This document shows, one piece after another, positions 1-64,000 of a stretch of 64,000 nucleotides of DNA. Each line of letters opens with the position of its first letter. Positions within the stretch are counted from its first letter, which is position 1. Source of the stretch: Octopus vulgaris. Lineage: Eukaryota. The notes under the pieces are model-generated. The model worked only from the letters and a program-made list of their open reading frames with translations. It had not been told where the DNA came from and made no database searches. The DNA lies in assembly GCA_951406725.2 (NCBI GenBank), contig OX597839.1:9858001-9922000 (forward strand). Reading direction: 5' to 3'. A program made the translations under genes and the position numbers.

Positions 1-390
1 CCTGTAACCTAGTGGTTTGGCAAAAGAGACCGATAGAATAAGTACTAGGCTTACAAAGAATGTGCTGGGGTTGATTAACTCGACTACAGGCGGTGCTCCA
101 GCATGGTCGCAGTCAAGTGACAAGCAAGTAAAAGAATAAAAGAATATCAGGAATCACTGCTGAGATGATTAAAATATCCAGCAGTATAGGATACAACCTA
201 GTCACCTGTGTAATTAATTGGGTTATTCAGGAAGGTGTCATCCCCAACGATTGGTGTAGTAGTATTATAGCTAGGTGCTACAAAGGTAAAGGTGATACCT
301 TAGATAGAAATACCTACAGAGGTATCAAACTGCCGGACCAGGTCGTAAAAGTTACTGGAAGAGCTATAGCTCAATTGATTAGGAATAGAA

Positions 391-620
391 TTAACCCTTT
401 TGATACCAACCCGGCCAAAACCACCTCTGGCTCAGTGGTACAAATGTCTTACTTTCATAAGTACTGAATTAAAATCTTCCACCAAACTTTAGTCACAATT
501 TATGTTCCCAACACTAGCTTAATGAAAACTAAGTTCTTTTACTAAATTCTTTGTTATATTTAAAATTAATTGAATGAAACACAGAGCATCTCAACAGAAA
601 TACAGTAATGAAAGAGTTAA
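391..620. mobile_element. piggyBac-like MITE (TTAA-flanked) inside the LINE
   Basis: Begins TTAACCCTTT and ends AAAGAGTTAA. The LINE frame resumes after it. Confidence 0.7.
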
Positions 621-1548
621 ACTAGATAAGATGCAGTTTGGTTTTGTACTTTGGAAGAGTACCACAGTTACCATCTTCCTAGTAAGACCACAGCAGGAAA
701 AGTATGTGGCCAAGAGTAAACCACTGTACTTGGTTTTCATCGACCTGGAGAAAGCTTTTGACAAAGTTCCTTGCTCTGTTATCTGGTTGTCTCTAAAAAA
801 GTTCGGAGTAGAGGAGTAGCTTGTTAGAGCTAAGTTAAGTTAATTTTTTGGCTCAAAAAGCAAAAAGCAAGGCCATGTAGAGGGACATGGAGTTATGTAC
901 AGGGAGGGTGTTCATGCAAAGAGTTCAAGCCATTTCTGGTCAAGAGAGACTTTGAACCAAGCGGTCGTCAGCATCTTTGTACAAGCCATGTACAGTGATT
1001 CTGCTAGGAAGGTGAGTCAGCCATGAATACAGTGATGAATTTAGCATAAAAGTAGGGGTCCACTAGAGCTCAGATTTCAGTTCACTCTTATTCATCATAG
1101 TCCTCCAGGCCATAACAGAGGAATTCAAAACTGGATGTCTGTGGGAATTACTATACGCTGATGACCATGTTCTTACTGCAGAATCTGTAGCAGAACAGGA
1201 AAAGAAATTCCAAGTATGAAAGCAAAACCTGGAATCAAAGGCCCTTAAAGTTAACCTAGCTAAGACCAAAGTTGTTGTTAACAAGAAAGCAGATAAGACT
1301 AATTCCATCAGGTGGATGACCCTGTTCAATCTGTAAGAAAGGAGTTGGAAGTAATTCCATTTGCTGTACCAAATGTAAGCTATAGATACATAAGAGATGC
1401 AGTGGAATCACAGGTAGATTAACAGATAAGGTCATCTTTGTGTGTGGCAGATGTGCAGGAACAATAAGCACTAAGAGCACATGGGACTTAGACTCTCTCA
1501 AATGTCCAGGAGGATCTCTCAAGATAGCAGATAGTTTCTGTTACCTAG

Positions 1549-1888
1549 GTGAACTGGCTTCCGTGCCAGTGGGCATGTAAAAGGGCACCATTCGAGCGTG
1601 ATCGTGACCAAAGTCGCTTTCTGGCACCCGTGCTGGTGGCATGCATAAAAGGATTCGAGCGAGGTCGTTGCCAGTACGGCCTGACTGGCCCCCGTGCCTG
1701 TGGCACGTAAAAAGCACCCACTACACTCTCGGAGTGGTTGGCGTTAGGAAGGGCATCCAGCTGTAGAAACTCTGCCAAATCAAGACTGGAGCCTGGTGCA
1801 GCCATCTGGTTCGCCAACGCTCAGTCAAAATCGTCCAACCCATGCTAGCATGGAAAGCGGACGTTAAACAACGATGATGATGATGATG
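1549..1888 (+). mobile_element. SINE family C ((GAT)n tail)
   Basis: Body GGCACGTAAAAAGCACCCACTACACTCTC..CCAGCTGTAGAAAC..(GAT)n. Recurs at about 5708-6300(-), 7890-8112, 23297-23716(-), 24770-25190, 34278-34650(-), 49360-49627, 53065-53256 and 57925-58013. Confidence 0.8.
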
Positions 1889-3606
1889 AGGTGATCAAAT
1901 TAGCAATAGGAGTGGATGCTCTGAAAGTATTATGTCTAGAATATGTATAAGATGGAAGTTCAGAGAGATACTAACTCCGTTGGCAACAAAGGACACTCGT
2001 TCTCTTTCTCGGGGTGAAATGTAGATTGTATGATGCTTGTGCGCGAACAGCTAAACTCCATGGTAGTGAAACTTGAGCTCTGAATGCAGATAACATGCGC
2101 AGACGAGAGAGAAATGAAGGCAGTATGCCCCACTGAAAGTGCAGTGTGAATGTGCATGAAAGACAAAGCGCAAATGTGTTAGGAGAAAATTTGGGCATAA
2201 GAAGAATCAAATGCAACATGCAAGAGACAAGACTATGTTGGTTTGGACATGTGAAACGCATGAATGAAGACAGTTGTATAAAGAAGTGCCGGTCACTGAA
2301 AGTGGATGGCACCTGTGGAAGAGGGAGACCCAAGAAGACACGGAATGATGTGGTGAGGATTGACCTCAGTAAGTTGGGACCCACAGAAGAAATGGCACTG
2401 GACCGAGATGTCTGGCGATATGAGGTTCTAGAAAAGACCCACCTACATCAGCAAACATGAGTTCTAGAAGCATTGTGTCCCACAATAAAACTTTCACACA
2501 CCCTACCTCAACAAACCAAGCTACACCCCCCACCTTCCCTCCCAAAGTTTTTCTCTCCTCTTCCTCACATTTCTTCTTCATACACTATAATTATCTCCCA
2601 TTCCCCAAACCAGTCCTTACTACCCTGTTCACTCTATTGTTGCTTCCACCATCCCGCCACCTCTACATACCCAGATTTTCACCAGTCACAGCATGCCCCC
2701 AGCCCACTCCACACTACCCTGCTCACTGCATTGCTACTTCTCTTGTCCCTTCCCCTTCTATATACCCAGATTATCTCCAGTCGCTGCATTCTCCCACTCC
2801 TGATTCCTTGGTGATACCTTGCCAGCATCTGTCGCAATTCATCTTCTTCTTTACCATCCCATCTATACCCTGATCTCCATTCCTTGCAAGCATACCCTGG
2901 CACTTGCTGGCATCCCTCTCCTGCTCTTGTTGTCTCCTACTCTCCCTCTCTCTCCCTTGCTGTCCCCTCTGGTGGAGTAATCTTGTATCTCCACTACAGC
3001 AACAAACCTGTTTCTGCCCTCATTCTTGTTCATTCTCCCTCTCTTTCTCTCCCTCTCTGGCTGGGTAACCTTGGACCTCCTCTACAGCAAGACAGCTGTT
3101 TCTGCCTCTCTTTCAACATCTGACGCAAGATCACCTCCTCTAATGCCCCATCCTCTCCCAAAGACTCTTTGTCTTGCAAAGTCAACTGGCAACCCCCACC
3201 AGTGCAGGTGTCACTTAAAAAGCACCCAGTCCACACTGTAAAGTGGTTGGCATTTTCAAAGGGATCCAGTTGTAAAGACTACACCAAAACTGATCTTACT
3301 TGTGCAAGTGCCACATAAAAAGCACTGGCCCACTCTACAGAGTAGTGGGTGTTAGGAAGGGCATCCAGCTGTAAAAACCATGCCAAAACACACCCAGAAG
3401 CATGGCGTAGCAGTCAAACCAGCCAACCCATGGCAGCATAGAAGAAGGACGTTAAACAATGATAACAATATATACATATCATTGCTGTTATGCAAAAGTG
3501 TCATAAGTCCAAAATGCTGCTTTTTCAGAAAACGAAGAAATAGTTCCACCATTCCATTTCCTTTTACATTAACAACAGTTTCAGCTTAACAATAATACTT
3601 CGTTGG

Positions 3607-3843
3607 AAGGCGGCGAGCTGGCAGAAACATTAGCACGCCGGGCGAAATACGTAGCCGTATGTCGTCTGCCGTTACGTTCTGAGTTCAAATTCCGCCGAGG
3701 TCAAATTTGCCTTTCATCCTTTCGGGGTCGATTAAATAAGTACCAGTTACTCACTGGAGTCGATGTAATCGACTTAATCTGTTTGTCTGTCCTTGTTTGT
3801 CCCCTCTGTGTTTAGTCCTTTGTGGGTAGTAAAGAAAGAAATA
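3607..3843 (+). mobile_element. SINE family B (tRNA-like head AAGGCGGCGAGCTGGCAGAA)
   Basis: A-box and B-box-like head (GAGTTCAAATTCC). Copies at about 7640-7870(-), 17555-17940(-), 27610-27808(-), 32363-32588, 37860-38040(-), 44577-44968(-), 59235-59447, 61176-61410(-) and 62165-62397(-). Confidence 0.8.
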
Positions 3844-4096
3844 ATACTTTGTTGGGTGCATAAAATCCTAACTCCATGCATGTATGATATTTTCAGTCAG
3901 AAATATTTTTTGCAAAACTATCATATGTGGATACTTGCTGTACTTTCGAAAAATGCTAAACCATTGTACTACACTTTGACAATTTTCATCTGAAACAGCT
4001 GGAGATACAACAGCTTGAGCAAAAAACAGTTTTGCAAGCAAAATTAAATACTGCTAGAACTGGTTTTAATTGATTAATATCAATTTCTACTCTTAT

Positions 4097-4177
<81 letters not shown>

Positions 4178-4212
4178 ATTTATCAAAATAAAAACATGAT
4201 GCAAAGGATTTA

Positions 4213-4299
4213 GCGGTACATATGTTTCGGGCCTTTATTAGACGGTTTATAACAATGCATAATTGATGTAAATGTGTGTCTATAGCCTTCTTCAGCCGC
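4213..4299 (-). ncRNA. Hammerhead-ribozyme-like motif (type I, minimal, Penelope-like), intact core
   Basis: Minus strand reads GCGG-CTGAAGA-AGGC...GGCCC-GAAAC-ATAT-GTA-CCGC: stem I GCGG/CCGC, CUGANGA and GAAA boxes, palindromic stem III ACATATGT, GUA cleavage triplet. Confidence 0.55.
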
Positions 4300-5197
4300 G
4301 TACAATTACTACTTCAAGGACATGTATTACATTATAAGTTTTACGTTGGGGATGCAAATCCTCATAGTCGCATACGACAGAGCAAGGCGCCAAAACAAAA
4401 TCAAAGCGTCCATCCCGTTTTTCACTCGATGTATATATATATATATATACATACACACACAAGCATATATTCTTACCACACAGCCATGCCTGAGCCTGCA
4501 TATATATAACCCACACACTGATACACATGTACAGAAGTTTAACGATGTGGTTAGTAACAGTGAGAATACACTCCAGCAAACTTTCTATAGACTCAACTGA
4601 AGGACAAAGGACCACACATCACACAGAGTAGACCCAGAATATTGCATATGAGAGAAGGAATAAGGAGAAAAAGGAGGAGTGAGAAAGAGGGGATTGATAG
4701 TGAGAGGCGTGAGAGTGAGAGGAGTGAGAAAAATCAGAGTGAGACAGAGACAAGGAGTGAGCGAAAAACAGAATGAATGAGAAAAAAAATGGAGAAATGA
4801 TAGAGAGATGGGGGGGGTTGAGGTAGGTGAGAGAGGGAAGGAGAAAAATGGTAAGATTGAGAGACAGGGTTGATGGGAAGAGAGGTAAACAAAATAGTCA
4901 ATAGACTAATTGACATAAAGTATTTATCTGTAAAGTCATCTTTAAGCATGGAACTCTTCTTAACCTTGTATTTACTCTTATAGGAATACATCTCAATTTT
5001 GACACCATCTGCTAAAAAAGAAATGAAAACAGCTGCCAATTTATGCGGGGTTTACATGTATGCATCTGTACACATGCATGTGTGTATGTGTGCGTGTGCA
5101 TAGACAGATAGATAGATATGTGTGTATGGATACACACACACACATCTGAAATGATGCTGATATTCCATATATTACAACAGAGTGATCTGAGTAGCAT

Positions 5198-5395
5198 ACT
5201 CTTTTTACTCTTTTACTTGTTTCAGTCATTTGACTGCGGCCATGCTGGAGCACCGCCTTTAGTCGAGCAAATCAACCCCGGGACTTATTCTTTGTAAGCC
5301 CAGTACTTATTCTATCGGTCTCTTTTTGCCGAACTGCTAAGTGACAGGGACATAAACACACCAGCATTGGTTGTCAAGCAATGCTAGGGGGACAA

Positions 5396-5430
<35 letters not shown>

Positions 5431-5603
5431 CATATATACGACAGGCTTCTTTCAGTTTCCGTCTACCAAATCCACTCACAAGGCATTGGTCGGCCCGGGG
5501 CTATAGCAGAAGACACTTGCCCAAGATGCCACGCAGTGGGACTGAACCCGGAACCATGTGGTTGGTAAGCTAGCTATTTACCACACAGCCACTCCTGCGC
5601 CTA
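5198..5603 (-). mobile_element. SINE family A, full length
   Basis: tRNA-like head TAGGCGCAGGAGTGGCTGTGTGGTAA..GGTTCAGTCCC, internal (TA)/(TG) tract, (AAAAGAGT)n tail. Copies at about 1-143, 11047-11330, 12619-13031, 21725-21846, 30218-30584, 35500-35848, 41690-42000, 43995-44405, 49755-50168, 54128-54525 and 55506-55903. Confidence 0.85.
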
Positions 5604-6567
5604 TGATATGTGTGTATGGATACACACACACACACATCTGAAATGATGCTGATATTCCATATATTACAACAGAGTGATCTGAGTGGCATGTGAAGCATAT
5701 GTATATATCATCATCATTGTTTAACGTCCGTTTTCCATACTGGCATGGGTTGGATGGTTTGACAGGGGTCTGGCAAGCCAGGAGGCTGCACCAGGCTCCA
5801 ATCTCATCTGGCAATGTTTCTACACCAGAATGCCCTTCCTAGTGCCAACCACTCTGAGAGTGTAGTGGGTGTCTTTTACATGCCACCGGCACAGGAGCCA
5901 GATGGGGCGAGGGGCTGGCATTGATGTTTGGATGGTGCTTTTTACATGCCACTGGCACAGAAGCCAGCACTGGCATCGGCCATGTTCGGATAGTGCTTTT
6001 TATGTGCCACCAGCAAAGAAGCCAGACATGGCAAGGGGGCTGGCATTAACCACATTTCGATGGTACTTTTTATGTGCCACCAGCACAGGAGCCAGTCAGG
6101 CAGCGCTGGCATCAGGAGCCAAACGGGGCAAGGGAGCTGGCATTAACCACGTTTCGATGGTGCTTTTTATGTGCCACCAGCACAGGAGCCAGTCAGGCTG
6201 CACTGGCAATGACCGACACATGAATGGTGCTTATTGCGTGCCACCAGCAGGGGGTCCAGTCAGGCAGCACTGGCATTAGCCACAACTACAATTTCCATTT
6301 GATTGTGTGTATGTATATATATATATATATGTAGTGAGTGTATGAGAGGAATTAGTGTCTAGAAGACACAAAGAGTGGTGGGTAACGCTAAGTACTATGG
6401 ACAGACCGCAGTTAAACTCTTGGTTCGATTCTGATACAAGTGATGAGTCCAATGTGGGTCTTGTATTAGCATGCATATTATACATATATATATATATATA
6501 TATATATGTGTGTTAGACAAAATGAGATAAAGCCAAGAGGAGTTTTCAGGACATTTATTAGGAAATA

Positions 6568-6615
6568 GTCTTCAAGCTGTTTCTGGGATATTATGGATAG
6601 CCCTTCATCAGAGAC
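6568..6615 (-). ncRNA. Degenerate hammerhead-like motif
   Basis: Minus strand reads GTCT-CTGATGA-AGGGCTATCCATAATATCCCA-GAAACAGCTTGA-AGAC. Core boxes and stem I are present; the cleavage triplet region is mutated. Confidence 0.45.
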
Positions 6616-6863
6616 GGTGTGAGATGGTTAAATAGAGGAAATATTTGAGTTCGAATTAATATGGAAAAGGAGGAGATAGGGAATATAGAGGGAATAAGAA
6701 AATGAAAGTAGAAATAAGATATATAAAGATATTGTAGTTGCAGTTCCATTATTCTATGTATATATACAGTGAATCCAAACAAAGAAGAACAAACATGAAA
6801 AACCAACAACATGAGGACATGGTGCAAGTAATGTATTATCAGACGCTCAGGAAAGAAAGAGGA

Positions 6864-6896
6864 TTTAACATTTCGAGCAAAGCTCTTCTTCAGAAA
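6864..6896 (-). ncRNA. Degenerate minimal hammerhead-like motif
   Basis: Minus strand reads TTT-CTGAAGA-AGAGC-TTT-GCTC-GAAATGTT-AAA: perfect GAGC/GCTC stem II, GAAAC changed to GAAAT. Confidence 0.45.
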
Positions 6897-7405
6897 TAGA
6901 GGAAAGTCCCAAAGAAGAGAAGATGGAGGAGGAAAATCGCCAATGATTCACATATGGTTACATTTTGAAATGACCAGAAGGGAATGGGGAAAGAAAAAGT
7001 TCTTTCTAAGACAGGAGAGTGTAAGAGAAGGAGGTATGTGTGAGTATATGCATGCGCGCAGGTCTGTGTCTGTGTAATAATAGCACATGTGTATGTATTG
7101 TGTGTGTGTGTTTGTGTGGTTTTGGCTGTTTATATGTGTATGTGTGAGTGGACTGTGTGTTGCTTGATGTCATAGGATGAATTTATAGGAGTGGCTGTAG
7201 CGTGTCTCTTGTGTATATATATATATTTGTATATGTATATATATGTATATATTTTTGTATATGTGTGTGTGTATATTTGTATATATGTGTATGTATATGT
7301 GTATATATATATGTATGTATATGTGTATATATATATATGTATGTATATTTATATGATAATGATAAAACTCAGAGCGAGTTATAAACAGTAGCAGTAACAC
7401 ATCGT

Positions 7406-7522
7406 GACGCATATTTGCCATTTGAATATGGCTAACCCCTAAGGGTGGATGCTACTGGGGCTACAAACTACAGTAGCATCCACCCTTAGGGGTTAACCAT
7501 ATCCAAATGGCAAATATGCGTC
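7406..7522. repeat. Near-perfect ~52-bp-arm hairpin
   Basis: TGACGCATATTTGCCATTTG..GGATGCTACTG pairs with CAGTAGCATCC..GGCAAATATGCGTCA, about 2 mismatches and a short loop. Confidence 0.85.
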
Positions 7523-7602
7523 ATGATATATTTATATGTATATATATTTATATATATATGAATATATATTTATATGTATATATATATGTATATATGCATA
7601 CA

Positions 7603-7643
<41 letters not shown>

Positions 7644-8149
7644 CTTCACTACCCACAAGGGGCTAAACACAGAGGGGACAAACAAGGACAGACAAACGGA
7701 TTAAGTCGATTACATCAATCCCAGTGCGTAACTGGTACTTAATTTATCGACCCCGAAAGGATGAAAGGCAAAGTCGACCTCGGCGGAATTTGAACTCAGA
7801 ACGTAACGGCAGACGAAATACGGATACGCATTTCGCCCGGCGTGCTAACGTTTCTGCCAACTCGCCACCTTGATATATATATATATATCACTTGCGAACA
7901 CCTGTTGAGGCAAGCGAAAGCATTGTCATGGCCAATGACAGTACCACCTGACTGGCACCTGTGCCAGTGGTACATAAAAAAGCACCATTCGAGTATGGCT
8001 GATGCCAGTGCCACCTGACTGATCCAGGTACAGCCTTCTTGCTTGCCAGCCTTTAGTCAAACCATCCAACCCATGCCAGCATGGAAAGCAGACATTAAAT
8101 GACGATAATGATGATATATATATATATATATACACATATACCGGCATAC

Positions 8150-9240
8150 CTCACCCTATGTCATTAATTGGTTCCAAGAAACATGACTTAAGTCGAATTA
8201 ACTTCTCTCTAGGCTAGGCCAGGCCAAATTTACTTGTCTCTAGGCTACACTGATAATAACCATTCACAGTTCTGTACTTTATTTATGAAAGCATTTCCTA
8301 TAACACATGGGTAATAAAATTCTATTTTAAGCTTACAAATAATTTTTTTTTTTAATACAGTGCAGTAAAAAAAAAAAGTAATCTAAATTAACGAATACAA
8401 TTTGGCGGTGTTTACCATACAACGCGGACACTTTATTTATGAATGCAGTTTGCAAGAAGATACGTTCTTTTGAGTCCTTGTAGCCCGGAATAGCTTTCTC
8501 CTCCTTGGAAATGAATGAATGGTCTAGCAATTTTTTCCGATACAATCCTGTTTCGTCTACATTAAAAATCTGTTTGGGAAAAAACCTGTTTTCTTCAATG
8601 ATTATCTTTAATGCATTATGAAATACCGTTGCTGCTTGTTCGTCAGCTGATGTACTTTCACCTTGCTTCTTAATGGAGTGATAACTTCTTCGCTCCTTAA
8701 ATCTCATGAACCATCCTTAACTTGCCTTGGACTCTACACCATTCTTATCTGGATATTTTTCTTCAGGCCCTCAAACAAAGACAACACTTTCTCTTGAAGG
8801 ATTTCTTGACTAAGAGTACCATGCTGATGATTCAACCTAACAATCTAAAGACAAAGAAGACTTTCCATTTCTCCAAAGATTTTGCCTCTTTTCTTATTGA
8901 CGGCAGTGTTCTTCATCCATGGGGCTTCAGATTTGATATATGATAAAATCTTGTCCTTATTATGTACAATCATCAATACAGTTGTCCAACTCATCCCAGA
9001 AGATCATGCAAGTGCTACCACTTTTTCACCCTTTTCATGGCATTTTAACATAGCCAGTTTAGCTTCCAGTGTTATAGCAATGACATTTAGCACTTTCACT
9101 ATGAATTTTCTTAGGAGCCATGGGGAGCAAAAAATAAAGTCCCAAATGAATGAGAATGAGAAAGGAGCCGATAAACAGATATAAACAAATCTGAATTCAA
9201 AACAACTGCAGGAATCACAAGCCACAATGATGCCTAAAGG
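8150..9240 (-). mobile_element. Tigger/pogo (TIGD1-like) transposase relic
   Basis: N-terminal AITLEAKLAMLKCHEKGEK (psq-type HTH) and GESTSADEQAA..QIFNVDETGLY..FISKEEKAIPGYKDSKERI. Fragmented. Confidence 0.85.
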
Positions 9241-9479
9241 TAGATACTGGAACTACAATGCAATATGAGTTCTGAAAGACTGATTAATAAGACAACACAG
9301 CTGATTCCATGATTTCGTGCACTATGGTGTGTGTCTTAACATTTACTGTGCGCATTTTAATGTGATTTTATATGCTTTTATTATTTATTGTACAGTAACA
9401 TGATTTCATGTGCTTTTAATGGTTTACTAGTGTATTGTTTAAATAACGCAAAAATGAAAATAACATTGACATCTCATTT

Positions 9480-10285
9480 TAACATATATTTACCGAAATT
9501 ACATAAAAATATCAAAGAGTAAATTTATTCAATAAAATCGCCATTGGCTTCAACCACAGCCTCCAGATGACTTTGGAATCTCCTGCAATTCTTCTGGGTG
9601 GTTTCCTTGTTAAAGTTGGTGAATGCTGCCATAATCCTTCATCTTTGGTATTACAAAGAATTTTTTGTGGTCTCTCACTCCACTGTGCCCCACATTTAAT
9701 AATGAAGGGGACTGTAGTTCGGGGATAAAGGTGGCCAGATGTTATGGGTGATGTGAGTGCAGAAATTGTCTGACAGCCATGACTGGGTTCTCCTGCTAGT
9801 GTGACATGGTGCAGAGTCCTGTTGCCAGACATAGGGTCTTCCAGCAGCCAACCTCTTGACCTAGAGCAGCAATATCTCCTCCAGGCATTTGATGTAGGCC
9901 TCCGTATTGAGTCTGAGGCAGCGTGGGAAGATGAAAGGAGGCATAATGTCACCATCACTAGTGATCAATCCAAATACCATGATATTGACTGGATGTTTGA
10001 TCTTTATAAACTCTCGGTACATGTTTTGGGGACATGGCAAACCAACGGTTGTTCTGTATGTTCACTATCTATTTGTATTGGAGCTTCAGGCATGAATGCC
10101 AAGCAGTACAGCATGTCATTTCCAAATTTCTGGTAGAGTGAATTGTGTCATGGTGCTGTTTCTCTCACAGACAGTGCCCAACTGACTCTACTATACTGTG
10201 TAGTCAGCAAAATCAAAAACAAACAATGCACATGCGCGAAATCAAAATTATAAAATGGTGACAATTTACCCATCGCACCCAGTAT
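9480..10285 (-). mobile_element. Tc1/mariner-superfamily relic
   Basis: Minus strand encodes QQDSAPCH and WPPLSPNYSPLHY, similar to DDE/D catalytic motifs. Frameshifted. Confidence 0.65.
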
Positions 10286-11219
10286 ATAAGTACTAATGGA
10301 GATTGAGAGAAATCTGAAATGCACCCATGATAAAGCAGCCTGTGCTATAGAAAATATAAAATCAAACCTGAAAGTTTGCCAAAAGAAACTGCATTAGTGC
10401 GTTACAGGGTAGGGCCACTCCTTCAAAAAGATGGCTCCCTCAAGGGAAACCCATTGAGGATATGTGAAACACTGGATGAATAATTCAAAACTGTTTTTAT
10501 CCCACCTTTATGACATTTGCAAGTCAGTAAACCTACAAATTTTTTTTACCACTACAGATGTAACAACTGATTACACCAATATAAAAGATGTAATACTGGC
10601 CATAGACAAGGGAAACCTAAAGTCAACAACTGGTCCCGGTAGTTTCCTAGCAATACTTCTAAAACCATGTAAATGAACCCTAGTAAAACCACTGCAGTCT
10701 CTCTTCTAGTTTCTTCGCAAGTTGCAAACTTCCAGGTATTTGAAGGAAAGAATATGCCCTAATCATGAAGGAGATGGCAGAGTGGGTGCCAAAAACTATG
10801 GGCCTATCTCTTTAACCTCGTATATCAGCAAAGTCATGGAACAGACAGTATGTAGGAAACTAATTGCATTCTTTGAAGAAAATGACTTGCTGACTGACAC
10901 CCAGTATGGTTTCTGACCAGGTAGAAGCTGCTTGACACAACTCTTACTACACTGTTAGTGAATGCCACTCAAATGCAGACATGATGTATCTCAACTTTGC
11001 AAAAGCTTTTGATTAAGTCAATCATAAAATGAAACATCACAAACTGAAGGAGTGGCTGTGTGGTGAGTAGCTTGCTTACCAACCACGTGGTTCCGGGTTC
11101 AGTCCCACTACGCGGCACCTTGGGTAAGTGCCTTCTACTATGGCCTCGGGCTGACCAAAGCCTTGTGTTTAGATTTGGTAGACAGAAACTGAAAGAAGCC
11201 CGTCGTATATATGTAAATA

Positions 11220-11261
<42 letters not shown>

Positions 11262-11644
11262 CATGTTTGTGTGTCTGTGTCTGTCCCTCCAACATAGCTT
11301 GACAACCGATGCTGGTGTGTTTACGTCCCCGACTGACACCCCAGTATGGTTTCTGACCAGGTAGAAAACTAGGAGAGTAGCTACATCACTTTCTAAAAGA
11401 TGAAAATCAGGTAGTGGTAATGAATGGGGGCCCACTCCAAGGAAACACAAATAGAGAGTGGTGTCCTACAGGGCACTGACTTCGGGCCAATACTCAGACA
11501 TGCAACTACTGTTCTCATATATACCCTTATCCACACGGAGAGCCACCCTCACAAACTATGCAGATGAAACAAAAGTGTCACAGGTGACATAAAATCATAA
11601 AGATGACATGCATCTGCAATATGTGTTAGATGCAATATACAAGT

Positions 11645-11963
11645 CGGTGGCGGCATTCGTCTGTCTCGAGAGACGATGGTGTAGCTCGGAAAAGGTGGTG
11701 GGTTTATCTGCACTTCCTGGTTGAGCTACAAGGCCCGGGCAGGTTTGTGTGAGGGATCAGCTGTTTCCCATGCAGTTTGACCCCCCCCCTGCATGCAGCT
11801 GGTAGCTCCAATGGAACGACGGGTCGATACAGCTTGGTACCAGATGCGTCGCAGGAGTTGCCAGTGATGACATGTTGTGTCAGGCCGCCTTAGGGACTCC
11901 AGCTCCGGATTTTCAGTCGGGGTTTACTCCCTTAGCCTTCCCCAGGAAGGGGGTCTTGCCGCA
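11645..11963 (-). mobile_element. Short non-autonomous retroelement with 11-bp TSD
   Basis: GC-rich insert flanked by AATATACAAGT on both sides. Loosely related sequences at about 50620-50790 and 57600-57750. Confidence 0.6.
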
Positions 11964-12091
11964 AATATACAAGTAGGCTGACGATAATAATATGCAGTTT
12001 AATGCAAAAAAAGTTTCAAACCCTAGGCTATCAACAGAGTTAAATACACTGGACCTGGAGGGGTCAAAAGTTCCAGAATCAACATCAGTGT

Positions 12092-12311
12092 TTAACCCTT
12101 TAGCATTTAAACTGGCCCAAATATTATACCGGTTTTATGTTTTAAACTAGCCAGATCTGACTTTGCACACTTATCCTACAATGTCATTCTAAGAATAAGC
12201 AATCACATCCTCAAAATTTCAATGCTACGATGTCTTTGCATGATTAATTCAAAACAATTTGATTACATAAGCATTACATTCGACAGAATAATCTGAATAC
12301 CAAAGAGTTAA
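12092..12311. mobile_element. piggyBac-like TTAA MITE
   Basis: TTAACCCTTTAGCAT...CAAAGAGTTAA. Same family at 36330-36557 and 59154-59600; the last has a SINE B inserted with an ~19-bp TSD. Confidence 0.75.
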
Positions 12312-13526
12312 CCTGGACATTGACATGAGTCATGATGCAGTCTTTCATGTGCATATTACTAAGCTGGCAATGAAATGCAGGTGGCTGACCAAATGGATCC
12401 TTAGAACTTTCAGAAAGAATAAGTGAGCAAGAAATCATGATCCTGTGCAGGGTATTTGTCCTAAGCTGTCTTGATTATTGCTCCCAACTGTGGCCACCAC
12501 AAAGTGTGAAATTAATAGTGGAACTTGAAGCATTTCATTTGTGGGAGTGGGTAGTTGGCTGGGCCCAGCAATGCACTTGTCAATGCTTTCATTCTTTGGA
12601 ACACAAAGAAGATAGCATTACTCTTTACTCTTTTACTTGTTTCAGTCATGTGACTGCGGCCATGCTGGAGCACCGCCTTTTAGTCGAGCAAATCGACCCC
12701 AGGACTTATTCTTTGTAAGCCTAGTACTTATTCTATCGGTCTCTTTTGCCGAACCGCTAAGTTACGGGGACGTAAACACACCAGCATCGGTTGTCAAGCG
12801 ATGTTGGGGGGACAAACACAGACACACAAACATATACACACACATATACATATATATACATATATACGACGGCCTTCTTTCAGTTTCCGTCTACCAAATC
12901 CACTAACAAGGCTTTGGTCGGCCCGAGGCTATAGTAGAAGACACTTGCCCAAGGTGCCATGCAGTGGGACTGATCTCGGAACCATGTGGTTGGTAAGCTA
13001 GCTACTTATCACACAGTCATTCCCGCGCCTATAGTGCTAATTAGCTACTATGAAAGACTGGAGAGGTCAAGACATTACTCCCTGGAACAAAGGCAGGAAA
13101 GATACGCAATATACTTCTGGAAGATCCTGAAAGAACTCATCCCAAACTTTGGCACTGAAAGTTATAACAGAGTACCTAAAATACCTTCCTTGCCGTCAAA
13201 ATATAGGATCAGGTACTGCAATAGCGTGGAAGATTAAATATCCTCCTGAAAGAGTTGTGAAACTTAACATGGTGTTGTAGATATCTTCAAAATGAAACTG
13301 GATCTCCTACTGTCAAGGAGTCCCATATGAGCCAACTCTACAGCAGGAAGTGGGAATAAGCGCAACAGCATGAATGTCCCTCATTCACCAAATGCCAACA
13401 ATCAAGTTAGCTACTGTGACAAATGTGTACAAAAGATTGGTTACAAATATCAAAACAAAACAGTTCTCAATCGATGTAAACACGAGAAAAATGTAGAATG
13501 AGAGAAACATTTTTTGACTTGCATAC

Positions 13527-14082
13527 CTTGAGTTTTAGCCGAAGAGTTTGGTATTGTTGAGGACGGAGGAACTGCTGTCTCGGAGTTGGCATTAACTAAG
13601 CTGGATTGCGATTCATTCAATTTAGTATTCCTTTGAAGTGTTGTAGAATCATCGATGTCGCCTGTAACCTTGAGACTTGGTACTCCAGATCCATAGTTGG
13701 AAGTTCCTTTTAAAATACTTTTAGGTTTTGGCCGGAGTGGAGGTGGTACCGTCGGCCTGGGAGTAGAAAACGAATTGATTTTTTTTATGGTGACCATACT
13801 GTCCGCAGATGAAGCATCAGTGGAAGTGGGTAGTTGGCTGGGCCCAGCCATGCCCTCGTCGATACTCTCACTCTTTGGAACATTATAACTACCGCTTCTC
13901 TTGAATAGCTTGGTAGTCTCTTTTTCACTGTGGCGCCTAAACAGCCCTTTCTTTACTTCGTCCAACTTGTTCAGTTCATCTTCGGTCAAAACCGACTGTT
14001 CTTTACCTTTCTCTTTCTTTTTCTGTTCCTTCTTCTCCTTCTCTTTCTTTTTGTCTTTCTCTTTCTTTCGGAAACTGAACAT
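13527..14082 (-). CDS. MYO18A: First coding exon of an unconventional myosin-XVIII-like gene (KE-rich N-terminus)
   Basis: MFSFRKKEKDKKKEKEKKEQKKKEK..LTEDELNKLDEVKKGLFRR resembles the MYO18A N-terminus (MFNLMKKDKDK..KEKKEKKE..AELRSLEEMSLRRGFF). The exon ends at a strong donor CAAG|GTATGC (phase 1). PDZ and motor exons are not in the window. Confidence 0.72.
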
Positions 14083-15600
14083 GATCAGTTGTTAATAATG
14101 TTCAACCTATCACCGAATATCTAAATCCAGAAATGTTAGCGGCCGCAGCCTTCGTCGTTGTTGCGCAAACCCAGTCGGTTGTTACAGTTTAAACAAAGTA
14201 TCTCCAGCGCGTATCAAACGTAATAAAAAAACTGAGACGGGTAGGTTTGAAAGAACCAACCACAAAGTGTCACCGTCCCTTTTGTCACTACTGCTCTCCG
14301 AGTTGCGAGTGTGTTTGTCTGTGATGTGTGTATGTATGCGTGTGACGATTGTGTGTGTGCAAACATGTGTGTAGATTTTAAAAAATTGCTTTGGACCGTC
14401 GTAAGAGGAAAACAGCCGAAGTGATGCGAGAAAAGTATTCTTGCCCGATTTAGGAAAGTTGTCAGTGGTCAGGGAGTTTCTATTCAAACAATTAGAACGC
14501 TAACTTAATATACACGAGATAATGGAAGCATTACTGTCTGCGAACAAAACAATATTGTTCGAATGTTATATATATATAAATATATATATAAACACAAAGT
14601 TAGATAATTTGTCTACGGACGTCAGAAGTACAACAGACAATTACACGTTTATCAAGAAGTACTCATCCAAAAATATAAAAGAAAAAAAAAAGACAATGGG
14701 ACCTTTCGGAGACACTTCATATCAGACGGCCAGTGTTCGCAAGAGATATACAAATAACAAAAATGTTGCAATTCAATCGGTTTGTTCGTAGTTTTAAGTC
14801 ACTGACCAGAAGCACATGTATGATGAGAAAATATATTTCCAGTTGTAAAAAGTGTCCTTTTTTTTTTCAACTGCAGCATTTAACAAAAATCCCTTTCACT
14901 CTCCTTCGTTGAGCTTCGAAGAACAAATCTACAAAACAACAAATGTTAGACTTCCTAAGTTTCACCACCACCATTACCACTACAAAAACTGATAAGACCA
15001 CCTCTACTACCACTACAGCTAAGAAAATAATCACTGCTACTACTACTACTGACACTGCTAATAATACTAATAGTATTACTTATATTACTATTAATACTAC
15101 AACTACCACTATTACAACTACAAAACAGGAGGGAGGGGTTGTACTTTGCTAGGATTGGTGTTGGCGGGGATGATAAGATAAAAGTAATTAGTGTGTCGCG
15201 TGTGTAACAGTTAGTGCGCGCGCCTTCTTACGTTTGGCTATGTGCAAGTGTGTAGGTGGCAGTGGTAGAGGGAGAAAGAGTGCGATAGAGCAGACGGGGA
15301 AAGTGAACCTTTGACGCGGGTAATAGAGATAAGAGAGGTACTGTTGGTTGTGCGCGGCAACGCTTTCTTCTGCTGGTTGTGAAAGGAAACACCAAATAAA
15401 CAAACGTGAGTCTGTGGCGAGGCTAGAATCTGCTTCTTAATCCTATAACATGGCTGACAACTATCCGGGCACCTGCCAAACAAATACTTCCGCATCGTAC
15501 ATCGTAGACGAACTTAGAGAGCTAACCAAGGTGTAACAACTTGGACGAAATGCACATCGATAGAGACGAGATGTTTTTTTTGCCATTCATATCATATCTA
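14083..15600 (-). promoter_or_regulatory. Probable 5'UTR/promoter region of the MYO18-like gene
   Basis: Transposon-free and relatively CpG-rich stretch directly upstream of the ATG, containing an (ACT/ACC)n tract at about 14960-15120. TSS cannot be located. Confidence 0.35.
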
Positions 15601-18589
15601 AGTATGCTTCCATGATTAATATAAACACGAGGTCGGTTCAACAATTGTATATCCAAACTTATTTGTAACTGTTATCAAAAAACACACCGTCACACATCAG
15701 GTTGTATTCATACACCATAGCAAGGGAGGTCACTCTGTCCTCTCACCTGGTAAAGTTACGTCACATTTCGTAACGAGTGGTCAATCACAGCAGACAAATC
15801 GTTCGATTGTAAGGAGAGAGAGAAGAAGGAATGTGTCTGTGTGTCAGCTGTGATCTTGCACTTATCCATACACGTCCCTTTATCAATATTACAGCGAACG
15901 TCAGAAATAGTTAGAAAAAATATATGTTCATTCTTCTGCAACACCTTGGTATTATAACGCCGCAAAGTTGAGTAGCAGCAGTTTGTTTATCTGTCTACTG
16001 AGTCGGTTATATTTCACTGTTTATCTATTCACTAATTATCTGTCTAATCATATGTTTATATATATACATACTATATATTGGCGATTATATTTCTTATATA
16101 TGTATCAGCCGACTCATTTGGCCGTCTCTCTAACTTTATCAAGAGAAACAGTAGAATCCTCGGAAGCCAATGCTCGCACAAACTAATTCTTCACTTTGTA
16201 AACCACACCCTCTCTTCTAATCTGCTTACTGTTCTTCCATTGCCTGTTGGTCTGTTTATCTTTTTTCCTTGGACTCTCTGTATTAACGCAGACGTACAGA
16301 AAGCCAACAGTGCTTTATAGTATCTTCATTTGATATCTCTGACTTCAAATCCATCTGAGTCGATTGTTATTTCCGATGAATAATAAATAAATATTTATGT
16401 TAATCAAGTATTCTCACTGATAGTTTTTAGTGCTCCTCGACATTTTACAATCATATCTATTTCAAACATGGTTATTTATAAAGGTGTGTGTTAGCTGTTG
16501 ATGTTAATACTGTGTATTTGTAGTAAAACAGCAGAATCCGTGGAAACTAGTGTTATTCTGCATCATCGAATGTATGTGTGTGACGACAGTGATATCAAAA
16601 TTAAAATATATCATTCGTGGGCTATATAATGTTTACTCCTGTTGTTAATTCACATCTCTCGTGTATCTCAGAACTGAGATTATCCCTCTTTCACTTTTCC
16701 TTCTCTATGACTTGTACATTAAACACAAACCTGGACAGAGGCCAAAGATGGAGTTTTTTATGTGGTCGCTCGACCTACAATAAATTGCAGCCAAATCCCC
16801 CACCTGCCTACACCATTTTCGAAAGGTAAAGACGCATTGATTAACGTAGTGCTATATATGTAACATACTTTACTGAGAGAAGGATAAAGTGATTATAGCT
16901 GGATCGGTTTTTGATCATAGGTCTGCTGAAGCAAAGCTAACCCGGAGATAAACAAACCACACGAACCTTAGAAAACACCTGCAATGCAGATGACACGACA
17001 AGCCTGTCTGATTCACTAGAGAATTCCTATACTCACCTAGTCACACACAAATGAAGTCACATATCAACTCATGAATATTAATATTTTCTTTTTCCTTTCG
17101 TTCTTCCTGAATCAGTAAAAAAAATGTACCAGTAATATCCTAGTGACCATTATTATAAAAGAAAGAAAATAACAAAATCATCGTTGCCATCATCATCATA
17201 ATGAGAGTGATGGGTTGATAGATGCTTTAGCGTTCTGGACAAAATTCTTTACAAGGATTGTTCCCGCTTTATTTTCACCTTCTGAGTCGATGCCCTGCAG
17301 AAATCAACTTTGCTTTTCATCATTTCAGCGTTGATAGAATATTTAATATACATTGATAAAGTAAAGCTGTTTTGTTTTAATATTCATCGATTTTATGGCT
17401 AACATAAATAATTAACACCTGAGTGAGTTAAAATTTTTAAAAAGTGATTTGGAGTGAATAGAAAAGAAAGTGTTGAAGGACAAAAGGTATTAAGGTATTT
17501 GACAAAAAAGAAAAAAAATTCCATAATTAATTTGGTACACCAATATCCAATATTCCTTTCTTCTATAGGCACAAGGCCTGAAATTTTGGGGCGGTGGGTG
17601 AGTTGATTACATCGACCCCAGTGTTCAATTGGTACTTATTTTATCAACCCCAGAAAGAATGAAAGGCAAAGTCGACCTTGGCGGAATTTGAACTCAGAAT
17701 GTAAAGACAGACGAAATACCTATTTTTTTACTACCCACAAGGGGCTACACACAGAAGGGACAAACGGATTAAGTCGATTACATCGACCCCCAGTGTGTAA
17801 CTGGTACTTAGTTTATCGACCCCGAAAGGATGAAAGGTAAAGTCGACCCGGCGGATTTTGAACTCAGAACTTAACGGCAAATGAAATACCACTAAGCATT
17901 TTGCCTGGTATGCTAATGATTCTGCCAGCTCACCACCTTACACCAATATTTAATATTGCCAGCATTTTTGAAAAGTTTCCAATATTTTATCACTGAATTC
18001 AGATTTTTTTTATTTTTACAGAAACACCCAATAAAATTTTGGCAGCTCAGGTATTCAAATGTTAAATTTCTGCCAGCTCACCACTGAGTGCACACATAGG
18101 ATTGCTTATAGATAATGTGGGAAAACCCTTTGGCTTGGCTCTTCATCACATGTAAAAGATGTGATGACCATTAGATTCATATATTGATATAAGATCCATG
18201 GTTATGAACATGTATAATACGGTATTCAGATTAAAATAATGATATATATTCTACTTTTCATCTGTGGGAATATTCCATATATAGTTATTCTTGTTTTATT
18301 CACATGATTTTTAGTCTATCATGAGTCAAGCAAGAGCTTCAAGGATTCATATATTCAATATGGATTCAAAAAAACTTCCATGCTTCCTGAGATTTGCCAA
18401 CACTACACCTGATTTTCTCCCCTCCGTACACACGCAAGCATGTATATGACTCATACACTGTTCACTTTCCAGACATTTGTATATTACTGCATATGCTTTA
18501 TATGCACTTTTGACAAGATGTGGTGCACCTGAGCACTGTATACAATAATTTCATTATTATTATTATTATTATTTCCTCCTAAAACATGT

Positions 18590-19150
18590 GTGAAGGCTTG
18601 AGCGTGTTACCTGTGGAAAAGTTTTGACAAAGTTAAAGCAGCAATTATTGTATATTCACTCTATACATGACAAAACCTGTTTTGAATGTCATGGAAATGA
18701 TCTTTGAATCTTAGTTCAACAGAGGCATTCCAAGAACATGTCACAGCATTGGAGATAGCCGAAGAGAGAAAAGAATTATGCATACAATTTGGGAAACCTT
18801 GATCAAACCAAATGATCTCAAAATTGTATTTGGAAACAGACTAGAGAAAATTTTTGCAGCAGTTTCGTTATCAAATGGTACTGTTCAATGCTCAGTGTCA
18901 GCAATGACATTGAGGATCAAGTTGAGCAAGTGATCAAATCTGCAGCATTTGGTCCAAGTTACTGGCATTTACAAGATAGGTTCACTCAGCCTTACTTAGA
19001 TAAGAGTTTCTGTTTTGTTTTACTCTTGAAACAACTGACGAAGTTTCAGATATCTTGGAAAAGATTTCATTTTTCCTAGACACAGAATTTTTTTATGAGA
19101 TAATGTCTGTGGGTGGTGTACTGGTGATGAACCAACTATTGGGAATAGAA
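18590..19150 (+). mobile_element. hAT (Buster/ZBED5-like) transposase relic
   Basis: Broken frame reads HTIWETLIKP..KIVFG..AVSLSNGTVQ..SNDIEDQV. Confidence 0.55.
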
Positions 19151-21845
19151 TCTAGATTTCAAGTACAAAAATGCAAGCCCCTAAGTATTCATCTGTAGGC
19201 AAGAAGGCAAAATCAGATGGAATTGTTAAAGAAAACTAGTGATGAAAAAGGAATGGTTATAGACTCACTATAGTGTGATATTGTGAAAATGCAGGATTGA
19301 ATATTAAAAGTTCTCATTTGGAACTATTCACTTGAAGAGTCTCGCAAAAGCTAGACACCAACTTTGCAATATCATCATTATCCAATGCAAATCATGCAGA
19401 AGCAATGATATCACTTTGGTGAACTCCTGAGGGAGGACATATACATTGATCATTGAAATAAAAATATGAAGGCTCTTGATGTATCTACTGTGGAGGCACA
19501 TGGCCTAGTGGTTAGAGCAGCGGACTCGCGGTCGAGGGATCACGGGTTCGAATCTCAGACTGGGTGATATGTGTGTTTATGAGCGAAAACACCTAAGCTC
19601 CACGCGGCTCCGGCAGAAGGTAATGGGCGAACTTCTGCTGACTCTTTCGCCACAACTTTCACTTATTCCGCCTGCATCTTGCAGCACACCTGCTACTGAC
19701 TGGCGTCCCGTCCAGGTGGGGAACCTATACACCAAGAAACTCTGTCAAGTGCCCAATCCCGAGTCTTCTTCAGAAACCCTAACTTCCTTGGGCCCTGCAG
19801 AGCCCACTGGAGACACTGGTTTAGAAGTTGGGTGGGATACATTTTCATCACATGCCACTTCATCCGCCTGCTATCCACCAACTAACTTAACTCCAATCTT
19901 CTTAGTATTTCCAGGCTGGTAATAGAGTCTCTGTATGAAAAGTGGTGCCAGAGGCCATGACTCGGCCACAGAGAAGATTAAAGCAGACAATGCTTGACAT
20001 CAGTTGGATTTCAATCTTTACACTGATGTGAACTTTCTAGATTCTTCTTATTTTGAGAAAAGCATTGTTAGCTTTGCTAATTCTTATATTAACTTCTTTC
20101 TCCCTATCTCCATTACAGCTGATCTTACTGCCAAAGTATGTGATGTATTTGCATTCTTCCAGATGTTCACCTACATGGATCAACTACTTAAAAAAAGACC
20201 AAAAAAATGATAGGGCATTCAAAGTTATCCCAACCGCAGAACAGGACGCCACTGCATGGTGCCAAAGATTCCAACATCAACATCAAAATACAGGACCAGA
20301 TACTGCTACAGCTTGGGTTTCAGAGGACCACAGCTCTTCATCATCCTCCCTAAATGCCTGAGAGACCTGCATGGTGTGGATGTGGGTTTCTTTAAAACTA
20401 AACTGGATTTCTTCTTGACAGGGGTCCCAGATAAACCTACCTCTCGGCAGGAAACACAGATGTGGGCAGCAGCATTGAACTCCCTTGTTCATCAAGTGCC
20501 ACGTATCAGAGGTGGTTTCACATACTAGTGTAGCTCATTCAACGGTGGTGCCCAGCATGGCCACAGCCTTCAGGATGAAAAATTTTTTAGGATTAGGGAT
20601 TTTAAGGGGCAACTATTTTACGTCAAGGTGACTAAATGTTGGGATAAAACAGATAATACATATATGTGTGTGACTGAGCTCATATAGTAAATAATGAATC
20701 TCCATTAATTTCGATGATGAGGATTAAGTTGTTCAATCAGCTGAGTGACCACCTCATTGAATTAGCATATAAAAAGCTGGGCATTCTCCATGGGAGACAA
20801 TCCACATTTCTAGTAAGCTTTGAATGTTTTTCAAGTTTCCATTTGATGTTATAGTCTGTAGCCTTATCTTTCAACTAGTATATATGTTTGACCAGTGTAG
20901 CCATGTTCTGTCTCTCAAAGTGTTTGAAGTATGCAGTGTGGTTGTATAGGTTTTCCTTAAAGGGACCACTGGCTCGCCTCGTGGCTTTTGAAAGCGCAGG
21001 GCAATCCAAGGGACATAACTCTGGAAAACTTTGGGTTCAACCGATGCCAGTATGAAAAACGGACGTTAAGTGATGATAAGGCGTAAGAGGAACTCCAAAG
21101 GGGAACATACCAGTCGTTACAGCTACGTTGGACTCAAATATTTAATGCAAGGTACTGCCATTTATGAGAGCAGTGAGCGTAAAGTTCTAGAAGGTTCCGA
21201 CTAAAACAAATTCTTCACGATAATTTTTCCTCCTTTCATCTATTCTCAGATTCACCTCTACTTACAAACTTTGACCCTCGTTCACTTTATTTTCCCGTCC
21301 AATTATCTCATAGCTTCGTCTTATTCTTTCTTCTCCTCTTGCCCACTTTTTATTCCCCTCCACCCCATACAAACAGGCATACATATAATACTTCTTTGCG
21401 GCATACTAGATTCTTCCCTCTGACTTCTGAATTCGTAAGGCCAATCCAAGGGACATAACTCTGGAAAGCAGTTACCTCAGGTTCTCCAATACTTTTTAAT
21501 TATAAACAGAAACAACGGGGGAAGGGAAAACGAATTGAAAATGTGTTTATGGGGAGAAAATATTGAAAAACATCAGTAGGGGCTATTTTGGTATGTGATC
21601 TACAAGAAAAGTTATACTCATGAAGAACAAAGAAAACAACGATAAACTTAGTAAAGTTGTTTTAAATTTACTTCGTTCTTATTTCTTTTTAATAATAAAT
21701 GTATAAAATTTATAAAAAATTTAATAGGCGTAGGAGTGGCTTAGCAAACTCGTGGTTCCGGGTTCAGTCCCACTGCGTGGCACCTTGGGCAGGTGTCTTC
21801 TACTATAGCCTCGGGCCGACCAAACCCTTGTGAGTGGATTTGGTA

Positions 21846-22010
21846 GATCCTGCGGTATAGATACACACGTGACTTTGTTTACATTTCTGAAGATAACAAA
21901 AACCCTTTTCTCCCACCCCTAACACAAACCCTAATCCTATCCCTAACCCCCCATATATAAAAAAAAAGCACTTTCTTGAAATGTATCCCGTACTTATACC
22001 GAAGTTACGC
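21846..22010. mobile_element. Half MITE with telomere-like repeats (inverted copy of 25709-25872)
   Basis: GATCCTGCGGTATAG..CCCTAATCCTATCCCTAACCC..CCGAAGTTACGCC is the reverse complement of 25709-25872 and resembles 26001-26164. It truncates a SINE A. Confidence 0.7.
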
Positions 22011-22822
22011 CTGTGCTAGAAAGAACATCCAAATTTCCTTTAAATCACAGACCTTTTCGTGTGAAAATATTTACAAAAATTCCATGTGCGTAGTGCAAAA
22101 AAGAAATTACCCACAGTCGGTCCGAAGGGGACTAAAGTGAAAAAAAAAATTATAAACTTTCAAACATTTTTTTTCTGTTTTCATAAAATAGATACCACCC
22201 ATCCTTTCGAAAGCCGGGCAGAGAAAAAAAATGGGAAAATCCTCAGCAAAACAGAGAAAATTCAACTTATGTAGGTGTCTTGTACCGAAACTCCGCTGAA
22301 TAAGTTATTCTTACATGAAAAACTGGTAAAGGAGTGACAAAAAACTATTTTGATGATATATTCGTATAACCCATGCTAGCATGGGGGTAAAAAGAGAAAA
22401 AAAAAACCAAACGACGAACAAATATAAAGACGTGTGCGTCTGCTAACGTAGCGGGATGTTCTTTACATCAGGTTCTATTTATCAGTTTACACCGTGGAGT
22501 CTCATTGCTTGGCGCCACATTCAATATTATGTTGTCAATACGGAATATAATTCGTGAGAGAAGGACGTTGAATTTGATGGTTAAGAGAGAGTTAACGTTG
22601 TTTCAAAGGGAGATGTTATTAAACAGTGGGAGTTGAAGTATATTTGTAAGTATGTTTTAGTTATTCTTTTAGTAGCAACATACATATATGTGCACGTTTT
22701 TTAGCCTGCCAACCGTGATCGAGCAGACTTTGGTATTTATGTCTGTTTGTGGATCAATTGGAAGTTGAAATATCGACACTGTTCAGGGCAAAGTCCAGAC
22801 AGAGGCACTCCCTCATTTCTTT

Positions 22823-24289
22823 GGTACTTGTCTATTGTCGTGGTCCCGGTTTCGCACACGCGAATTCGCGCGCCAGACGTAGGTACTCGATACTCGAGAT
22901 CCTACGAGGTGACTTGCGCATGCGCAGTGCAGAATTCGCGCATGCGCGTTACCCCCCCTAAAAAAAAAGGTGTTGGATTTCACTAAAAATATATATGTGT
23001 GTGTGTGTATATAACATTTTCAATTTTACACAAAAAAATTACATAGTCGCTTTCCTCGCGGATTTACAGATAAATGAATTAATTACTATTTTACAGAATA
23101 AAATTAATGAATTAATTATATAAATTAAATAATTCTTGAAAATTAATTAATATTAATAATATTTTTTGAACAAAGTAAATAATTTATAAAACTTGGTTAA
23201 TTTTTTTTACACAAACGCGAACGTATATAATTTGTGAAACTTTTTTTTTTTTACAGACGTATATAATTTGGTAAACTTAATGAATTAATTTCTTCTCATC
23301 ATCATCATCGTTTAACGTCCGTTCTCCATGCCAGCATGGGTTGGACGGTTCGACCGGGGATCTGGGAAGCCAGAAGGCTGCACCAGACTCCAGTCTTATC
23401 TGGCAATGTTTCTACAGCTGGATGCCCTTCCTAACGCCAACCACTCCGAGAGTGTAGTGGGTGCTTTTTACATGCCACCCGCACAGGTGCCAGGAGAGGC
23501 TGGCAACGGCCACGGTCGGATTGGTGCCAGTCGAGGCGGCTCTGGCATCGGCCACGATTCGGATAGTGCTTTTTACGTACCACCAGTCCAGGGGTCCTGG
23601 CATTTGCCGGGTGCCACACTTGCCCCAACATGTCTTCGCAAGCAAAGGGGGTTGGCGTGGGTGCCTGTCGTGGGATGAGGTTCGATATCAACTTCGCTTG
23701 CCTCAACAGGTCTTTGTGTATAAATGTATAAATTTTTCGCACTAAATTCTTTCCGTAGAATTTATCAAAAAACGCGCAAAATTATTCCGTAGAATTTATC
23801 AAATTAAAAAACGCAAAATTAATATATTTTTTGAAATTGCAAATTATTTAGAATATAAAACAAATGAAGTTAAATTTTAAAAATAAATGTCGTATACTTA
23901 TACTCTGTAAGGTGCTGTGTTCACACTTCAATTTACTATTTTCTAGAAATGTTGCTTTTCTAATTGAAACAATTTTTCTCAATCTCCATTTAAAAGTCCA
24001 TAATGCCTCTTGAGCCATATCAAAATGAACAACTTTGAATTACGTGGTGGTGGTGTGAGGTTCTAATTTTTTTTTCTGATCTCTCTTTGCCCCCTCTTTA
24101 TCTCAGTTGTTCATTCCGCTAATATTTAGAAAAATTTTCGCGCCCAATTTTTGTTGTCGCATGAAAAGATGAACGATTTAAAATAAATATATCTTAATTG
24201 TAGTGTGAGAAAGTATATATATTCTGATGACAAAATATATTATCTTTCAAAAACATCCCAAATTTATAGACTATATCGTGTAGGTTTAA

Positions 24290-24338
<49 letters not shown>

Positions 24339-25474
24339 AGAATGAAACATCTTTCATCTGTCTCCCCACCACACCTCCATCTAGGGGGGCAAAGAGAGAT
24401 CAGAAAAAAATTAGAACCTCACACCACCACCACCGCCGCCGCGTAATTCAAAGTTGTTCATTTTGATATGTCTCAAGAGGCATTATGGACTTTTAAATGG
24501 AGATTGAGAAAAATTGTTTCAATTAGAAAAGCAACATTTCTAGAAAATAGTAAATTGAAGTGTGAACACAGCACCTTACAGAGTATAAGTATACGACATT
24601 TATTTTTAAAATTTAACTTCATTTGTTTTATATTCTAAATAATTTGCAATTTCAAAAAATATATTAATTTTGCGTTTTTTAATTTGATAAATTCTACGGA
24701 ATAATTTTGCGCGTTTTTTGATAAATTCTACGGAAAGAATTTAGTGCGAAAAATTTATACATTTATACACAAAGACCTGTTGAGGCAAGCGAAGTTGATA
24801 TCGAACCTCATCCCACGACAGGCACCCACGCCAACCCCCTTTGCTTGCGAAGACATGTTGGGGCAAGTGTGGCACCCGGCAAATGCCAGGACCCCTGGAC
24901 TGGTGGTACGTAAAAAGCACTATCCGAATCGTGGCCGATGCCAGAGCCGCCTCGACTGGCACCAATCCGACCGTGGCCGTTGCCAGCCTCTCCTGGCACC
25001 TGTGCGGGTGGCATGTAAAAAGCACCCACTACACTCTCGGAGTGGTTGGCGTTAGGAAGGGCATCCAGCTGTAGAAACATTGCCAGATAAGACTGGAGTC
25101 TGGTGCAGCCTTCTGGCTTCCCAGATCCCCGGTCGAACCGTCCAACCCATGCTGGCATGGAGAACGGACGTTAAACGATGATGATGATGAGAAGAAATTA
25201 ATTCATTAAGTTTACCAAATTATATACGTCTGTAAAAAAAAAAAGTTTCACAAATTATATACGTTCGCGTTTGTGTAAAAAAAATTATTAACCAAGTTTT
25301 ATAAATTATTTACTTTGTTCAAAAAATATTATTAATATTAATTAATTTTCAAGAATTATTTAATTTATATAATTAATTCATTAATTTTATTCTGTAAAAT
25401 AGTAATTAATTCATTTATCTGTAAATCCGCGAGGAAAGCGACTATGTAATTTTTTTGTGTAAAATTGAAAATGT

Positions 25475-25513
<39 letters not shown>

Positions 25514-25690
25514 TTTTAGTGAAATCCAACACCTTTTTTTTTATGGGGGGGTAACGCGCATGCGCGAATTCTGCACTGCGCATGCGCAAGTCACCTCGTA
25601 GGATCTCGAGTATCGAGTACCTACGTCTGGCGCGCGCGCGCGAGAGAATTCGCGTGTGCGAAACCGGGACCACGACAATAGACAAGTACC
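22823..25690. mobile_element. Foldback (MULE/FB-like) DNA transposon, 2.87 kb, non-autonomous
   Basis: Inverted arms 22823-24094 and 24385-25690 with termini GGTAC...GTACC, a 290-bp spacer with (TA)n, and an exact 9-bp TSD CATTTCTTT (22814-22822 and 25691-25699). Confidence 0.9.
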
Positions 25691-25876
25691 CATTTCTTTT
25701 TTCTTTTGGGCGTAACTTCGGTATAAGTACCGGAAGTACCGGATACATTTCAAGAAAGTGGGTTTTTTTTAATATATATATGGGGGGTTAGGGTTAGGGT
25801 TGGGAGAAAAGGGTTTCTGTTATCTTCAGAAATGTAAACAAAGTCACGTGTGTACCTATACCGAAGGATCGCTTCT

Positions 25877-26164
25877 GGCGATCTTTCGGTACGAGATACA
25901 TAGCTGTCACGTGGGTTTATTTACATTTCTGAAGAAAAAGGAAACCGTTCCCCCACCCCTAACCCTACATATATATATATATATATATAAAAAAGAAATT
26001 GGCGTAACTTCGGTATGGGTACCAGAAGTACTGGATACATTTCAAGAAAGTGTTTTTTTAAAATATATATATGGGGGGTTAGGGGTGGGAGAAAAGGGTT
26101 TCTGTTATCTTCAGAAAGGTAAACAAAGCCACTTCCGGTACCCTACGTATACCGAAGGGTCGCC
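25877..26164. mobile_element. MITE with GGCGATC-type TIRs and CCCTAA/TTAGGG-like subterminal repeats
   Basis: GGCGATCTTTCGGTA...TACCGAAGGGTCGCC. Confidence 0.7.
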
Positions 26165-26355
26165 AAGAAATTTTACGGGAAGTGACGATCTTCTTAACAT
26201 GTAAACAAATACACGTGATATAAAGGGTACTCGTATCGAAAGAATGCCCTGTCTCTTTATACACATTGATATGTTTATTGAACACTTTATAATCGTAATG
26301 TATGCCGTGAAAAGTATTTTAATAAAATTTTAATAAAAATAAAAACACAATTTCC

Positions 26356-26697
26356 GGTGATCTTTCGTTTTAACTCGAAATAATGTAAACTTTGAATTGG
26401 GAAGAGAAAGCTAATGGGTTGTGCGTACGTGCTTGTTCCTCAGTGTGTGCGTGCGTGCGTATTCTTGTTTGTGCGTGTGTGTGTGCATGTTTGTTTCTCT
26501 GTGTGTTATTTCTACATTCCACAACATATATATACAAAATACAAAAAAAAAACCCAGAACAGACAGGCATACACAGAAGAAAAAGCACGCACAACCCATT
26601 GGTTTTCTCTTCCTAACTGACAATTGACAAGACATGTGGTCGCGGAAATCACTGAATTCAATGTTTACATTATTTCGAGTTAAAACGAAAGATCGCC
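26356..26697. mobile_element. MITE with ~35-bp TIR
   Basis: GGTGATCTTTCGTTTTAACTCGAAATAATGTAAAC...GTTTACATTATTTCGAGTTAAAACGAAAGATCGCC. No clear TSD. Confidence 0.7.
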
Positions 26698-27019
26698 CTA
26701 GGGGAAAACTTGGATCTTGTGAATTTTCCGAGATCTCCTACCATTATAACATTGGATAACATTATACGTAATGATACCAGTGGTACCTGCCCCAGATATA
26801 GAAACAAAGACTAGAATAGGATACAAAGAACTTGTGACAAAGCAAATGGCGAACACGTGGTATAAAACCAACAAATATCAAGGAGTGATATATTATTTTG
26901 CTTGGAAATAGGCAAGGGCTAGCAACAAGAAGAGCATCTGACAGAAGAAAATCTGCCTCTGTCCAATCCATGCAAGCATGGAGAAGTGGACCTTAAAATG
27001 ATGATGAATTCTATATCAC

Positions 27020-27361
27020 TTGTCCAACACCCGTGGACATATTTACAAAGTCAGAAAACAGCACAGCTCCCATGACTTTAGGAAACATTTTTTCACGCTG
27101 AGAGTTGCTGAAGCATGGAACACACTGCCGGCATCAGTTGTTAGTTGTCGGAGCACTGCATCCTTCAAAAATCCATGCTTTCTGAGATTCGCCAACACTA
27201 CACCTGATTTTCTCCCCTCCATACACACACAAGCTTGTATCTGATTCATACATTGTTCGCTTTCCAGACATTTGTACATAACTGCATAAACCTTATATGC
27301 ACTTTCTGACAAGTTGTAGTGCACCTGAGCACTGTATACAATAATTTCATTATTATTATTA
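27020..27361 (+). mobile_element. CR1-like LINE 3' end
   Basis: NTRGHIYKV..FRKHFFTLRVAEAWNTLP followed by an (ATT)n tail. Shorter copy at 18366-18572. Confidence 0.8.
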
Positions 27362-27453
27362 TATCCTGCTTCATTCATTAATTCATTCATTCATTTTTCC
27401 ATTCTATATTATAGAATAAACACTTCTTTTGGTTCTTACTGTTACCTACAGTC

Positions 27454-27592
27454 ATGATTAATTCTGAATCAGAAGATACGGACTTGGTATTTTACGACGA
27501 AAATCTCTGTGGATTGGACCCCTTGTTTCATGTACATTGCAAACTGTTCATTGTTGATGTCCTGAATCTTTCACCTTACCCAACACTTCCAG
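27454..27592 (+). CDS. STN1: STN1 coding exon 1
   Basis: Acceptor CCTACAG|TC ATG. Reads MINSESEDTDLVFYDENLCGLDPLFHVHCKLFIVDVLNLSPYPTLP, compare human LWGLDPVFLAFAKLYIRDIL. Donor CAG|GTACGT. Confidence 0.92.
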
Positions 27593-28035
27593 GTACGTGA
27601 TACACCCTATATTTATTTCTGTATTACCCACAAGGGGTTAAACATAGAGGGGACAAACAAGGACAGACAAAGGGATTAAGTCGATTACATCGACCCCAGC
27701 GCGTAACTGGTACTTAATTTATCGACCCTGAAAGGATGAAAGGCAAAGTCGACCTAGGCGGAGTTTGAACTCAGAACGTGCTAATGGTTCTGCCAGCTCA
27801 CCGCCTTAACACCCTATATTACAACCATTTCACTCTTTGTTTTGTAACCAGCACTTCCAAGTGGGTGACATACCCTAATTCATTTCAATTCTTCACTTTA
27901 TAGTTTTTGTTGGTAATGTTGTTTAGATGCTAATCCAGCAGACCTATGATCAAAGACGTTCCAACCATAACATCTCTTTTAATCAGACATAATATATCCA
28001 GTGTATCCTTTTCTTAAGACGTCAAGTTTTAGTGA

Positions 28036-28608
28036 GAAGTTAAGTTAATTTTTTGGCTCAAAAAACAAAAGCAAGGCCATGTAGGGGGACAGGGAGGGTG
28101 GTCATACAAAGAGTTCAGGCCATTTCTGGTCAAGAGAGACTTTGAACCGAGTGATCATCGGCATCTTCACTATCTCGTTCGGCAGCTTATTCCACGGATC
28201 CGCAACCCGGACGGAGAAAGCCCCTCTCCTTCGATTGAGGTGAAATCATCGTAGATAGAGCTTTTCGGAGTGACCCCGCAGCCAACGCTCTGGAGCAGGA
28301 GTGAAGAGCAGCTCTTTCAAGAGGTTACACTTTCCGCTTATGATGTTGTGAGCGAGAATGAGATCACCACGGCGTTATCGTTTTTCTAATGAATAAAGGT
28401 CGAGTGTCTTCAGCCTTTCTTCATAAGACAAATGCTTGAGACCAAGAACCATGCGGGTAGCCAGCTTCTGGATTCTTTCGAGATGATGTATGTCTTTGAG
28501 GAGATAAGGAGAAGAAGGCTTGAATTCCGTACTCCAATATGGGTCTCACGAGCGTGACATAGAGCGGTAGGAATATGGCTGCTGTGAGCATTCCGAATGA
28601 CCGTCGAT
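28036..28608 (-). mobile_element. CR1-like LINE 3' fragment
   Basis: Minus frame RIQKLATRMVLGLKHLSYEERLKTLDLYSLEK. Related pieces at 31783-32180 and 830-975. Confidence 0.8.
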
Positions 28609-28945
28609 GTTTGTCTACTATTTCTAGCAGGTTGAGTAACCCTGTTTAAGCCTCTCTTCTCATGCTATCCATTTAATTACTTTCCCCAGATGGAGTCTTT
28701 ATGGCCTAACCTCAGCAATGGTTGCAAAACTATCTCTAACGTGGCTTAGTCATATATTACAATTTAATCTCATTCCTTCCATGTCACTGCTCTCCATTCC
28801 AACAGCTCTGTCATAGTACTGCACTACTATGTAGTCCACTCCCTCTTCTCCATTCCTACAGCCCTGTCATAGAACCATACTATGTGGTCCTTGCCCTCTT
28901 CTATTTCACTTATTTTTACATCCCTCTCATAGTACTTTGCTACTA

Positions 28946-29559
28946 TTTTGACCGACAGATTTAGAAAATATTTTTTTGTAACCAAACACTTTCAAACTTC
29001 GGACACTGGTAGAATGTGTCATATAAAACATCTTTTACTCTTAGTATTTTTGAGAAAAACTTATATTTACAAAGTTATTTCACGTTAAAGTTCTTGTATT
29101 TTGGTAATTTCGACCAATCAATGACATGTATTCAGCTGAATAAAATTACTGCTGTTGTTTGTCAACAAGAACTTCTGGCGGTGTATATTTCGTTTGTCAC
29201 AGTTATTTACGACAACCCTAAAACCCTAATCCTAACCCCCTAACCCTGAAACCTTAAAACCAGTACAAACGCACAAACGATGTCAAATAACAATGACAAA
29301 CAAAAAATACACCGTCGATAATTATTGTTGACAAACAACGGCAGTAATTTTATTCAGCTGAATACACGCCATTGATTGGTTGAAGTTACCGAAATATGAG
29401 AACTTTAAGGTGAAATTACTTTGTAAATATAAGTTTTTCTCAAAAATGCTAACAGTAAAAGGTGTTTTATATGACACATTCTACCAGTGTCCGAAGTTGG
29501 AAAGTGTTTAGTTACAAAAAAATAATTTTTTAAATCTGTAGGTCAAAAGGTAAAGATCC
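28946..29559. mobile_element. Palindromic MITE (~260-bp arms) with telomere-like centre
   Basis: Arms are reverse-complementary. Right end ..AAAGATCC is followed by CTATTTTA, matching the left flank CTATTTT. Centre reads AACCCTAAAACCCTAATCCTAACCCCCTAACCCTG. Confidence 0.8.
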
Positions 29560-29768
29560 CTATTTTAACTGTTTTGTATCACACTTCATGATGGCTAATT
29601 GAATGAATAGACAGGTAGTTAGATAGATGGTCTGACAGATTGTCAAGCAGAGAGTCACTGACAAACAGAGGCAGACACAGATGCAAACAAACAGAAATAG
29701 ATGAACTGTTAAACAGATACTGAGGTACAATAAAATGACTGAAAAATATCTTAAACTTTTATTTACAG

Positions 29769-29864
29769 GAGCTTATTGTTATAAAAACCATCCTATATTC
29801 AAAGTTGATATCATGGGAATAATTGCAAGTTGCCAAGAAAAACAAAAAAACTTTATACTCGGAG
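29769..29864 (+). CDS. STN1: STN1 coding exon 2
   Basis: TTTACAG| GAYCYKNHPIFKVDIMGIIASCQEKQKNFILG |GTAAAC; compare human GVFLYNGHPIKQVDVLG. Confidence 0.92.
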
Positions 29865-30878
29865 GTAAACTATTTATTCTGTAATTATTTGACACTTCTT
29901 TGACTTTACTATCAGACATAAAAGATCTATTTTGGTCATGTTCTGTCCTTGGGCCCAAATGCACTCATGTCAGTGCTGCGTAAACGCACTCCTGCCTGTG
30001 CAGTTTGGATGCTCATGATGGTGGCATGAAAAATGTACCCAGCACACTCTGTAAAGTGGTTGGTGATCAGAAGGGCATCCAGCAATAGAAACTATGCCAA
30101 AACACAGCTAGAGTCTGGATAGCTCCCTGGTTGGCCAGTTCCGGTCAAACCGTCCACTCCATGCCAGTATGGAAAGCAGACATTAAACAATGATGATAAT
30201 GATTTATTATTTGGTATTACTCTTTTATTTGTTTCAGTCATTTGACTGCAGCCATGCTCCAGCTTTTAGTCAAGCAAATCGACCCCAGGACTTATTCTTT
30301 GTAAGCCTAGTACTTATTCTATCGGTCTCTTTTGCCAAACCACTAAGTTACAGGGACGTGAACACTCCAGCATCAGTTGTCAAGCGATGTTGGGGGGACA
30401 AACACACACATATATACATATATAGGACGGGCTTATTTCAGTTTCCGTCTACCAAATCTACTCACAAGGCTTTGGTTGGCCCGAGGTTATAGTGGAAGAC
30501 ACTTGCCCAAGGTGCCACACAGTGGGACTGAACCCGGAACCATGTGGTTGGTAAGCAAGCTACTTACCACACAGCCACTCCTGCGAAATTTTTGTTGCAC
30601 CAACTGCAATTTCTTTTTATTTAAACAAATGAGATGCTGTGGAATAGCATCAATGATTAGGTCACAGTTGATGCAACAACAATTTTAACATCAAATAATA
30701 AAAGTAAATTAATAGTTATCGCCATACTAATATGGCAATCTTATAAATATAAGACTAAAGCTGTCGATGATTAGCTCCAAGAGGCCATCGCCTCAAGCTA
30801 GCTATTTGACACACAATCTGCGTCCATTATAGACTTTCGAACAGTCGAGGTCAGCCGCTTCATCCTGCTAGTCAGACA

Positions 30879-30921
30879 GCTGCAGACGCGTTTCAGGGTA
30901 GTTGCCCTTTATCAATGCAGC
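30879..30921 (-). ncRNA. Minimal hammerhead relic in a Penelope-like fragment
   Basis: Minus strand reads GCTGCA-TTGATAA-AGGG-CAACTA-CCCT-GAAAC-GC-GTC-TGCAGC. All stems are perfect and the GUC triplet is present, but the core CTGATGA has two transitions. Confidence 0.55.
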
Positions 30922-31234
30922 GTAGTCAGACCCAGCAGGTGTCGCTACTGACTGTCCCTGTTCGAAGAATCTATTTACCTAGTTTTAGTGGAATACATCC
31001 ACTTGTTTTCAATAATAGAAATATTAAAATTACTAAGACTTAGTAATTTTAATAATTTCTATTAATAAAAGTAAAGTTAACAGTCTATATGTGTTTTTGA
31101 ATGGCTAAGTTACAGGAACGTAAACACTCCACGCTATTTGTTTTAGTTTCAACATACTGTCTCAGATCAAATTACTTGCTTGGGAAGTACACCTCTGCAA
31201 TTTATTTGTATTTTTGTTTAAACATTTAATATAG

Positions 31235-31294
31235 TTGATGATGGTACTGGTATAATATCTTGCTGTGTTTGGAAGCAAAAAGTGGAAACTGGAG
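31235..31294 (+). CDS. STN1: STN1 coding exon 3
   Basis: VDDGTGIISCCVWK, the OB-fold signature (human VDDSTGVINCICWK). Flanked by ATAG| and |GTAAGT. Confidence 0.93.
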
Positions 31295-32678
31295 GTAAGT
31301 TGGTTTGTTTGCAACTTTGATTTTAACATTTTTAGCAGTTACAGCTCCTATATGTAGGTCTGCCTCTGTTTCTGGCTAACTGAGATATAGTTAACTGTTG
31401 CCCTTGTTTAGGCTTTTAGGCTTGGGTCAACCCTGATCAAGCAGACATAGGGAAAAAAGATATTCCAGCCATGACCATCCTGTTTTTGTTTTGTGTTTTC
31501 CTGTGTGTAAGGAACCCAGGAACACATAATCTAACCTATCCTTTCCTAAGATATAAGGTATGATTTAAGGAAGTTTGGTTGTTATTTCTAGCAGTGATCC
31601 AATTACCTACTCTTTGTTAGTGGTAGTGTTAGCTGAGCTTAAAACCTGATGGAGAGGAATAGTGGATGGTGTGAATGAAAGGTTTGATAAACTAATTAAC
31701 CCATAATACACTTTATGAAGCTGAAATCTTCACAAATGACTCCAATCACTCCATCTTTCTTTTACACATGTCACTCTGCTTTTAATTTAATTTCTATTGG
31801 CTCAAAAAACAAAAGCAAGGCCATGTAGGGGGACAGGGAGGGTGTTCATGCAAAGAGTTCAGGCCATTTCTGGTCAAGAGAGACTTTGAATTGAGCGGTC
31901 GTCGGCATCTTCACTATCTCATCCGGCAGCTTATTCCACAGATCTGCAACCCGGACGGAGAAAGCCCCTCTCCTTCGATTGAGATGAAATCGTCGTAGAT
32001 AGAGCTTTTCGGAATGACCCCGCAGCCGACGCTCTGGAGCAGGAGTGAAGAACAGCTCTTTGGAGAGGTTACACTTTCCGCTTATGATGTTGTGAGTGAG
32101 AATGAGATCACAACGGCGTCATTGTTTTTCGAGAGAATAAAGGTCGAGTGTCTTCAGCCTTTCTTCATAAGACAAATGCTTTAGTTAACACTCTTGTTAC
32201 ACAACACTAAATACTTGGCTATAAATCATTTTAACTCTAACCTTACTAAAGTACAACTTGAGAGAGACATTTGGGAGACTTAGTTTTGTCTCTTGTACAA
32301 TCCAATGTGAAGTTCAGCAATATGTTCGGCGCTACAGGGTGGTGTATTGGCAGAATTTCTAGAAGGCGGTGAGCTGGCAGAGACGTTAGCACGCCAGGCG
32401 ATATGCTTAGTGGTATTTCATCTGCCGCTACATTCTGAGTTCAAATTCCGCCGAGGTCGACTTTGCCTCTCATCCTTTCGGGGTTGATTAAATAAGTACC
32501 AGTTACGCACTGGGGGTCAATATAATCGACTTAATCCGTTTGTTTGTCCCATCTGTGTTTAGCCCCTTGTGGGCAATAAAGAAATAAGAATTTCTAAAGC
32601 ATTAGATGAACTGCCTTCCTGGGTTTGAACTCTGGATGCTACCATATCAAGTAAACAAGGTTTATCTTATATTTTCAG

Positions 32679-32825
32679 ACAATGACTTCAGGAGTTTTCT
32701 TCCAGAAAGTTTACGCTTGAAAACACATACGTTGCATCCAGAGTTTAGTCTTGGAGAAATGGTTCACATTCGAGGAAAAATAAAGTCTTACAAAGGTGTC
32801 AATGAAATAATGATAAACTACATCA
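32679..32825 (+). CDS. STN1: STN1 coding exon 4
   Basis: TTTTCAG| DNDFRSF..FSLGEMVHIRGKIKSYKGVNEIMINYI (human IEIGDTIRVRGSIRTYREEREI). Donor |GTATCCTTTT. Confidence 0.92.
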
Positions 32826-33897
32826 GTATCCTTTTCCAAAAGTCTTTGAATTTTCTTCTTTTACTGTTTGCAGATCTTTTTGGTCTGAACAACAGTTTTT
32901 AACATAATTTCTAGGTAACTAAAAAATTTTAAACTTCGTATACTGGTAGAATGTGTTTATAAAACATTTTTTCTCTTGGCTTTATTGAGAAAATTCTATA
33001 GTTTGTAAGATATTTGCTGTGTTTTTTTTCAATTTATGCAATTTCAACCAATCGATGACATCCATTGAGATAAAAAACATTCTGTGTTGTATGAATATGT
33101 CCCTCGTTTAAGAAACAGATTGGATTTATTTACATTTGTGAAGAAAAAAAGATACCCTAACTAACCCTAACCCTAAAACAGATTGAAATGCAATAGATCG
33201 ATACTAGGGTCATAATTATGGGTGACAATTTCATATGACACCACTAGAAAAAACTGCCGTTCGAACCGAAGAGATCCCTGTTTGCAGTCATTCAGATTTT
33301 TTTTTTTTTAGTATTGATCTCTTCACTACATATTTAGTTTGGTAATTACTGAATGGATAAATTACTCGTTAATAGAGAAGAGACACAATTTGATGCACTG
33401 GTCTATTCTAACACAAGCATACACACACACATTTGTCTATCTGCCTAATGGATATTGGAGGAAAAGAAGAGTACATTGATGTTAATGCAGAAAAAGAGTA
33501 CATGGGGATTAGGGCATGAGACATAAGTTACATTAACATTGGGGGCAGGCGCATAGGGTATGATGTAAGGAGTGGCCAGTTTAGGTAGACTGACTTTAGT
33601 GGGTGTCGCGGTACATGGATATTAGTTGGGTATTACAATACTGGGAGATTAGTAGGAAAGTAAAGTACAGGTACATTAGGTGTAGATTTACAGGGTATAT
33701 ATGGATGTGGACAGTTATGTTACACTGGTGGGGTACTAAGTACATAGACATGAAGGGTAAATTAGATGTGTATTAGGAGACTTAGACATTAGGTGTCAGT
33801 TTGGGGAAAAGGGTATGCTAGGTTATAGTTTCTTCTGTATTATGTTACATTTAGTTTTGAAAAACTGAAGAAAGTTCCTTAACTCTTGTCCCACCAG
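32826..33897 (+). other. U12-type (minor spliceosome) GT-AG intron
   Basis: 5' site GTATCCTTTT. Branch point TTCCTTAAC at 33875-33883, 14 nt before the end of the intron. No long polypyrimidine tract. Reading frame is preserved across it. Confidence 0.9.
32872..33277. mobile_element. MITE (GGATC-type TIR, 8-9-bp TSD) with CCCTAA repeats
   Basis: AGATCTTTTTGGTCTGAAC...GTTCGAACCGAAGAGATCC, flanked by CTGTTTGC(A) on both sides. Second copy at 63496-63929. Confidence 0.85.
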
Positions 33898-34049
33898 CAC
33901 CAGTATCCAGTGTATCTGCTGAACTCACTCATATGTTACAGAGTCCATATTTGTACAAGACTGTCTATGATCAAACATTAGTATTGGCATCTGAAGTTCA
34001 GAAGTTGCAGCTGGAAGCAAATGAGATAAGAACCGGATTGAAACCATTG
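33898..34049 (+). CDS. STN1: STN1 coding exon 5
   Basis: PVSSVSAELTHMLQSPYLYKTVYDQ (human QIARMLELPTIYRKVYDQ). Donor TTG|GTAACC. Confidence 0.88.
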
Positions 34050-35247
34050 GTAACCATTTAGATGTTATTTATGTGTAGAATGACTTCTGCACAAACTGGA
34101 ATGGTTTAGAACTGTGGTACCCAAAGTGGGTGATACTGACCCCCTGGGGAGTCAGGTGGTAAGATCCTTCAGGGTGTTGAAGAAAATTGGAGTGATGAAT
34201 GGCAATGCCCCACTTCTATTTTTCAATGGTACACTCAAGTTTTGAAATACTGTGTAAAGATCAATCTGAAAAAAGTTGCCCTTCCTAATGCCAACCACTC
34301 CAAGAGTGTAGTGGGTGCTTTTACGTGCCACCGGCACGAGGGCCAGTTAGGCGGTACTGGCAACAGCCACGCTCAAATGGTGCATTTTATGTGCCACCTG
34401 CACAGGAGCCAGTCTAGCGGCTCTGGCAACGCCCTCGCTTGAATGTTTTTTCATGTGCCTCCAGCACAAGTGCCAATAAGGCAATGCAGGTAACAATCAC
34501 ACTCGAAAGGTGCTTTTTATGTGCCACTGGTACGGAAGCCAGCTTGTTGCTCTGGCAACGATCACACTCGGATGGTACTCTTAGTGCTCCACTAGCACGG
34601 ATGCCAGTCATCGAATTTGGTTTCAATTTCGATTTCACTTGCCTCAACAGGTCTTCGCAAGCAAAGTTTAGTGACCAATGAAGGAATGGTACGCATTATA
34701 TAAGTGGGCTGGTTACACCCCTGGCATAGGCCACGAGGTTATGGTCTCACTTGGCTTGACGAGTCTTCTCAAGCACAGCATATTTCCAAAGGTCCTGGTC
34801 ACTAGTCATTGCCTCGGTGAGGCCTAATGTTCAAAGGTCATGCTTCACCACCTTGTCCCAGGTCTACCTCTTCCACAGATTCCCTCAACCACTAGGGTGT
34901 GGCACTTTTTCACACAGCTACCCACAGCCATTCTCGCCACATGGCCATACCAGTGCAGTCATTTCTCTTGCACACTACATCTGATGCTTCTTAGGTCCAA
35001 CTTTTCTTGCACACTGACATAGTTTATCTAGAACTACATTATCTAATGTGTCTGTCCCCATTTTCATGGTAAAGTGTTATTTGAAGGATATTTTACTGTT
35101 ATTTTTAGCAGGGCAGGAGACTATATTAGAGTTTCTAGTGTTGGTTCAACAGAAACAATGGAACAAAGTGATTACCATCACACATCAAAATAGAAACTCC
35201 TTTATTATGTATTGTGTTAAGTGTTGTTGTTGTTGTTGTTATTCCAG

Positions 35248-35355
35248 GAGAATGTTATGAGAGAACTACTGGCCAAGATAACAGTGTTTAATATTGAAAC
35301 TATCAAAGAACATGACATTATGCACAGAATCCAAGATAGTCTTGGTGTTCATGAG
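35248..35355 (+). CDS. STN1: STN1 coding exon 6
   Basis: TTCCAG| ENVMRELLAKITVFNIETIKEHDIMHRIQDSLGVHE |GTATGC; phase 0-0. Confidence 0.8.
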
Positions 35356-35645
35356 GTATGCCATAATCATCTTCACCATCATCCTTATCACTATCACCAT
35401 CACCATCATTATCATCATCATCATCTTTGCCATCATTGTTTTTACATCTGTTTTTTTCCATGCTGATATCGCTTGGATGAGACTTACTGAGAGAATCTTT
35501 TAGTCATTTGACTGTGGCCATACTGGAGCACCACTTTTAGTCGAGCAAATCAACCCCGCTGAACTGCTATGTGACAGGGACGTAAACACATCAGCATCGG
35601 TTGTCAAGCAATGTTGGGGGGACAAGTACAGACACACAAACATAT

Positions 35646-35686
<41 letters not shown>

Positions 35687-36788
35687 ATGGGCTTCTTTCA
35701 GTTTCCATGTGCCAAATCCACTCACAAGGCTTTGGTCGGCCCGAAGCTATAGTAGAAGACACTTGCCCAAGGTGCCACGCTATGGGACTGAACCCGGAAC
35801 CATGTGGTTTGTAGGCAAGCTACTTACCACACAGCCACTCCTGCACCTATATAACCTTTCTTCATTAACCCTCATTGTTTACCAACTAATGTTCTAATGT
35901 CAGGACGATTTTGACTGAGGGCTGGCAAACTAGATGGTTGCACCAGGCTCCAATCTTGATCTGGCAGAGTTTCTACAGCTGGATGCCCTTCCTAACACCC
36001 ACCAGCTGTAGAAACTCTGCCAGATCAAGATTGGAGCCTGGTGCAGCCATCTGGTTCCAGACTCCAATCTTGATCTGGCAGGATTGGCCAGATCGATAAT
36101 GGTTTCAAATTTTGGCACAAGGTCACCAATGGGGAGGGGTAAGTTGTTTACATTGACTTCAGTGTGCAACTGGTTCTTATTTTAACGACTCCAAAAAGAT
36201 GAAAGGCTAAGTCAACCGTAGCAGAATTTGAACTCAGAATGTAAAGACAGCTAAAATACCGCTAAGCATTTTGTCCAGTGTGAATGAGAAGTGTTAACTA
36301 ATTACTTTTATGTTACCAAATTTAATTCTTTAACCCTTTAGTGTTCAGATTATTCTGTCAAATGTGATGTTTGTTTATTTAAAATGGTTTGAATTAATCA
36401 TGCGTTATCTTGTAGTTTAGAGATTTCAGTGATGTGATTTTTTAGTTTTTGAATGACATTGTAGGGCTGAGGCGAGAGGCGAGATCTGGTCAGTTTCAGT
36501 ATAAAACAGGTTAAATATTTTGGCCGGATATGGCCGGTTTGAATGCTAAACGGTTAAAGTAAGTTATTTTGTTGTCTCTTTCTATGACCTTTTCTCTTTG
36601 CTTTCAAGATTGGTGGGAGGATTTTTTCATGTCAGAGACCTGGTTTCAGGAAAGCTTGCACCATTCCTCGCTTATGATGACAGTGTTAAACCAGATAATA
36701 AAGTTAACCATTCGAGGAATACAAAATCAGTCATAATTCTGCTCTGCCTAACACTGTATGGATGTTGCTCTTTTATTGTTTTTTCCAG

Positions 36789-36890
36789 TCCTTGGAATAC
36801 GTGGAGAGTATGTTGAACAAAGTCTTGAAACAAATGGAACGCCAAGGCTTAATATGTTCTCGTTCTGATCTTGCAAATTCAAAATATGAG
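36789..36890 (+). CDS. STN1: STN1 coding exon 7
   Basis: TTTTCCAG| SLEYVESMLNKVLKQMERQGLICSRSDLANSKYE |GTATGT; compare human IQLLQEKGLVFQK (winged helix). Confidence 0.85.
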
Positions 36891-38375
36891 GTATGTTTCA
36901 TCATTCTACTCTAAGTGGCTGCTGCTTCTTTTTCTGACAAGTGAGACTTTATCTTCATTTTTCATTTATTTATATTTTCTTTAGATTCTCCTTTGTTCAA
37001 CTGTTACCACCAATAACCCAGACAACTGCAATGAAAGATCTTCCTTTAAACCAAGATTTATTATTCTTTGGTTTTTCAGTGTTCTTAGATTCTATACTAC
37101 CAGTGATATGTATGTTGTTAGTAAATTTCACAAGAAATGATGTTTCTAATCATTATAATTCCCAAATTCCCAGGTCTTGACCACCGTACTTATAATAATC
37201 GTGGCAGCTAGAAGGACAGACATACTGCAGCAGAGTTTGTACCTAAATAGGTCAGCTCCTGTCCAGTTGAACTTCGCCTGACATGGCTGAGGTCGTAGGT
37301 CAAAGGGAGATGACCAATCACTTTTTGACAGGACAAAAAAAAACTTTTTTCGCACCTGTTGATCATGGTGGTTTGGACGACCTAGAACTCTTAGATTTGG
37401 TTTCGAATCTAGGCTTGGAGAAGGAAGTGTCAATTTTTACATATTTATCATCCTACAGAGATCCATTGACTTTATGGTTCTGTGTATCATCATCATCATC
37501 ATTTAATGCCCATCTTCCATGCTGGTATGATTTGGTTGATTCAACAGGATCCAGTGAGTGGGAGGGCTGCATTCTGCTCAAATGTCTGCTTTGACATTTT
37601 ACAGAGTAATTTTTCTTTTTTGTGTCGTATCAATGAACTGGTGAGGTCACCATGTAACTCACACGACTAAGGTCCTCCTTAAACTGAGTGTGGCTATAGT
37701 AGAGAGGGGAGTGACTTTATGCTACAGGTTGAAAAGTGAAAGCAGTGGTTCCCAAAGTGGATGGAACTACCCCATGGGGCTGGTGGAAAGATCCAGGAGG
37801 GTGTTGAAGAAAAGTGAGGTGATAATTGGGTGGTCAAAAGGGGGCAATGGATGTAAAAACAACTAAATAATGGATTAAGTCGATTATATCGACCCCAGTG
37901 CGTAACTGGTACTTATTTAATCGACCCTGAAAGGATGAAAGGCAAAGTCGACCTCAGCGGAATTTGAACTCAGAATGTAATGGCAGACAAAATACCACTA
38001 AGCATTTCGCCCAGTGTGCTAACGTTTCTGCCAGCTCGCCGGCTTTGGTTGGCCCAGGGCTATAGTAGAAGACACTTGCCCAAGATGCCATGCAGTGGGA
38101 CTGACTATGTGGTTGGGAAGCAAACTTCTTTACTACATAGCCACACCTGCTTCCTTCTGTTTATTGTCGCATGTTTGCATTACATAAATTCTGCATCACC
38201 TCAGCTCTGTCTTCATTGAGTTATTTAGATGAGATGAAGTTACCAAATTGTTTCTGCAAAAGATATTGTTTTGTCTGGAAAATTTTTCTCAACACTGACT
38301 GGAGTGGAGTCCTGTCCTATGGATACTTATAATTCTCATCTAGTGTATAATACAACATTGACTAAAGTGTGGGCC

Positions 38376-40140
38376 CAGTCCCATGGATATTTGAAATTCT
38401 CATTTAATGTATAACACAAAATCAACTAGAGTGAGGGCCCAGTCCTATGAATATTTGAAATTCTCATTTAATGTATAACACAAAATCAACTAGAGTGAGG
38501 GCCCAGTCCTATGAATATTTGAAATTCTCATTTAATGTATAACACAAAATCAACTAGAGTGAGGGCCCAGTCCTATGAATATTTGAAATTCTCATTTAAT
38601 GTATAACACAAAATCAACTAGAGTGAGGGCCCAGTCCTATGAATATTTGAAATTCTCATTTAATGTATAACACAAAATCAACTAGAGTGAGGGCCCAGTC
38701 CTATGAATATTTGAAATTCTCATTTAATGTATAACACAAAATCAACTAGAGTGAGGGCCCAGTCCCATGGATATTTGAAATTCTCATTTAATGTATAACA
38801 CAAAATCAACTAGAGTGAGGGCCTAGTCCTATGAATATTTGAAATTCTCATTTAATGTATAACACAAAATCAACTAGAGTGAGGGAGTCCTATGAATATT
38901 TGAAATTCTCATTTAATGTATAACACAAAATCAACTAGAGTGAGGGCCCAGTCCTATGAATATTTGAAATTCTCATTTAATGTATAACACAAAATCAACT
39001 AGAGTGAGGGCCCAGTCCCATGGATATTTGAAATTCTCATTTAATGTATAACACAAAATCAACTAGAGTGAGGGCCCAGTCCCATGAATATTTGAAATTC
39101 TCATTTAATGTATAACACAAAATCAACTAGAGTGAGGGCCCAGTCCTATGAATATTTGAAATTCTCATTTAATGTATAACACAAAATCAACTAGAGTGAG
39201 GGCCCAGTCCTATGAATATTTGAAATTCTCATTTAATGTATAACACAAAATCAACTAGAGTGAGGGCCCAGTCCTATGAATATTTGAAATTCTCATTTAA
39301 TGTATAACACAAAATCAACTAGAGTGAGGGCCCAGTCCCATGGATATTTGAAATTCTCATTTAATGTATAACACAAAATCAACTAGAGTGAGGGCCTAGT
39401 CCTATGAATATTTGAAATTCTCATTTAATGTATAACACAAAATCAACTAGAGTGAGGGCCCAGTCCTATGAATATTTGAAATTCTCATTTAATGTATAAC
39501 ACAAAATCAACTAGAGTGAGGGCCCAGTCCTATGAATATTTGAAATTCTCATTTAATGTATAACACAAAATCAACTAGAGTGAGGGCCCAGTCCAATGGA
39601 TATTTGAAATTCTCATTTAATGTATAACACAAAATCAACTAGAGTGAGGGCCCAGTCCCATGGATATTTGAAATTCTCATTTAATGTATAACACAAAATC
39701 AACTAGAGTGAGGGCCCAGTCCTATGAATATTTGAAATTCTCATTTAATGTATAACACAAAATCAACTAGAGTGAGGGCCCAGTCCTATGAATATTTGAA
39801 ATTCTCATTTAATGTATAACACAAAATCAACTAGAGTGAGGGCCCAGTCCTATGAATATTTGAAATTCTCATTTAATGTATAACACAAAATCAACTAGAG
39901 TGAGGGCCCAGTCCTATGAATATTTGAAATTCTCATTTAATGTATAACACAAAATCAACTAGAGTGAGGGCCCAGTCCCATGGATATTTGAAATTCTCAT
40001 TTAATGTATAACACAAAATCAACTAGAGTGAGGGCCCAGTCCCATGGATATTTGAAATTCTCATTTAATGTATAACACAAAATCAACTAGAGTGAGGGCC
40101 TAGTCCTATGGATATTTGAAATTCTTATCTAAAGTATAAT
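38376..40140. repeat. 64-bp minisatellite, 27 near-identical units, in a STN1 intron
   Basis: Unit CATTTAATGTATAACACAAAATCAACTAGAGTGAGGGCCCAGTCCTATGAATATTTGAAATTCT with period 64 (one unit has a 3-bp deletion). Degenerate units extend to about 38295 and 40380. Confidence 0.97.
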
Positions 40141-40447
40141 ACATCAGTGTCTTGAGTGAGAGCCCTATGACATGGAGACTTGTGGTTCTCGTCCAGTGTA
40201 CAATACAATAGTGACTAGAATGAGTGCCCAGTCCCATGAAATACTTGGAATTCTCATCTAGAGTATAATACTATCTTGACTGCAGTGTTAGCCTAGTTAT
40301 AAGCATAATATTAATTTTCATCTACTGCATAATTCAAAATCAATAAGAGTAAAGGCCCTGTCCTATAGATACTTGCGGTTCATGAAAGAAATAGATTTCA
40401 TATTGGTTGACTTTGTGAATTAATTTTGATATTTTTGCCTCTTGCAG

Positions 40448-40523
40448 TCATTATTGAACCCCAAAGCTGATCTGAAATTATTAATTATGGATATTATCAA
40501 GAAAGAAGTATATAATGGCAATG
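40448..40523 (+). CDS. STN1: STN1 coding exon 8
   Basis: CTTGCAG| SLLNPKADLKLLIMDIIKKEVYNGN |GTAAGT; compare human DKDLHRKIHRIIQQD. Confidence 0.85.
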
Positions 40524-41253
40524 GTAAGTTGTTTTTTTTTTTGTTGGGGTGAGTGGTGGAATCATTAGAGTATCTGCTGTTTGGCCATTTGGTATTTGTT
40601 CTGAGTTCAAATCATGCCAAGTTCAACTTTGTCTTTCATTGTTCCAGTGTCATAAGGAAATCACTGTGACTGACCAGGCTATCAGATGTTGCTACACATC
40701 GCTGGTCACAATGTGCTTCACATTATTTTAGCCTTCAAATGATGCCACCCTGTTCGCTAAGCGAGCAGGCCAACAGAAGAAAGAGTGAGAGAAAGTTGTG
40801 GCGAAAGAGTACAGCAGGGATCGCCACCACCCCCTGCCAGAACCTCGTGGAGCTTCAGGTGTTTTCGCTCAATAAACACTCACAATGCCCAGTCTGGGAA
40901 TCGAAACCGCGAGTCCGCTGCCCTAACCACTGGTCCATTGTGCCTCCACCATTGCACCATAAGGAAATACTAGTCATTAAATCAACAGTTTCCTTGCCTA
41001 AATTTGAGCCCTTATGACTTTGTAAGAAATTATTAATTTGTTTTTAATCTACATGTTTGATACAATCGCTTGCTGGGTCAGAGCCAACACCCTCAGGCAA
41101 GTGAAGGGAACACATACGCTATTGAAACCGGGCCCATGAGCCTGGCTAGGCTTTAAAAGGGTGCAATAAGAAGAAGATGTAGTTAGTAATTGAAAGCACC
41201 ATATTCTCTTGTGAATTATCTCCTTACCTTTAATTTTTTTTTTTTTCCTATAG

Positions 41254-41408
41254 AGTATGGGTGTTCATTGATGACTCTGAGAAGTTCCCTGGAGAAGACA
41301 AGTCAGTATACTGACATATCAGATGTCGCTGTTAATTGGTGTCTTGACCAACTGGAAACCAGTAGCAACATAATTAAAATCACAGACACTTGTTTTATGC
41401 CCTCTTAA
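41254..41408 (+). CDS. STN1: STN1 last coding exon
   Basis: Poly-T tract then TAG| EYGCSLMTL..ISDVAVNWCLDQLETSSNII..FMPS* (human KGCHF..LSEAVLQQVLELLEDQSDIV). The nine exons sum to 1035 nt, or 344 aa plus stop. Confidence 0.9.
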
Positions 41409-41453
41409 CATTTTCATAGAATTATAAGTCATTAAAGTTATTATGTATGTTTT

Positions 41454-41459
41454 AATAAA
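41454..41459 (+). terminator. Candidate STN1 polyadenylation signal
   Basis: AATAAA about 45 nt after the stop codon, followed by T-rich sequence. Confidence 0.55.
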
Positions 41460-43341
41460 AATGATCGTTTTTCTAAACTGTTTGCCTCATTTATAAATGA
41501 AAGTTCAGGCATGGCTGTGTGGTTAAGCAAATTATTTTACAACCATGTAGTTTTGGGTTCCATCTCACTGCATGGCACCTTAGGCAAGTGTTTTCTGTCT
41601 ATAGCTTCAGGCTGACCAGAAGCTCATTGTGTGTGGTTCACACAAGTAAGTACATAAATACAAAACAAGGTGGAAAAAATAGAACTTTCTCTTTTTACTC
41701 TCTTTTACTTGTTTCAGTCATTTGACTGTGGCCATGCTGGAGCACCGCCTTTAGTCGAGCAAATTGACCCCATGACTTACTCTTTGTAAGCCTAGTACTT
41801 ATTCTATCGGTCTCTTTTGCTGAACCACTAAGTTATGGGGACGTAAACACACCAGCATCTGTTGTCAAGCGATGTTGGGGGTACAAACACAGACACACAA
41901 ACATATACACACGCATACATACATATATATATATATACACATATACACGACAGGCTTCTTTCAGTTTCCGTCTACCAAATCCACTCACAAGGCTTTGATC
42001 AGTACAGCGACAGACAAACCAGAAATTAGCATATGCTAGTGTGTGTGGGAGATTAGTGCACAAGGTGCCTCAATTTAAGTGACTAATTCAACTGAATCTA
42101 AATTACATTTTATATATGTAGATATATATATACACACACACACACACACATACACAAATAAGTACATAAATGCAAAACAAGTTGAAAAAGAAAGTATAAT
42201 ATAGAAAAAAGCTTGAGTTAAGAAAGGAGTCGTGTGTCCAGAAGAGATTAATTAATGGTGAATAAATAATTAATAGAGACATAAGTTTGTTTTATAAATT
42301 TATAACCCATGGATTGAATGAGTTCCTAGGTTAAAAGATCCAATAATGGGTTTATGTAATGTATACACACATATACAAACATGAATTTATATATATATGC
42401 ATGCAAAATACATGCGTACATATACACATAAACACACATAGATATGCATATTTAAATACAGACACATACCTACACGCATGTTAGGCATACATATACCTTC
42501 ATGTATATGTACAAATACACTCAAGTGAGCAGATACACATACATACATATGTATACTCACATATACACGTTTCTACATATATACATATATAATACTTTAT
42601 AATTAGGGTTCAGCTAAGATTTGCTTTACCACATACCGAAGTTTAGAAATAGCAGTCAAAAAACCTTAGCTATTCCTTCCACTTTAAAAAGGGCTCCCAG
42701 AAAAACCAAAATACTTGAAAACAATCTGCGCAGATTGTTTTATAAATTATAAAGTATTACTTGCTTACCGTGAAATGGTCTTTTTCATGCTGAATTCTAC
42801 TTGGTGAAATTATTGATTACTTCTTAATTAATTAATTTTACCCTTTGTTATTATATACATATATATATATATAAATGCATATGTACATGCCCACCAACAC
42901 ATGTACATACTTATGTGTCCATATGTACACACAGATAGACACAACTATGAGTATATATACGCATATGCGGTCACAAGAGAAAAAGGAGAAAGAAAAAATA
43001 CAATAATTAATAATCTTGTAGCCATTTGACAGTATCATAACATTGTTAGTGGGGGTGGCTATAGAAAAGGAAAAGAGAAAAAAGAAAGAAAGAAAACTAA
43101 ACATGCATATACATATGTACACACAACTATGTGTACATATACATGCACATATACGCGCGCCCATGTGTATATAATGTGTATGGATAGAAGAGGACTGGTA
43201 CATGTATGTAGTCACACGTTCATATACACACATGGATATATGCACTCACATACACACATGCAAATACTAGTACACGTTCATATATACTTGCACACAAATT
43301 CACACGTAGTCACACACATGTTCCTACAAACATAAATACCC

Positions 43342-43369
<28 letters not shown>

Positions 43370-43372
<3 letters not shown>

Positions 43373-43808
43373 CAAGATAAGAAAATGGAGAAATACATGT
43401 AAATCAAATATCAATTACCAGATAATACTCAATCACATACTTTATTAAACCACCACATAAGAGACTGTAGGGTTAAATATAAAAAGCAGAACAAATCAGT
43501 GTACATAAAGGAATGTACATAAAAAAGTGTACATAAAAGAGTAATGTTGTATAATAATTAGAAATTTATACTTATATTTATATTTACTTGTATTTATATT
43601 CTTTTTTATATATATTCTAATTATTATACAACATTACTCTTTTATGTACACTTTTTTATGTACATTCCTTTATGTACACTGATTTGTTCTGCTTTTTATA
43701 TTTAACCCTACAGTCTCTTATGTGGTGGTCTAATAAAGTATGTGATTGAGTATTATCTGGTAATTGATATTTAATTTAGATGTATTTCTCCATTTTCTTA
43801 TCTTGTAT
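43370..43808. repeat. Inverted repeat, ~194-bp arms and ~50-bp AT loop
   Basis: 43370-43563 is the reverse complement of 43615-43808 with few mismatches. Confidence 0.9.
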
Positions 43809-44202
43809 TAGTAATTTGTGGTAAATCATTTTACCTTTGCCCATATAATACAGTAAAAGAATTGATTGCATCGCAATCATTAACATTTATGTATTAACTT
43901 TGTTGGGTACTTCACTAGCAGTATATTGGATATATGTTATCCCATAGAGGGTTGCATTTACAACCCTTATCTCAATTTATATATATATATATATTTACTC
44001 TTTTACTTATTTCAGTCATGTGACTGTGGCCATGTTGGAGCACCGCCTTTAGTCGACCAAATCGATCCTAAGACTTATTCTTTGGAAGCCTAGTACTTAT
44101 TCTATCGGTATCTTTTGCCGAACCGCTAAGTTACAGGGACATAAACACATCAGCATCGGTTGTCAAGCGATGTTGGGAGGACAAACACTGACACACAAAC
44201 AT

Positions 44203-44233
<31 letters not shown>

Positions 44234-46203
44234 CATAAATACGACGGGTTTCTTTCAGTTTCCGTCTCCCAAATCCACTCACAAGGCTTTGATTGGCCTA
44301 AGGCTATAGTAGAAGACACTTGCCGAAGGTGCCATGCAGTGGGACTGAATTTGGAACCATGTGGTTCGTAAGCAAGCTACTTACCACACAGCCACTCCTA
44401 CCCCTATGTATACATATTCTTGTATACTTATTCTACCAACACTAGATTTACACAAAACATAGTTTACCCAGAAGCATTGTTGGCTTCACTTAACTTATGT
44501 TGAAGTGTGCAGTCTGCCCAAACATTACAGAGATGGTGCTTTTCACAATGAAACAGCTTTCTTTTCATACACTTTACTTTCTTTACTACCCACAAGGGGC
44601 TACACACAGAGGGGACAAACAAGGACAGACAAACGAATTAAATCGATTATATTGACCCCAGTGCGTAACTGGTACTTATTTAATCAACCCCGAAAGGATG
44701 AAAGGCAAAGTCGACCTTGGCAAAATTTGAACTCAGAACGTAGCGACAGACGAAATACCTATTTCTTTACTACCCACAAGGGGCTAAACACAGAGGGGAC
44801 AGACAAATGGATTAAGTCAATTATATCGACCCCAGTGCGTAACTGGTACTTAATTTATCGACCCCGAAAGGATGAAAGGCAGAATTTGAACTCAGAATGT
44901 AGTGGCAGACAAAGTACCGCTAAGCACTTCGCCCGGCATGCTAACATTTCTGCCAGCTCGCTGCCTTCTTTCTATACCTTACTTTCTGCAATACAGATAC
45001 CTCTGCATCCTCATACGTCATCCAGTTCTTTACATCCATAAGTTTAGGTCATTTTGGGGGCAATGTTAGGATTTCATTCTTATCTAAGCTGCCATTATAC
45101 ATGTTTTTGGTGTCAACAATTTCAGCTTTGTTCATCACAAAATGACTGAAAATCATGTGTATAAAGAAGTGTTGTTTCCTTCACCCTCCTCATCTGCCAA
45201 TTCTGCCCATGAGAAAGAAACAAATAATACAATGTGGCTGTAGGTCATAACATTGCTAGTATCTTATATTTCTAGTTGCTAATATTCAATAAAGATGTCA
45301 AATTCTCAGGACTAGGACTTCTTAAACTGGCCTCAATACTTGACTGGTACTTTATTTTTCTCACCCAAGAATGATGCAATGTAAACTTACTTGGACAGGA
45401 TCTGAACTCAGAAAATAAAAGGCTGTAATTAATTATGCCCCACTCTAATGATCCAGCCAAACAACTACATTTTCTAACATAGAATATTAATAAAGCCTAA
45501 TGCTAAAAGTAATAACAGATTGTAAACTTAACCTTTGTTATTTAGATTTAAAAATAAATTTCAACTATATTACATTATAATTGTAAAAAGAAACTTTTCT
45601 AAAAAGTATATTATGGGAAAATATGATTGAAAAAAAGCACTTTTAAAAAAACTTTTTATAGTTTTATTTGCATTATTTTTATCTTGTCTTTTACATTTTT
45701 TTTTTCACGAAATGCATTTTTCAGACAAACACATTAAAAATAAATGAATTATATGCTAATTAAAATGTTAGAAAATAACTGGAAAATATATATTTAAGAA
45801 ATACAAAATAGTAGAAAACATGGCTGGAATTGTTTCGAAATTGGTAGCAGGGAATTTATACATACATAGTCACACACACACATATACAGCCACATAAATA
45901 GTCATATACATAAAATTACACACACACTGATGTACTTACAAGTGCATTTACACACACATGCAATCAACCACAGAAATTCAAACACAAATTCACAAGATAT
46001 TCACACACATTCACAAAATTCAAAGTATAACCACACACATATGCATACAAGAACTCTCATATGTTACCTATATCCACACACACAAATGTACACACTATTC
46101 TGCACACATACTTACAAATATATAACTATACATCATTACTTACATCCACATACACATTCATTTTTATACACACATACATACTCCTTTATAGTCACATCCA
46201 GAT

Positions 46204-46273
<70 letters not shown>

Positions 46274-46486
46274 TCCCATGCACAAATTCACATTTACGCA
46301 GATGCTCATACATTCACATCCACACACATATTCACACACACATTCATACCTACTTTTACACCACATCTACACATACATTAGCACTCATACATACATTCAT
46401 ACTCCTATCTAAGTGCACATACATTAATATCCACATCAATACACACTCAGCTTCACTCATACATGCACACACACACACACACACAT

Positions 46487-46662
46487 TTACAAACAAATCA
46501 TGAAGTCAAGATCTTCAATCTGATTCTGTAAGACTTTCAGTTCTGCAAAATGGCTTTCTCTGTTGCCATTTGTTTCAGTGTTGTTGTTGTCATTGTTGTG
46601 TAGGCTGAAAACAGATTCTATGGAACCAGCATCACCGATATCAGGAACATTCAGGTTTCCTT
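46487..46662 (-). CDS. Unknown gene, terminal coding exon
   Basis: Pyrimidine-rich acceptor ..CCTGTTAG| then EGNLNVPDIGDAGSIESVFSL..ELKVLQNQIEDLDFMICL*. Phase 1 matches the upstream exon. Confidence 0.65.
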
Positions 46663-46959
46663 CTAACAGGATCAGTAGATATAGATGATTAGATATGGAG
46701 AAAGATAGAGAGAGAGAGACAACATAAACAAGGAGAAATACAGAGAGAGAGATATCTTCATCATCGTTTTAACCACTACTTTTCCATGTTTGCATGATTC
46801 AGATGAAATTCAGTGGGACAGAATTTCTGAGGCAGGATGCTATTCCTGTTACCAACCCTCACACAGGTAGTGTGATAATTTATATCAATTATAAATGCAG
46901 ATACTTGGGAAAAATATTGGTAAACAGAGATTAAGTAAAACAGTGTAAATAGTGTGTGG

Positions 46960-47500
46960 TATAATAGACGATAAATTACATTTCATGGGCAAAACATGTA
47001 TCAACATCACATTTTGAGGAGAGACATGCAAAGCAAAATAATTTTTTGTGGATAATACAGTCAATCTGTTTGGCACAGATTGGTTAGAACTATTTTATTT
47101 ATGGCAACTCCCCATAAATCTTTACTGCAGTAACATAAATGGTTGTCCTGTTAAAAACAAGTCTTCGGAAGAACTGAAGAAAAAGATTGAAAAAAATGTC
47201 CCCACAAGTGTTATCAAAGGATTTAGGTCTATGTAGAAAGATGGAAGCCCATTTCCAAGTAGGTGAAAACGCTGTGCCTGTACTTAGAGCAAACAGAAAA
47301 GTGCCATTCGCAGCAATTGAAACCGTAAATGGTTGGACAGACTTGAAAAGGGTAGAGTCATCAAAAAGGTGGATTACTCAAGGTGGGCAGCTCCCACAGT
47401 ATGTATTAAAAAAAAAAAAGATTAGACTGTGTGCCAATTTCTCTACAGGATTGAATGACTGCTTAAAAACATACTGCAGAAGACATTTTTTTCAATTTGC
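46960..47500 (+). mobile_element. Gypsy-like LTR retrotransposon pol relic (protease/RT junction)
   Basis: NLFGTDWLELF, PVLRANRKVPFAAIE, WAAPTV and KIRLCANFSTGLNDCL across frameshifts. Confidence 0.75.
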
Positions 47501-48235
47501 AAGAGAAATGAGCAGCAGTACAGCTACAGAATGAAGGCAGCACTGGCTAAGAAAGAGTTACTTGAGCCAGAAACATTAACACTTATTTGTACTGTGTAGG
47601 AACAGTATTCTGCATTTAGGACATATACTAAATGCAGAATTGACAATACAATTGAAAGTGACACTTGCAAGGTGTGTGGTGATAAAGGTGAGATTGTAAG
47701 GTATATTGTGAATGAGTACACAAAGCTGGCCCCAAAAGAAGACATGATAATGTTGCAAAAGTGATTCTTTGTGAGCTATGTGGCAAGTATAGATTGAAAA
47801 AGGCAAAGGTGTGTTACAGGAAACTCTCAGGAGTAATTAAGAACGACAAGGTAAAGATACTGTAGGCTGTAGTGTCTAAAATGATCATGAGATTCAACAT
47901 GGAAAGTTGGATATAGAGGTTGTGAATAAAGAGGGGGGGCGTGTTTAAGCATAAATATTGCATGCCCTGCTGATGCCGGTGAATTAGAAAAAGAAGAAAA
48001 TCAGGTCAGACATGATGTGATAGGGAAATATAAAGACTGTGGTCATTGAAAGTGGATGTTATACTGAAAGTACCAAGATTACAAACTTGCTTGAAAAGAG
48101 AAGGGTAAATGTGCATGAATCCTCCATGGAGTCCTTGAAATCTGAATGAAGAGAGTAACCTAAGTCCACTGGTTATGGACAGCTGACCCTTTATTACATT
48201 TTCCACTGAAGTTGCAGTAAGTACCAAGATTACAA

Positions 48236-48696
48236 GTAGAGACTTCAAACTTGAAATCTTCAAAGCCACAGTTGAACCAATTCTACTATATGGCTCAGAA
48301 ACCTGGACGTTATCAAAGAAGCTTGAGAGGCATTTGGATGGAACCTACACTCGCCTCCTTATGAGAGCTCAAAATCTCTTGTGAAAGCGCCATCCAACCA
48401 AAATGCAAATATATGGGAAACTACCACCTGTGTCATCTCTTGTGAAAGGTAGGAGAGTCCAGTTTGCTGGACATTGTTGTAGAACTGAAAAAGAGGTAAC
48501 TTCTACTCTCCTCCCTGGAAGCCATCTACTCGCAATGCCAGAGGGCGCACACTCTCCTACCCTGATGTAATCTCCAGAGATACAGGCATTCAGGCATCCA
48601 GCAACAGAACCTCCGTAATGCCATGACGGACCGTGAAGTCTGGTGTAGCATGGTAAATTCCATTGTCTCGACCACGGTCGAACAATGATGATGATG
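48236..48696 (+). mobile_element. RTE-like LINE 3' fragment
   Basis: FKATVEPILLYGSETWTLSKK..LDGTYTRLL..RVQFAGHC, a (GAT)n tail and TSD AAGATTACAA. It sits in the second copy of a ~150-bp tandem duplication. Confidence 0.8.
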
Positions 48697-50268
48697 AAGA
48701 TTACAAACTTGCTTGAAAAAAAAAGGGAAAATGTGCATGAATCCTCCACAGAGTTCTTGAAATCTGAATGAAGAGTGTAACCTAAGTCCACTGGTTATGG
48801 ACAGCTGACAACTTTATTACATTTTCCACTGAAGTGCTGTATAATGATGATTGATGATGATTGATGGTTTACATAATGATGATTGATGATTTACAATAAA
48901 AGACTGAATCAATGATTTGAATACAAGTAAAATCTCTCTCACCTTCTGTATAAGTTGTAAAATTCTCTATAGATGTTATGTCCCCTAAAAGGATCTGGTA
49001 GTCAGTGTCAGGAGTGCGGTAAGAGCTGGGATCAATGTAGTCTCTTAAATTTGCTCTTACTTTGTTTTCAGTTTCTTGAAATATTTCTGAAAGATATGTT
49101 TTTTTTACTTGATGTTATTTAAATTTAACACTGGACAAACATTCATTTCTACCAAATACAGATGGGACTGTTGACATCTCCCCCTTGTGAAGCCAACTTC
49201 ACACAGGAATTTGAACTCAAAGCATAAAGTAGTGGAGCTAAATGCCTTGGAATCTACCCTGAAATCCAATTCACTCATCTCCCTTTCTCTTGTACAGTAT
49301 GTGTGCCCTACCCTGGGGCCCACACTAATTATAATAGATCGTTACCACCATCGCCTTACTGGCACCTGTACATTGTTACCACCATCGCCTTACTGGCACC
49401 TGTGCCGGTGGCATATGTAAAAAGATTCGAGCGAGGTTGTTGCCTGTACTGCCTGACTGGCCCCTACACTCTCAGAGTGGTTGGCGTTAGGAAGGGCATC
49501 CAGCTGTAGAAACTCTGCCTAATCAAGATTGGAGCCTGGTGCAGCCATCTGGTTCGCCAGCCCTCAGTCAAATCGTCCAACCCATGCTAGCATGGGAAGC
49601 GGACGTTAAACGATGATGATGATGATGTTATCATTTTAATCAAAGTCATTGTCATGGTCATCACCGCCAATAAGTACCTGCAGCAGCAATGACACCATCA
49701 TCAATGTTACTATCACATCCTCATCATCATCATTTTATATTTTTTCCATACTGATAGGCATAGGAGTGGCTGTGTGGTAAGTAGCTTGTTTACTAACCAC
49801 ATGGTTCCAAGTTCAGTTCCACTGCGTGGCACCTTGGGCAAGTGTCTTCTACTATAGTCTCGGGCCGACCAAAGCCTTGTGAGTGGATTTGGTAGACGGA
49901 AACCGAAAGAAGCCCGTCGTATATATGTATATATATGTATATGTGTGTGTATATGTTTGTGTGTCTGTGTTTGTCTCCCACAATATCACTTGACAACCGA
50001 TGCTGGTGTGCTTACGTCACCGTAACTTAGCGGTTCGGCAAAAGAGACCGATAGAATAAGTACTGGGCTTACAAAGAATAAGTCCTGGGGTCGATTTGCT
50101 CGACTAAAGGCGGTGCTCCAGCATGGCCACAGTCAAATGACTGAAACAAGTAAAAGAGTAAAAGAGTATACAGGGTGGATGTGTCACCCACAATGGTACT
50201 TTGTCTTCCATTCCGCTATGGCAATTCGTCTTGCAGTGTGTGAATACAAACTGCCAGTGGCAACTTAC

Positions 50269-50346
50269 CATATTCAAACTGATAAGAGATATTGTATTGA
50301 TCCACCAACTTGAAGTGTTCCAATATGGCTGGAGTATCTGAAATAA
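50269..50346 (-). CDS. Unknown gene, internal exon
   Basis: TTTTCTGTTACAG| ISDTPAILEHFKLVDQYNISYQFEY |GTAAGT; phase 1-1. Confidence 0.65.
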
Positions 50347-51300
50347 CTGTAACAGAAAACAATAACAAGATTATGTTTAAAGAATAATGATATAATCACA
50401 TCTGTAATGTGGAAGGGATCAAATAAATCATGGCAAATTAACTTGGAAGCACCTCCACATATCTTTGGCTAAACAGATTACTCCAAAAGAATGTATTCCA
50501 GATAGTTCAACTGATCAGTACAGCAAGCAGTCCATACAGAGGCAAAGAGCTATTTACTGGTCTTGTCATGGGTATCCTGTAAACCTCAGTATGCATCAAA
50601 GGTGGTGGTGGTGACCCCCTTCGGTCAGACACTGACCATGGGTTTGCACCTAGAGAGTTACCCTCTGAGGCACAAGTCTGGGCAAGGTTGTTTTATGGAA
50701 GACCAGCAGTCGCCCATGCATACCGGCCTCCCCTCTCCACATCACCAATGTTGTCCAAGGGAAAGGCAAGGGCTGATATAGCTTGGCACCTGTGACGTTG
50801 CAACTCATTTCTACAGCTGAGTGAACTGGAGCAACGTGAAATAAAGTGTCTTGCTCAAGAACACAACACGCAGCCCGGTCCGGGATTCGAGCTCACAACC
50901 TCACAATCGTAAGCTCAACGCTCTAACCACTGAGCCATGTGCCTTCACATCAAAGGTATTATGCAGTATATCATTTATTAAACAAAAACAAATGGATAAT
51001 TCAAAACATCACTACACACGCTTCAGTAGCATAGTTTATTCTCAAATATTAAGTCAATTACATAACTTATTAGATTACATTAAATAAATCCTATTGTTAT
51101 ATAACCACTCAATTTCATCAGATGATATTCTGTCAAATATTTTGGTGAAATACAACGAATCTATGAGGGGGGAGACAGTCGCCCAGCAACAAAATTTGCT
51201 AAGGGGGTGCAAACCCAGGTCCTAATTTTTTAATGAAAAATGTGGATTTTTCCAATGTTAACATTAAAACAAATGCAGGTAAAATAATAATTTTTATTAT

Positions 51301-51800
51301 TATGAGGGTCGGCTGAAATGCTCATAATCTGAGCAAGACACTCTCAATAGAATGTGACCAAATGAAGTTCATTTTCTAACATAGTTCCTCTTAATGTCCA
51401 CACACTTCCATTAATAGTTGCAGTGCTTGGGTCGCACTGGTGAAGAAGCTTTTCTGTTGATCAAAATGGTCATCAACAACAGATAAGATGTTCTCATCAT
51501 AGTGATACTGGTGCTCAGCTGAGTGTTTTTCTATGTTGGGAAACAGATGATAACCAGAAGGAACCAAATCACTAACATAGGGAGGATGATCAACCAGTTC
51601 AAAGCCAGTCACACACAGCAGCCATTGAAACCAAGGACTTGTGTGCTGAAGCATTGTCCTAATAAAACAAGACCCCATTCATCAGTTTTTCTGGGTGTTT
51701 GGTCTTGATAGCCTTTCATAACTGCCTTAGGAAGTTGGTATTGAAATTTTCCATTGATGGTGTGATCATTTTGAAGATAGCCAATAAACACAATATTTTT
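51301..51800 (-). mobile_element. mariner transposase 3' relic
   Basis: HPPYVSDLVPSGYHLFP, matching the YSPDLAPSDYHLF motif. TA-flanked TIR-like end at 51301. Confidence 0.8.
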
Positions 51801-52132
51801 TTGCATTAATGCATAGTATATACAATAATGTGAAGTATATTTTGCATATTAAAATGTTTAATTTTGGAAATGTATCAAGCAGAGCTAAAATAAGCAGTAA
51901 AAATACAAATTGCAAATATTTCAAAATGTGGGACACTACATGACAAAAACTAACAAAAAAAAAAAGGAAGAAAATAGTGGTGTTTGTGTTCCAAAGGCAC
52001 AATGAGAAGGCTCAGGAGAAGGATAGAGAGATGGGGTAGAGGGAAGGAAGTTAGAAGGAAAGAAAAGAATGAAAAGTCAAAAGATAAACTAGGGATCTGA
52101 AATGAGTACTACGCAGGAAATTATCCCCTGTG

Positions 52133-52183
<51 letters not shown>

Positions 52184-52445
52184 CTATATATATGTATATA
52201 TATCCATAAAATGGAACAAGAATGCAACAGACGATAATAAAACATCAAGACAGATAGATAATACAAAGACAGACAGGAAAAACTAGGGACAGGTCATTCG
52301 CAACCTCCTCTCATCAGTCGAGTTACCAAATTATCCCTACAGTTTTGACCAGAGACTTCAAATGTGTCTGGCCCCAAAAATCTAAGTTAAGAGCATTAAA
52401 TTTTTGGGGAGAAAACATTTAATGCTCTTAACTTGTGGGTGGCAC

Positions 52446-53062
52446 GTAACAAATACTTTACAGAAAAACAGAGGTCGTGTTGCCCGAAGCTATTATGAAA
52501 GGTACCCAATTATTTCTGTCTGTCCTTTTTGTTGTTGTTGTTGTTATGGCTGGGTAAGCCACACTTGACATCAGTTCTGTTATTTTTGTAAAGAAATTGT
52601 GTATAAATTATGGAAAACTGCCGTTGGGGAAGCACAAATGTGTACGATCTCACACAGATCTACCCTTGACAACCTCCACCTTATGTGAAACATCATAGAG
52701 AGGGCAGCGATGAAAGCAGGCTTTGGTGGGGCTCTGATCAATTTGGATCAGTCTGACGCATTCTATAGAGTCAACTATCATTACTTGGAAACTGGCTGTG
52801 TTCACATCTATTTTCAGAAGTTGGGTCACTCTAATGCGCATCAGGAGTATCATCAGGCACTCACAGCCTTCTACCAGTTGGATAATGGGATCAGTGAATG
52901 TTCCACTGTAGTAATATTTAGAGGATTAGTTAGTAAAGTGGTGAGCTGGCAGAATCGTTAGCACGCTGGGCGAAATGCTTTGCAGTATTTTGTTTGCCGT
53001 TACGTTCTGAGTTCAAATCCTGAGTCAAACTTATCATATGGATGTATATACCAATATATTTT
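52446..53062 (+). repeat. Inverted duplicate of 54554-55166
   Basis: About 615 bp that is the reverse complement of 54554-55166 with scattered substitutions. ORFs 52650-52853(-) and 54763-54966(+) are nearly identical. Confidence 0.95.
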
Positions 53063-53670
53063 ACGGACGGGTGGCACGTAAAAAGCACCCACTACACTCA
53101 CAGAGTGGTTGGCGTTAGGAAGGGCATCCAGCCGTAGAAACACTGCCAGATTTGACTGGGCCTGATGAAGCCTTCTGGCTTCACAGACCCCAGTAGAACC
53201 GTCCAACCCATGCTAGCATGGAAAACGGACGCTAAACGACGATGATGATGATGATGAACTTAGATTTTTGGGGCTAGCCAGATTTGAACAGTCTCAAGTG
53301 TAACTAGCCGAAACTGTAAGAATAATTTGGTAACTTGATTGATGAGAGGAAGCTGCAAATGACCCATCCTTGTTTTTGCCTGTCCGTCTTTGTATCATCT
53401 ATCTGTCAGGTTGTTTAATTATTGTCTGTTGTGTTCTTGCGGTGTTGACTCTAAATTCTATAGAATATCAATAGAGATAAATTCATATAGATATGAGAGA
53501 CAGGGAGAAATATAAATATATCTATAAAATTTATAAATGTTTCATATGCAAAAATCTGGCAGAATAATGAGATAAAAGATGTGAAAATAATGATGAAGAT
53601 GATGATGATGGTAGTAGCAGTGGCAGTGACTAACAGGGAAGTAAGAGGAATAGGAAGGTCTTTGCCTTAC

Positions 53671-53929
53671 CATCTGAAGCACTGTATTTAGTAAGGTTGT
53701 TGTTATTGTTCAACCATCCTGCAGGTACTTTTCTTTTACTTTTTGTCTTTGGCTGTGTAGTATCGTGTCGGATTTTAACATTCCCAGATTTGTAGATTTC
53801 ATATGCAAGGAGATTCCTGATAGTAGATGTGGTAAATGTACTGGTAATTATAGCTGACATAACATTAGGGACAATGTCAGTAAGAAAAAAAATCCATGGA
53901 AAATGAAGATGACACACTTCTAGCAAAAA
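53671..53929 (-). CDS. Unknown gene, internal exon
   Basis: CCACAG| FLLEVCHLHFPWIFFLTDIVPNVMSAII..LTKYSASD G|GTAAGG; phase 0-1. The acceptor was chosen for frame continuity. Confidence 0.65.
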
Positions 53930-53939
53930 CTGTGGTTAG

Positions 53940-53999
<60 letters not shown>

Positions 54000-55166
54000 G
54001 AACAATACTAAGAAAAGATTGAAAATGCATCAAAATTTTTTAGATACACATATCTGTTTTTGTACTTAAAACAAGTTCAATTTTTTAACATAAGGGAAAA
54101 TAATTTTGTTTTATATATTAATATGTATACTCACTTTTCCTTGTTTCAGTCATTTGACTGTGGCCATGCTGGAGCGGCGCCTTTAGTCAAGCAAATCAAC
54201 CCCAGGACTTATTCTATGTCAGCCTAATACTTATTCTATCGGTCTCTTTTGCCGAACCACTAAGTTACGGGGATGTAAACACCAGCATCGGTTGTCAAGT
54301 GATGTTGTGGGGGACAAACACAGACACACAAACACATACATACATATATATATATATATACAACTGGCTTCTTTCAGTTTCTATCTACCAAATCCACTCA
54401 CAAGGCTTTGGTTGGCCCGAGGCTATAGTAGAAGACACTTGCCCAAGGTGCCACGCAGTGGGACTGAACCCGGAACGATGCGGTTCGTAAGCAAGTTACT
54501 TACCACACAGCCACTCCTACACCTATGGAAATAAAAATACAAAAGCTTAACTGAAAATATATTGGTATATACATCTATATGATAAGTTTGACTCAGAATT
54601 CGAACTCAGAACGTAACGGCAAACAAAATACCGCAAAGCATTTCGCCCAGCGTGCTAATGATTCTGCCAGCTCGCCGATTTACTAACTAATCCTCTAAAT
54701 ATTACTACATTGGAACATTCACTGATCCCATTATCCAACTGGTAGAGGGCTGTGAGTGCCTGATGATACTCTTGATGTGCATTACAGTGACCCAACTACT
54801 GAAAATAGATGTGAACACAGCCAGTTTCCAAGTAATGATAGTTGACTCTATAGAATGTGTCAGACTGATCCAAATTGATCAGAGCCCCACCAAAGCCTGC
54901 TTTCATCCCTGCCCTCTCTATGATGTTTCACATAAGGTGGAGGTTGTCAAGGGTAGATCTGTGTGAGATCGTACATATTTGTGCTTCCCCAACAGCAGTT
55001 TTCCATAATTTATACACAATTTCTTTACAAAAATAACAGAACTTATGTCAAGTGTGGCTTGGCCATAACAACAACAACAACAAAAAGGACAGACAGAAAT
55101 AATGGGGTACCTTTCATAATAGCTTCGGGCAACACGACCTCTGTTTTTCTGTAAAGTATTTGTTAC

Positions 55167-55205
55167 CTCACGGTATATAACAGCCCACTTCATTTTTTCT
55201 GTTAC
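55167..55205 (-). CDS. Unknown gene, 39-nt exon
   Basis: CCATTACAG| VTEKMKWAVIYRE |GTAACA; phase 0-0. Confidence 0.6.
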
Positions 55206-55253
55206 CTGTAATGGTAGATATTGGTAGAACAGTAAGTAAATGAAGCACACACA

Positions 55254-55503
55254 TACAGGTGGTATCAGAAAGTTCCCAGACTAGTTCTGTAGTGTACCAA
55301 AAGGTGGCAGCACACAGTTGCATGTGCAGTGAGAGCTAGCAGTGGCCTTCAAAAGGGTGTTTTCCGAGTGGCATCACTGTGATTACTTTGCAAGTTGTGA
55401 AATTTCTTGTTTTGTGATCATGTATATGCTGTAGTCTGTGATTTTGTCATGGACAGGAAGTTGGAACAAAGAACCAACGTGAAATTTTGCATTAAACTTG
55501 GAA
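55254..55503 (+). mobile_element. mariner 5' end relic
   Basis: TA-CAGGTGGTATCAGAAAGTTCCC TIR-like start followed by MDRKLEQRTNVKFCIKLG. Confidence 0.7.
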
Positions 55504-55673
55504 GTATAGGCGTAGGAGTGGCTGTGTGGTAAGTAGCTTGCTTACGAACCACATGGTTCCGAGTTCAGTCCCACTGCATAGCACCTTAGGCAAGTGTCTT
55601 CTACTATAGCCTCAGGCTGACCAAAGCCTTGTGAGTAGATTTGGTAGACGGAAACTGAAAGAAGCCCGTCGTA

Positions 55674-55728
<55 letters not shown>

Positions 55729-55904
55729 GTATATGTGTGAGTATATATATATATATATGTATTGTGTATATATGTTTGTGTGTCTGTGTTTGTCCCTCCA
55801 ACATCGCTTGACAACCAATGCTGGTGTGTTTACGTCTCTGTAACTTAGCGGTTCGGCAAAAGAGACCGATAGAATAAATACTAGGCTTACAAAGAATAAG
55901 TCCT

Positions 55905-57597
55905 ATATGACAAAGTTGCACAGTAAGACAGAGGAAGGTACATCAGTACCAATGAGGCTTTTTGGTGCATTTTCAATTTTCCCATTCATGAGAGACACTC
56001 AGCCATCATTCATTTGAGTGACCATCTAGAGAATGGCCACAGGGTTATTTTTATAAAACAAACAGCCTTGCAACAAGCACTTTCTCCAAAAGAAACTAAC
56101 CTTTTAAGTTGTGTGAAGTAATTGAAGATGCAAGAAAACTCCTTTATCTACAACTAGCAGTATCACCTGGCGTTTCTCGGGTTTGTAAGGGAAATAACTA
56201 TATAAGCATTTTTAGAGAGTTACCTCCGTTATATAAACCGAGCAAAAAATGCATTAAAAATGTGAAAAAATAATGGTAAATTTTTTTTTAAATCATAGAC
56301 TCATCATAGACACGTGATAATACCCAGAAGGGCTTGATATGAATCACAACTATAAGATACCCACTTTTGGTTAAACTGCACCGCAAAATGTGGGAGTAGT
56401 TAGGAATCTAAATTGGAGGAGACAGACTCTCACACACACAACTTCAGTTTTATATATAAAGATTACCCAAGTATTACACCTGGAAAAACAATAAGTGGCA
56501 CAAGAGGAAATGTGGAGCTGACATTCTTGCAAGAGTTTACAGTGTCTACCCAAGCCAAGCAGAATGCTACTGCTTACGGCTCCTTTTGCATCAAGTACGC
56601 GGTCCCAAATCATTCAAAGATTCAAGGAGGGTAAATGGTCATGTGTGTGAAACTTATAGGGCAGCCTGCTATCAAAAATGTTTTCAGAAAATGATGAGAA
56701 TTGGGACTTTGCATTGACTGGAGCATCAGTATCAGATTCTCCAAGGAAACTTTGTAACTTTTTTGCAGTTATACTGAACATGTGTCAACTTTGCAGATGA
56801 AACATCATGAGGATATAGCTGAAGATTTAAAGTATGCAATTCAATAGGCAAACCCAGATATCAATATTCAGTTCTCTGAAACAATTTTAAACCAAGCACT
56901 GATTGAAATTGATGATCAAGTTTTGGCCATTGGAGGCAAAAATTTACAAGAGTTTGGCTCTGGACTGCCAAAAACAAATTGTCAAATTAGTGATTTAATT
57001 TCAAGACATAGCAGGAGAGAAAAATTATGATATCACAAGTTGGCTGCATTTGTGAATGAACATGAACCTAAACTTCTTCCAGAACAATGTTGTGCATATG
57101 ATAAAATTATTTTATCAGTCAGAGAAAAAAGCAGAGAAATTTTCTTTCTTGATGTGCCTGGTGGCACAGGTAAAACATTTATAACAACATTGCTTCTCTC
57201 CAAGGTGAGGCAACAAAAAAGAATTGCAGTTGCTGTAGCATCATCTGGTGTTCCTTCCACCTTTCTCCCAAAAGGAAGAACAGCTCATTCTGCTTTTAAA
57301 TTCCTGCTAAACCTGGTCACAAATGACAGTCCAATTTGTAACATAAGCTAAGGTTCAGGTTCAGCAGAAGTGTTGTGCCAATACCACCTGATCATTTGGG
57401 ATGAATGCACCGTGTCACACAGAGGTGCAATGGAAGCTCTTGATAAGACCTTACAGGACATCAGAGGCAATAATAAATCTATGGGAGGAGTTGCATTAGT
57501 TTTATCAGGAAACTTCAGACATTACCAGTCATTCTGAAACAAACAAGATCTGATGAAATAAAAGCATGCTTTAAGTCTTCATACCTATGGCAAACTG
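55905..57597 (+). mobile_element. Helitron RepHel relic (Pif1-like helicase)
   Basis: YISTNEAFWCIFNFPIHER..HLENGHRV, FFLDVPGGTGKTF (Walker A), VASSG..GRTAHSAFK, IIWDEC and LQDIRGNNKSMGG. Multiple stops. Confidence 0.92.
56154..56462 (-). mobile_element. Non-autonomous Helitron nested in the RepHel relic
   Basis: Minus strand starts A|TC and ends in the imperfect hairpin CCCGAGAAACGCCAGG, then CTAG|T. Removing it restores the host frame LLYLQ/LPKYYTW. Confidence 0.8.
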
Positions 57598-57794
57598 TAT
57601 CAACCTCTTTGCCTTTCCTTTGGATAACACTGACGGCGTGGAGAGGGGAGGCCGGTATGCATGGGCGACTGCAGGTCTTCCATAAACAACCTTGCCCGGT
57701 CTTGTGCCTGGGAGGGTAACTTTCTAGATGCAATCCCATGGTCATAGGTGTCTACTCTTTGAATATATATATATATATATATATACATACATAC

Positions 57795-57825
<31 letters not shown>

Positions 57826-58138
57826 TATATACATACACATTATATTCATATTCACATACACAAAAACAGGTGCATATATATTCAACCCTTCATACATGCC
57901 CACCACAGACATGCTTTAGATCTAGTCCCGAGCTCCCCAGACCCCGGTCGAAACCGTCCAACCCGTGCTAGCGTGGAAAACGGACGTTAAACGATGATGA
58001 TGATGATGATGATACATATACACACACACACACATATATACTTACACATTATATTCATATTCACATACACAAAAACAGGTGCATATATATTCAACCCTTC
58101 ATACATGCCCACCACAGTCATGCTTTAGATCTACTTAC

Positions 58139-58291
58139 ATTGTTATAACCGCCTGCATCTAGTACCACACAGTAGAACTGGTATGGATCAATAGTGATAT
58201 TTTCCCACACTGCGACCTCAAGGTCCATATTGTTGAAAGTCAGGAACTTTTTCAAATCCACTGAAAAATCTGCTTCATGTCTGTGGTAATT
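58139..58291 (-). CDS. Unknown gene, internal exon
   Basis: NYHRHEADFSVDLKKFLTFNNMDLEVAVWENITIDPYQFYCVVLDAGGYNN |GTAAGT. Acceptor TTATAG at 58292 gives phase 0; an alternative TTTTTCAG acceptor at 58261 is phase 1. Confidence 0.62.
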
Positions 58292-59744
58292 CTATAATGA
58301 TAATAATAATTATTATTTCTACTATAGTAACAAGGCTAGGAATTTTCAGGGGAGGTGGTTTAGTTGATTGCAACAATCTCAGTACTTGCCTGGTACTTTA
58401 TTTTATTGACCCCTGAAGGACAAAAGGCGAAGTTGATCTAAGTGAAATTCAAACTGAGAACATAATGATTCAGAAGAAATATTATTAGGAAATTTGTTTG
58501 ATGCTCTGATTCTGCTGATTTCCTGTCTATACAGATAATAATCACCCTAACTGTCTGTAACATAAATATTTTGAAGATAATGAAGAGTTTAGTAAAATAA
58601 CTAAGTCATTATTGAGCTGCTGGTGTTAGAAACATAAATTACCATGAAGTTTTGATGGAAGATTTAAATTGTAATCGCTTTAAAACAGGAAGTTTGCATT
58701 GGTGTCAAAAGGATTAAAATAAGGAAGAATATATTGATAATGGGTGGAGGCGCAATGGCCCAGTGGTTAGAGCAGCGGACTTATGGTCGTAGGATCGCAG
58801 TTTCGATTCCCAGACCAGGCATTGTGAGTGTTTATTGAGTGAAAACGCCTAAAGCTCCATGAAGCTCCGGCAGTGGGTGATGGCGATCCCTGCTGTACTC
58901 TTTCACCACAACTTTCACTCTTTCTTCTGTTGGCCTGCTTGCTTAGCTAGCGTGGTGGCATCATTTGAAGGCTAAAACAATGTGAAGCGCATTGTGACCA
59001 GCGATGTGTAGCAACATCTGATAGCCTGGTCGGTCACAGGGACCACGGTGATATTGATAATGTAACCCCTAGACAAACAATGCATGAAAAAAATTGATGG
59101 TTTGGTTATGGTCAGAATGCTTATGACTGATGGTTTAGGGACCTGATAGAGGGTTAACCCTTTAGCATTCAGATTATTCTATCATATTTATTCACATTGC
59201 TTTGAATTAATCTTGCATTATTTTGTAGCTTCAAGGCAGCAAGCTGGCAGAAAGGTTGGTACGCTGGGCGAAATGCTTAGCAGTATTTCGTCTGTCTTTA
59301 GATTCCCAGTTCAAATTCCACCAAGGTCAACTTTGCCTTTCATCCTTTCGGGGTTGATAAATTAAGTACCAGTTGCATACTGGGGTTGATCTAATTGACT
59401 GGCCCTCTCCCCTAAAATTTTAGGCTTTGTGCCTAGAGTAGAAAAGATTATTTTGTAGCTTCAAGATTTTGATGATGTGATTGTTTATTTTTAGAATGAC
59501 ATGGTAGGGTAGATGTGAAAGGCCAGATCTGGGTGGTTTAAATATAAAACAGGTAGAATATTTTGGCCAGATATGACCAGTTTAAAAGCTAAAGGGTTAA
59601 ACAATAACAAACCCAACATCAAGAGCTGCACCAATAACAGCAACAACAAGAAAAACAGAGGGACAGCTGAATAGAAAAAAAGAGAGAAAATAGGTGGGGG
59701 AAGGGGAGAGAAGGGCAACCTTATCACATGATAACAGAAGTTAC

Positions 59745-59914
59745 CTCTATATCTTGTGTCAGTTTTTCTTCCAAGCTCATGCTTAGTGTAGGGTTCTTTG
59801 TAAAGCGAGTCATTACTGTTGTACTGTTACTCTGATTCACCTTGATGTTCGGGTCACTACACGGGCGCTGCGGTGTCTTTAGGTAGCCAGCTGCATCATA
59901 GACTGTAGAAGTAC
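59745..59914 (-). CDS. Unknown gene, internal exon
   Basis: ATCTGTAG| GTSTVYDAAGYLKTPQRPCSDPN..SLEEKLTQDIE |GTAACT. This is the only open frame; phase 1-0. Confidence 0.65.
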
Positions 59915-60249
59915 CTACAGATAGATGGATAGATAAGTAGGTACTTAGTTTCGTAGGTAGCTATATAGGTAGGCAACCAAGCAGATAGACACACACACAC
60001 ACATAAATATATAATCATAATCATATATGAATTTCATCGTCATTGTCTAACACCCACTTTTCCATGCTTGCATGGGTCAGATGTCCTTTCTGTCTCCAGC
60101 ATCTACCCGTTTCCCAGAAAGGTAATATTTCTCCATTGCCAGACATATTTTTGTGGAAGACTGGAAACAAATTACATTAACTGTATGACAGTGATGCTCA
60201 TTTACAATCATCACATGTCAAGACAAGGCTACATACAAACACAACACAC

Positions 60250-60306
<57 letters not shown>

Positions 60307-61600
60307 TACATATATATATATATTCACATATATATATATATATATATATAAAACAGAGTTTGTATGTGTGTATGTGTGTGTGCGTATGTTCCTTATGGAT
60401 TCAAAAACTGAGTTGCCAATTTTGATGTATGAGGTATCAAAAGAATCAGTAATCATTCAGCTATTAAATAAAGTATGATTTTTGCACAACACTTTTTTAC
60501 TACAAAAATAACCTCAAAAACAAAGTCAGGTTGCACAATTTTGAAGTCTTTAGCTAAGGGAAGCAAGTACACCTGAACCATCTTTGTCTTAGATAAAGCA
60601 TAAGAAAATGTTTAAAACACATGGAGTTTTGCCAGGGAATGAAACTTCAAAGATACACCGTCAACTTTATTGGTATTATTTAGTAGATAATCTTTTAATG
60701 TGAAGTATGTTTGTCTGTGTTTTGTTTACCCTACACTCGTGCAACCTTTACTCACCCAACCTTCGTGATCTTGCCCCCACACTCTCTACTAAATCACCTT
60801 CTTCTATTTTGAGGATATGCTTTAACACTTTATTTCCACCCCATTTACTCATAACAATCCTCATTTGATGTGAACTCGCCCTGTATTTTCTCTCCAACAA
60901 CAGACCTGTCCCTTTTTATCATACTTTTTCTCATACATCTCAACATCTGATTTAAAGCAACCTTCTCTTTTAATATATCTCCTCTCAGTTCAACAGAGGC
61001 TCTTTAGATTTGTGAGTTGCATGGTAACATCACAAGTGCTGGTGCCATGTAAAATGTTTCCAGTACATTCTGTAAAGTGGATAGCATTAGAAAGAGCATC
61101 TCACCATAGAAACCAAGCCAAAACTGAGACATTGGAACAAGACACAGTCCTCATATCTGTTGGATTCTGTCAAACCTATTTCTTTACTACCCACAAGGGG
61201 CTAAACACAGAGAGGACAAACAAGGACAGACAAATGGATTAAGTCGATTATATCAATCCCAGTGCATAACTGGTACTTAATTTATCAACCCCGAAAGGAT
61301 GAAAGGCAAAGTCGACCTTAGCAGGAATTTGAACTCAGAACATAACGGCAGACAAAATACGGCTAAGCATTTCACCCGGCGTGCTAACGATTCTGCCAGC
61401 TCGACGCCTTCTGTCAAACCATCCAACTCATGCCAGCATGGGTTGGATGGTTTAATGAATGTAATGGATTGCTTTCACACCACCCCAACTCATCACAACT
61501 AGCATCACACATCACCATACACAACTACCACCACACAACACAATTACACACACCACCACAACACAATTTCCACCAGTACCACACACTTTCTTCAACTCAC

Positions 61601-62063
61601 CAGATCCAACAGAACTACTCTCTATATATTCAGAGACAATGTTTTCTTCACTATCAAAGAAATGTTGCCTCTTAACAAGAGAGTGACTACAATGGGTATA
61701 GCTTTCTTGTGCTCCTGCATCCTGGAATTTTGCTGCCACGGTAACTGCAGCTGTTGTTGTTACTACTGGTGCTGTTACTTGTGTCAATCTGGAGAGTTTG
61801 GGGTCATCACAACTAAATTCCAATATAGGTCTATCATAGAAACTATGTTCTCCTTTTCTGGTGCTTGAAGTCATGGCCCTATTGTTATTGATGTTATTGT
61901 TTCCTATTTTGGTATTGTGTTCACTTCCAGTATAATTGAAGACACATCTTTTCAGTCTGACAGACTTGGACAACTTCTGAAAGATCTCTGCTTCTTTTAG
62001 GGCTCCTTGAATGCTGTTTCCTCTGAATGTGCTTTTATGACCCTTACTTTTAGGCATATACCT
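61601..62063 (-). CDS. Unknown gene, large internal exon
   Basis: AAACAG| RYMPKSKGHKSTFRGNSIQGALKEAEIFQKL..SSSVGS G|GTGAGT. 154 open codons in non-repetitive DNA. Confidence 0.72.
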
Positions 62064-62664
62064 CTGTTTGACAATGTAATAAAATAAGTTATAAATACAA
62101 ATATAATAAAATAAAATATAAATACTAATATAAGAAGGGAAATTTTAGATTGTTTCTCATATATATTTCTTTACTGCCCACAAGGGGCTAAACATAAAGG
62201 GGACAAACAAGGACAGACAAAGGGATTAAGTCGATTACATCGACCCGAGTGCGAAACTGGTACTTTATTTATCGACCCCGAAAGGATGAAAGGCAAAGTC
62301 GACCTTGGCGGAATTTGAACTCAGAACGTAACAGAAGACGAGATACTGCTAAGCATTTCGCCCGGTGTGCTAACGATTCGGCCGGCTCGCCGCCTTATTG
62401 TTTCTCATATAGTCACAAGACCAGATATTTAGATGCAGGATAATTTGTCTATTGAACTGACTCCAGTATGTACTGGTGTTTCATTTTATAGAACCTGGAA
62501 GACTGAAAGCAAAGTGGACCTCAGTATGTAAAGAATTGGAGCAAATAAAGCAAGGCATTTTGCCAGACACGTTAGCAATTCTACCAATTCACTTCTTTTA
62601 TAACAAGCCACAGGTATATATAAATATGATAAAATAAAACGACACAGTTCTATATTTAAGAGAT

Positions 62665-62940
62665 GAGGAATCATGTACATTATTTACATTTGATGGATAT
62701 TTGTCCTCATCTTGGCGTAGTGGTTAAGAACGTGGGCTACTAAACCCAAGATTCTGAGTTCGGTTCCAGGCAAGGAGGAGGAGAAGATGAAGAAGAAGAA
62801 TGCTGCCGCCACTGAAAAATATCTAGGAATGAGACCCGAGGTTCGAAATTTCCCCAAGATACCTGATGAAGGCTGGAGGGTATATCAGCTGAAATGTTGT
62901 GTTAACAAACAATATGCGGACAAATATCTGTCCAATGTAA
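62665..62940 (+). mobile_element. Composite repeat: tRNA-like head plus hammerhead-like module inside ~29-bp inverted ends
   Basis: TGGCGTAGTGGTTAAG..GAGTTCGGTTCC (A and B boxes), then GATAC-CTGATGA-AGGCTG..CAGCT-GAAATGTT-GTGTT (62858-62903). Flanks ATTTACATTTGATGGATATTTGTCC and GGACAAATATCTGTCCAATGTAAAT. Confidence 0.6.
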
Positions 62941-63495
62941 ATTTAACTAGTCCGGGAATTTTTTGATACACCTTGCACATTTACTTTCAATGCTGGCTTG
63001 GGCTGGACAGGTAATTTCTGCCCATCTAGATGGGTTGTAGGGCCACATCTTGCTCCTAAGTTTCATTTTGGTTTCTGTTCTACAACTACATACACTTCCT
63101 AACACCAATCATTTTACAACATGCACTGGATGCATTTTTGTGCACTAGAAAGGTTATCACATTTTCAACAAGACTCTAGGGAGACTTTTAAAATGCTAGT
63201 CCTTCATTGGAAGTTTATAGAAATAAAAGAGGAGACTGACAGAGAAAGTGGCTGGAAAGAGATAAAAAGAACATCTTCCAACCTGAGTCTTAACTCCTCT
63301 CTTTCTCTACTGAAGAGAGAAGCGAGGTATATAAATATTATGTTAAGATTGGAAAAGTCTGATCTTTGTTTTCAAATAAAAATGAACAACTGCAGACATA
63401 GTCTACTCAACCTCCATTGATCAGTTTAGCAAAGACTTTTACTTAGAGAAAACAAATGACAAATAATTTTGAGCCAATATAATTTGAATAAATAA

Positions 63496-63929
63496 GAATC
63501 TTTTCGGTTTGAACAGCAGTTTTTAAAAATAATTTCCACGTAACTAAACACTTTTAAACTTCGTATACTGGTAGAATGTGTTTATAAAACATCTTTTTCT
63601 CTTGGCTTTATTGAGAAAATTCTATAGTTTGTAAGATATTTGTTGTTTTTTTTTCTTCAATTTCTGCAATTTCAACCAATCATTGACGTCTATTGAGGTA
63701 AAAAACATTCTGTGCCGTATGAATATGTCCCTCGTTTAAGAAACAGATTGGGTTTATTTACATTTGTGAAGAAAAAAAGATACCCTTCCCCCCCCCAACC
63801 CTAACCCTACCCCTAACCCTAACCCTAAAACAGATTGAAATGCAATAGATCGATACTAGTGTCATAATTATGGGTGACAATCTCATATGACACCGCTAGA
63901 AAAAACTGCCGTTGAAACCGAAAAGATCC
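63496..63929. mobile_element. MITE (same family as 32872-33277) with CCCTAA repeats
   Basis: GAATCTTTTCGGTTTGAAC...GTTGAAACCGAAAAGATCC. Flanks ATAAATAA and ATAGATAA. Internal CCCTAACCCTACCCCTAACCCTAACCCTAA. Confidence 0.85.
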
Positions 63930-64000
63930 ATAGATAATAAAAAATGATGGGAGTTATAGAAAATAACCCAAATGTTTTCCTTTCTGTTGTATTGTTGTTA

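Follow-up and report, generated by a model that had tools for sequence, protein, structure and literature searches.

A 2868-bp foldback transposon lies at positions 22823-25690 of the window, the 64-kb stretch of Octopus vulgaris DNA that was analysed. We consider it quite probable that this element is a non-autonomous Merlin (IS1016-related) derivative with two downstream ends, formed by arm copying. The evidence comes from its boundaries, from a decayed transposase remnant that is mirrored in the two arms, and from a retroposon insert that is mirrored along with the remnant.

Boundaries and arms of the element

The element begins with GGTAC at 22823 and ends with GTACC at 25690. It is flanked by a 9-bp target-site duplication (TSD), CATTTCTTT, with its left copy at 22814-22822 (+) and its right copy at 25691-25699 (+). 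The duplication is exact and cannot be extended on either side, and the termini and TSD given in the first-pass annotation are both present. On the + strand of the 64-kb window the 9-mer CATTTCTTT is found at these two places and nowhere else, and the chance that two random 9-mers of the window match is 5.8e-5. The reading of the element as a DNA transposon flanked by a genuine target-site duplication is supported.

The left arm (22823-24094, -) is 1272 bp long and repeats the downstream half of the element in inverted orientation. The right arm (24385-25690, +) is 1306 bp long and contains, in order, a transposase remnant, a 3' non-coding region, a retroposon insert, a subterminal region and the terminus. 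A unique spacer of 290 bp (24095-24384) with an (AT)22 run at 24292-24336 separates the two, and would represent sequence upstream of the transposase gene. The arm-to-arm alignment has 1268 matched columns, one substitution (24015/24471) and seven indels, among them indels of 9, 10 and 14 bp, and all seven fall within or beside homopolymers or di- or trinucleotide runs. The earlier description of near-identical arms differing mainly at microsatellites is borne out by this count. The arms are the longest inverted pair in the 64-kb window; the only repeats within them are microsatellites and one 19-bp repeat, with no modular tandem repeats. The terminal segment at 22823-22975 (+) is GC-rich (55% GC), starts with GG and carries short repeated palindromes; it is likely to be the transposase-binding TIR.

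No terminus-like 20-mer was found inside the element, and no second copy of its ends was found within the 64-kb window. BLAST of the flanks against the window gave no empty-site copy among the matches listed. An Rfam search over 22500-26300 returned only sub-threshold miRNA-like matches, on AT/AC repeats.

The transposase remnant and the nested insert

In a six-frame translation, the inner arm contains a short peptide that we took to resemble the motif following the zinc ribbon of Merlin transposases. Short exact strings were compared at the protein level, by looking them up in the available text of the protein appendix to PMC8101967 (Lopes et al. 2021) and then reading the matches by eye; the motifs were picked after the sequence had been seen. 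Three motifs occur in the family order within 120 bp and are mirrored in both arms. In the right arm, motif 1 (24469-24498, +; family residues about 30-38) carries one extra codon relative to the family's upstream motif and lies in a different frame from motif 2 (24507-24566, +; family residues about 70-89), which by eye is identical to XP_029648038.1 at 18 of 20 residues. Its core of 17 residues at 24516-24566 is identical at 16 positions to both KOF84207.1 and XP_029648038.1, again by eye, with a rough chance figure of 1e-9 after the search space is allowed for. Motif 3 (24573-24590, +) agrees exactly, over six residues, with the aberrant C-terminal tail of the Merlin protein KOF80585.1, and is read as sequence from beyond the transposase ORF. 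The left copy of the remnant occupies 23920-24017 (-) and keeps the family Trp codon at 24017-24015, and the mirror of motif 3, corresponding to sequence downstream of the ORF, is at 23896-23913 (-).

The strings themselves are specific to Octopus within the portion of the PMC8101967 Merlin appendix that was available. NSKLKC falls in Octopus proteins of one family in all nine of its places, WLKRH in Octopus proteins in six of six and YGLLN in three of three, and the single place of TLQSIS is the tail of the Octopus protein KOF80585.1. Degenerate patterns for motifs 1 and 2 have matches in the window only in the two arms. When windows were shuffled, the patterns for motifs 1, 2 and 3 were matched in 0 of 100, 0 of 60 and 1 of 100, respectively.

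About 30 codons, including those for the zinc-binding cysteines, are deleted between motifs 1 and 2, and the whole DDE core is deleted ahead of motif 3. Searches with the remnant gave nothing significant in Pfam (the sole row, DUF4371 at E=0.11, was below the cut-off), no match in NCBIfam, no match at E<=10 in a word-indexed protein search that produced one candidate, and no match at E<=0.001 with phmmer using 38 residues; the best ESM Atlas score, 0.85, was uninformative. An intact DDE_Tnp_IS1595 domain was found in none of the 38 stop-free segments, and the element is accordingly classed as a non-autonomous derivative. The catalytic motifs are apparently kept, as judged by eye, in family proteins such as XP_029646117.1 and XP_029633801.1.

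Merlin elements are characterized by 5'-GG ends and TSDs of 8-9 bp in the text of PMC8101967 available to us. The element has TIRs starting 5'-GG, an exact 9-bp TSD and the three collinear transposase motifs. With the Octopus family of XP_029648038.1, XP_029657075.1, XP_029646117.1 and KOF84207.1, as far as that source presents it, the element has in common the 5'-GG ends, the 9-bp TSD, the transposase motifs and apparently the downstream piece. It differs from these Merlin elements in being non-autonomous, in lacking the DDE core, and in having arms that include coding remnants and a retroposon. The arms are also long, at 1.27-1.31 kb, compared with Merlin TIRs of 24-462 bp in the main text of PMC8101967. 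The longest Repbase Merlin TIRs stated in the part of that paper at hand are 1000 bp, for Merlin-1_DR and Merlin-N5_DR of zebrafish; many of the entries there are NA and none is from Octopus.

The first-pass annotation had placed the element with Mutator/FB. That label gives way to Merlin in view of the Merlin remnants in both arms, the GG ends, and the lack of a MULE domain, which was found at E<=0.1 in none of the 38 stop-free segments by a search that short decayed remnants can escape. In combining long TIRs with a TSD of about 9 bp, the element is also compatible with Mutator/Foldback elements as described in the portion of PMC3169594 consulted; the likeness extends to Foldback/Mutator elements such as Tm1, which share the long inverted arms and the 9-bp TSD. 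Recently active Mutator families are moreover listed for O. vulgaris in the accessible part of PMC13282606. A Mutator/Foldback element could have captured a Merlin piece and mirrored it later, but we regard this as very unlikely: the MULE domain is missing from every segment, the arms contain microsatellites and not the modular tandem repeats of FB-type or Tm1-type arms (PMC3169594, in the part seen), and the ends and TSD already match the superfamily of the enclosed remnant. Nor does the element, at 2868 bp, have the size of a MITE, which is usually <600 bp according to the section of PMC3573991 that we consulted.

Merlin sequences number 191 in O. bimaculoides. For O. vulgaris, the 2026 annotation, in the part of PMC13282606 consulted, gives 18 Merlin families, two of them recently active, and for recently active Merlin 11 insertions covering 28,998 bp, with a mean of 2.64 kb; this mean is compatible with the element's size but does not identify the element. 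The element's termini are absent from the portion of the PMC13282606 supplement that was searched. The consensus library of that study is deposited elsewhere and may already include the element's family.

The retroposon insert is 421 bp long in each arm, at 23296-23716 (-) in the left and at 24770-25190 (+), with a (GAT)n tail at its end, in the right. The two copies are exact reverse complements at 421 of 421 bases. The first-pass annotation had reported an identical SINE of about 420 bp, named SINE C, at mirror positions in the two arms; the identity and the mirror position stand, while the left start was one base off and the SINE label is doubtful. Relatives of the insert occur at 15 other loci in the window, with six matches of at least 150 bp that are 64-89% identical. 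At least two of these 15, at 34277-35006 (-) and 132-1883 (+), come after LINE ORF remnants. In the former, 35006-34762 encodes the C-terminus of an RT-type protein (tblastn E=2e-19 against the LINE remnant at 2137-2457), and the UTR following the end of this ORF can be aligned with the insert as far as the latter's 5' edge at 24772. The relative ending at 1883 is preceded by an RVT_1 remnant at 574-816 (E=3.7e-5, below the curated cut-off).

With LINE ORF remnants ahead of two of its relatives in the window, the insert is more likely a LINE 3' UTR than a SINE. Its family shows the position of such a UTR, after the stop of an RT-protein C-terminus, and a simple-repeat tail, and is not independent of a LINE ORF, as a SINE family would be. 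The insert is probably the 3' UTR of a 5'-truncated LINE, which we take from its motifs to be RTE-like. It could alternatively be a SINE that shares the tail of this LINE. ARAGORN predicted no tRNA in the window and Rfam found no tRNA head in 22500-26300, although decayed heads escape these searches and this copy lacks its 5' part. A TSD was looked for beside the insert without success; the best candidates were AT-rich, 5-8 bp long and non-adjacent. The motifs of the insert are absent from the consulted part of the SINE supplement of PMC5786205 except for a 10-base string with three occurrences, and the passages shown there belong to an unrelated SINE.

The LINE remnants at 132-1883 (+), 2137-2460 (+) and 34277-35006 (-) have as their 3' UTR the family that had been labelled SINE C. 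Other 'SINE C' calls in the O. vulgaris genome may likewise be truncated LINE tails.

Origin of the mirrored arms

The transposase remnant points outward in each arm, from the centre to the terminus, and beyond it come downstream sequence, the insert and finally the end. Since the remnant reads outward on both sides, both arms represent the ancestral downstream end, which has taken the place of the upstream end. One arm is a copy of the other. This agrees with the earlier proposal of a single retrotransposition followed by rebuilding of one arm, to which the mirroring of the transposase remnant along with the insert now adds.

The structure could have arisen in four steps. First, a Merlin element lost its zinc-ribbon codons and whole DDE core, as the motifs read by eye show. 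A LINE would then have integrated once, 5'-truncated, between the transposase gene and the right terminus. In the third step, repair would have started in one terminal repeat with the opposite arm as template, and copying would have run about 1.27 kb inward, past the insert and across the remnant of the transposase, until synthesis switched back to the original strand. The likeliest route for this step would be break repair with a template switch. Its outcome would have been the exchange of the upstream end for a mirror of the downstream end, leaving the 290-bp spacer. In the fourth step, of which the TSD is the record, the element was inserted at its present site by Merlin transposase supplied in trans; the intact ends and the TSD point to a recent insertion of this kind. 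In this single copy, arm copying may have preceded or followed the insertion. By default we read the foldback structure as an incidental by-product and not as a selected function.

The arms were last identical about 0.11 million years ago (interval 0.003-0.61), as calculated from one change in 1269 sites and 0.0036 substitutions per site per million years, taken as a per-lineage rate. The single substitution arose in the right arm, because the left arm keeps the family Trp codon, which is the ancestral state. An ungapped one-frame alignment of 24465-24566 would make the right arm the holder of the ancestral base; this was rejected, as motif 1 fits much better in a second frame. Two further candidates were set aside. 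A younger conversion tract confined to the insert had been considered for the indel-free middle of the arms, but that stretch contains only one of the ten simple-repeat runs of the left arm. Transposase similarity running three residues past the right-arm edge into the spacer, which would have marked the left arm as the copy, was too weak.

The main rival to arm copying is a head-to-head dimer whose inner ends were lost. Sister-chromatid (alternative) transposition or adjacent insertion would have joined a pair of copies of one deleted Merlin, and the pair would have had its inner ends deleted and moved as one unit using the two outer downstream ends. This would yield the same anatomy of two downstream ends, near identity and one TSD, and alternative transposition has been tied to spontaneous Ac/Ds silencing in a preprint (bioRxiv 10.1101/2020.01.07.897926) whose accessible text has 'inverted duplication' 17 times. 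The dimer requires one further event that deletes both upstream ends, and no terminus-like sequence is left inside the element; we consider this origin unlikely, though it deserves more weight than any other alternative.

An assembly artefact, in which a fold-back read duplicated one arm, has in its favour the near identity of the arms, the several differences that are homopolymer lengths, and the partly Nanopore-based public O. vulgaris reference, from which the window may come. Such an artefact would not end precisely at the GG ends or make a 9-bp TSD; it would not leave a unique 290-bp spacer or indels of 9, 10 and 14 bp, nor would it give a substitution at which one arm keeps the family residue. 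We judge it highly improbable. The abundance of the insert family, at 15 other loci in 64 kb, could also suggest two independent retrotranspositions into mirror positions of long arms that already existed. The truncation point, the 421 bases and the site are identical in both arms, and the mirrored transposase remnant contradicts this account and removes it as an alternative; its probability is negligible. Arm copying remains the preferred reading.

The region contains other inverted structures. A second inverted duplication at 52446-55166 has 617-bp arms (592 matches, 21 substitutions and one indel) and a 1.49-kb spacer, and no TSD was found at it. Its two arms share a truncated repeat head and a piece of ORF, for which Pfam gave no match and which presumably resembles a LINE RT motif. 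At the rate used for the element's arms, this duplication is about 5 million years old. Since repeat fragments are present in both of its arms, mirrored retroposon pieces are not rare in the window. Near-perfect palindromes at 28946-29548 (83%) and 43370-43808 (93%), with no TSD detected, are possibly old MITE-like elements. A palindromic repeat with CCCTAA-like runs (25709-26163) starts 10 bp past the right TSD of the foldback element and is partly tandem-duplicated; its relatives are at 21846-22011, 33121-33176 and 63749-63813. A PIF1-like helicase remnant at 57031-57348 (+; Pfam E=1e-20) is, together with 56460-56717, probably a decayed Helitron.

Setting at STN1, predicted hairpin RNA and significance

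The coding exons of STN1 lie downstream of the element at 27415-41405 (+) and match O. vulgaris proteins. A query with the exon at 32678-32827 found five STN1 proteins among 44 candidates, all five from Octopus. The O. vulgaris protein P0003 corresponds exactly, junction residues aside, to the window exons from 27454 to 41405, whereas the O. sinensis and O. bimaculoides proteins differ; by this identity we take O. vulgaris as the host. At 16052-16177 (+) there is a putative upstream exon, which matches its counterpart in isoform X2 of O. sinensis STN1 at 95%. At its donor position (16163-16175) it reads GC, not GT, so that the donor is non-canonical or the two species differ here; a canonical acceptor is present at 27413-27414. 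The element lies between this putative exon, with its non-canonical donor, and the first coding exon. Given the match of the O. sinensis exon to 16052-16177, the element is likely to be inside an 11-kb first intron of STN1.

Two other features were observed in this part of the window. A minisatellite at 38314-40143, in an STN1 intron, consists of 28.6 copies of a 64-bp unit with 97% matches. An open frame at 13450-14091 (-), oriented away from STN1, encodes 213 residues with a Lys/Glu-rich start, and we assume that it resembles the first coding exon of myosin XVIII.

An RNA across the element is predicted to fold with 1268 arm-to-arm pairs, and its longest unbroken helix is 762 bp. The duplex of about 1.27 kb proposed earlier for a transcribed element is in line with this prediction. 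In squid tissues other than the nervous system, heavy A-to-I editing is directed at repeats within introns and 3' UTRs, according to the part of PMC9068888 available to us. It is plausible that the element's RNA is edited, provided that the region is transcribed, and the 762-bp unbroken helix would be an easy test site for editing or for small-RNA production.

The maize Mu killer, as described in the consulted portion of PMC3440606, resembles the element: it is an inverted duplication that takes in a stretch of transposase gene together with one of the terminal regions, and its hairpin RNA is proposed to come from host-gene read-through. The element shares with it the inverted duplication of transposon sequence. 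Mu killer differs in being a proven silencer that duplicates TIRA and mudrA, whereas the element duplicates the downstream end and has only about 100 coding bases left. We regard as a long shot the idea that a recently active Merlin family spreads with two downstream ends and the 1.27-kb hairpin of Merlin and LINE 3' UTR, yielding hyper-edited RNA or small RNAs against two transposon classes from transcribed introns, as a mobile animal counterpart of Mu killer.

The process of copying is known, with the 1000-bp Merlin TIRs and the recruitment of sequence into Galileo TIRs as precedents. In Drosophila mojavensis, the TIRs of '2RT' copies of Galileo reached 1.1-1.26 kb through the recruitment of internal sequence (PMC3573991, in the sections available). 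These copies are also non-autonomous, and sequence from downstream of the transposase is among what they took up; repair or conversion is the suggested mechanism, a process of the same kind as the route favoured for the element. Galileo differs in belonging to the P superfamily and having 7-bp TSDs, and its recruited part is non-coding in the text of PMC3573991 consulted, compared with the transposase codons and nested retroposon recruited here. Among the papers listed by our literature searches, which did not take in the O. vulgaris consensus library, Repbase reports or most subscription journals, there was no direct precedent for a Merlin foldback that has its coding remnants mirrored or for a retroposon present in each of the two TIRs.

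On the sequence evidence, the element would be one curious insertion that arose from known processes. It is a clean record of the origin of a foldback transposon, readable at a single locus because polarity comes from the mirrored remnant, while the mirrored retroposon serves as a tag of the tract that was copied. Long arms plus a 9-bp TSD are shown by this case to be no proof of Mutator. The structure suggests that Merlin transposase may be able to accept two downstream ends, and with it Merlin joins the superfamilies that produce foldback forms.

Follow-up and report, generated by a model that had tools for sequence, protein, structure and literature searches.

The closest described relatives of the locus reported here are LINE insertions that carry more than LINE sequence at their 5′ end. 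Template jumping and 5′ extra nucleotides at LINEs are described in PMC2912911, and Nam et al. 2023 (PMC10191854) report one such event, a somatic L1 insertion with co-inserted precursor mRNA from its vicinity, for which strand switching by the reverse transcriptase (RT) is offered as the explanation. Extra nucleotides, templated insertions and fold-backs at LINE 5′ ends (PMC4245944, PMC11702581, PMC10191854) are, as described, a few to about 220 bp long and drawn from the immediate flank. The U6/L1 and mRNA/L1 chimeras outlined in PMC13174262 consist of a truncated LINE preceded on its 5′ side by non-LINE sense sequence, the whole within one target-site duplication (TSD); their partners come from elsewhere, and the mRNA partners are mostly spliced.

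The insert described here lies in an intron of an Octopus vulgaris gene, within a window of 64,000 nucleotides (the whole stretch of DNA that was analysed, G000:C26:9858001-9922000), and is neither an L1, a SINE, the capture of a cleaved intron nor a short fold-back. As in the L1 case of Nam et al., the 3′ end of a retroelement is joined to a piece of the neighbouring gene. Unlike that case, the element fits an RTE-type LINE with a GAT tail, the captured piece measures 613 nt, the sequence returns to LINE at its 5′ end, an RNA template is only likely, and the insert is inherited, because it is seen in both the assembly and an independent DNA run. With the LINE 5′ insertions it shares local sequence between TSD and truncated LINE, as well as microhomology, but the octopus copy is 613 bp long and comes from 1.3-1.9 kb past the tail; nor does it match the L1 fold-back inversions as PMC10191854 describes them, given this length and a source downstream of the tail. 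It resembles the chimeras of PMC13174262 in its arrangement, whereas the octopus capture is local and unspliced. Titles and abstract openings yielded no literature on this kind of event in octopus or in RTE elements, and the locus shows clearly, in inherited form and for an RTE-type LINE of an invertebrate, what has been described as a rare result of human L1 insertion.

The composite insert (52435-53256) reads, in order, TSD, a leader of LINE bases (-3 to +12), 613 nt of host sense sequence, a filler, LINE from base -2 to the tail, and TSD (Table 1). Much of this anatomy had been proposed beforehand from the letters of the window. AACTT does border the insert on both sides, at 52430-52434 and 53257-53261, and the anticipated GTAA microhomology is present, the last 4 nt of the leader being common to leader and captured copy. 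The inverted copy of ~615 bp is likewise borne out: in the 617-column alignment of 52446-53062 with 54554-55166, the latter reverse-complemented, 21 columns are substitutions and 4 are gaps (96% identity), and the first 62 nt of the copy do not differ from the source at all. A short leader also exists, but the SINE-like character ascribed to it does not hold, as comparison with the upstream sequence of 28 genome copies identifies 52435-52449 as a repeat of the bases with which the downstream LINE piece begins; at position 52436 an independent DNA run (X2) has C, the base of the LINE family. The filler looks like a stutter of CGG. The insertion struck a palindromic element, for which 'MITE-like' is our own label, and since the target is the centre of the palindrome, the empty site, judged by the left arm, would have held AACTT only once.

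Table 1. Coordinates of the composite insert, its target, its source and the surrounding host gene (positions in the window)
Feature	Position	Strand	Basis or content
Target element, left arm and centre	52217..52434	.	79% inverted match of 52217-52388 to 53257-53439; arm alignment
5′ target-site duplication, AACTT	52430..52434	+	
Leader, 15 nt	52435..52449	+	LINE 3′ UTR bases -3 to +12 of core motif
Captured copy, gene-sense	52446..53062	+	Alignment to source; tblastn
Filler ACGGA, 5 nt	53063..53067	+	Absent from source and from LINE at that point
5′-truncated 3′ UTR of LINE of apparent RTE type, (GAT)n tail	53068..53256	+	
3′ target-site duplication, AACTT	53257..53261	+	
Target element, right arm	53257..53439	.	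Inverted match and arm alignment
Source segment	54554..55166	-	Intron 54554-55110 and the last 56 nt of exon B
Host gene, 3′ part, 8 exons mapped	46490..62060	-	Orthologue of Octopus sinensis LOC118768051
Host exon B, 95 nt	55111..55205	-	Part of ARID domain; true donor 55111/55110, AAG/GTACCC
Host exon C, 146 nt	53671..53816	-	tblastn, junction sequence; enclosed by inverted repeat

An assembly artefact was considered and ruled out: a contig of run X2 spans 52368-52750 with one difference, and since it bridges the 5′ junction, the insert is real. A search of the animal's own genome (2.8 Gb) with 54690-55260, in which 40 of 1599 candidates were scored, returned only the source and the copy at 96% identity or above, the remaining 38 being 71-83% matches to an old inner repeat. 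Within that scored set, the ~615 bp are thereby ruled out as a dispersed repeat; it is a dispersed repeat that would have spoken against the original prediction. The source segment itself contains an older SINE fragment (54596-54677) and the old repeat (about 54772-54995), and it lies 1.3-1.9 kb from the insert. Contigs of organisms B (run X4) and D (run X12) match from exactly 52446 and then diverge from the stretch, behaving as contigs of the source locus would, and none of the 15 joints listed (of 185) crosses 52435-53256. As these contigs appear to be of source type and the source holds a conserved exon, we take 54554-55166 to be ancestral; the opposite polarity, with 52446-53062 as the older copy, is not what is found. 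The lack of a contig at 52436 in X4 and X12 is a gap in cover and carries no weight, and the depth ratios of arm to exon C (about 1.0 in D, about 1.4 in B and 1.7-2.9 in X2) are not copy numbers.

The retroelement piece had been read as a 5′-truncated SINE with a (GAT)n tail. Truncation and tail stand, but the element is not a SINE. Against its 28 best genome copies (L029, which lacks the core motif, left out), 53068-53256 shows 1 difference in 189 nt. Several of the best copies continue upstream into RT-coding sequence, and 45 of the 100 copies taken first from 2207 pattern matches reach the end of the LINE ORF. One copy holds a single ORF of 1059 aa, with Exo_endo_phos and RVT_1 above the cut-off and, after the RT, a PHD-like finger below Pfam's cut-off; its 3′ end is identical to that of the insert at 184 of 188 positions. 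A SINE, understood as a non-coding short element that has a head of its own, derived from a small RNA, is thus ruled out for 53068-53256, which is the 3′ UTR of a single-ORF LINE whose copies run into the ORF; a separate SINE with the same tail may exist. We take the C-terminal motif of the 1059-aa ORF as a pointer to the RTE clade, whose elements make long target duplications. A single ORF is given as a trait of RTE-clade LINEs in PMC9115989, and PMC6007223 describes for them a microsatellite-like 3′ end and target duplications of mostly 7-15 bp. The octopus element has both the single ORF, with APE-type endonuclease and RT, and the microsatellite-like end, (GAT)n. It therefore fits an RTE-type LINE, the clade being assigned from ORF architecture, tail and C-terminal motif rather than from an RT tree. 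It resembles RTE-2_OV, an RTE-clade LINE of octopus (PMC9115989), in its single ORF (~1100 aa in the latter) with endonuclease and RT and in its recent activity, but RTE-2_OV is described there with a C2H2 finger, and the PHD-like finger after the RT sets the insert's LINE apart by description.

The host gene encodes zf-CW, PWWP and ARID domains (Pfam, from the O. sinensis orthologue, the single protein matched by the exon query). According to the original prediction the copy begins, with no exon bases, at a splice donor at 55166/55167. That position lies inside a 95-nt coding exon, exon B: all four O. sinensis RefSeq isoforms (4/4) read through it to the true donor at 55111/55110, residues 506-537 form one block matching 55205-55110 at 100% (tblastn, all four isoforms), residues 537-585 map to 53818-53672, and the Pfam ARID match (residues 461-543) spans 55166/55167, the 19 codons that had been taken as intron belonging to this domain. 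Codon 519, 56 nt from the end of exon B, is where the captured copy starts, and from there it crosses the true donor; it comprises the last 56 nt of the exon (52446-52501), the donor and ~557 nt of intron, and host residues 519-537 match 52446-52502 at 100% (tblastn). It begins with GT because the LINE supplies GTAA at that junction. The upstream exon, drawn at 39 nt, is in fact 95 nt long (55111-55205), and the downstream one, drawn at 259 nt (53671-53929), spans 53671-53816 (146 nt). The present analysis thus corrects two errors, the splice-donor start and the SINE identity.

Exon C probably figures in a spliced product. A 573-nt contig of run X10 lies on 53671-53816 with 0 differences and has its other 427 nt off the stretch, as a spliced mRNA would; the RNA nature of X10 is a guess, none of the runs listed being labelled RNA. 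X10 reaches a depth of 17 at 52477, and its lack of contigs at 52508 and at 53826-53930 is a cover gap that carries no weight. Elsewhere in the host gene, the middle exons (61599-62060 and 59745-59921) show only 90-94% protein identity to O. sinensis, with a 6-residue gap, whereas the ARID exons are at 100%.

We lean, if only slightly, towards a single retrotransposition event in which the RT jumped from LINE RNA to the nascent, unspliced host pre-mRNA and back. The GAT tail would have served for priming at the nick; 189 nt of LINE would have been copied, with a run-off leaving the 5-nt stutter; the RT would then have jumped without homology to the host template at 54554, copied 613 nt of it through the donor into exon B, returned to the LINE RNA through the 4-nt GTAA pairing for 11 further LINE bases, and been joined to the target via a 1-nt T overlap. 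A single TSD surrounds the whole composite, retroelement tail included, and the captured piece comes from the gene at the insertion site, its sense strand co-oriented with the LINE. From the one TSD around all parts and the LINE on both sides we infer one event carried out by the LINE's own polymerase, and because the flanking LINE pieces share one orientation, that polymerase would have returned to the LINE template. Such re-copying of LINE pieces at 5′ junctions is a habit of this LINE family, found in 14 of 114 5′ flanks vs 25 of 570 control 3′ flanks (Fisher p = 0.003). The same subfamily also provides another local capture, in direct orientation (L021, below), which speaks for this reading.

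Since 55166 is not an annotated donor and the copy crosses the real one, the template was either unspliced RNA or DNA. Nascent pre-mRNA is likely, in view of a sense, co-oriented and unspliced capture from upstream in the transcription unit and of one L1 precedent, an insertion with co-inserted precursor mRNA from its vicinity (PMC10191854). A source upstream in the transcription unit would already be transcribed when polymerase II reaches the site. PMC13174262 assigns sense, co-oriented polarity to RT template switching; with one event, chance alone would give it in 50% of cases, and a displaced non-template DNA strand would offer this polarity too. Neither of the RNA-only marks looked for in the capture, an exon-exon junction and an editing cluster, was found. 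Six of the 21 substitutions between copy and source are sense A>G; organism B places that at 52640 as a change in the source and that at 52844 in the copy, and has a third base at 52838, the other 3/6 being without placement. ADAR marks in the copy were accordingly rejected as proof of an RNA template, there being no A>G cluster among the 21.

That local DNA served as template in the same single insertion is a reading we consider quite possible, though not probable. In one variant the cDNA end would have folded back on its own strand; in another, the upstream target end would have started the second strand on the cDNA, giving the 15-nt leader, then slipped through GTAA onto the duplex at a distance of 2.7 kb and, after 613 nt had been copied there, begun anew at the cDNA end. 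Length and position sit badly with a fold-back, since the L1 examples of PMC10191854 measure about 52-220 bp and are located on the 5′ side, upstream of the target, whereas here 613 bp come from 1.3 kb past the tail. Yet the starts of the two LINE pieces, at -3 and -2, are no more than 1 nt apart, as if the cDNA end had been used twice, and an unspliced capture is what a DNA template is expected to give. The junction 53062/53063, which has no homology and a filler, looks more like an end-to-end jump of the RT, but LINEs are described as carrying extra 5′ nucleotides derived from the flank, as well as templated genomic insertions (PMC4245944 and PMC11702581), a second capture in this family (L021, below) has microhomology at both ends, and a 135-nt capture at another element family may be antisense. 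The data here do not separate the RNA-template from the DNA-template reading.

An improbable course would be two events, a short LINE insertion followed by a templated repair insertion in its first bases that duplicated 13-14 nt of LINE. A direct repeat of 13-14 nt of LINE sequence does flank capture and filler, but the re-copying of LINE pieces at 5′ ends is frequent and needs no second event, and a second rare event would be required within 15 nt of the 5′ junction. Divergence differs between the arms (3.4%) and the LINE piece (0.5% from its nearest copies, which were picked as best matches, while the source allele carries changes of its own), although it is the arms that have the older look and the LINE piece the younger; a perfectly simultaneous origin is no more than possible. 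Contig 26 of organism B has 4 differences, all elsewhere, and therefore agrees with the copy at 52572, 52622, 52640 and 52708, from which it follows that part of the 3.4% arose in the source allele; organism D agrees with the source at 52622.

The idea of an RT that captured a local gene-sense segment during one retrotransposition therefore fits, whereas its more specific form, in which copying of a 5′-cleaved intron RNA stopped where that RNA ends, at a GT donor in use at 55166, is highly improbable: the copy does start with GT after GAG, and a minor donor may exist there, but all four orthologue isoforms read through to 55111, splicing at 55166 would remove 19 ARID residues and be out of frame with exon C, exon B holds 8 GT dinucleotides in its 95 nt, the LINE provides the GTAA, and the copy crosses the real donor.

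Captures of this kind are rare (below about 3% of copies) but not unique. Our survey covered 114 young copies with 5 kb on each side, namely the first 100 pattern places on contig C1 and 14 further copies, five of which repeat loci of the set of 28 close copies below (L095, without the pattern, was dropped). Inverted captures numbered 0/114 in these 5-kb flanks (upper 95% bound 2.6%), and with 3 distant direct matches in the 114 copies, one of them a tandem array, vs 28 at 849 random points, local captures were not enriched over random points in this set. Among 28 other close copies, searched with 1.5-kb flanks, L021 carries 80 nt between TSD and LINE for which a direct-orientation match of 100% identity lies 1267-1346 nt beyond its tail, and a 62-mer from these 80 nt occurs at only 2 places in the genome, the capture and the source. 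This copy (G000:C17:24686527-24686809, source near 24688077) took its 80 nt from a transposase-like ORF, presumably Tc1/mariner-like, at a distance of 1.27 kb from the tail. A survey of 444 kb surrounding the window, with 78 tailed copies, gave one doubtful second case, both arms of which are LINE repeats. In the same 444 kb, a 135-nt inverted local copy (L054:9070-9204 / L054:9753-9887, G000:C26; 98.5%) adjoins a different repeat with a hammerhead-like motif, which we take to be Penelope-like, and may be antisense to its host gene; for both this and the L021 capture, the homologue search for the host strand was blank and base skew weak. A genome-wide set of captures would test RNA against DNA templates in LINE 5′ captures.

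Other irregularities were seen at the 5′ junctions of copies. At five of them (L222, L197, L151, L202 and L203) the truncated LINE opens with two to several repeats of its initial 15-20 nt, which is polymerase stutter. 5′ inversions of the twin-priming type are known from L1, and inversions of LINE sequence occur in this RTE-type family in L033 (about 460 nt) and L158 (79 nt). Palindromes near the 5′ junction of L012 and L039 may predate the insertion.

At ADAR recoding sites, an intronic editing-complementary sequence pairs with the coding exon. In the octopus gene, too, an intron holds the reverse complement of a coding exon's end from the same pre-mRNA, but unlike the known sequences the copy is long, nearly perfect and a recent duplicate, and it is a putative partner only. 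The minimum-energy fold of the pre-mRNA 52400-55220 has 596 bp between the arms, the exon B donor included; the predicted hairpin of ~600 bp would cover that donor and 56 coding bases and loop out exon C, the pairing of intron with exon being a feature of the predicted fold only. Pairing of the inverted repeats over exons, as envisaged in the original prediction, is thus predicted here too, but around the 146-nt exon C and over the exon B donor and 56 coding bases instead of exons of 259 and 39 nt. Exon skipping, circRNA formation and ADAR editing, which the original prediction expected this layout to favour, would be possible effects.

The paired 56 nt of exon B contain 22 adenosines, at 14 of which A>G would change the residue. 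Neither exon C (146 nt) nor B and C together (241 nt) is divisible by three, and skipping would therefore cause a frameshift; the exon C acceptor is, however, transcribed about 750 nt before the captured copy begins, and splicing may therefore often win. Among the differences listed for X10 contigs none falls in 52446-52501, which says nothing against editing. Extensive A-to-I recoding and widespread repeat-directed editing are described for cephalopods (PMC9068888), which makes editing of the arms plausible and recoding of exon B possible by analogy. That a coding exon in octopus acquired its editing-complementary sequence in a single step, through capture by an RTE-type LINE, we regard as unlikely. 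If it were so, the ARID helix would become open to ADAR recoding in carriers, or their splicing would change, and new recoding sites could arise in octopus by way of local capture driven by LINEs. Should the hairpin act, a young and perfect intronic partner for 56 coding bases would provide a before-and-after test of the birth of a recoding site.

The window holds further repeats. Three pairs of direct repeats (93-97% identity) flank retroelement inserts in the manner of target duplications: one of 122 bp (57803-57924 / 58012-58133) around an 87-bp end of the same LINE, ending 2 nt from the donor of the exon 58136-58291; one of 139 bp (48075-48212 / 48697-48835) around a GAT-tailed piece of another LINE; and one of 85 bp (5115-5197 / 5605-5689) around a SINE. 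The 444-kb survey revealed further long flanking direct repeats of 70-347 bp, and none of the 114 young copies has very long ones in unique sequence. A 1.3-kb inverted repeat (22823-24094 / 24385-25690; 97%, 291-bp spacer) holds the same old LINE fragment in both arms and was therefore duplicated after that insertion. At 38290-40375 there is a tandem array of about 32 copies of a 64-bp unit, and the intron upstream of exon B contains broken ORFs (56404-57719) that, from a motif, we take to be a PIF1-type helicase of a Helitron. Finally, a 213-aa open frame on the reverse strand (13450-14091) looks like a coding exon of another gene.
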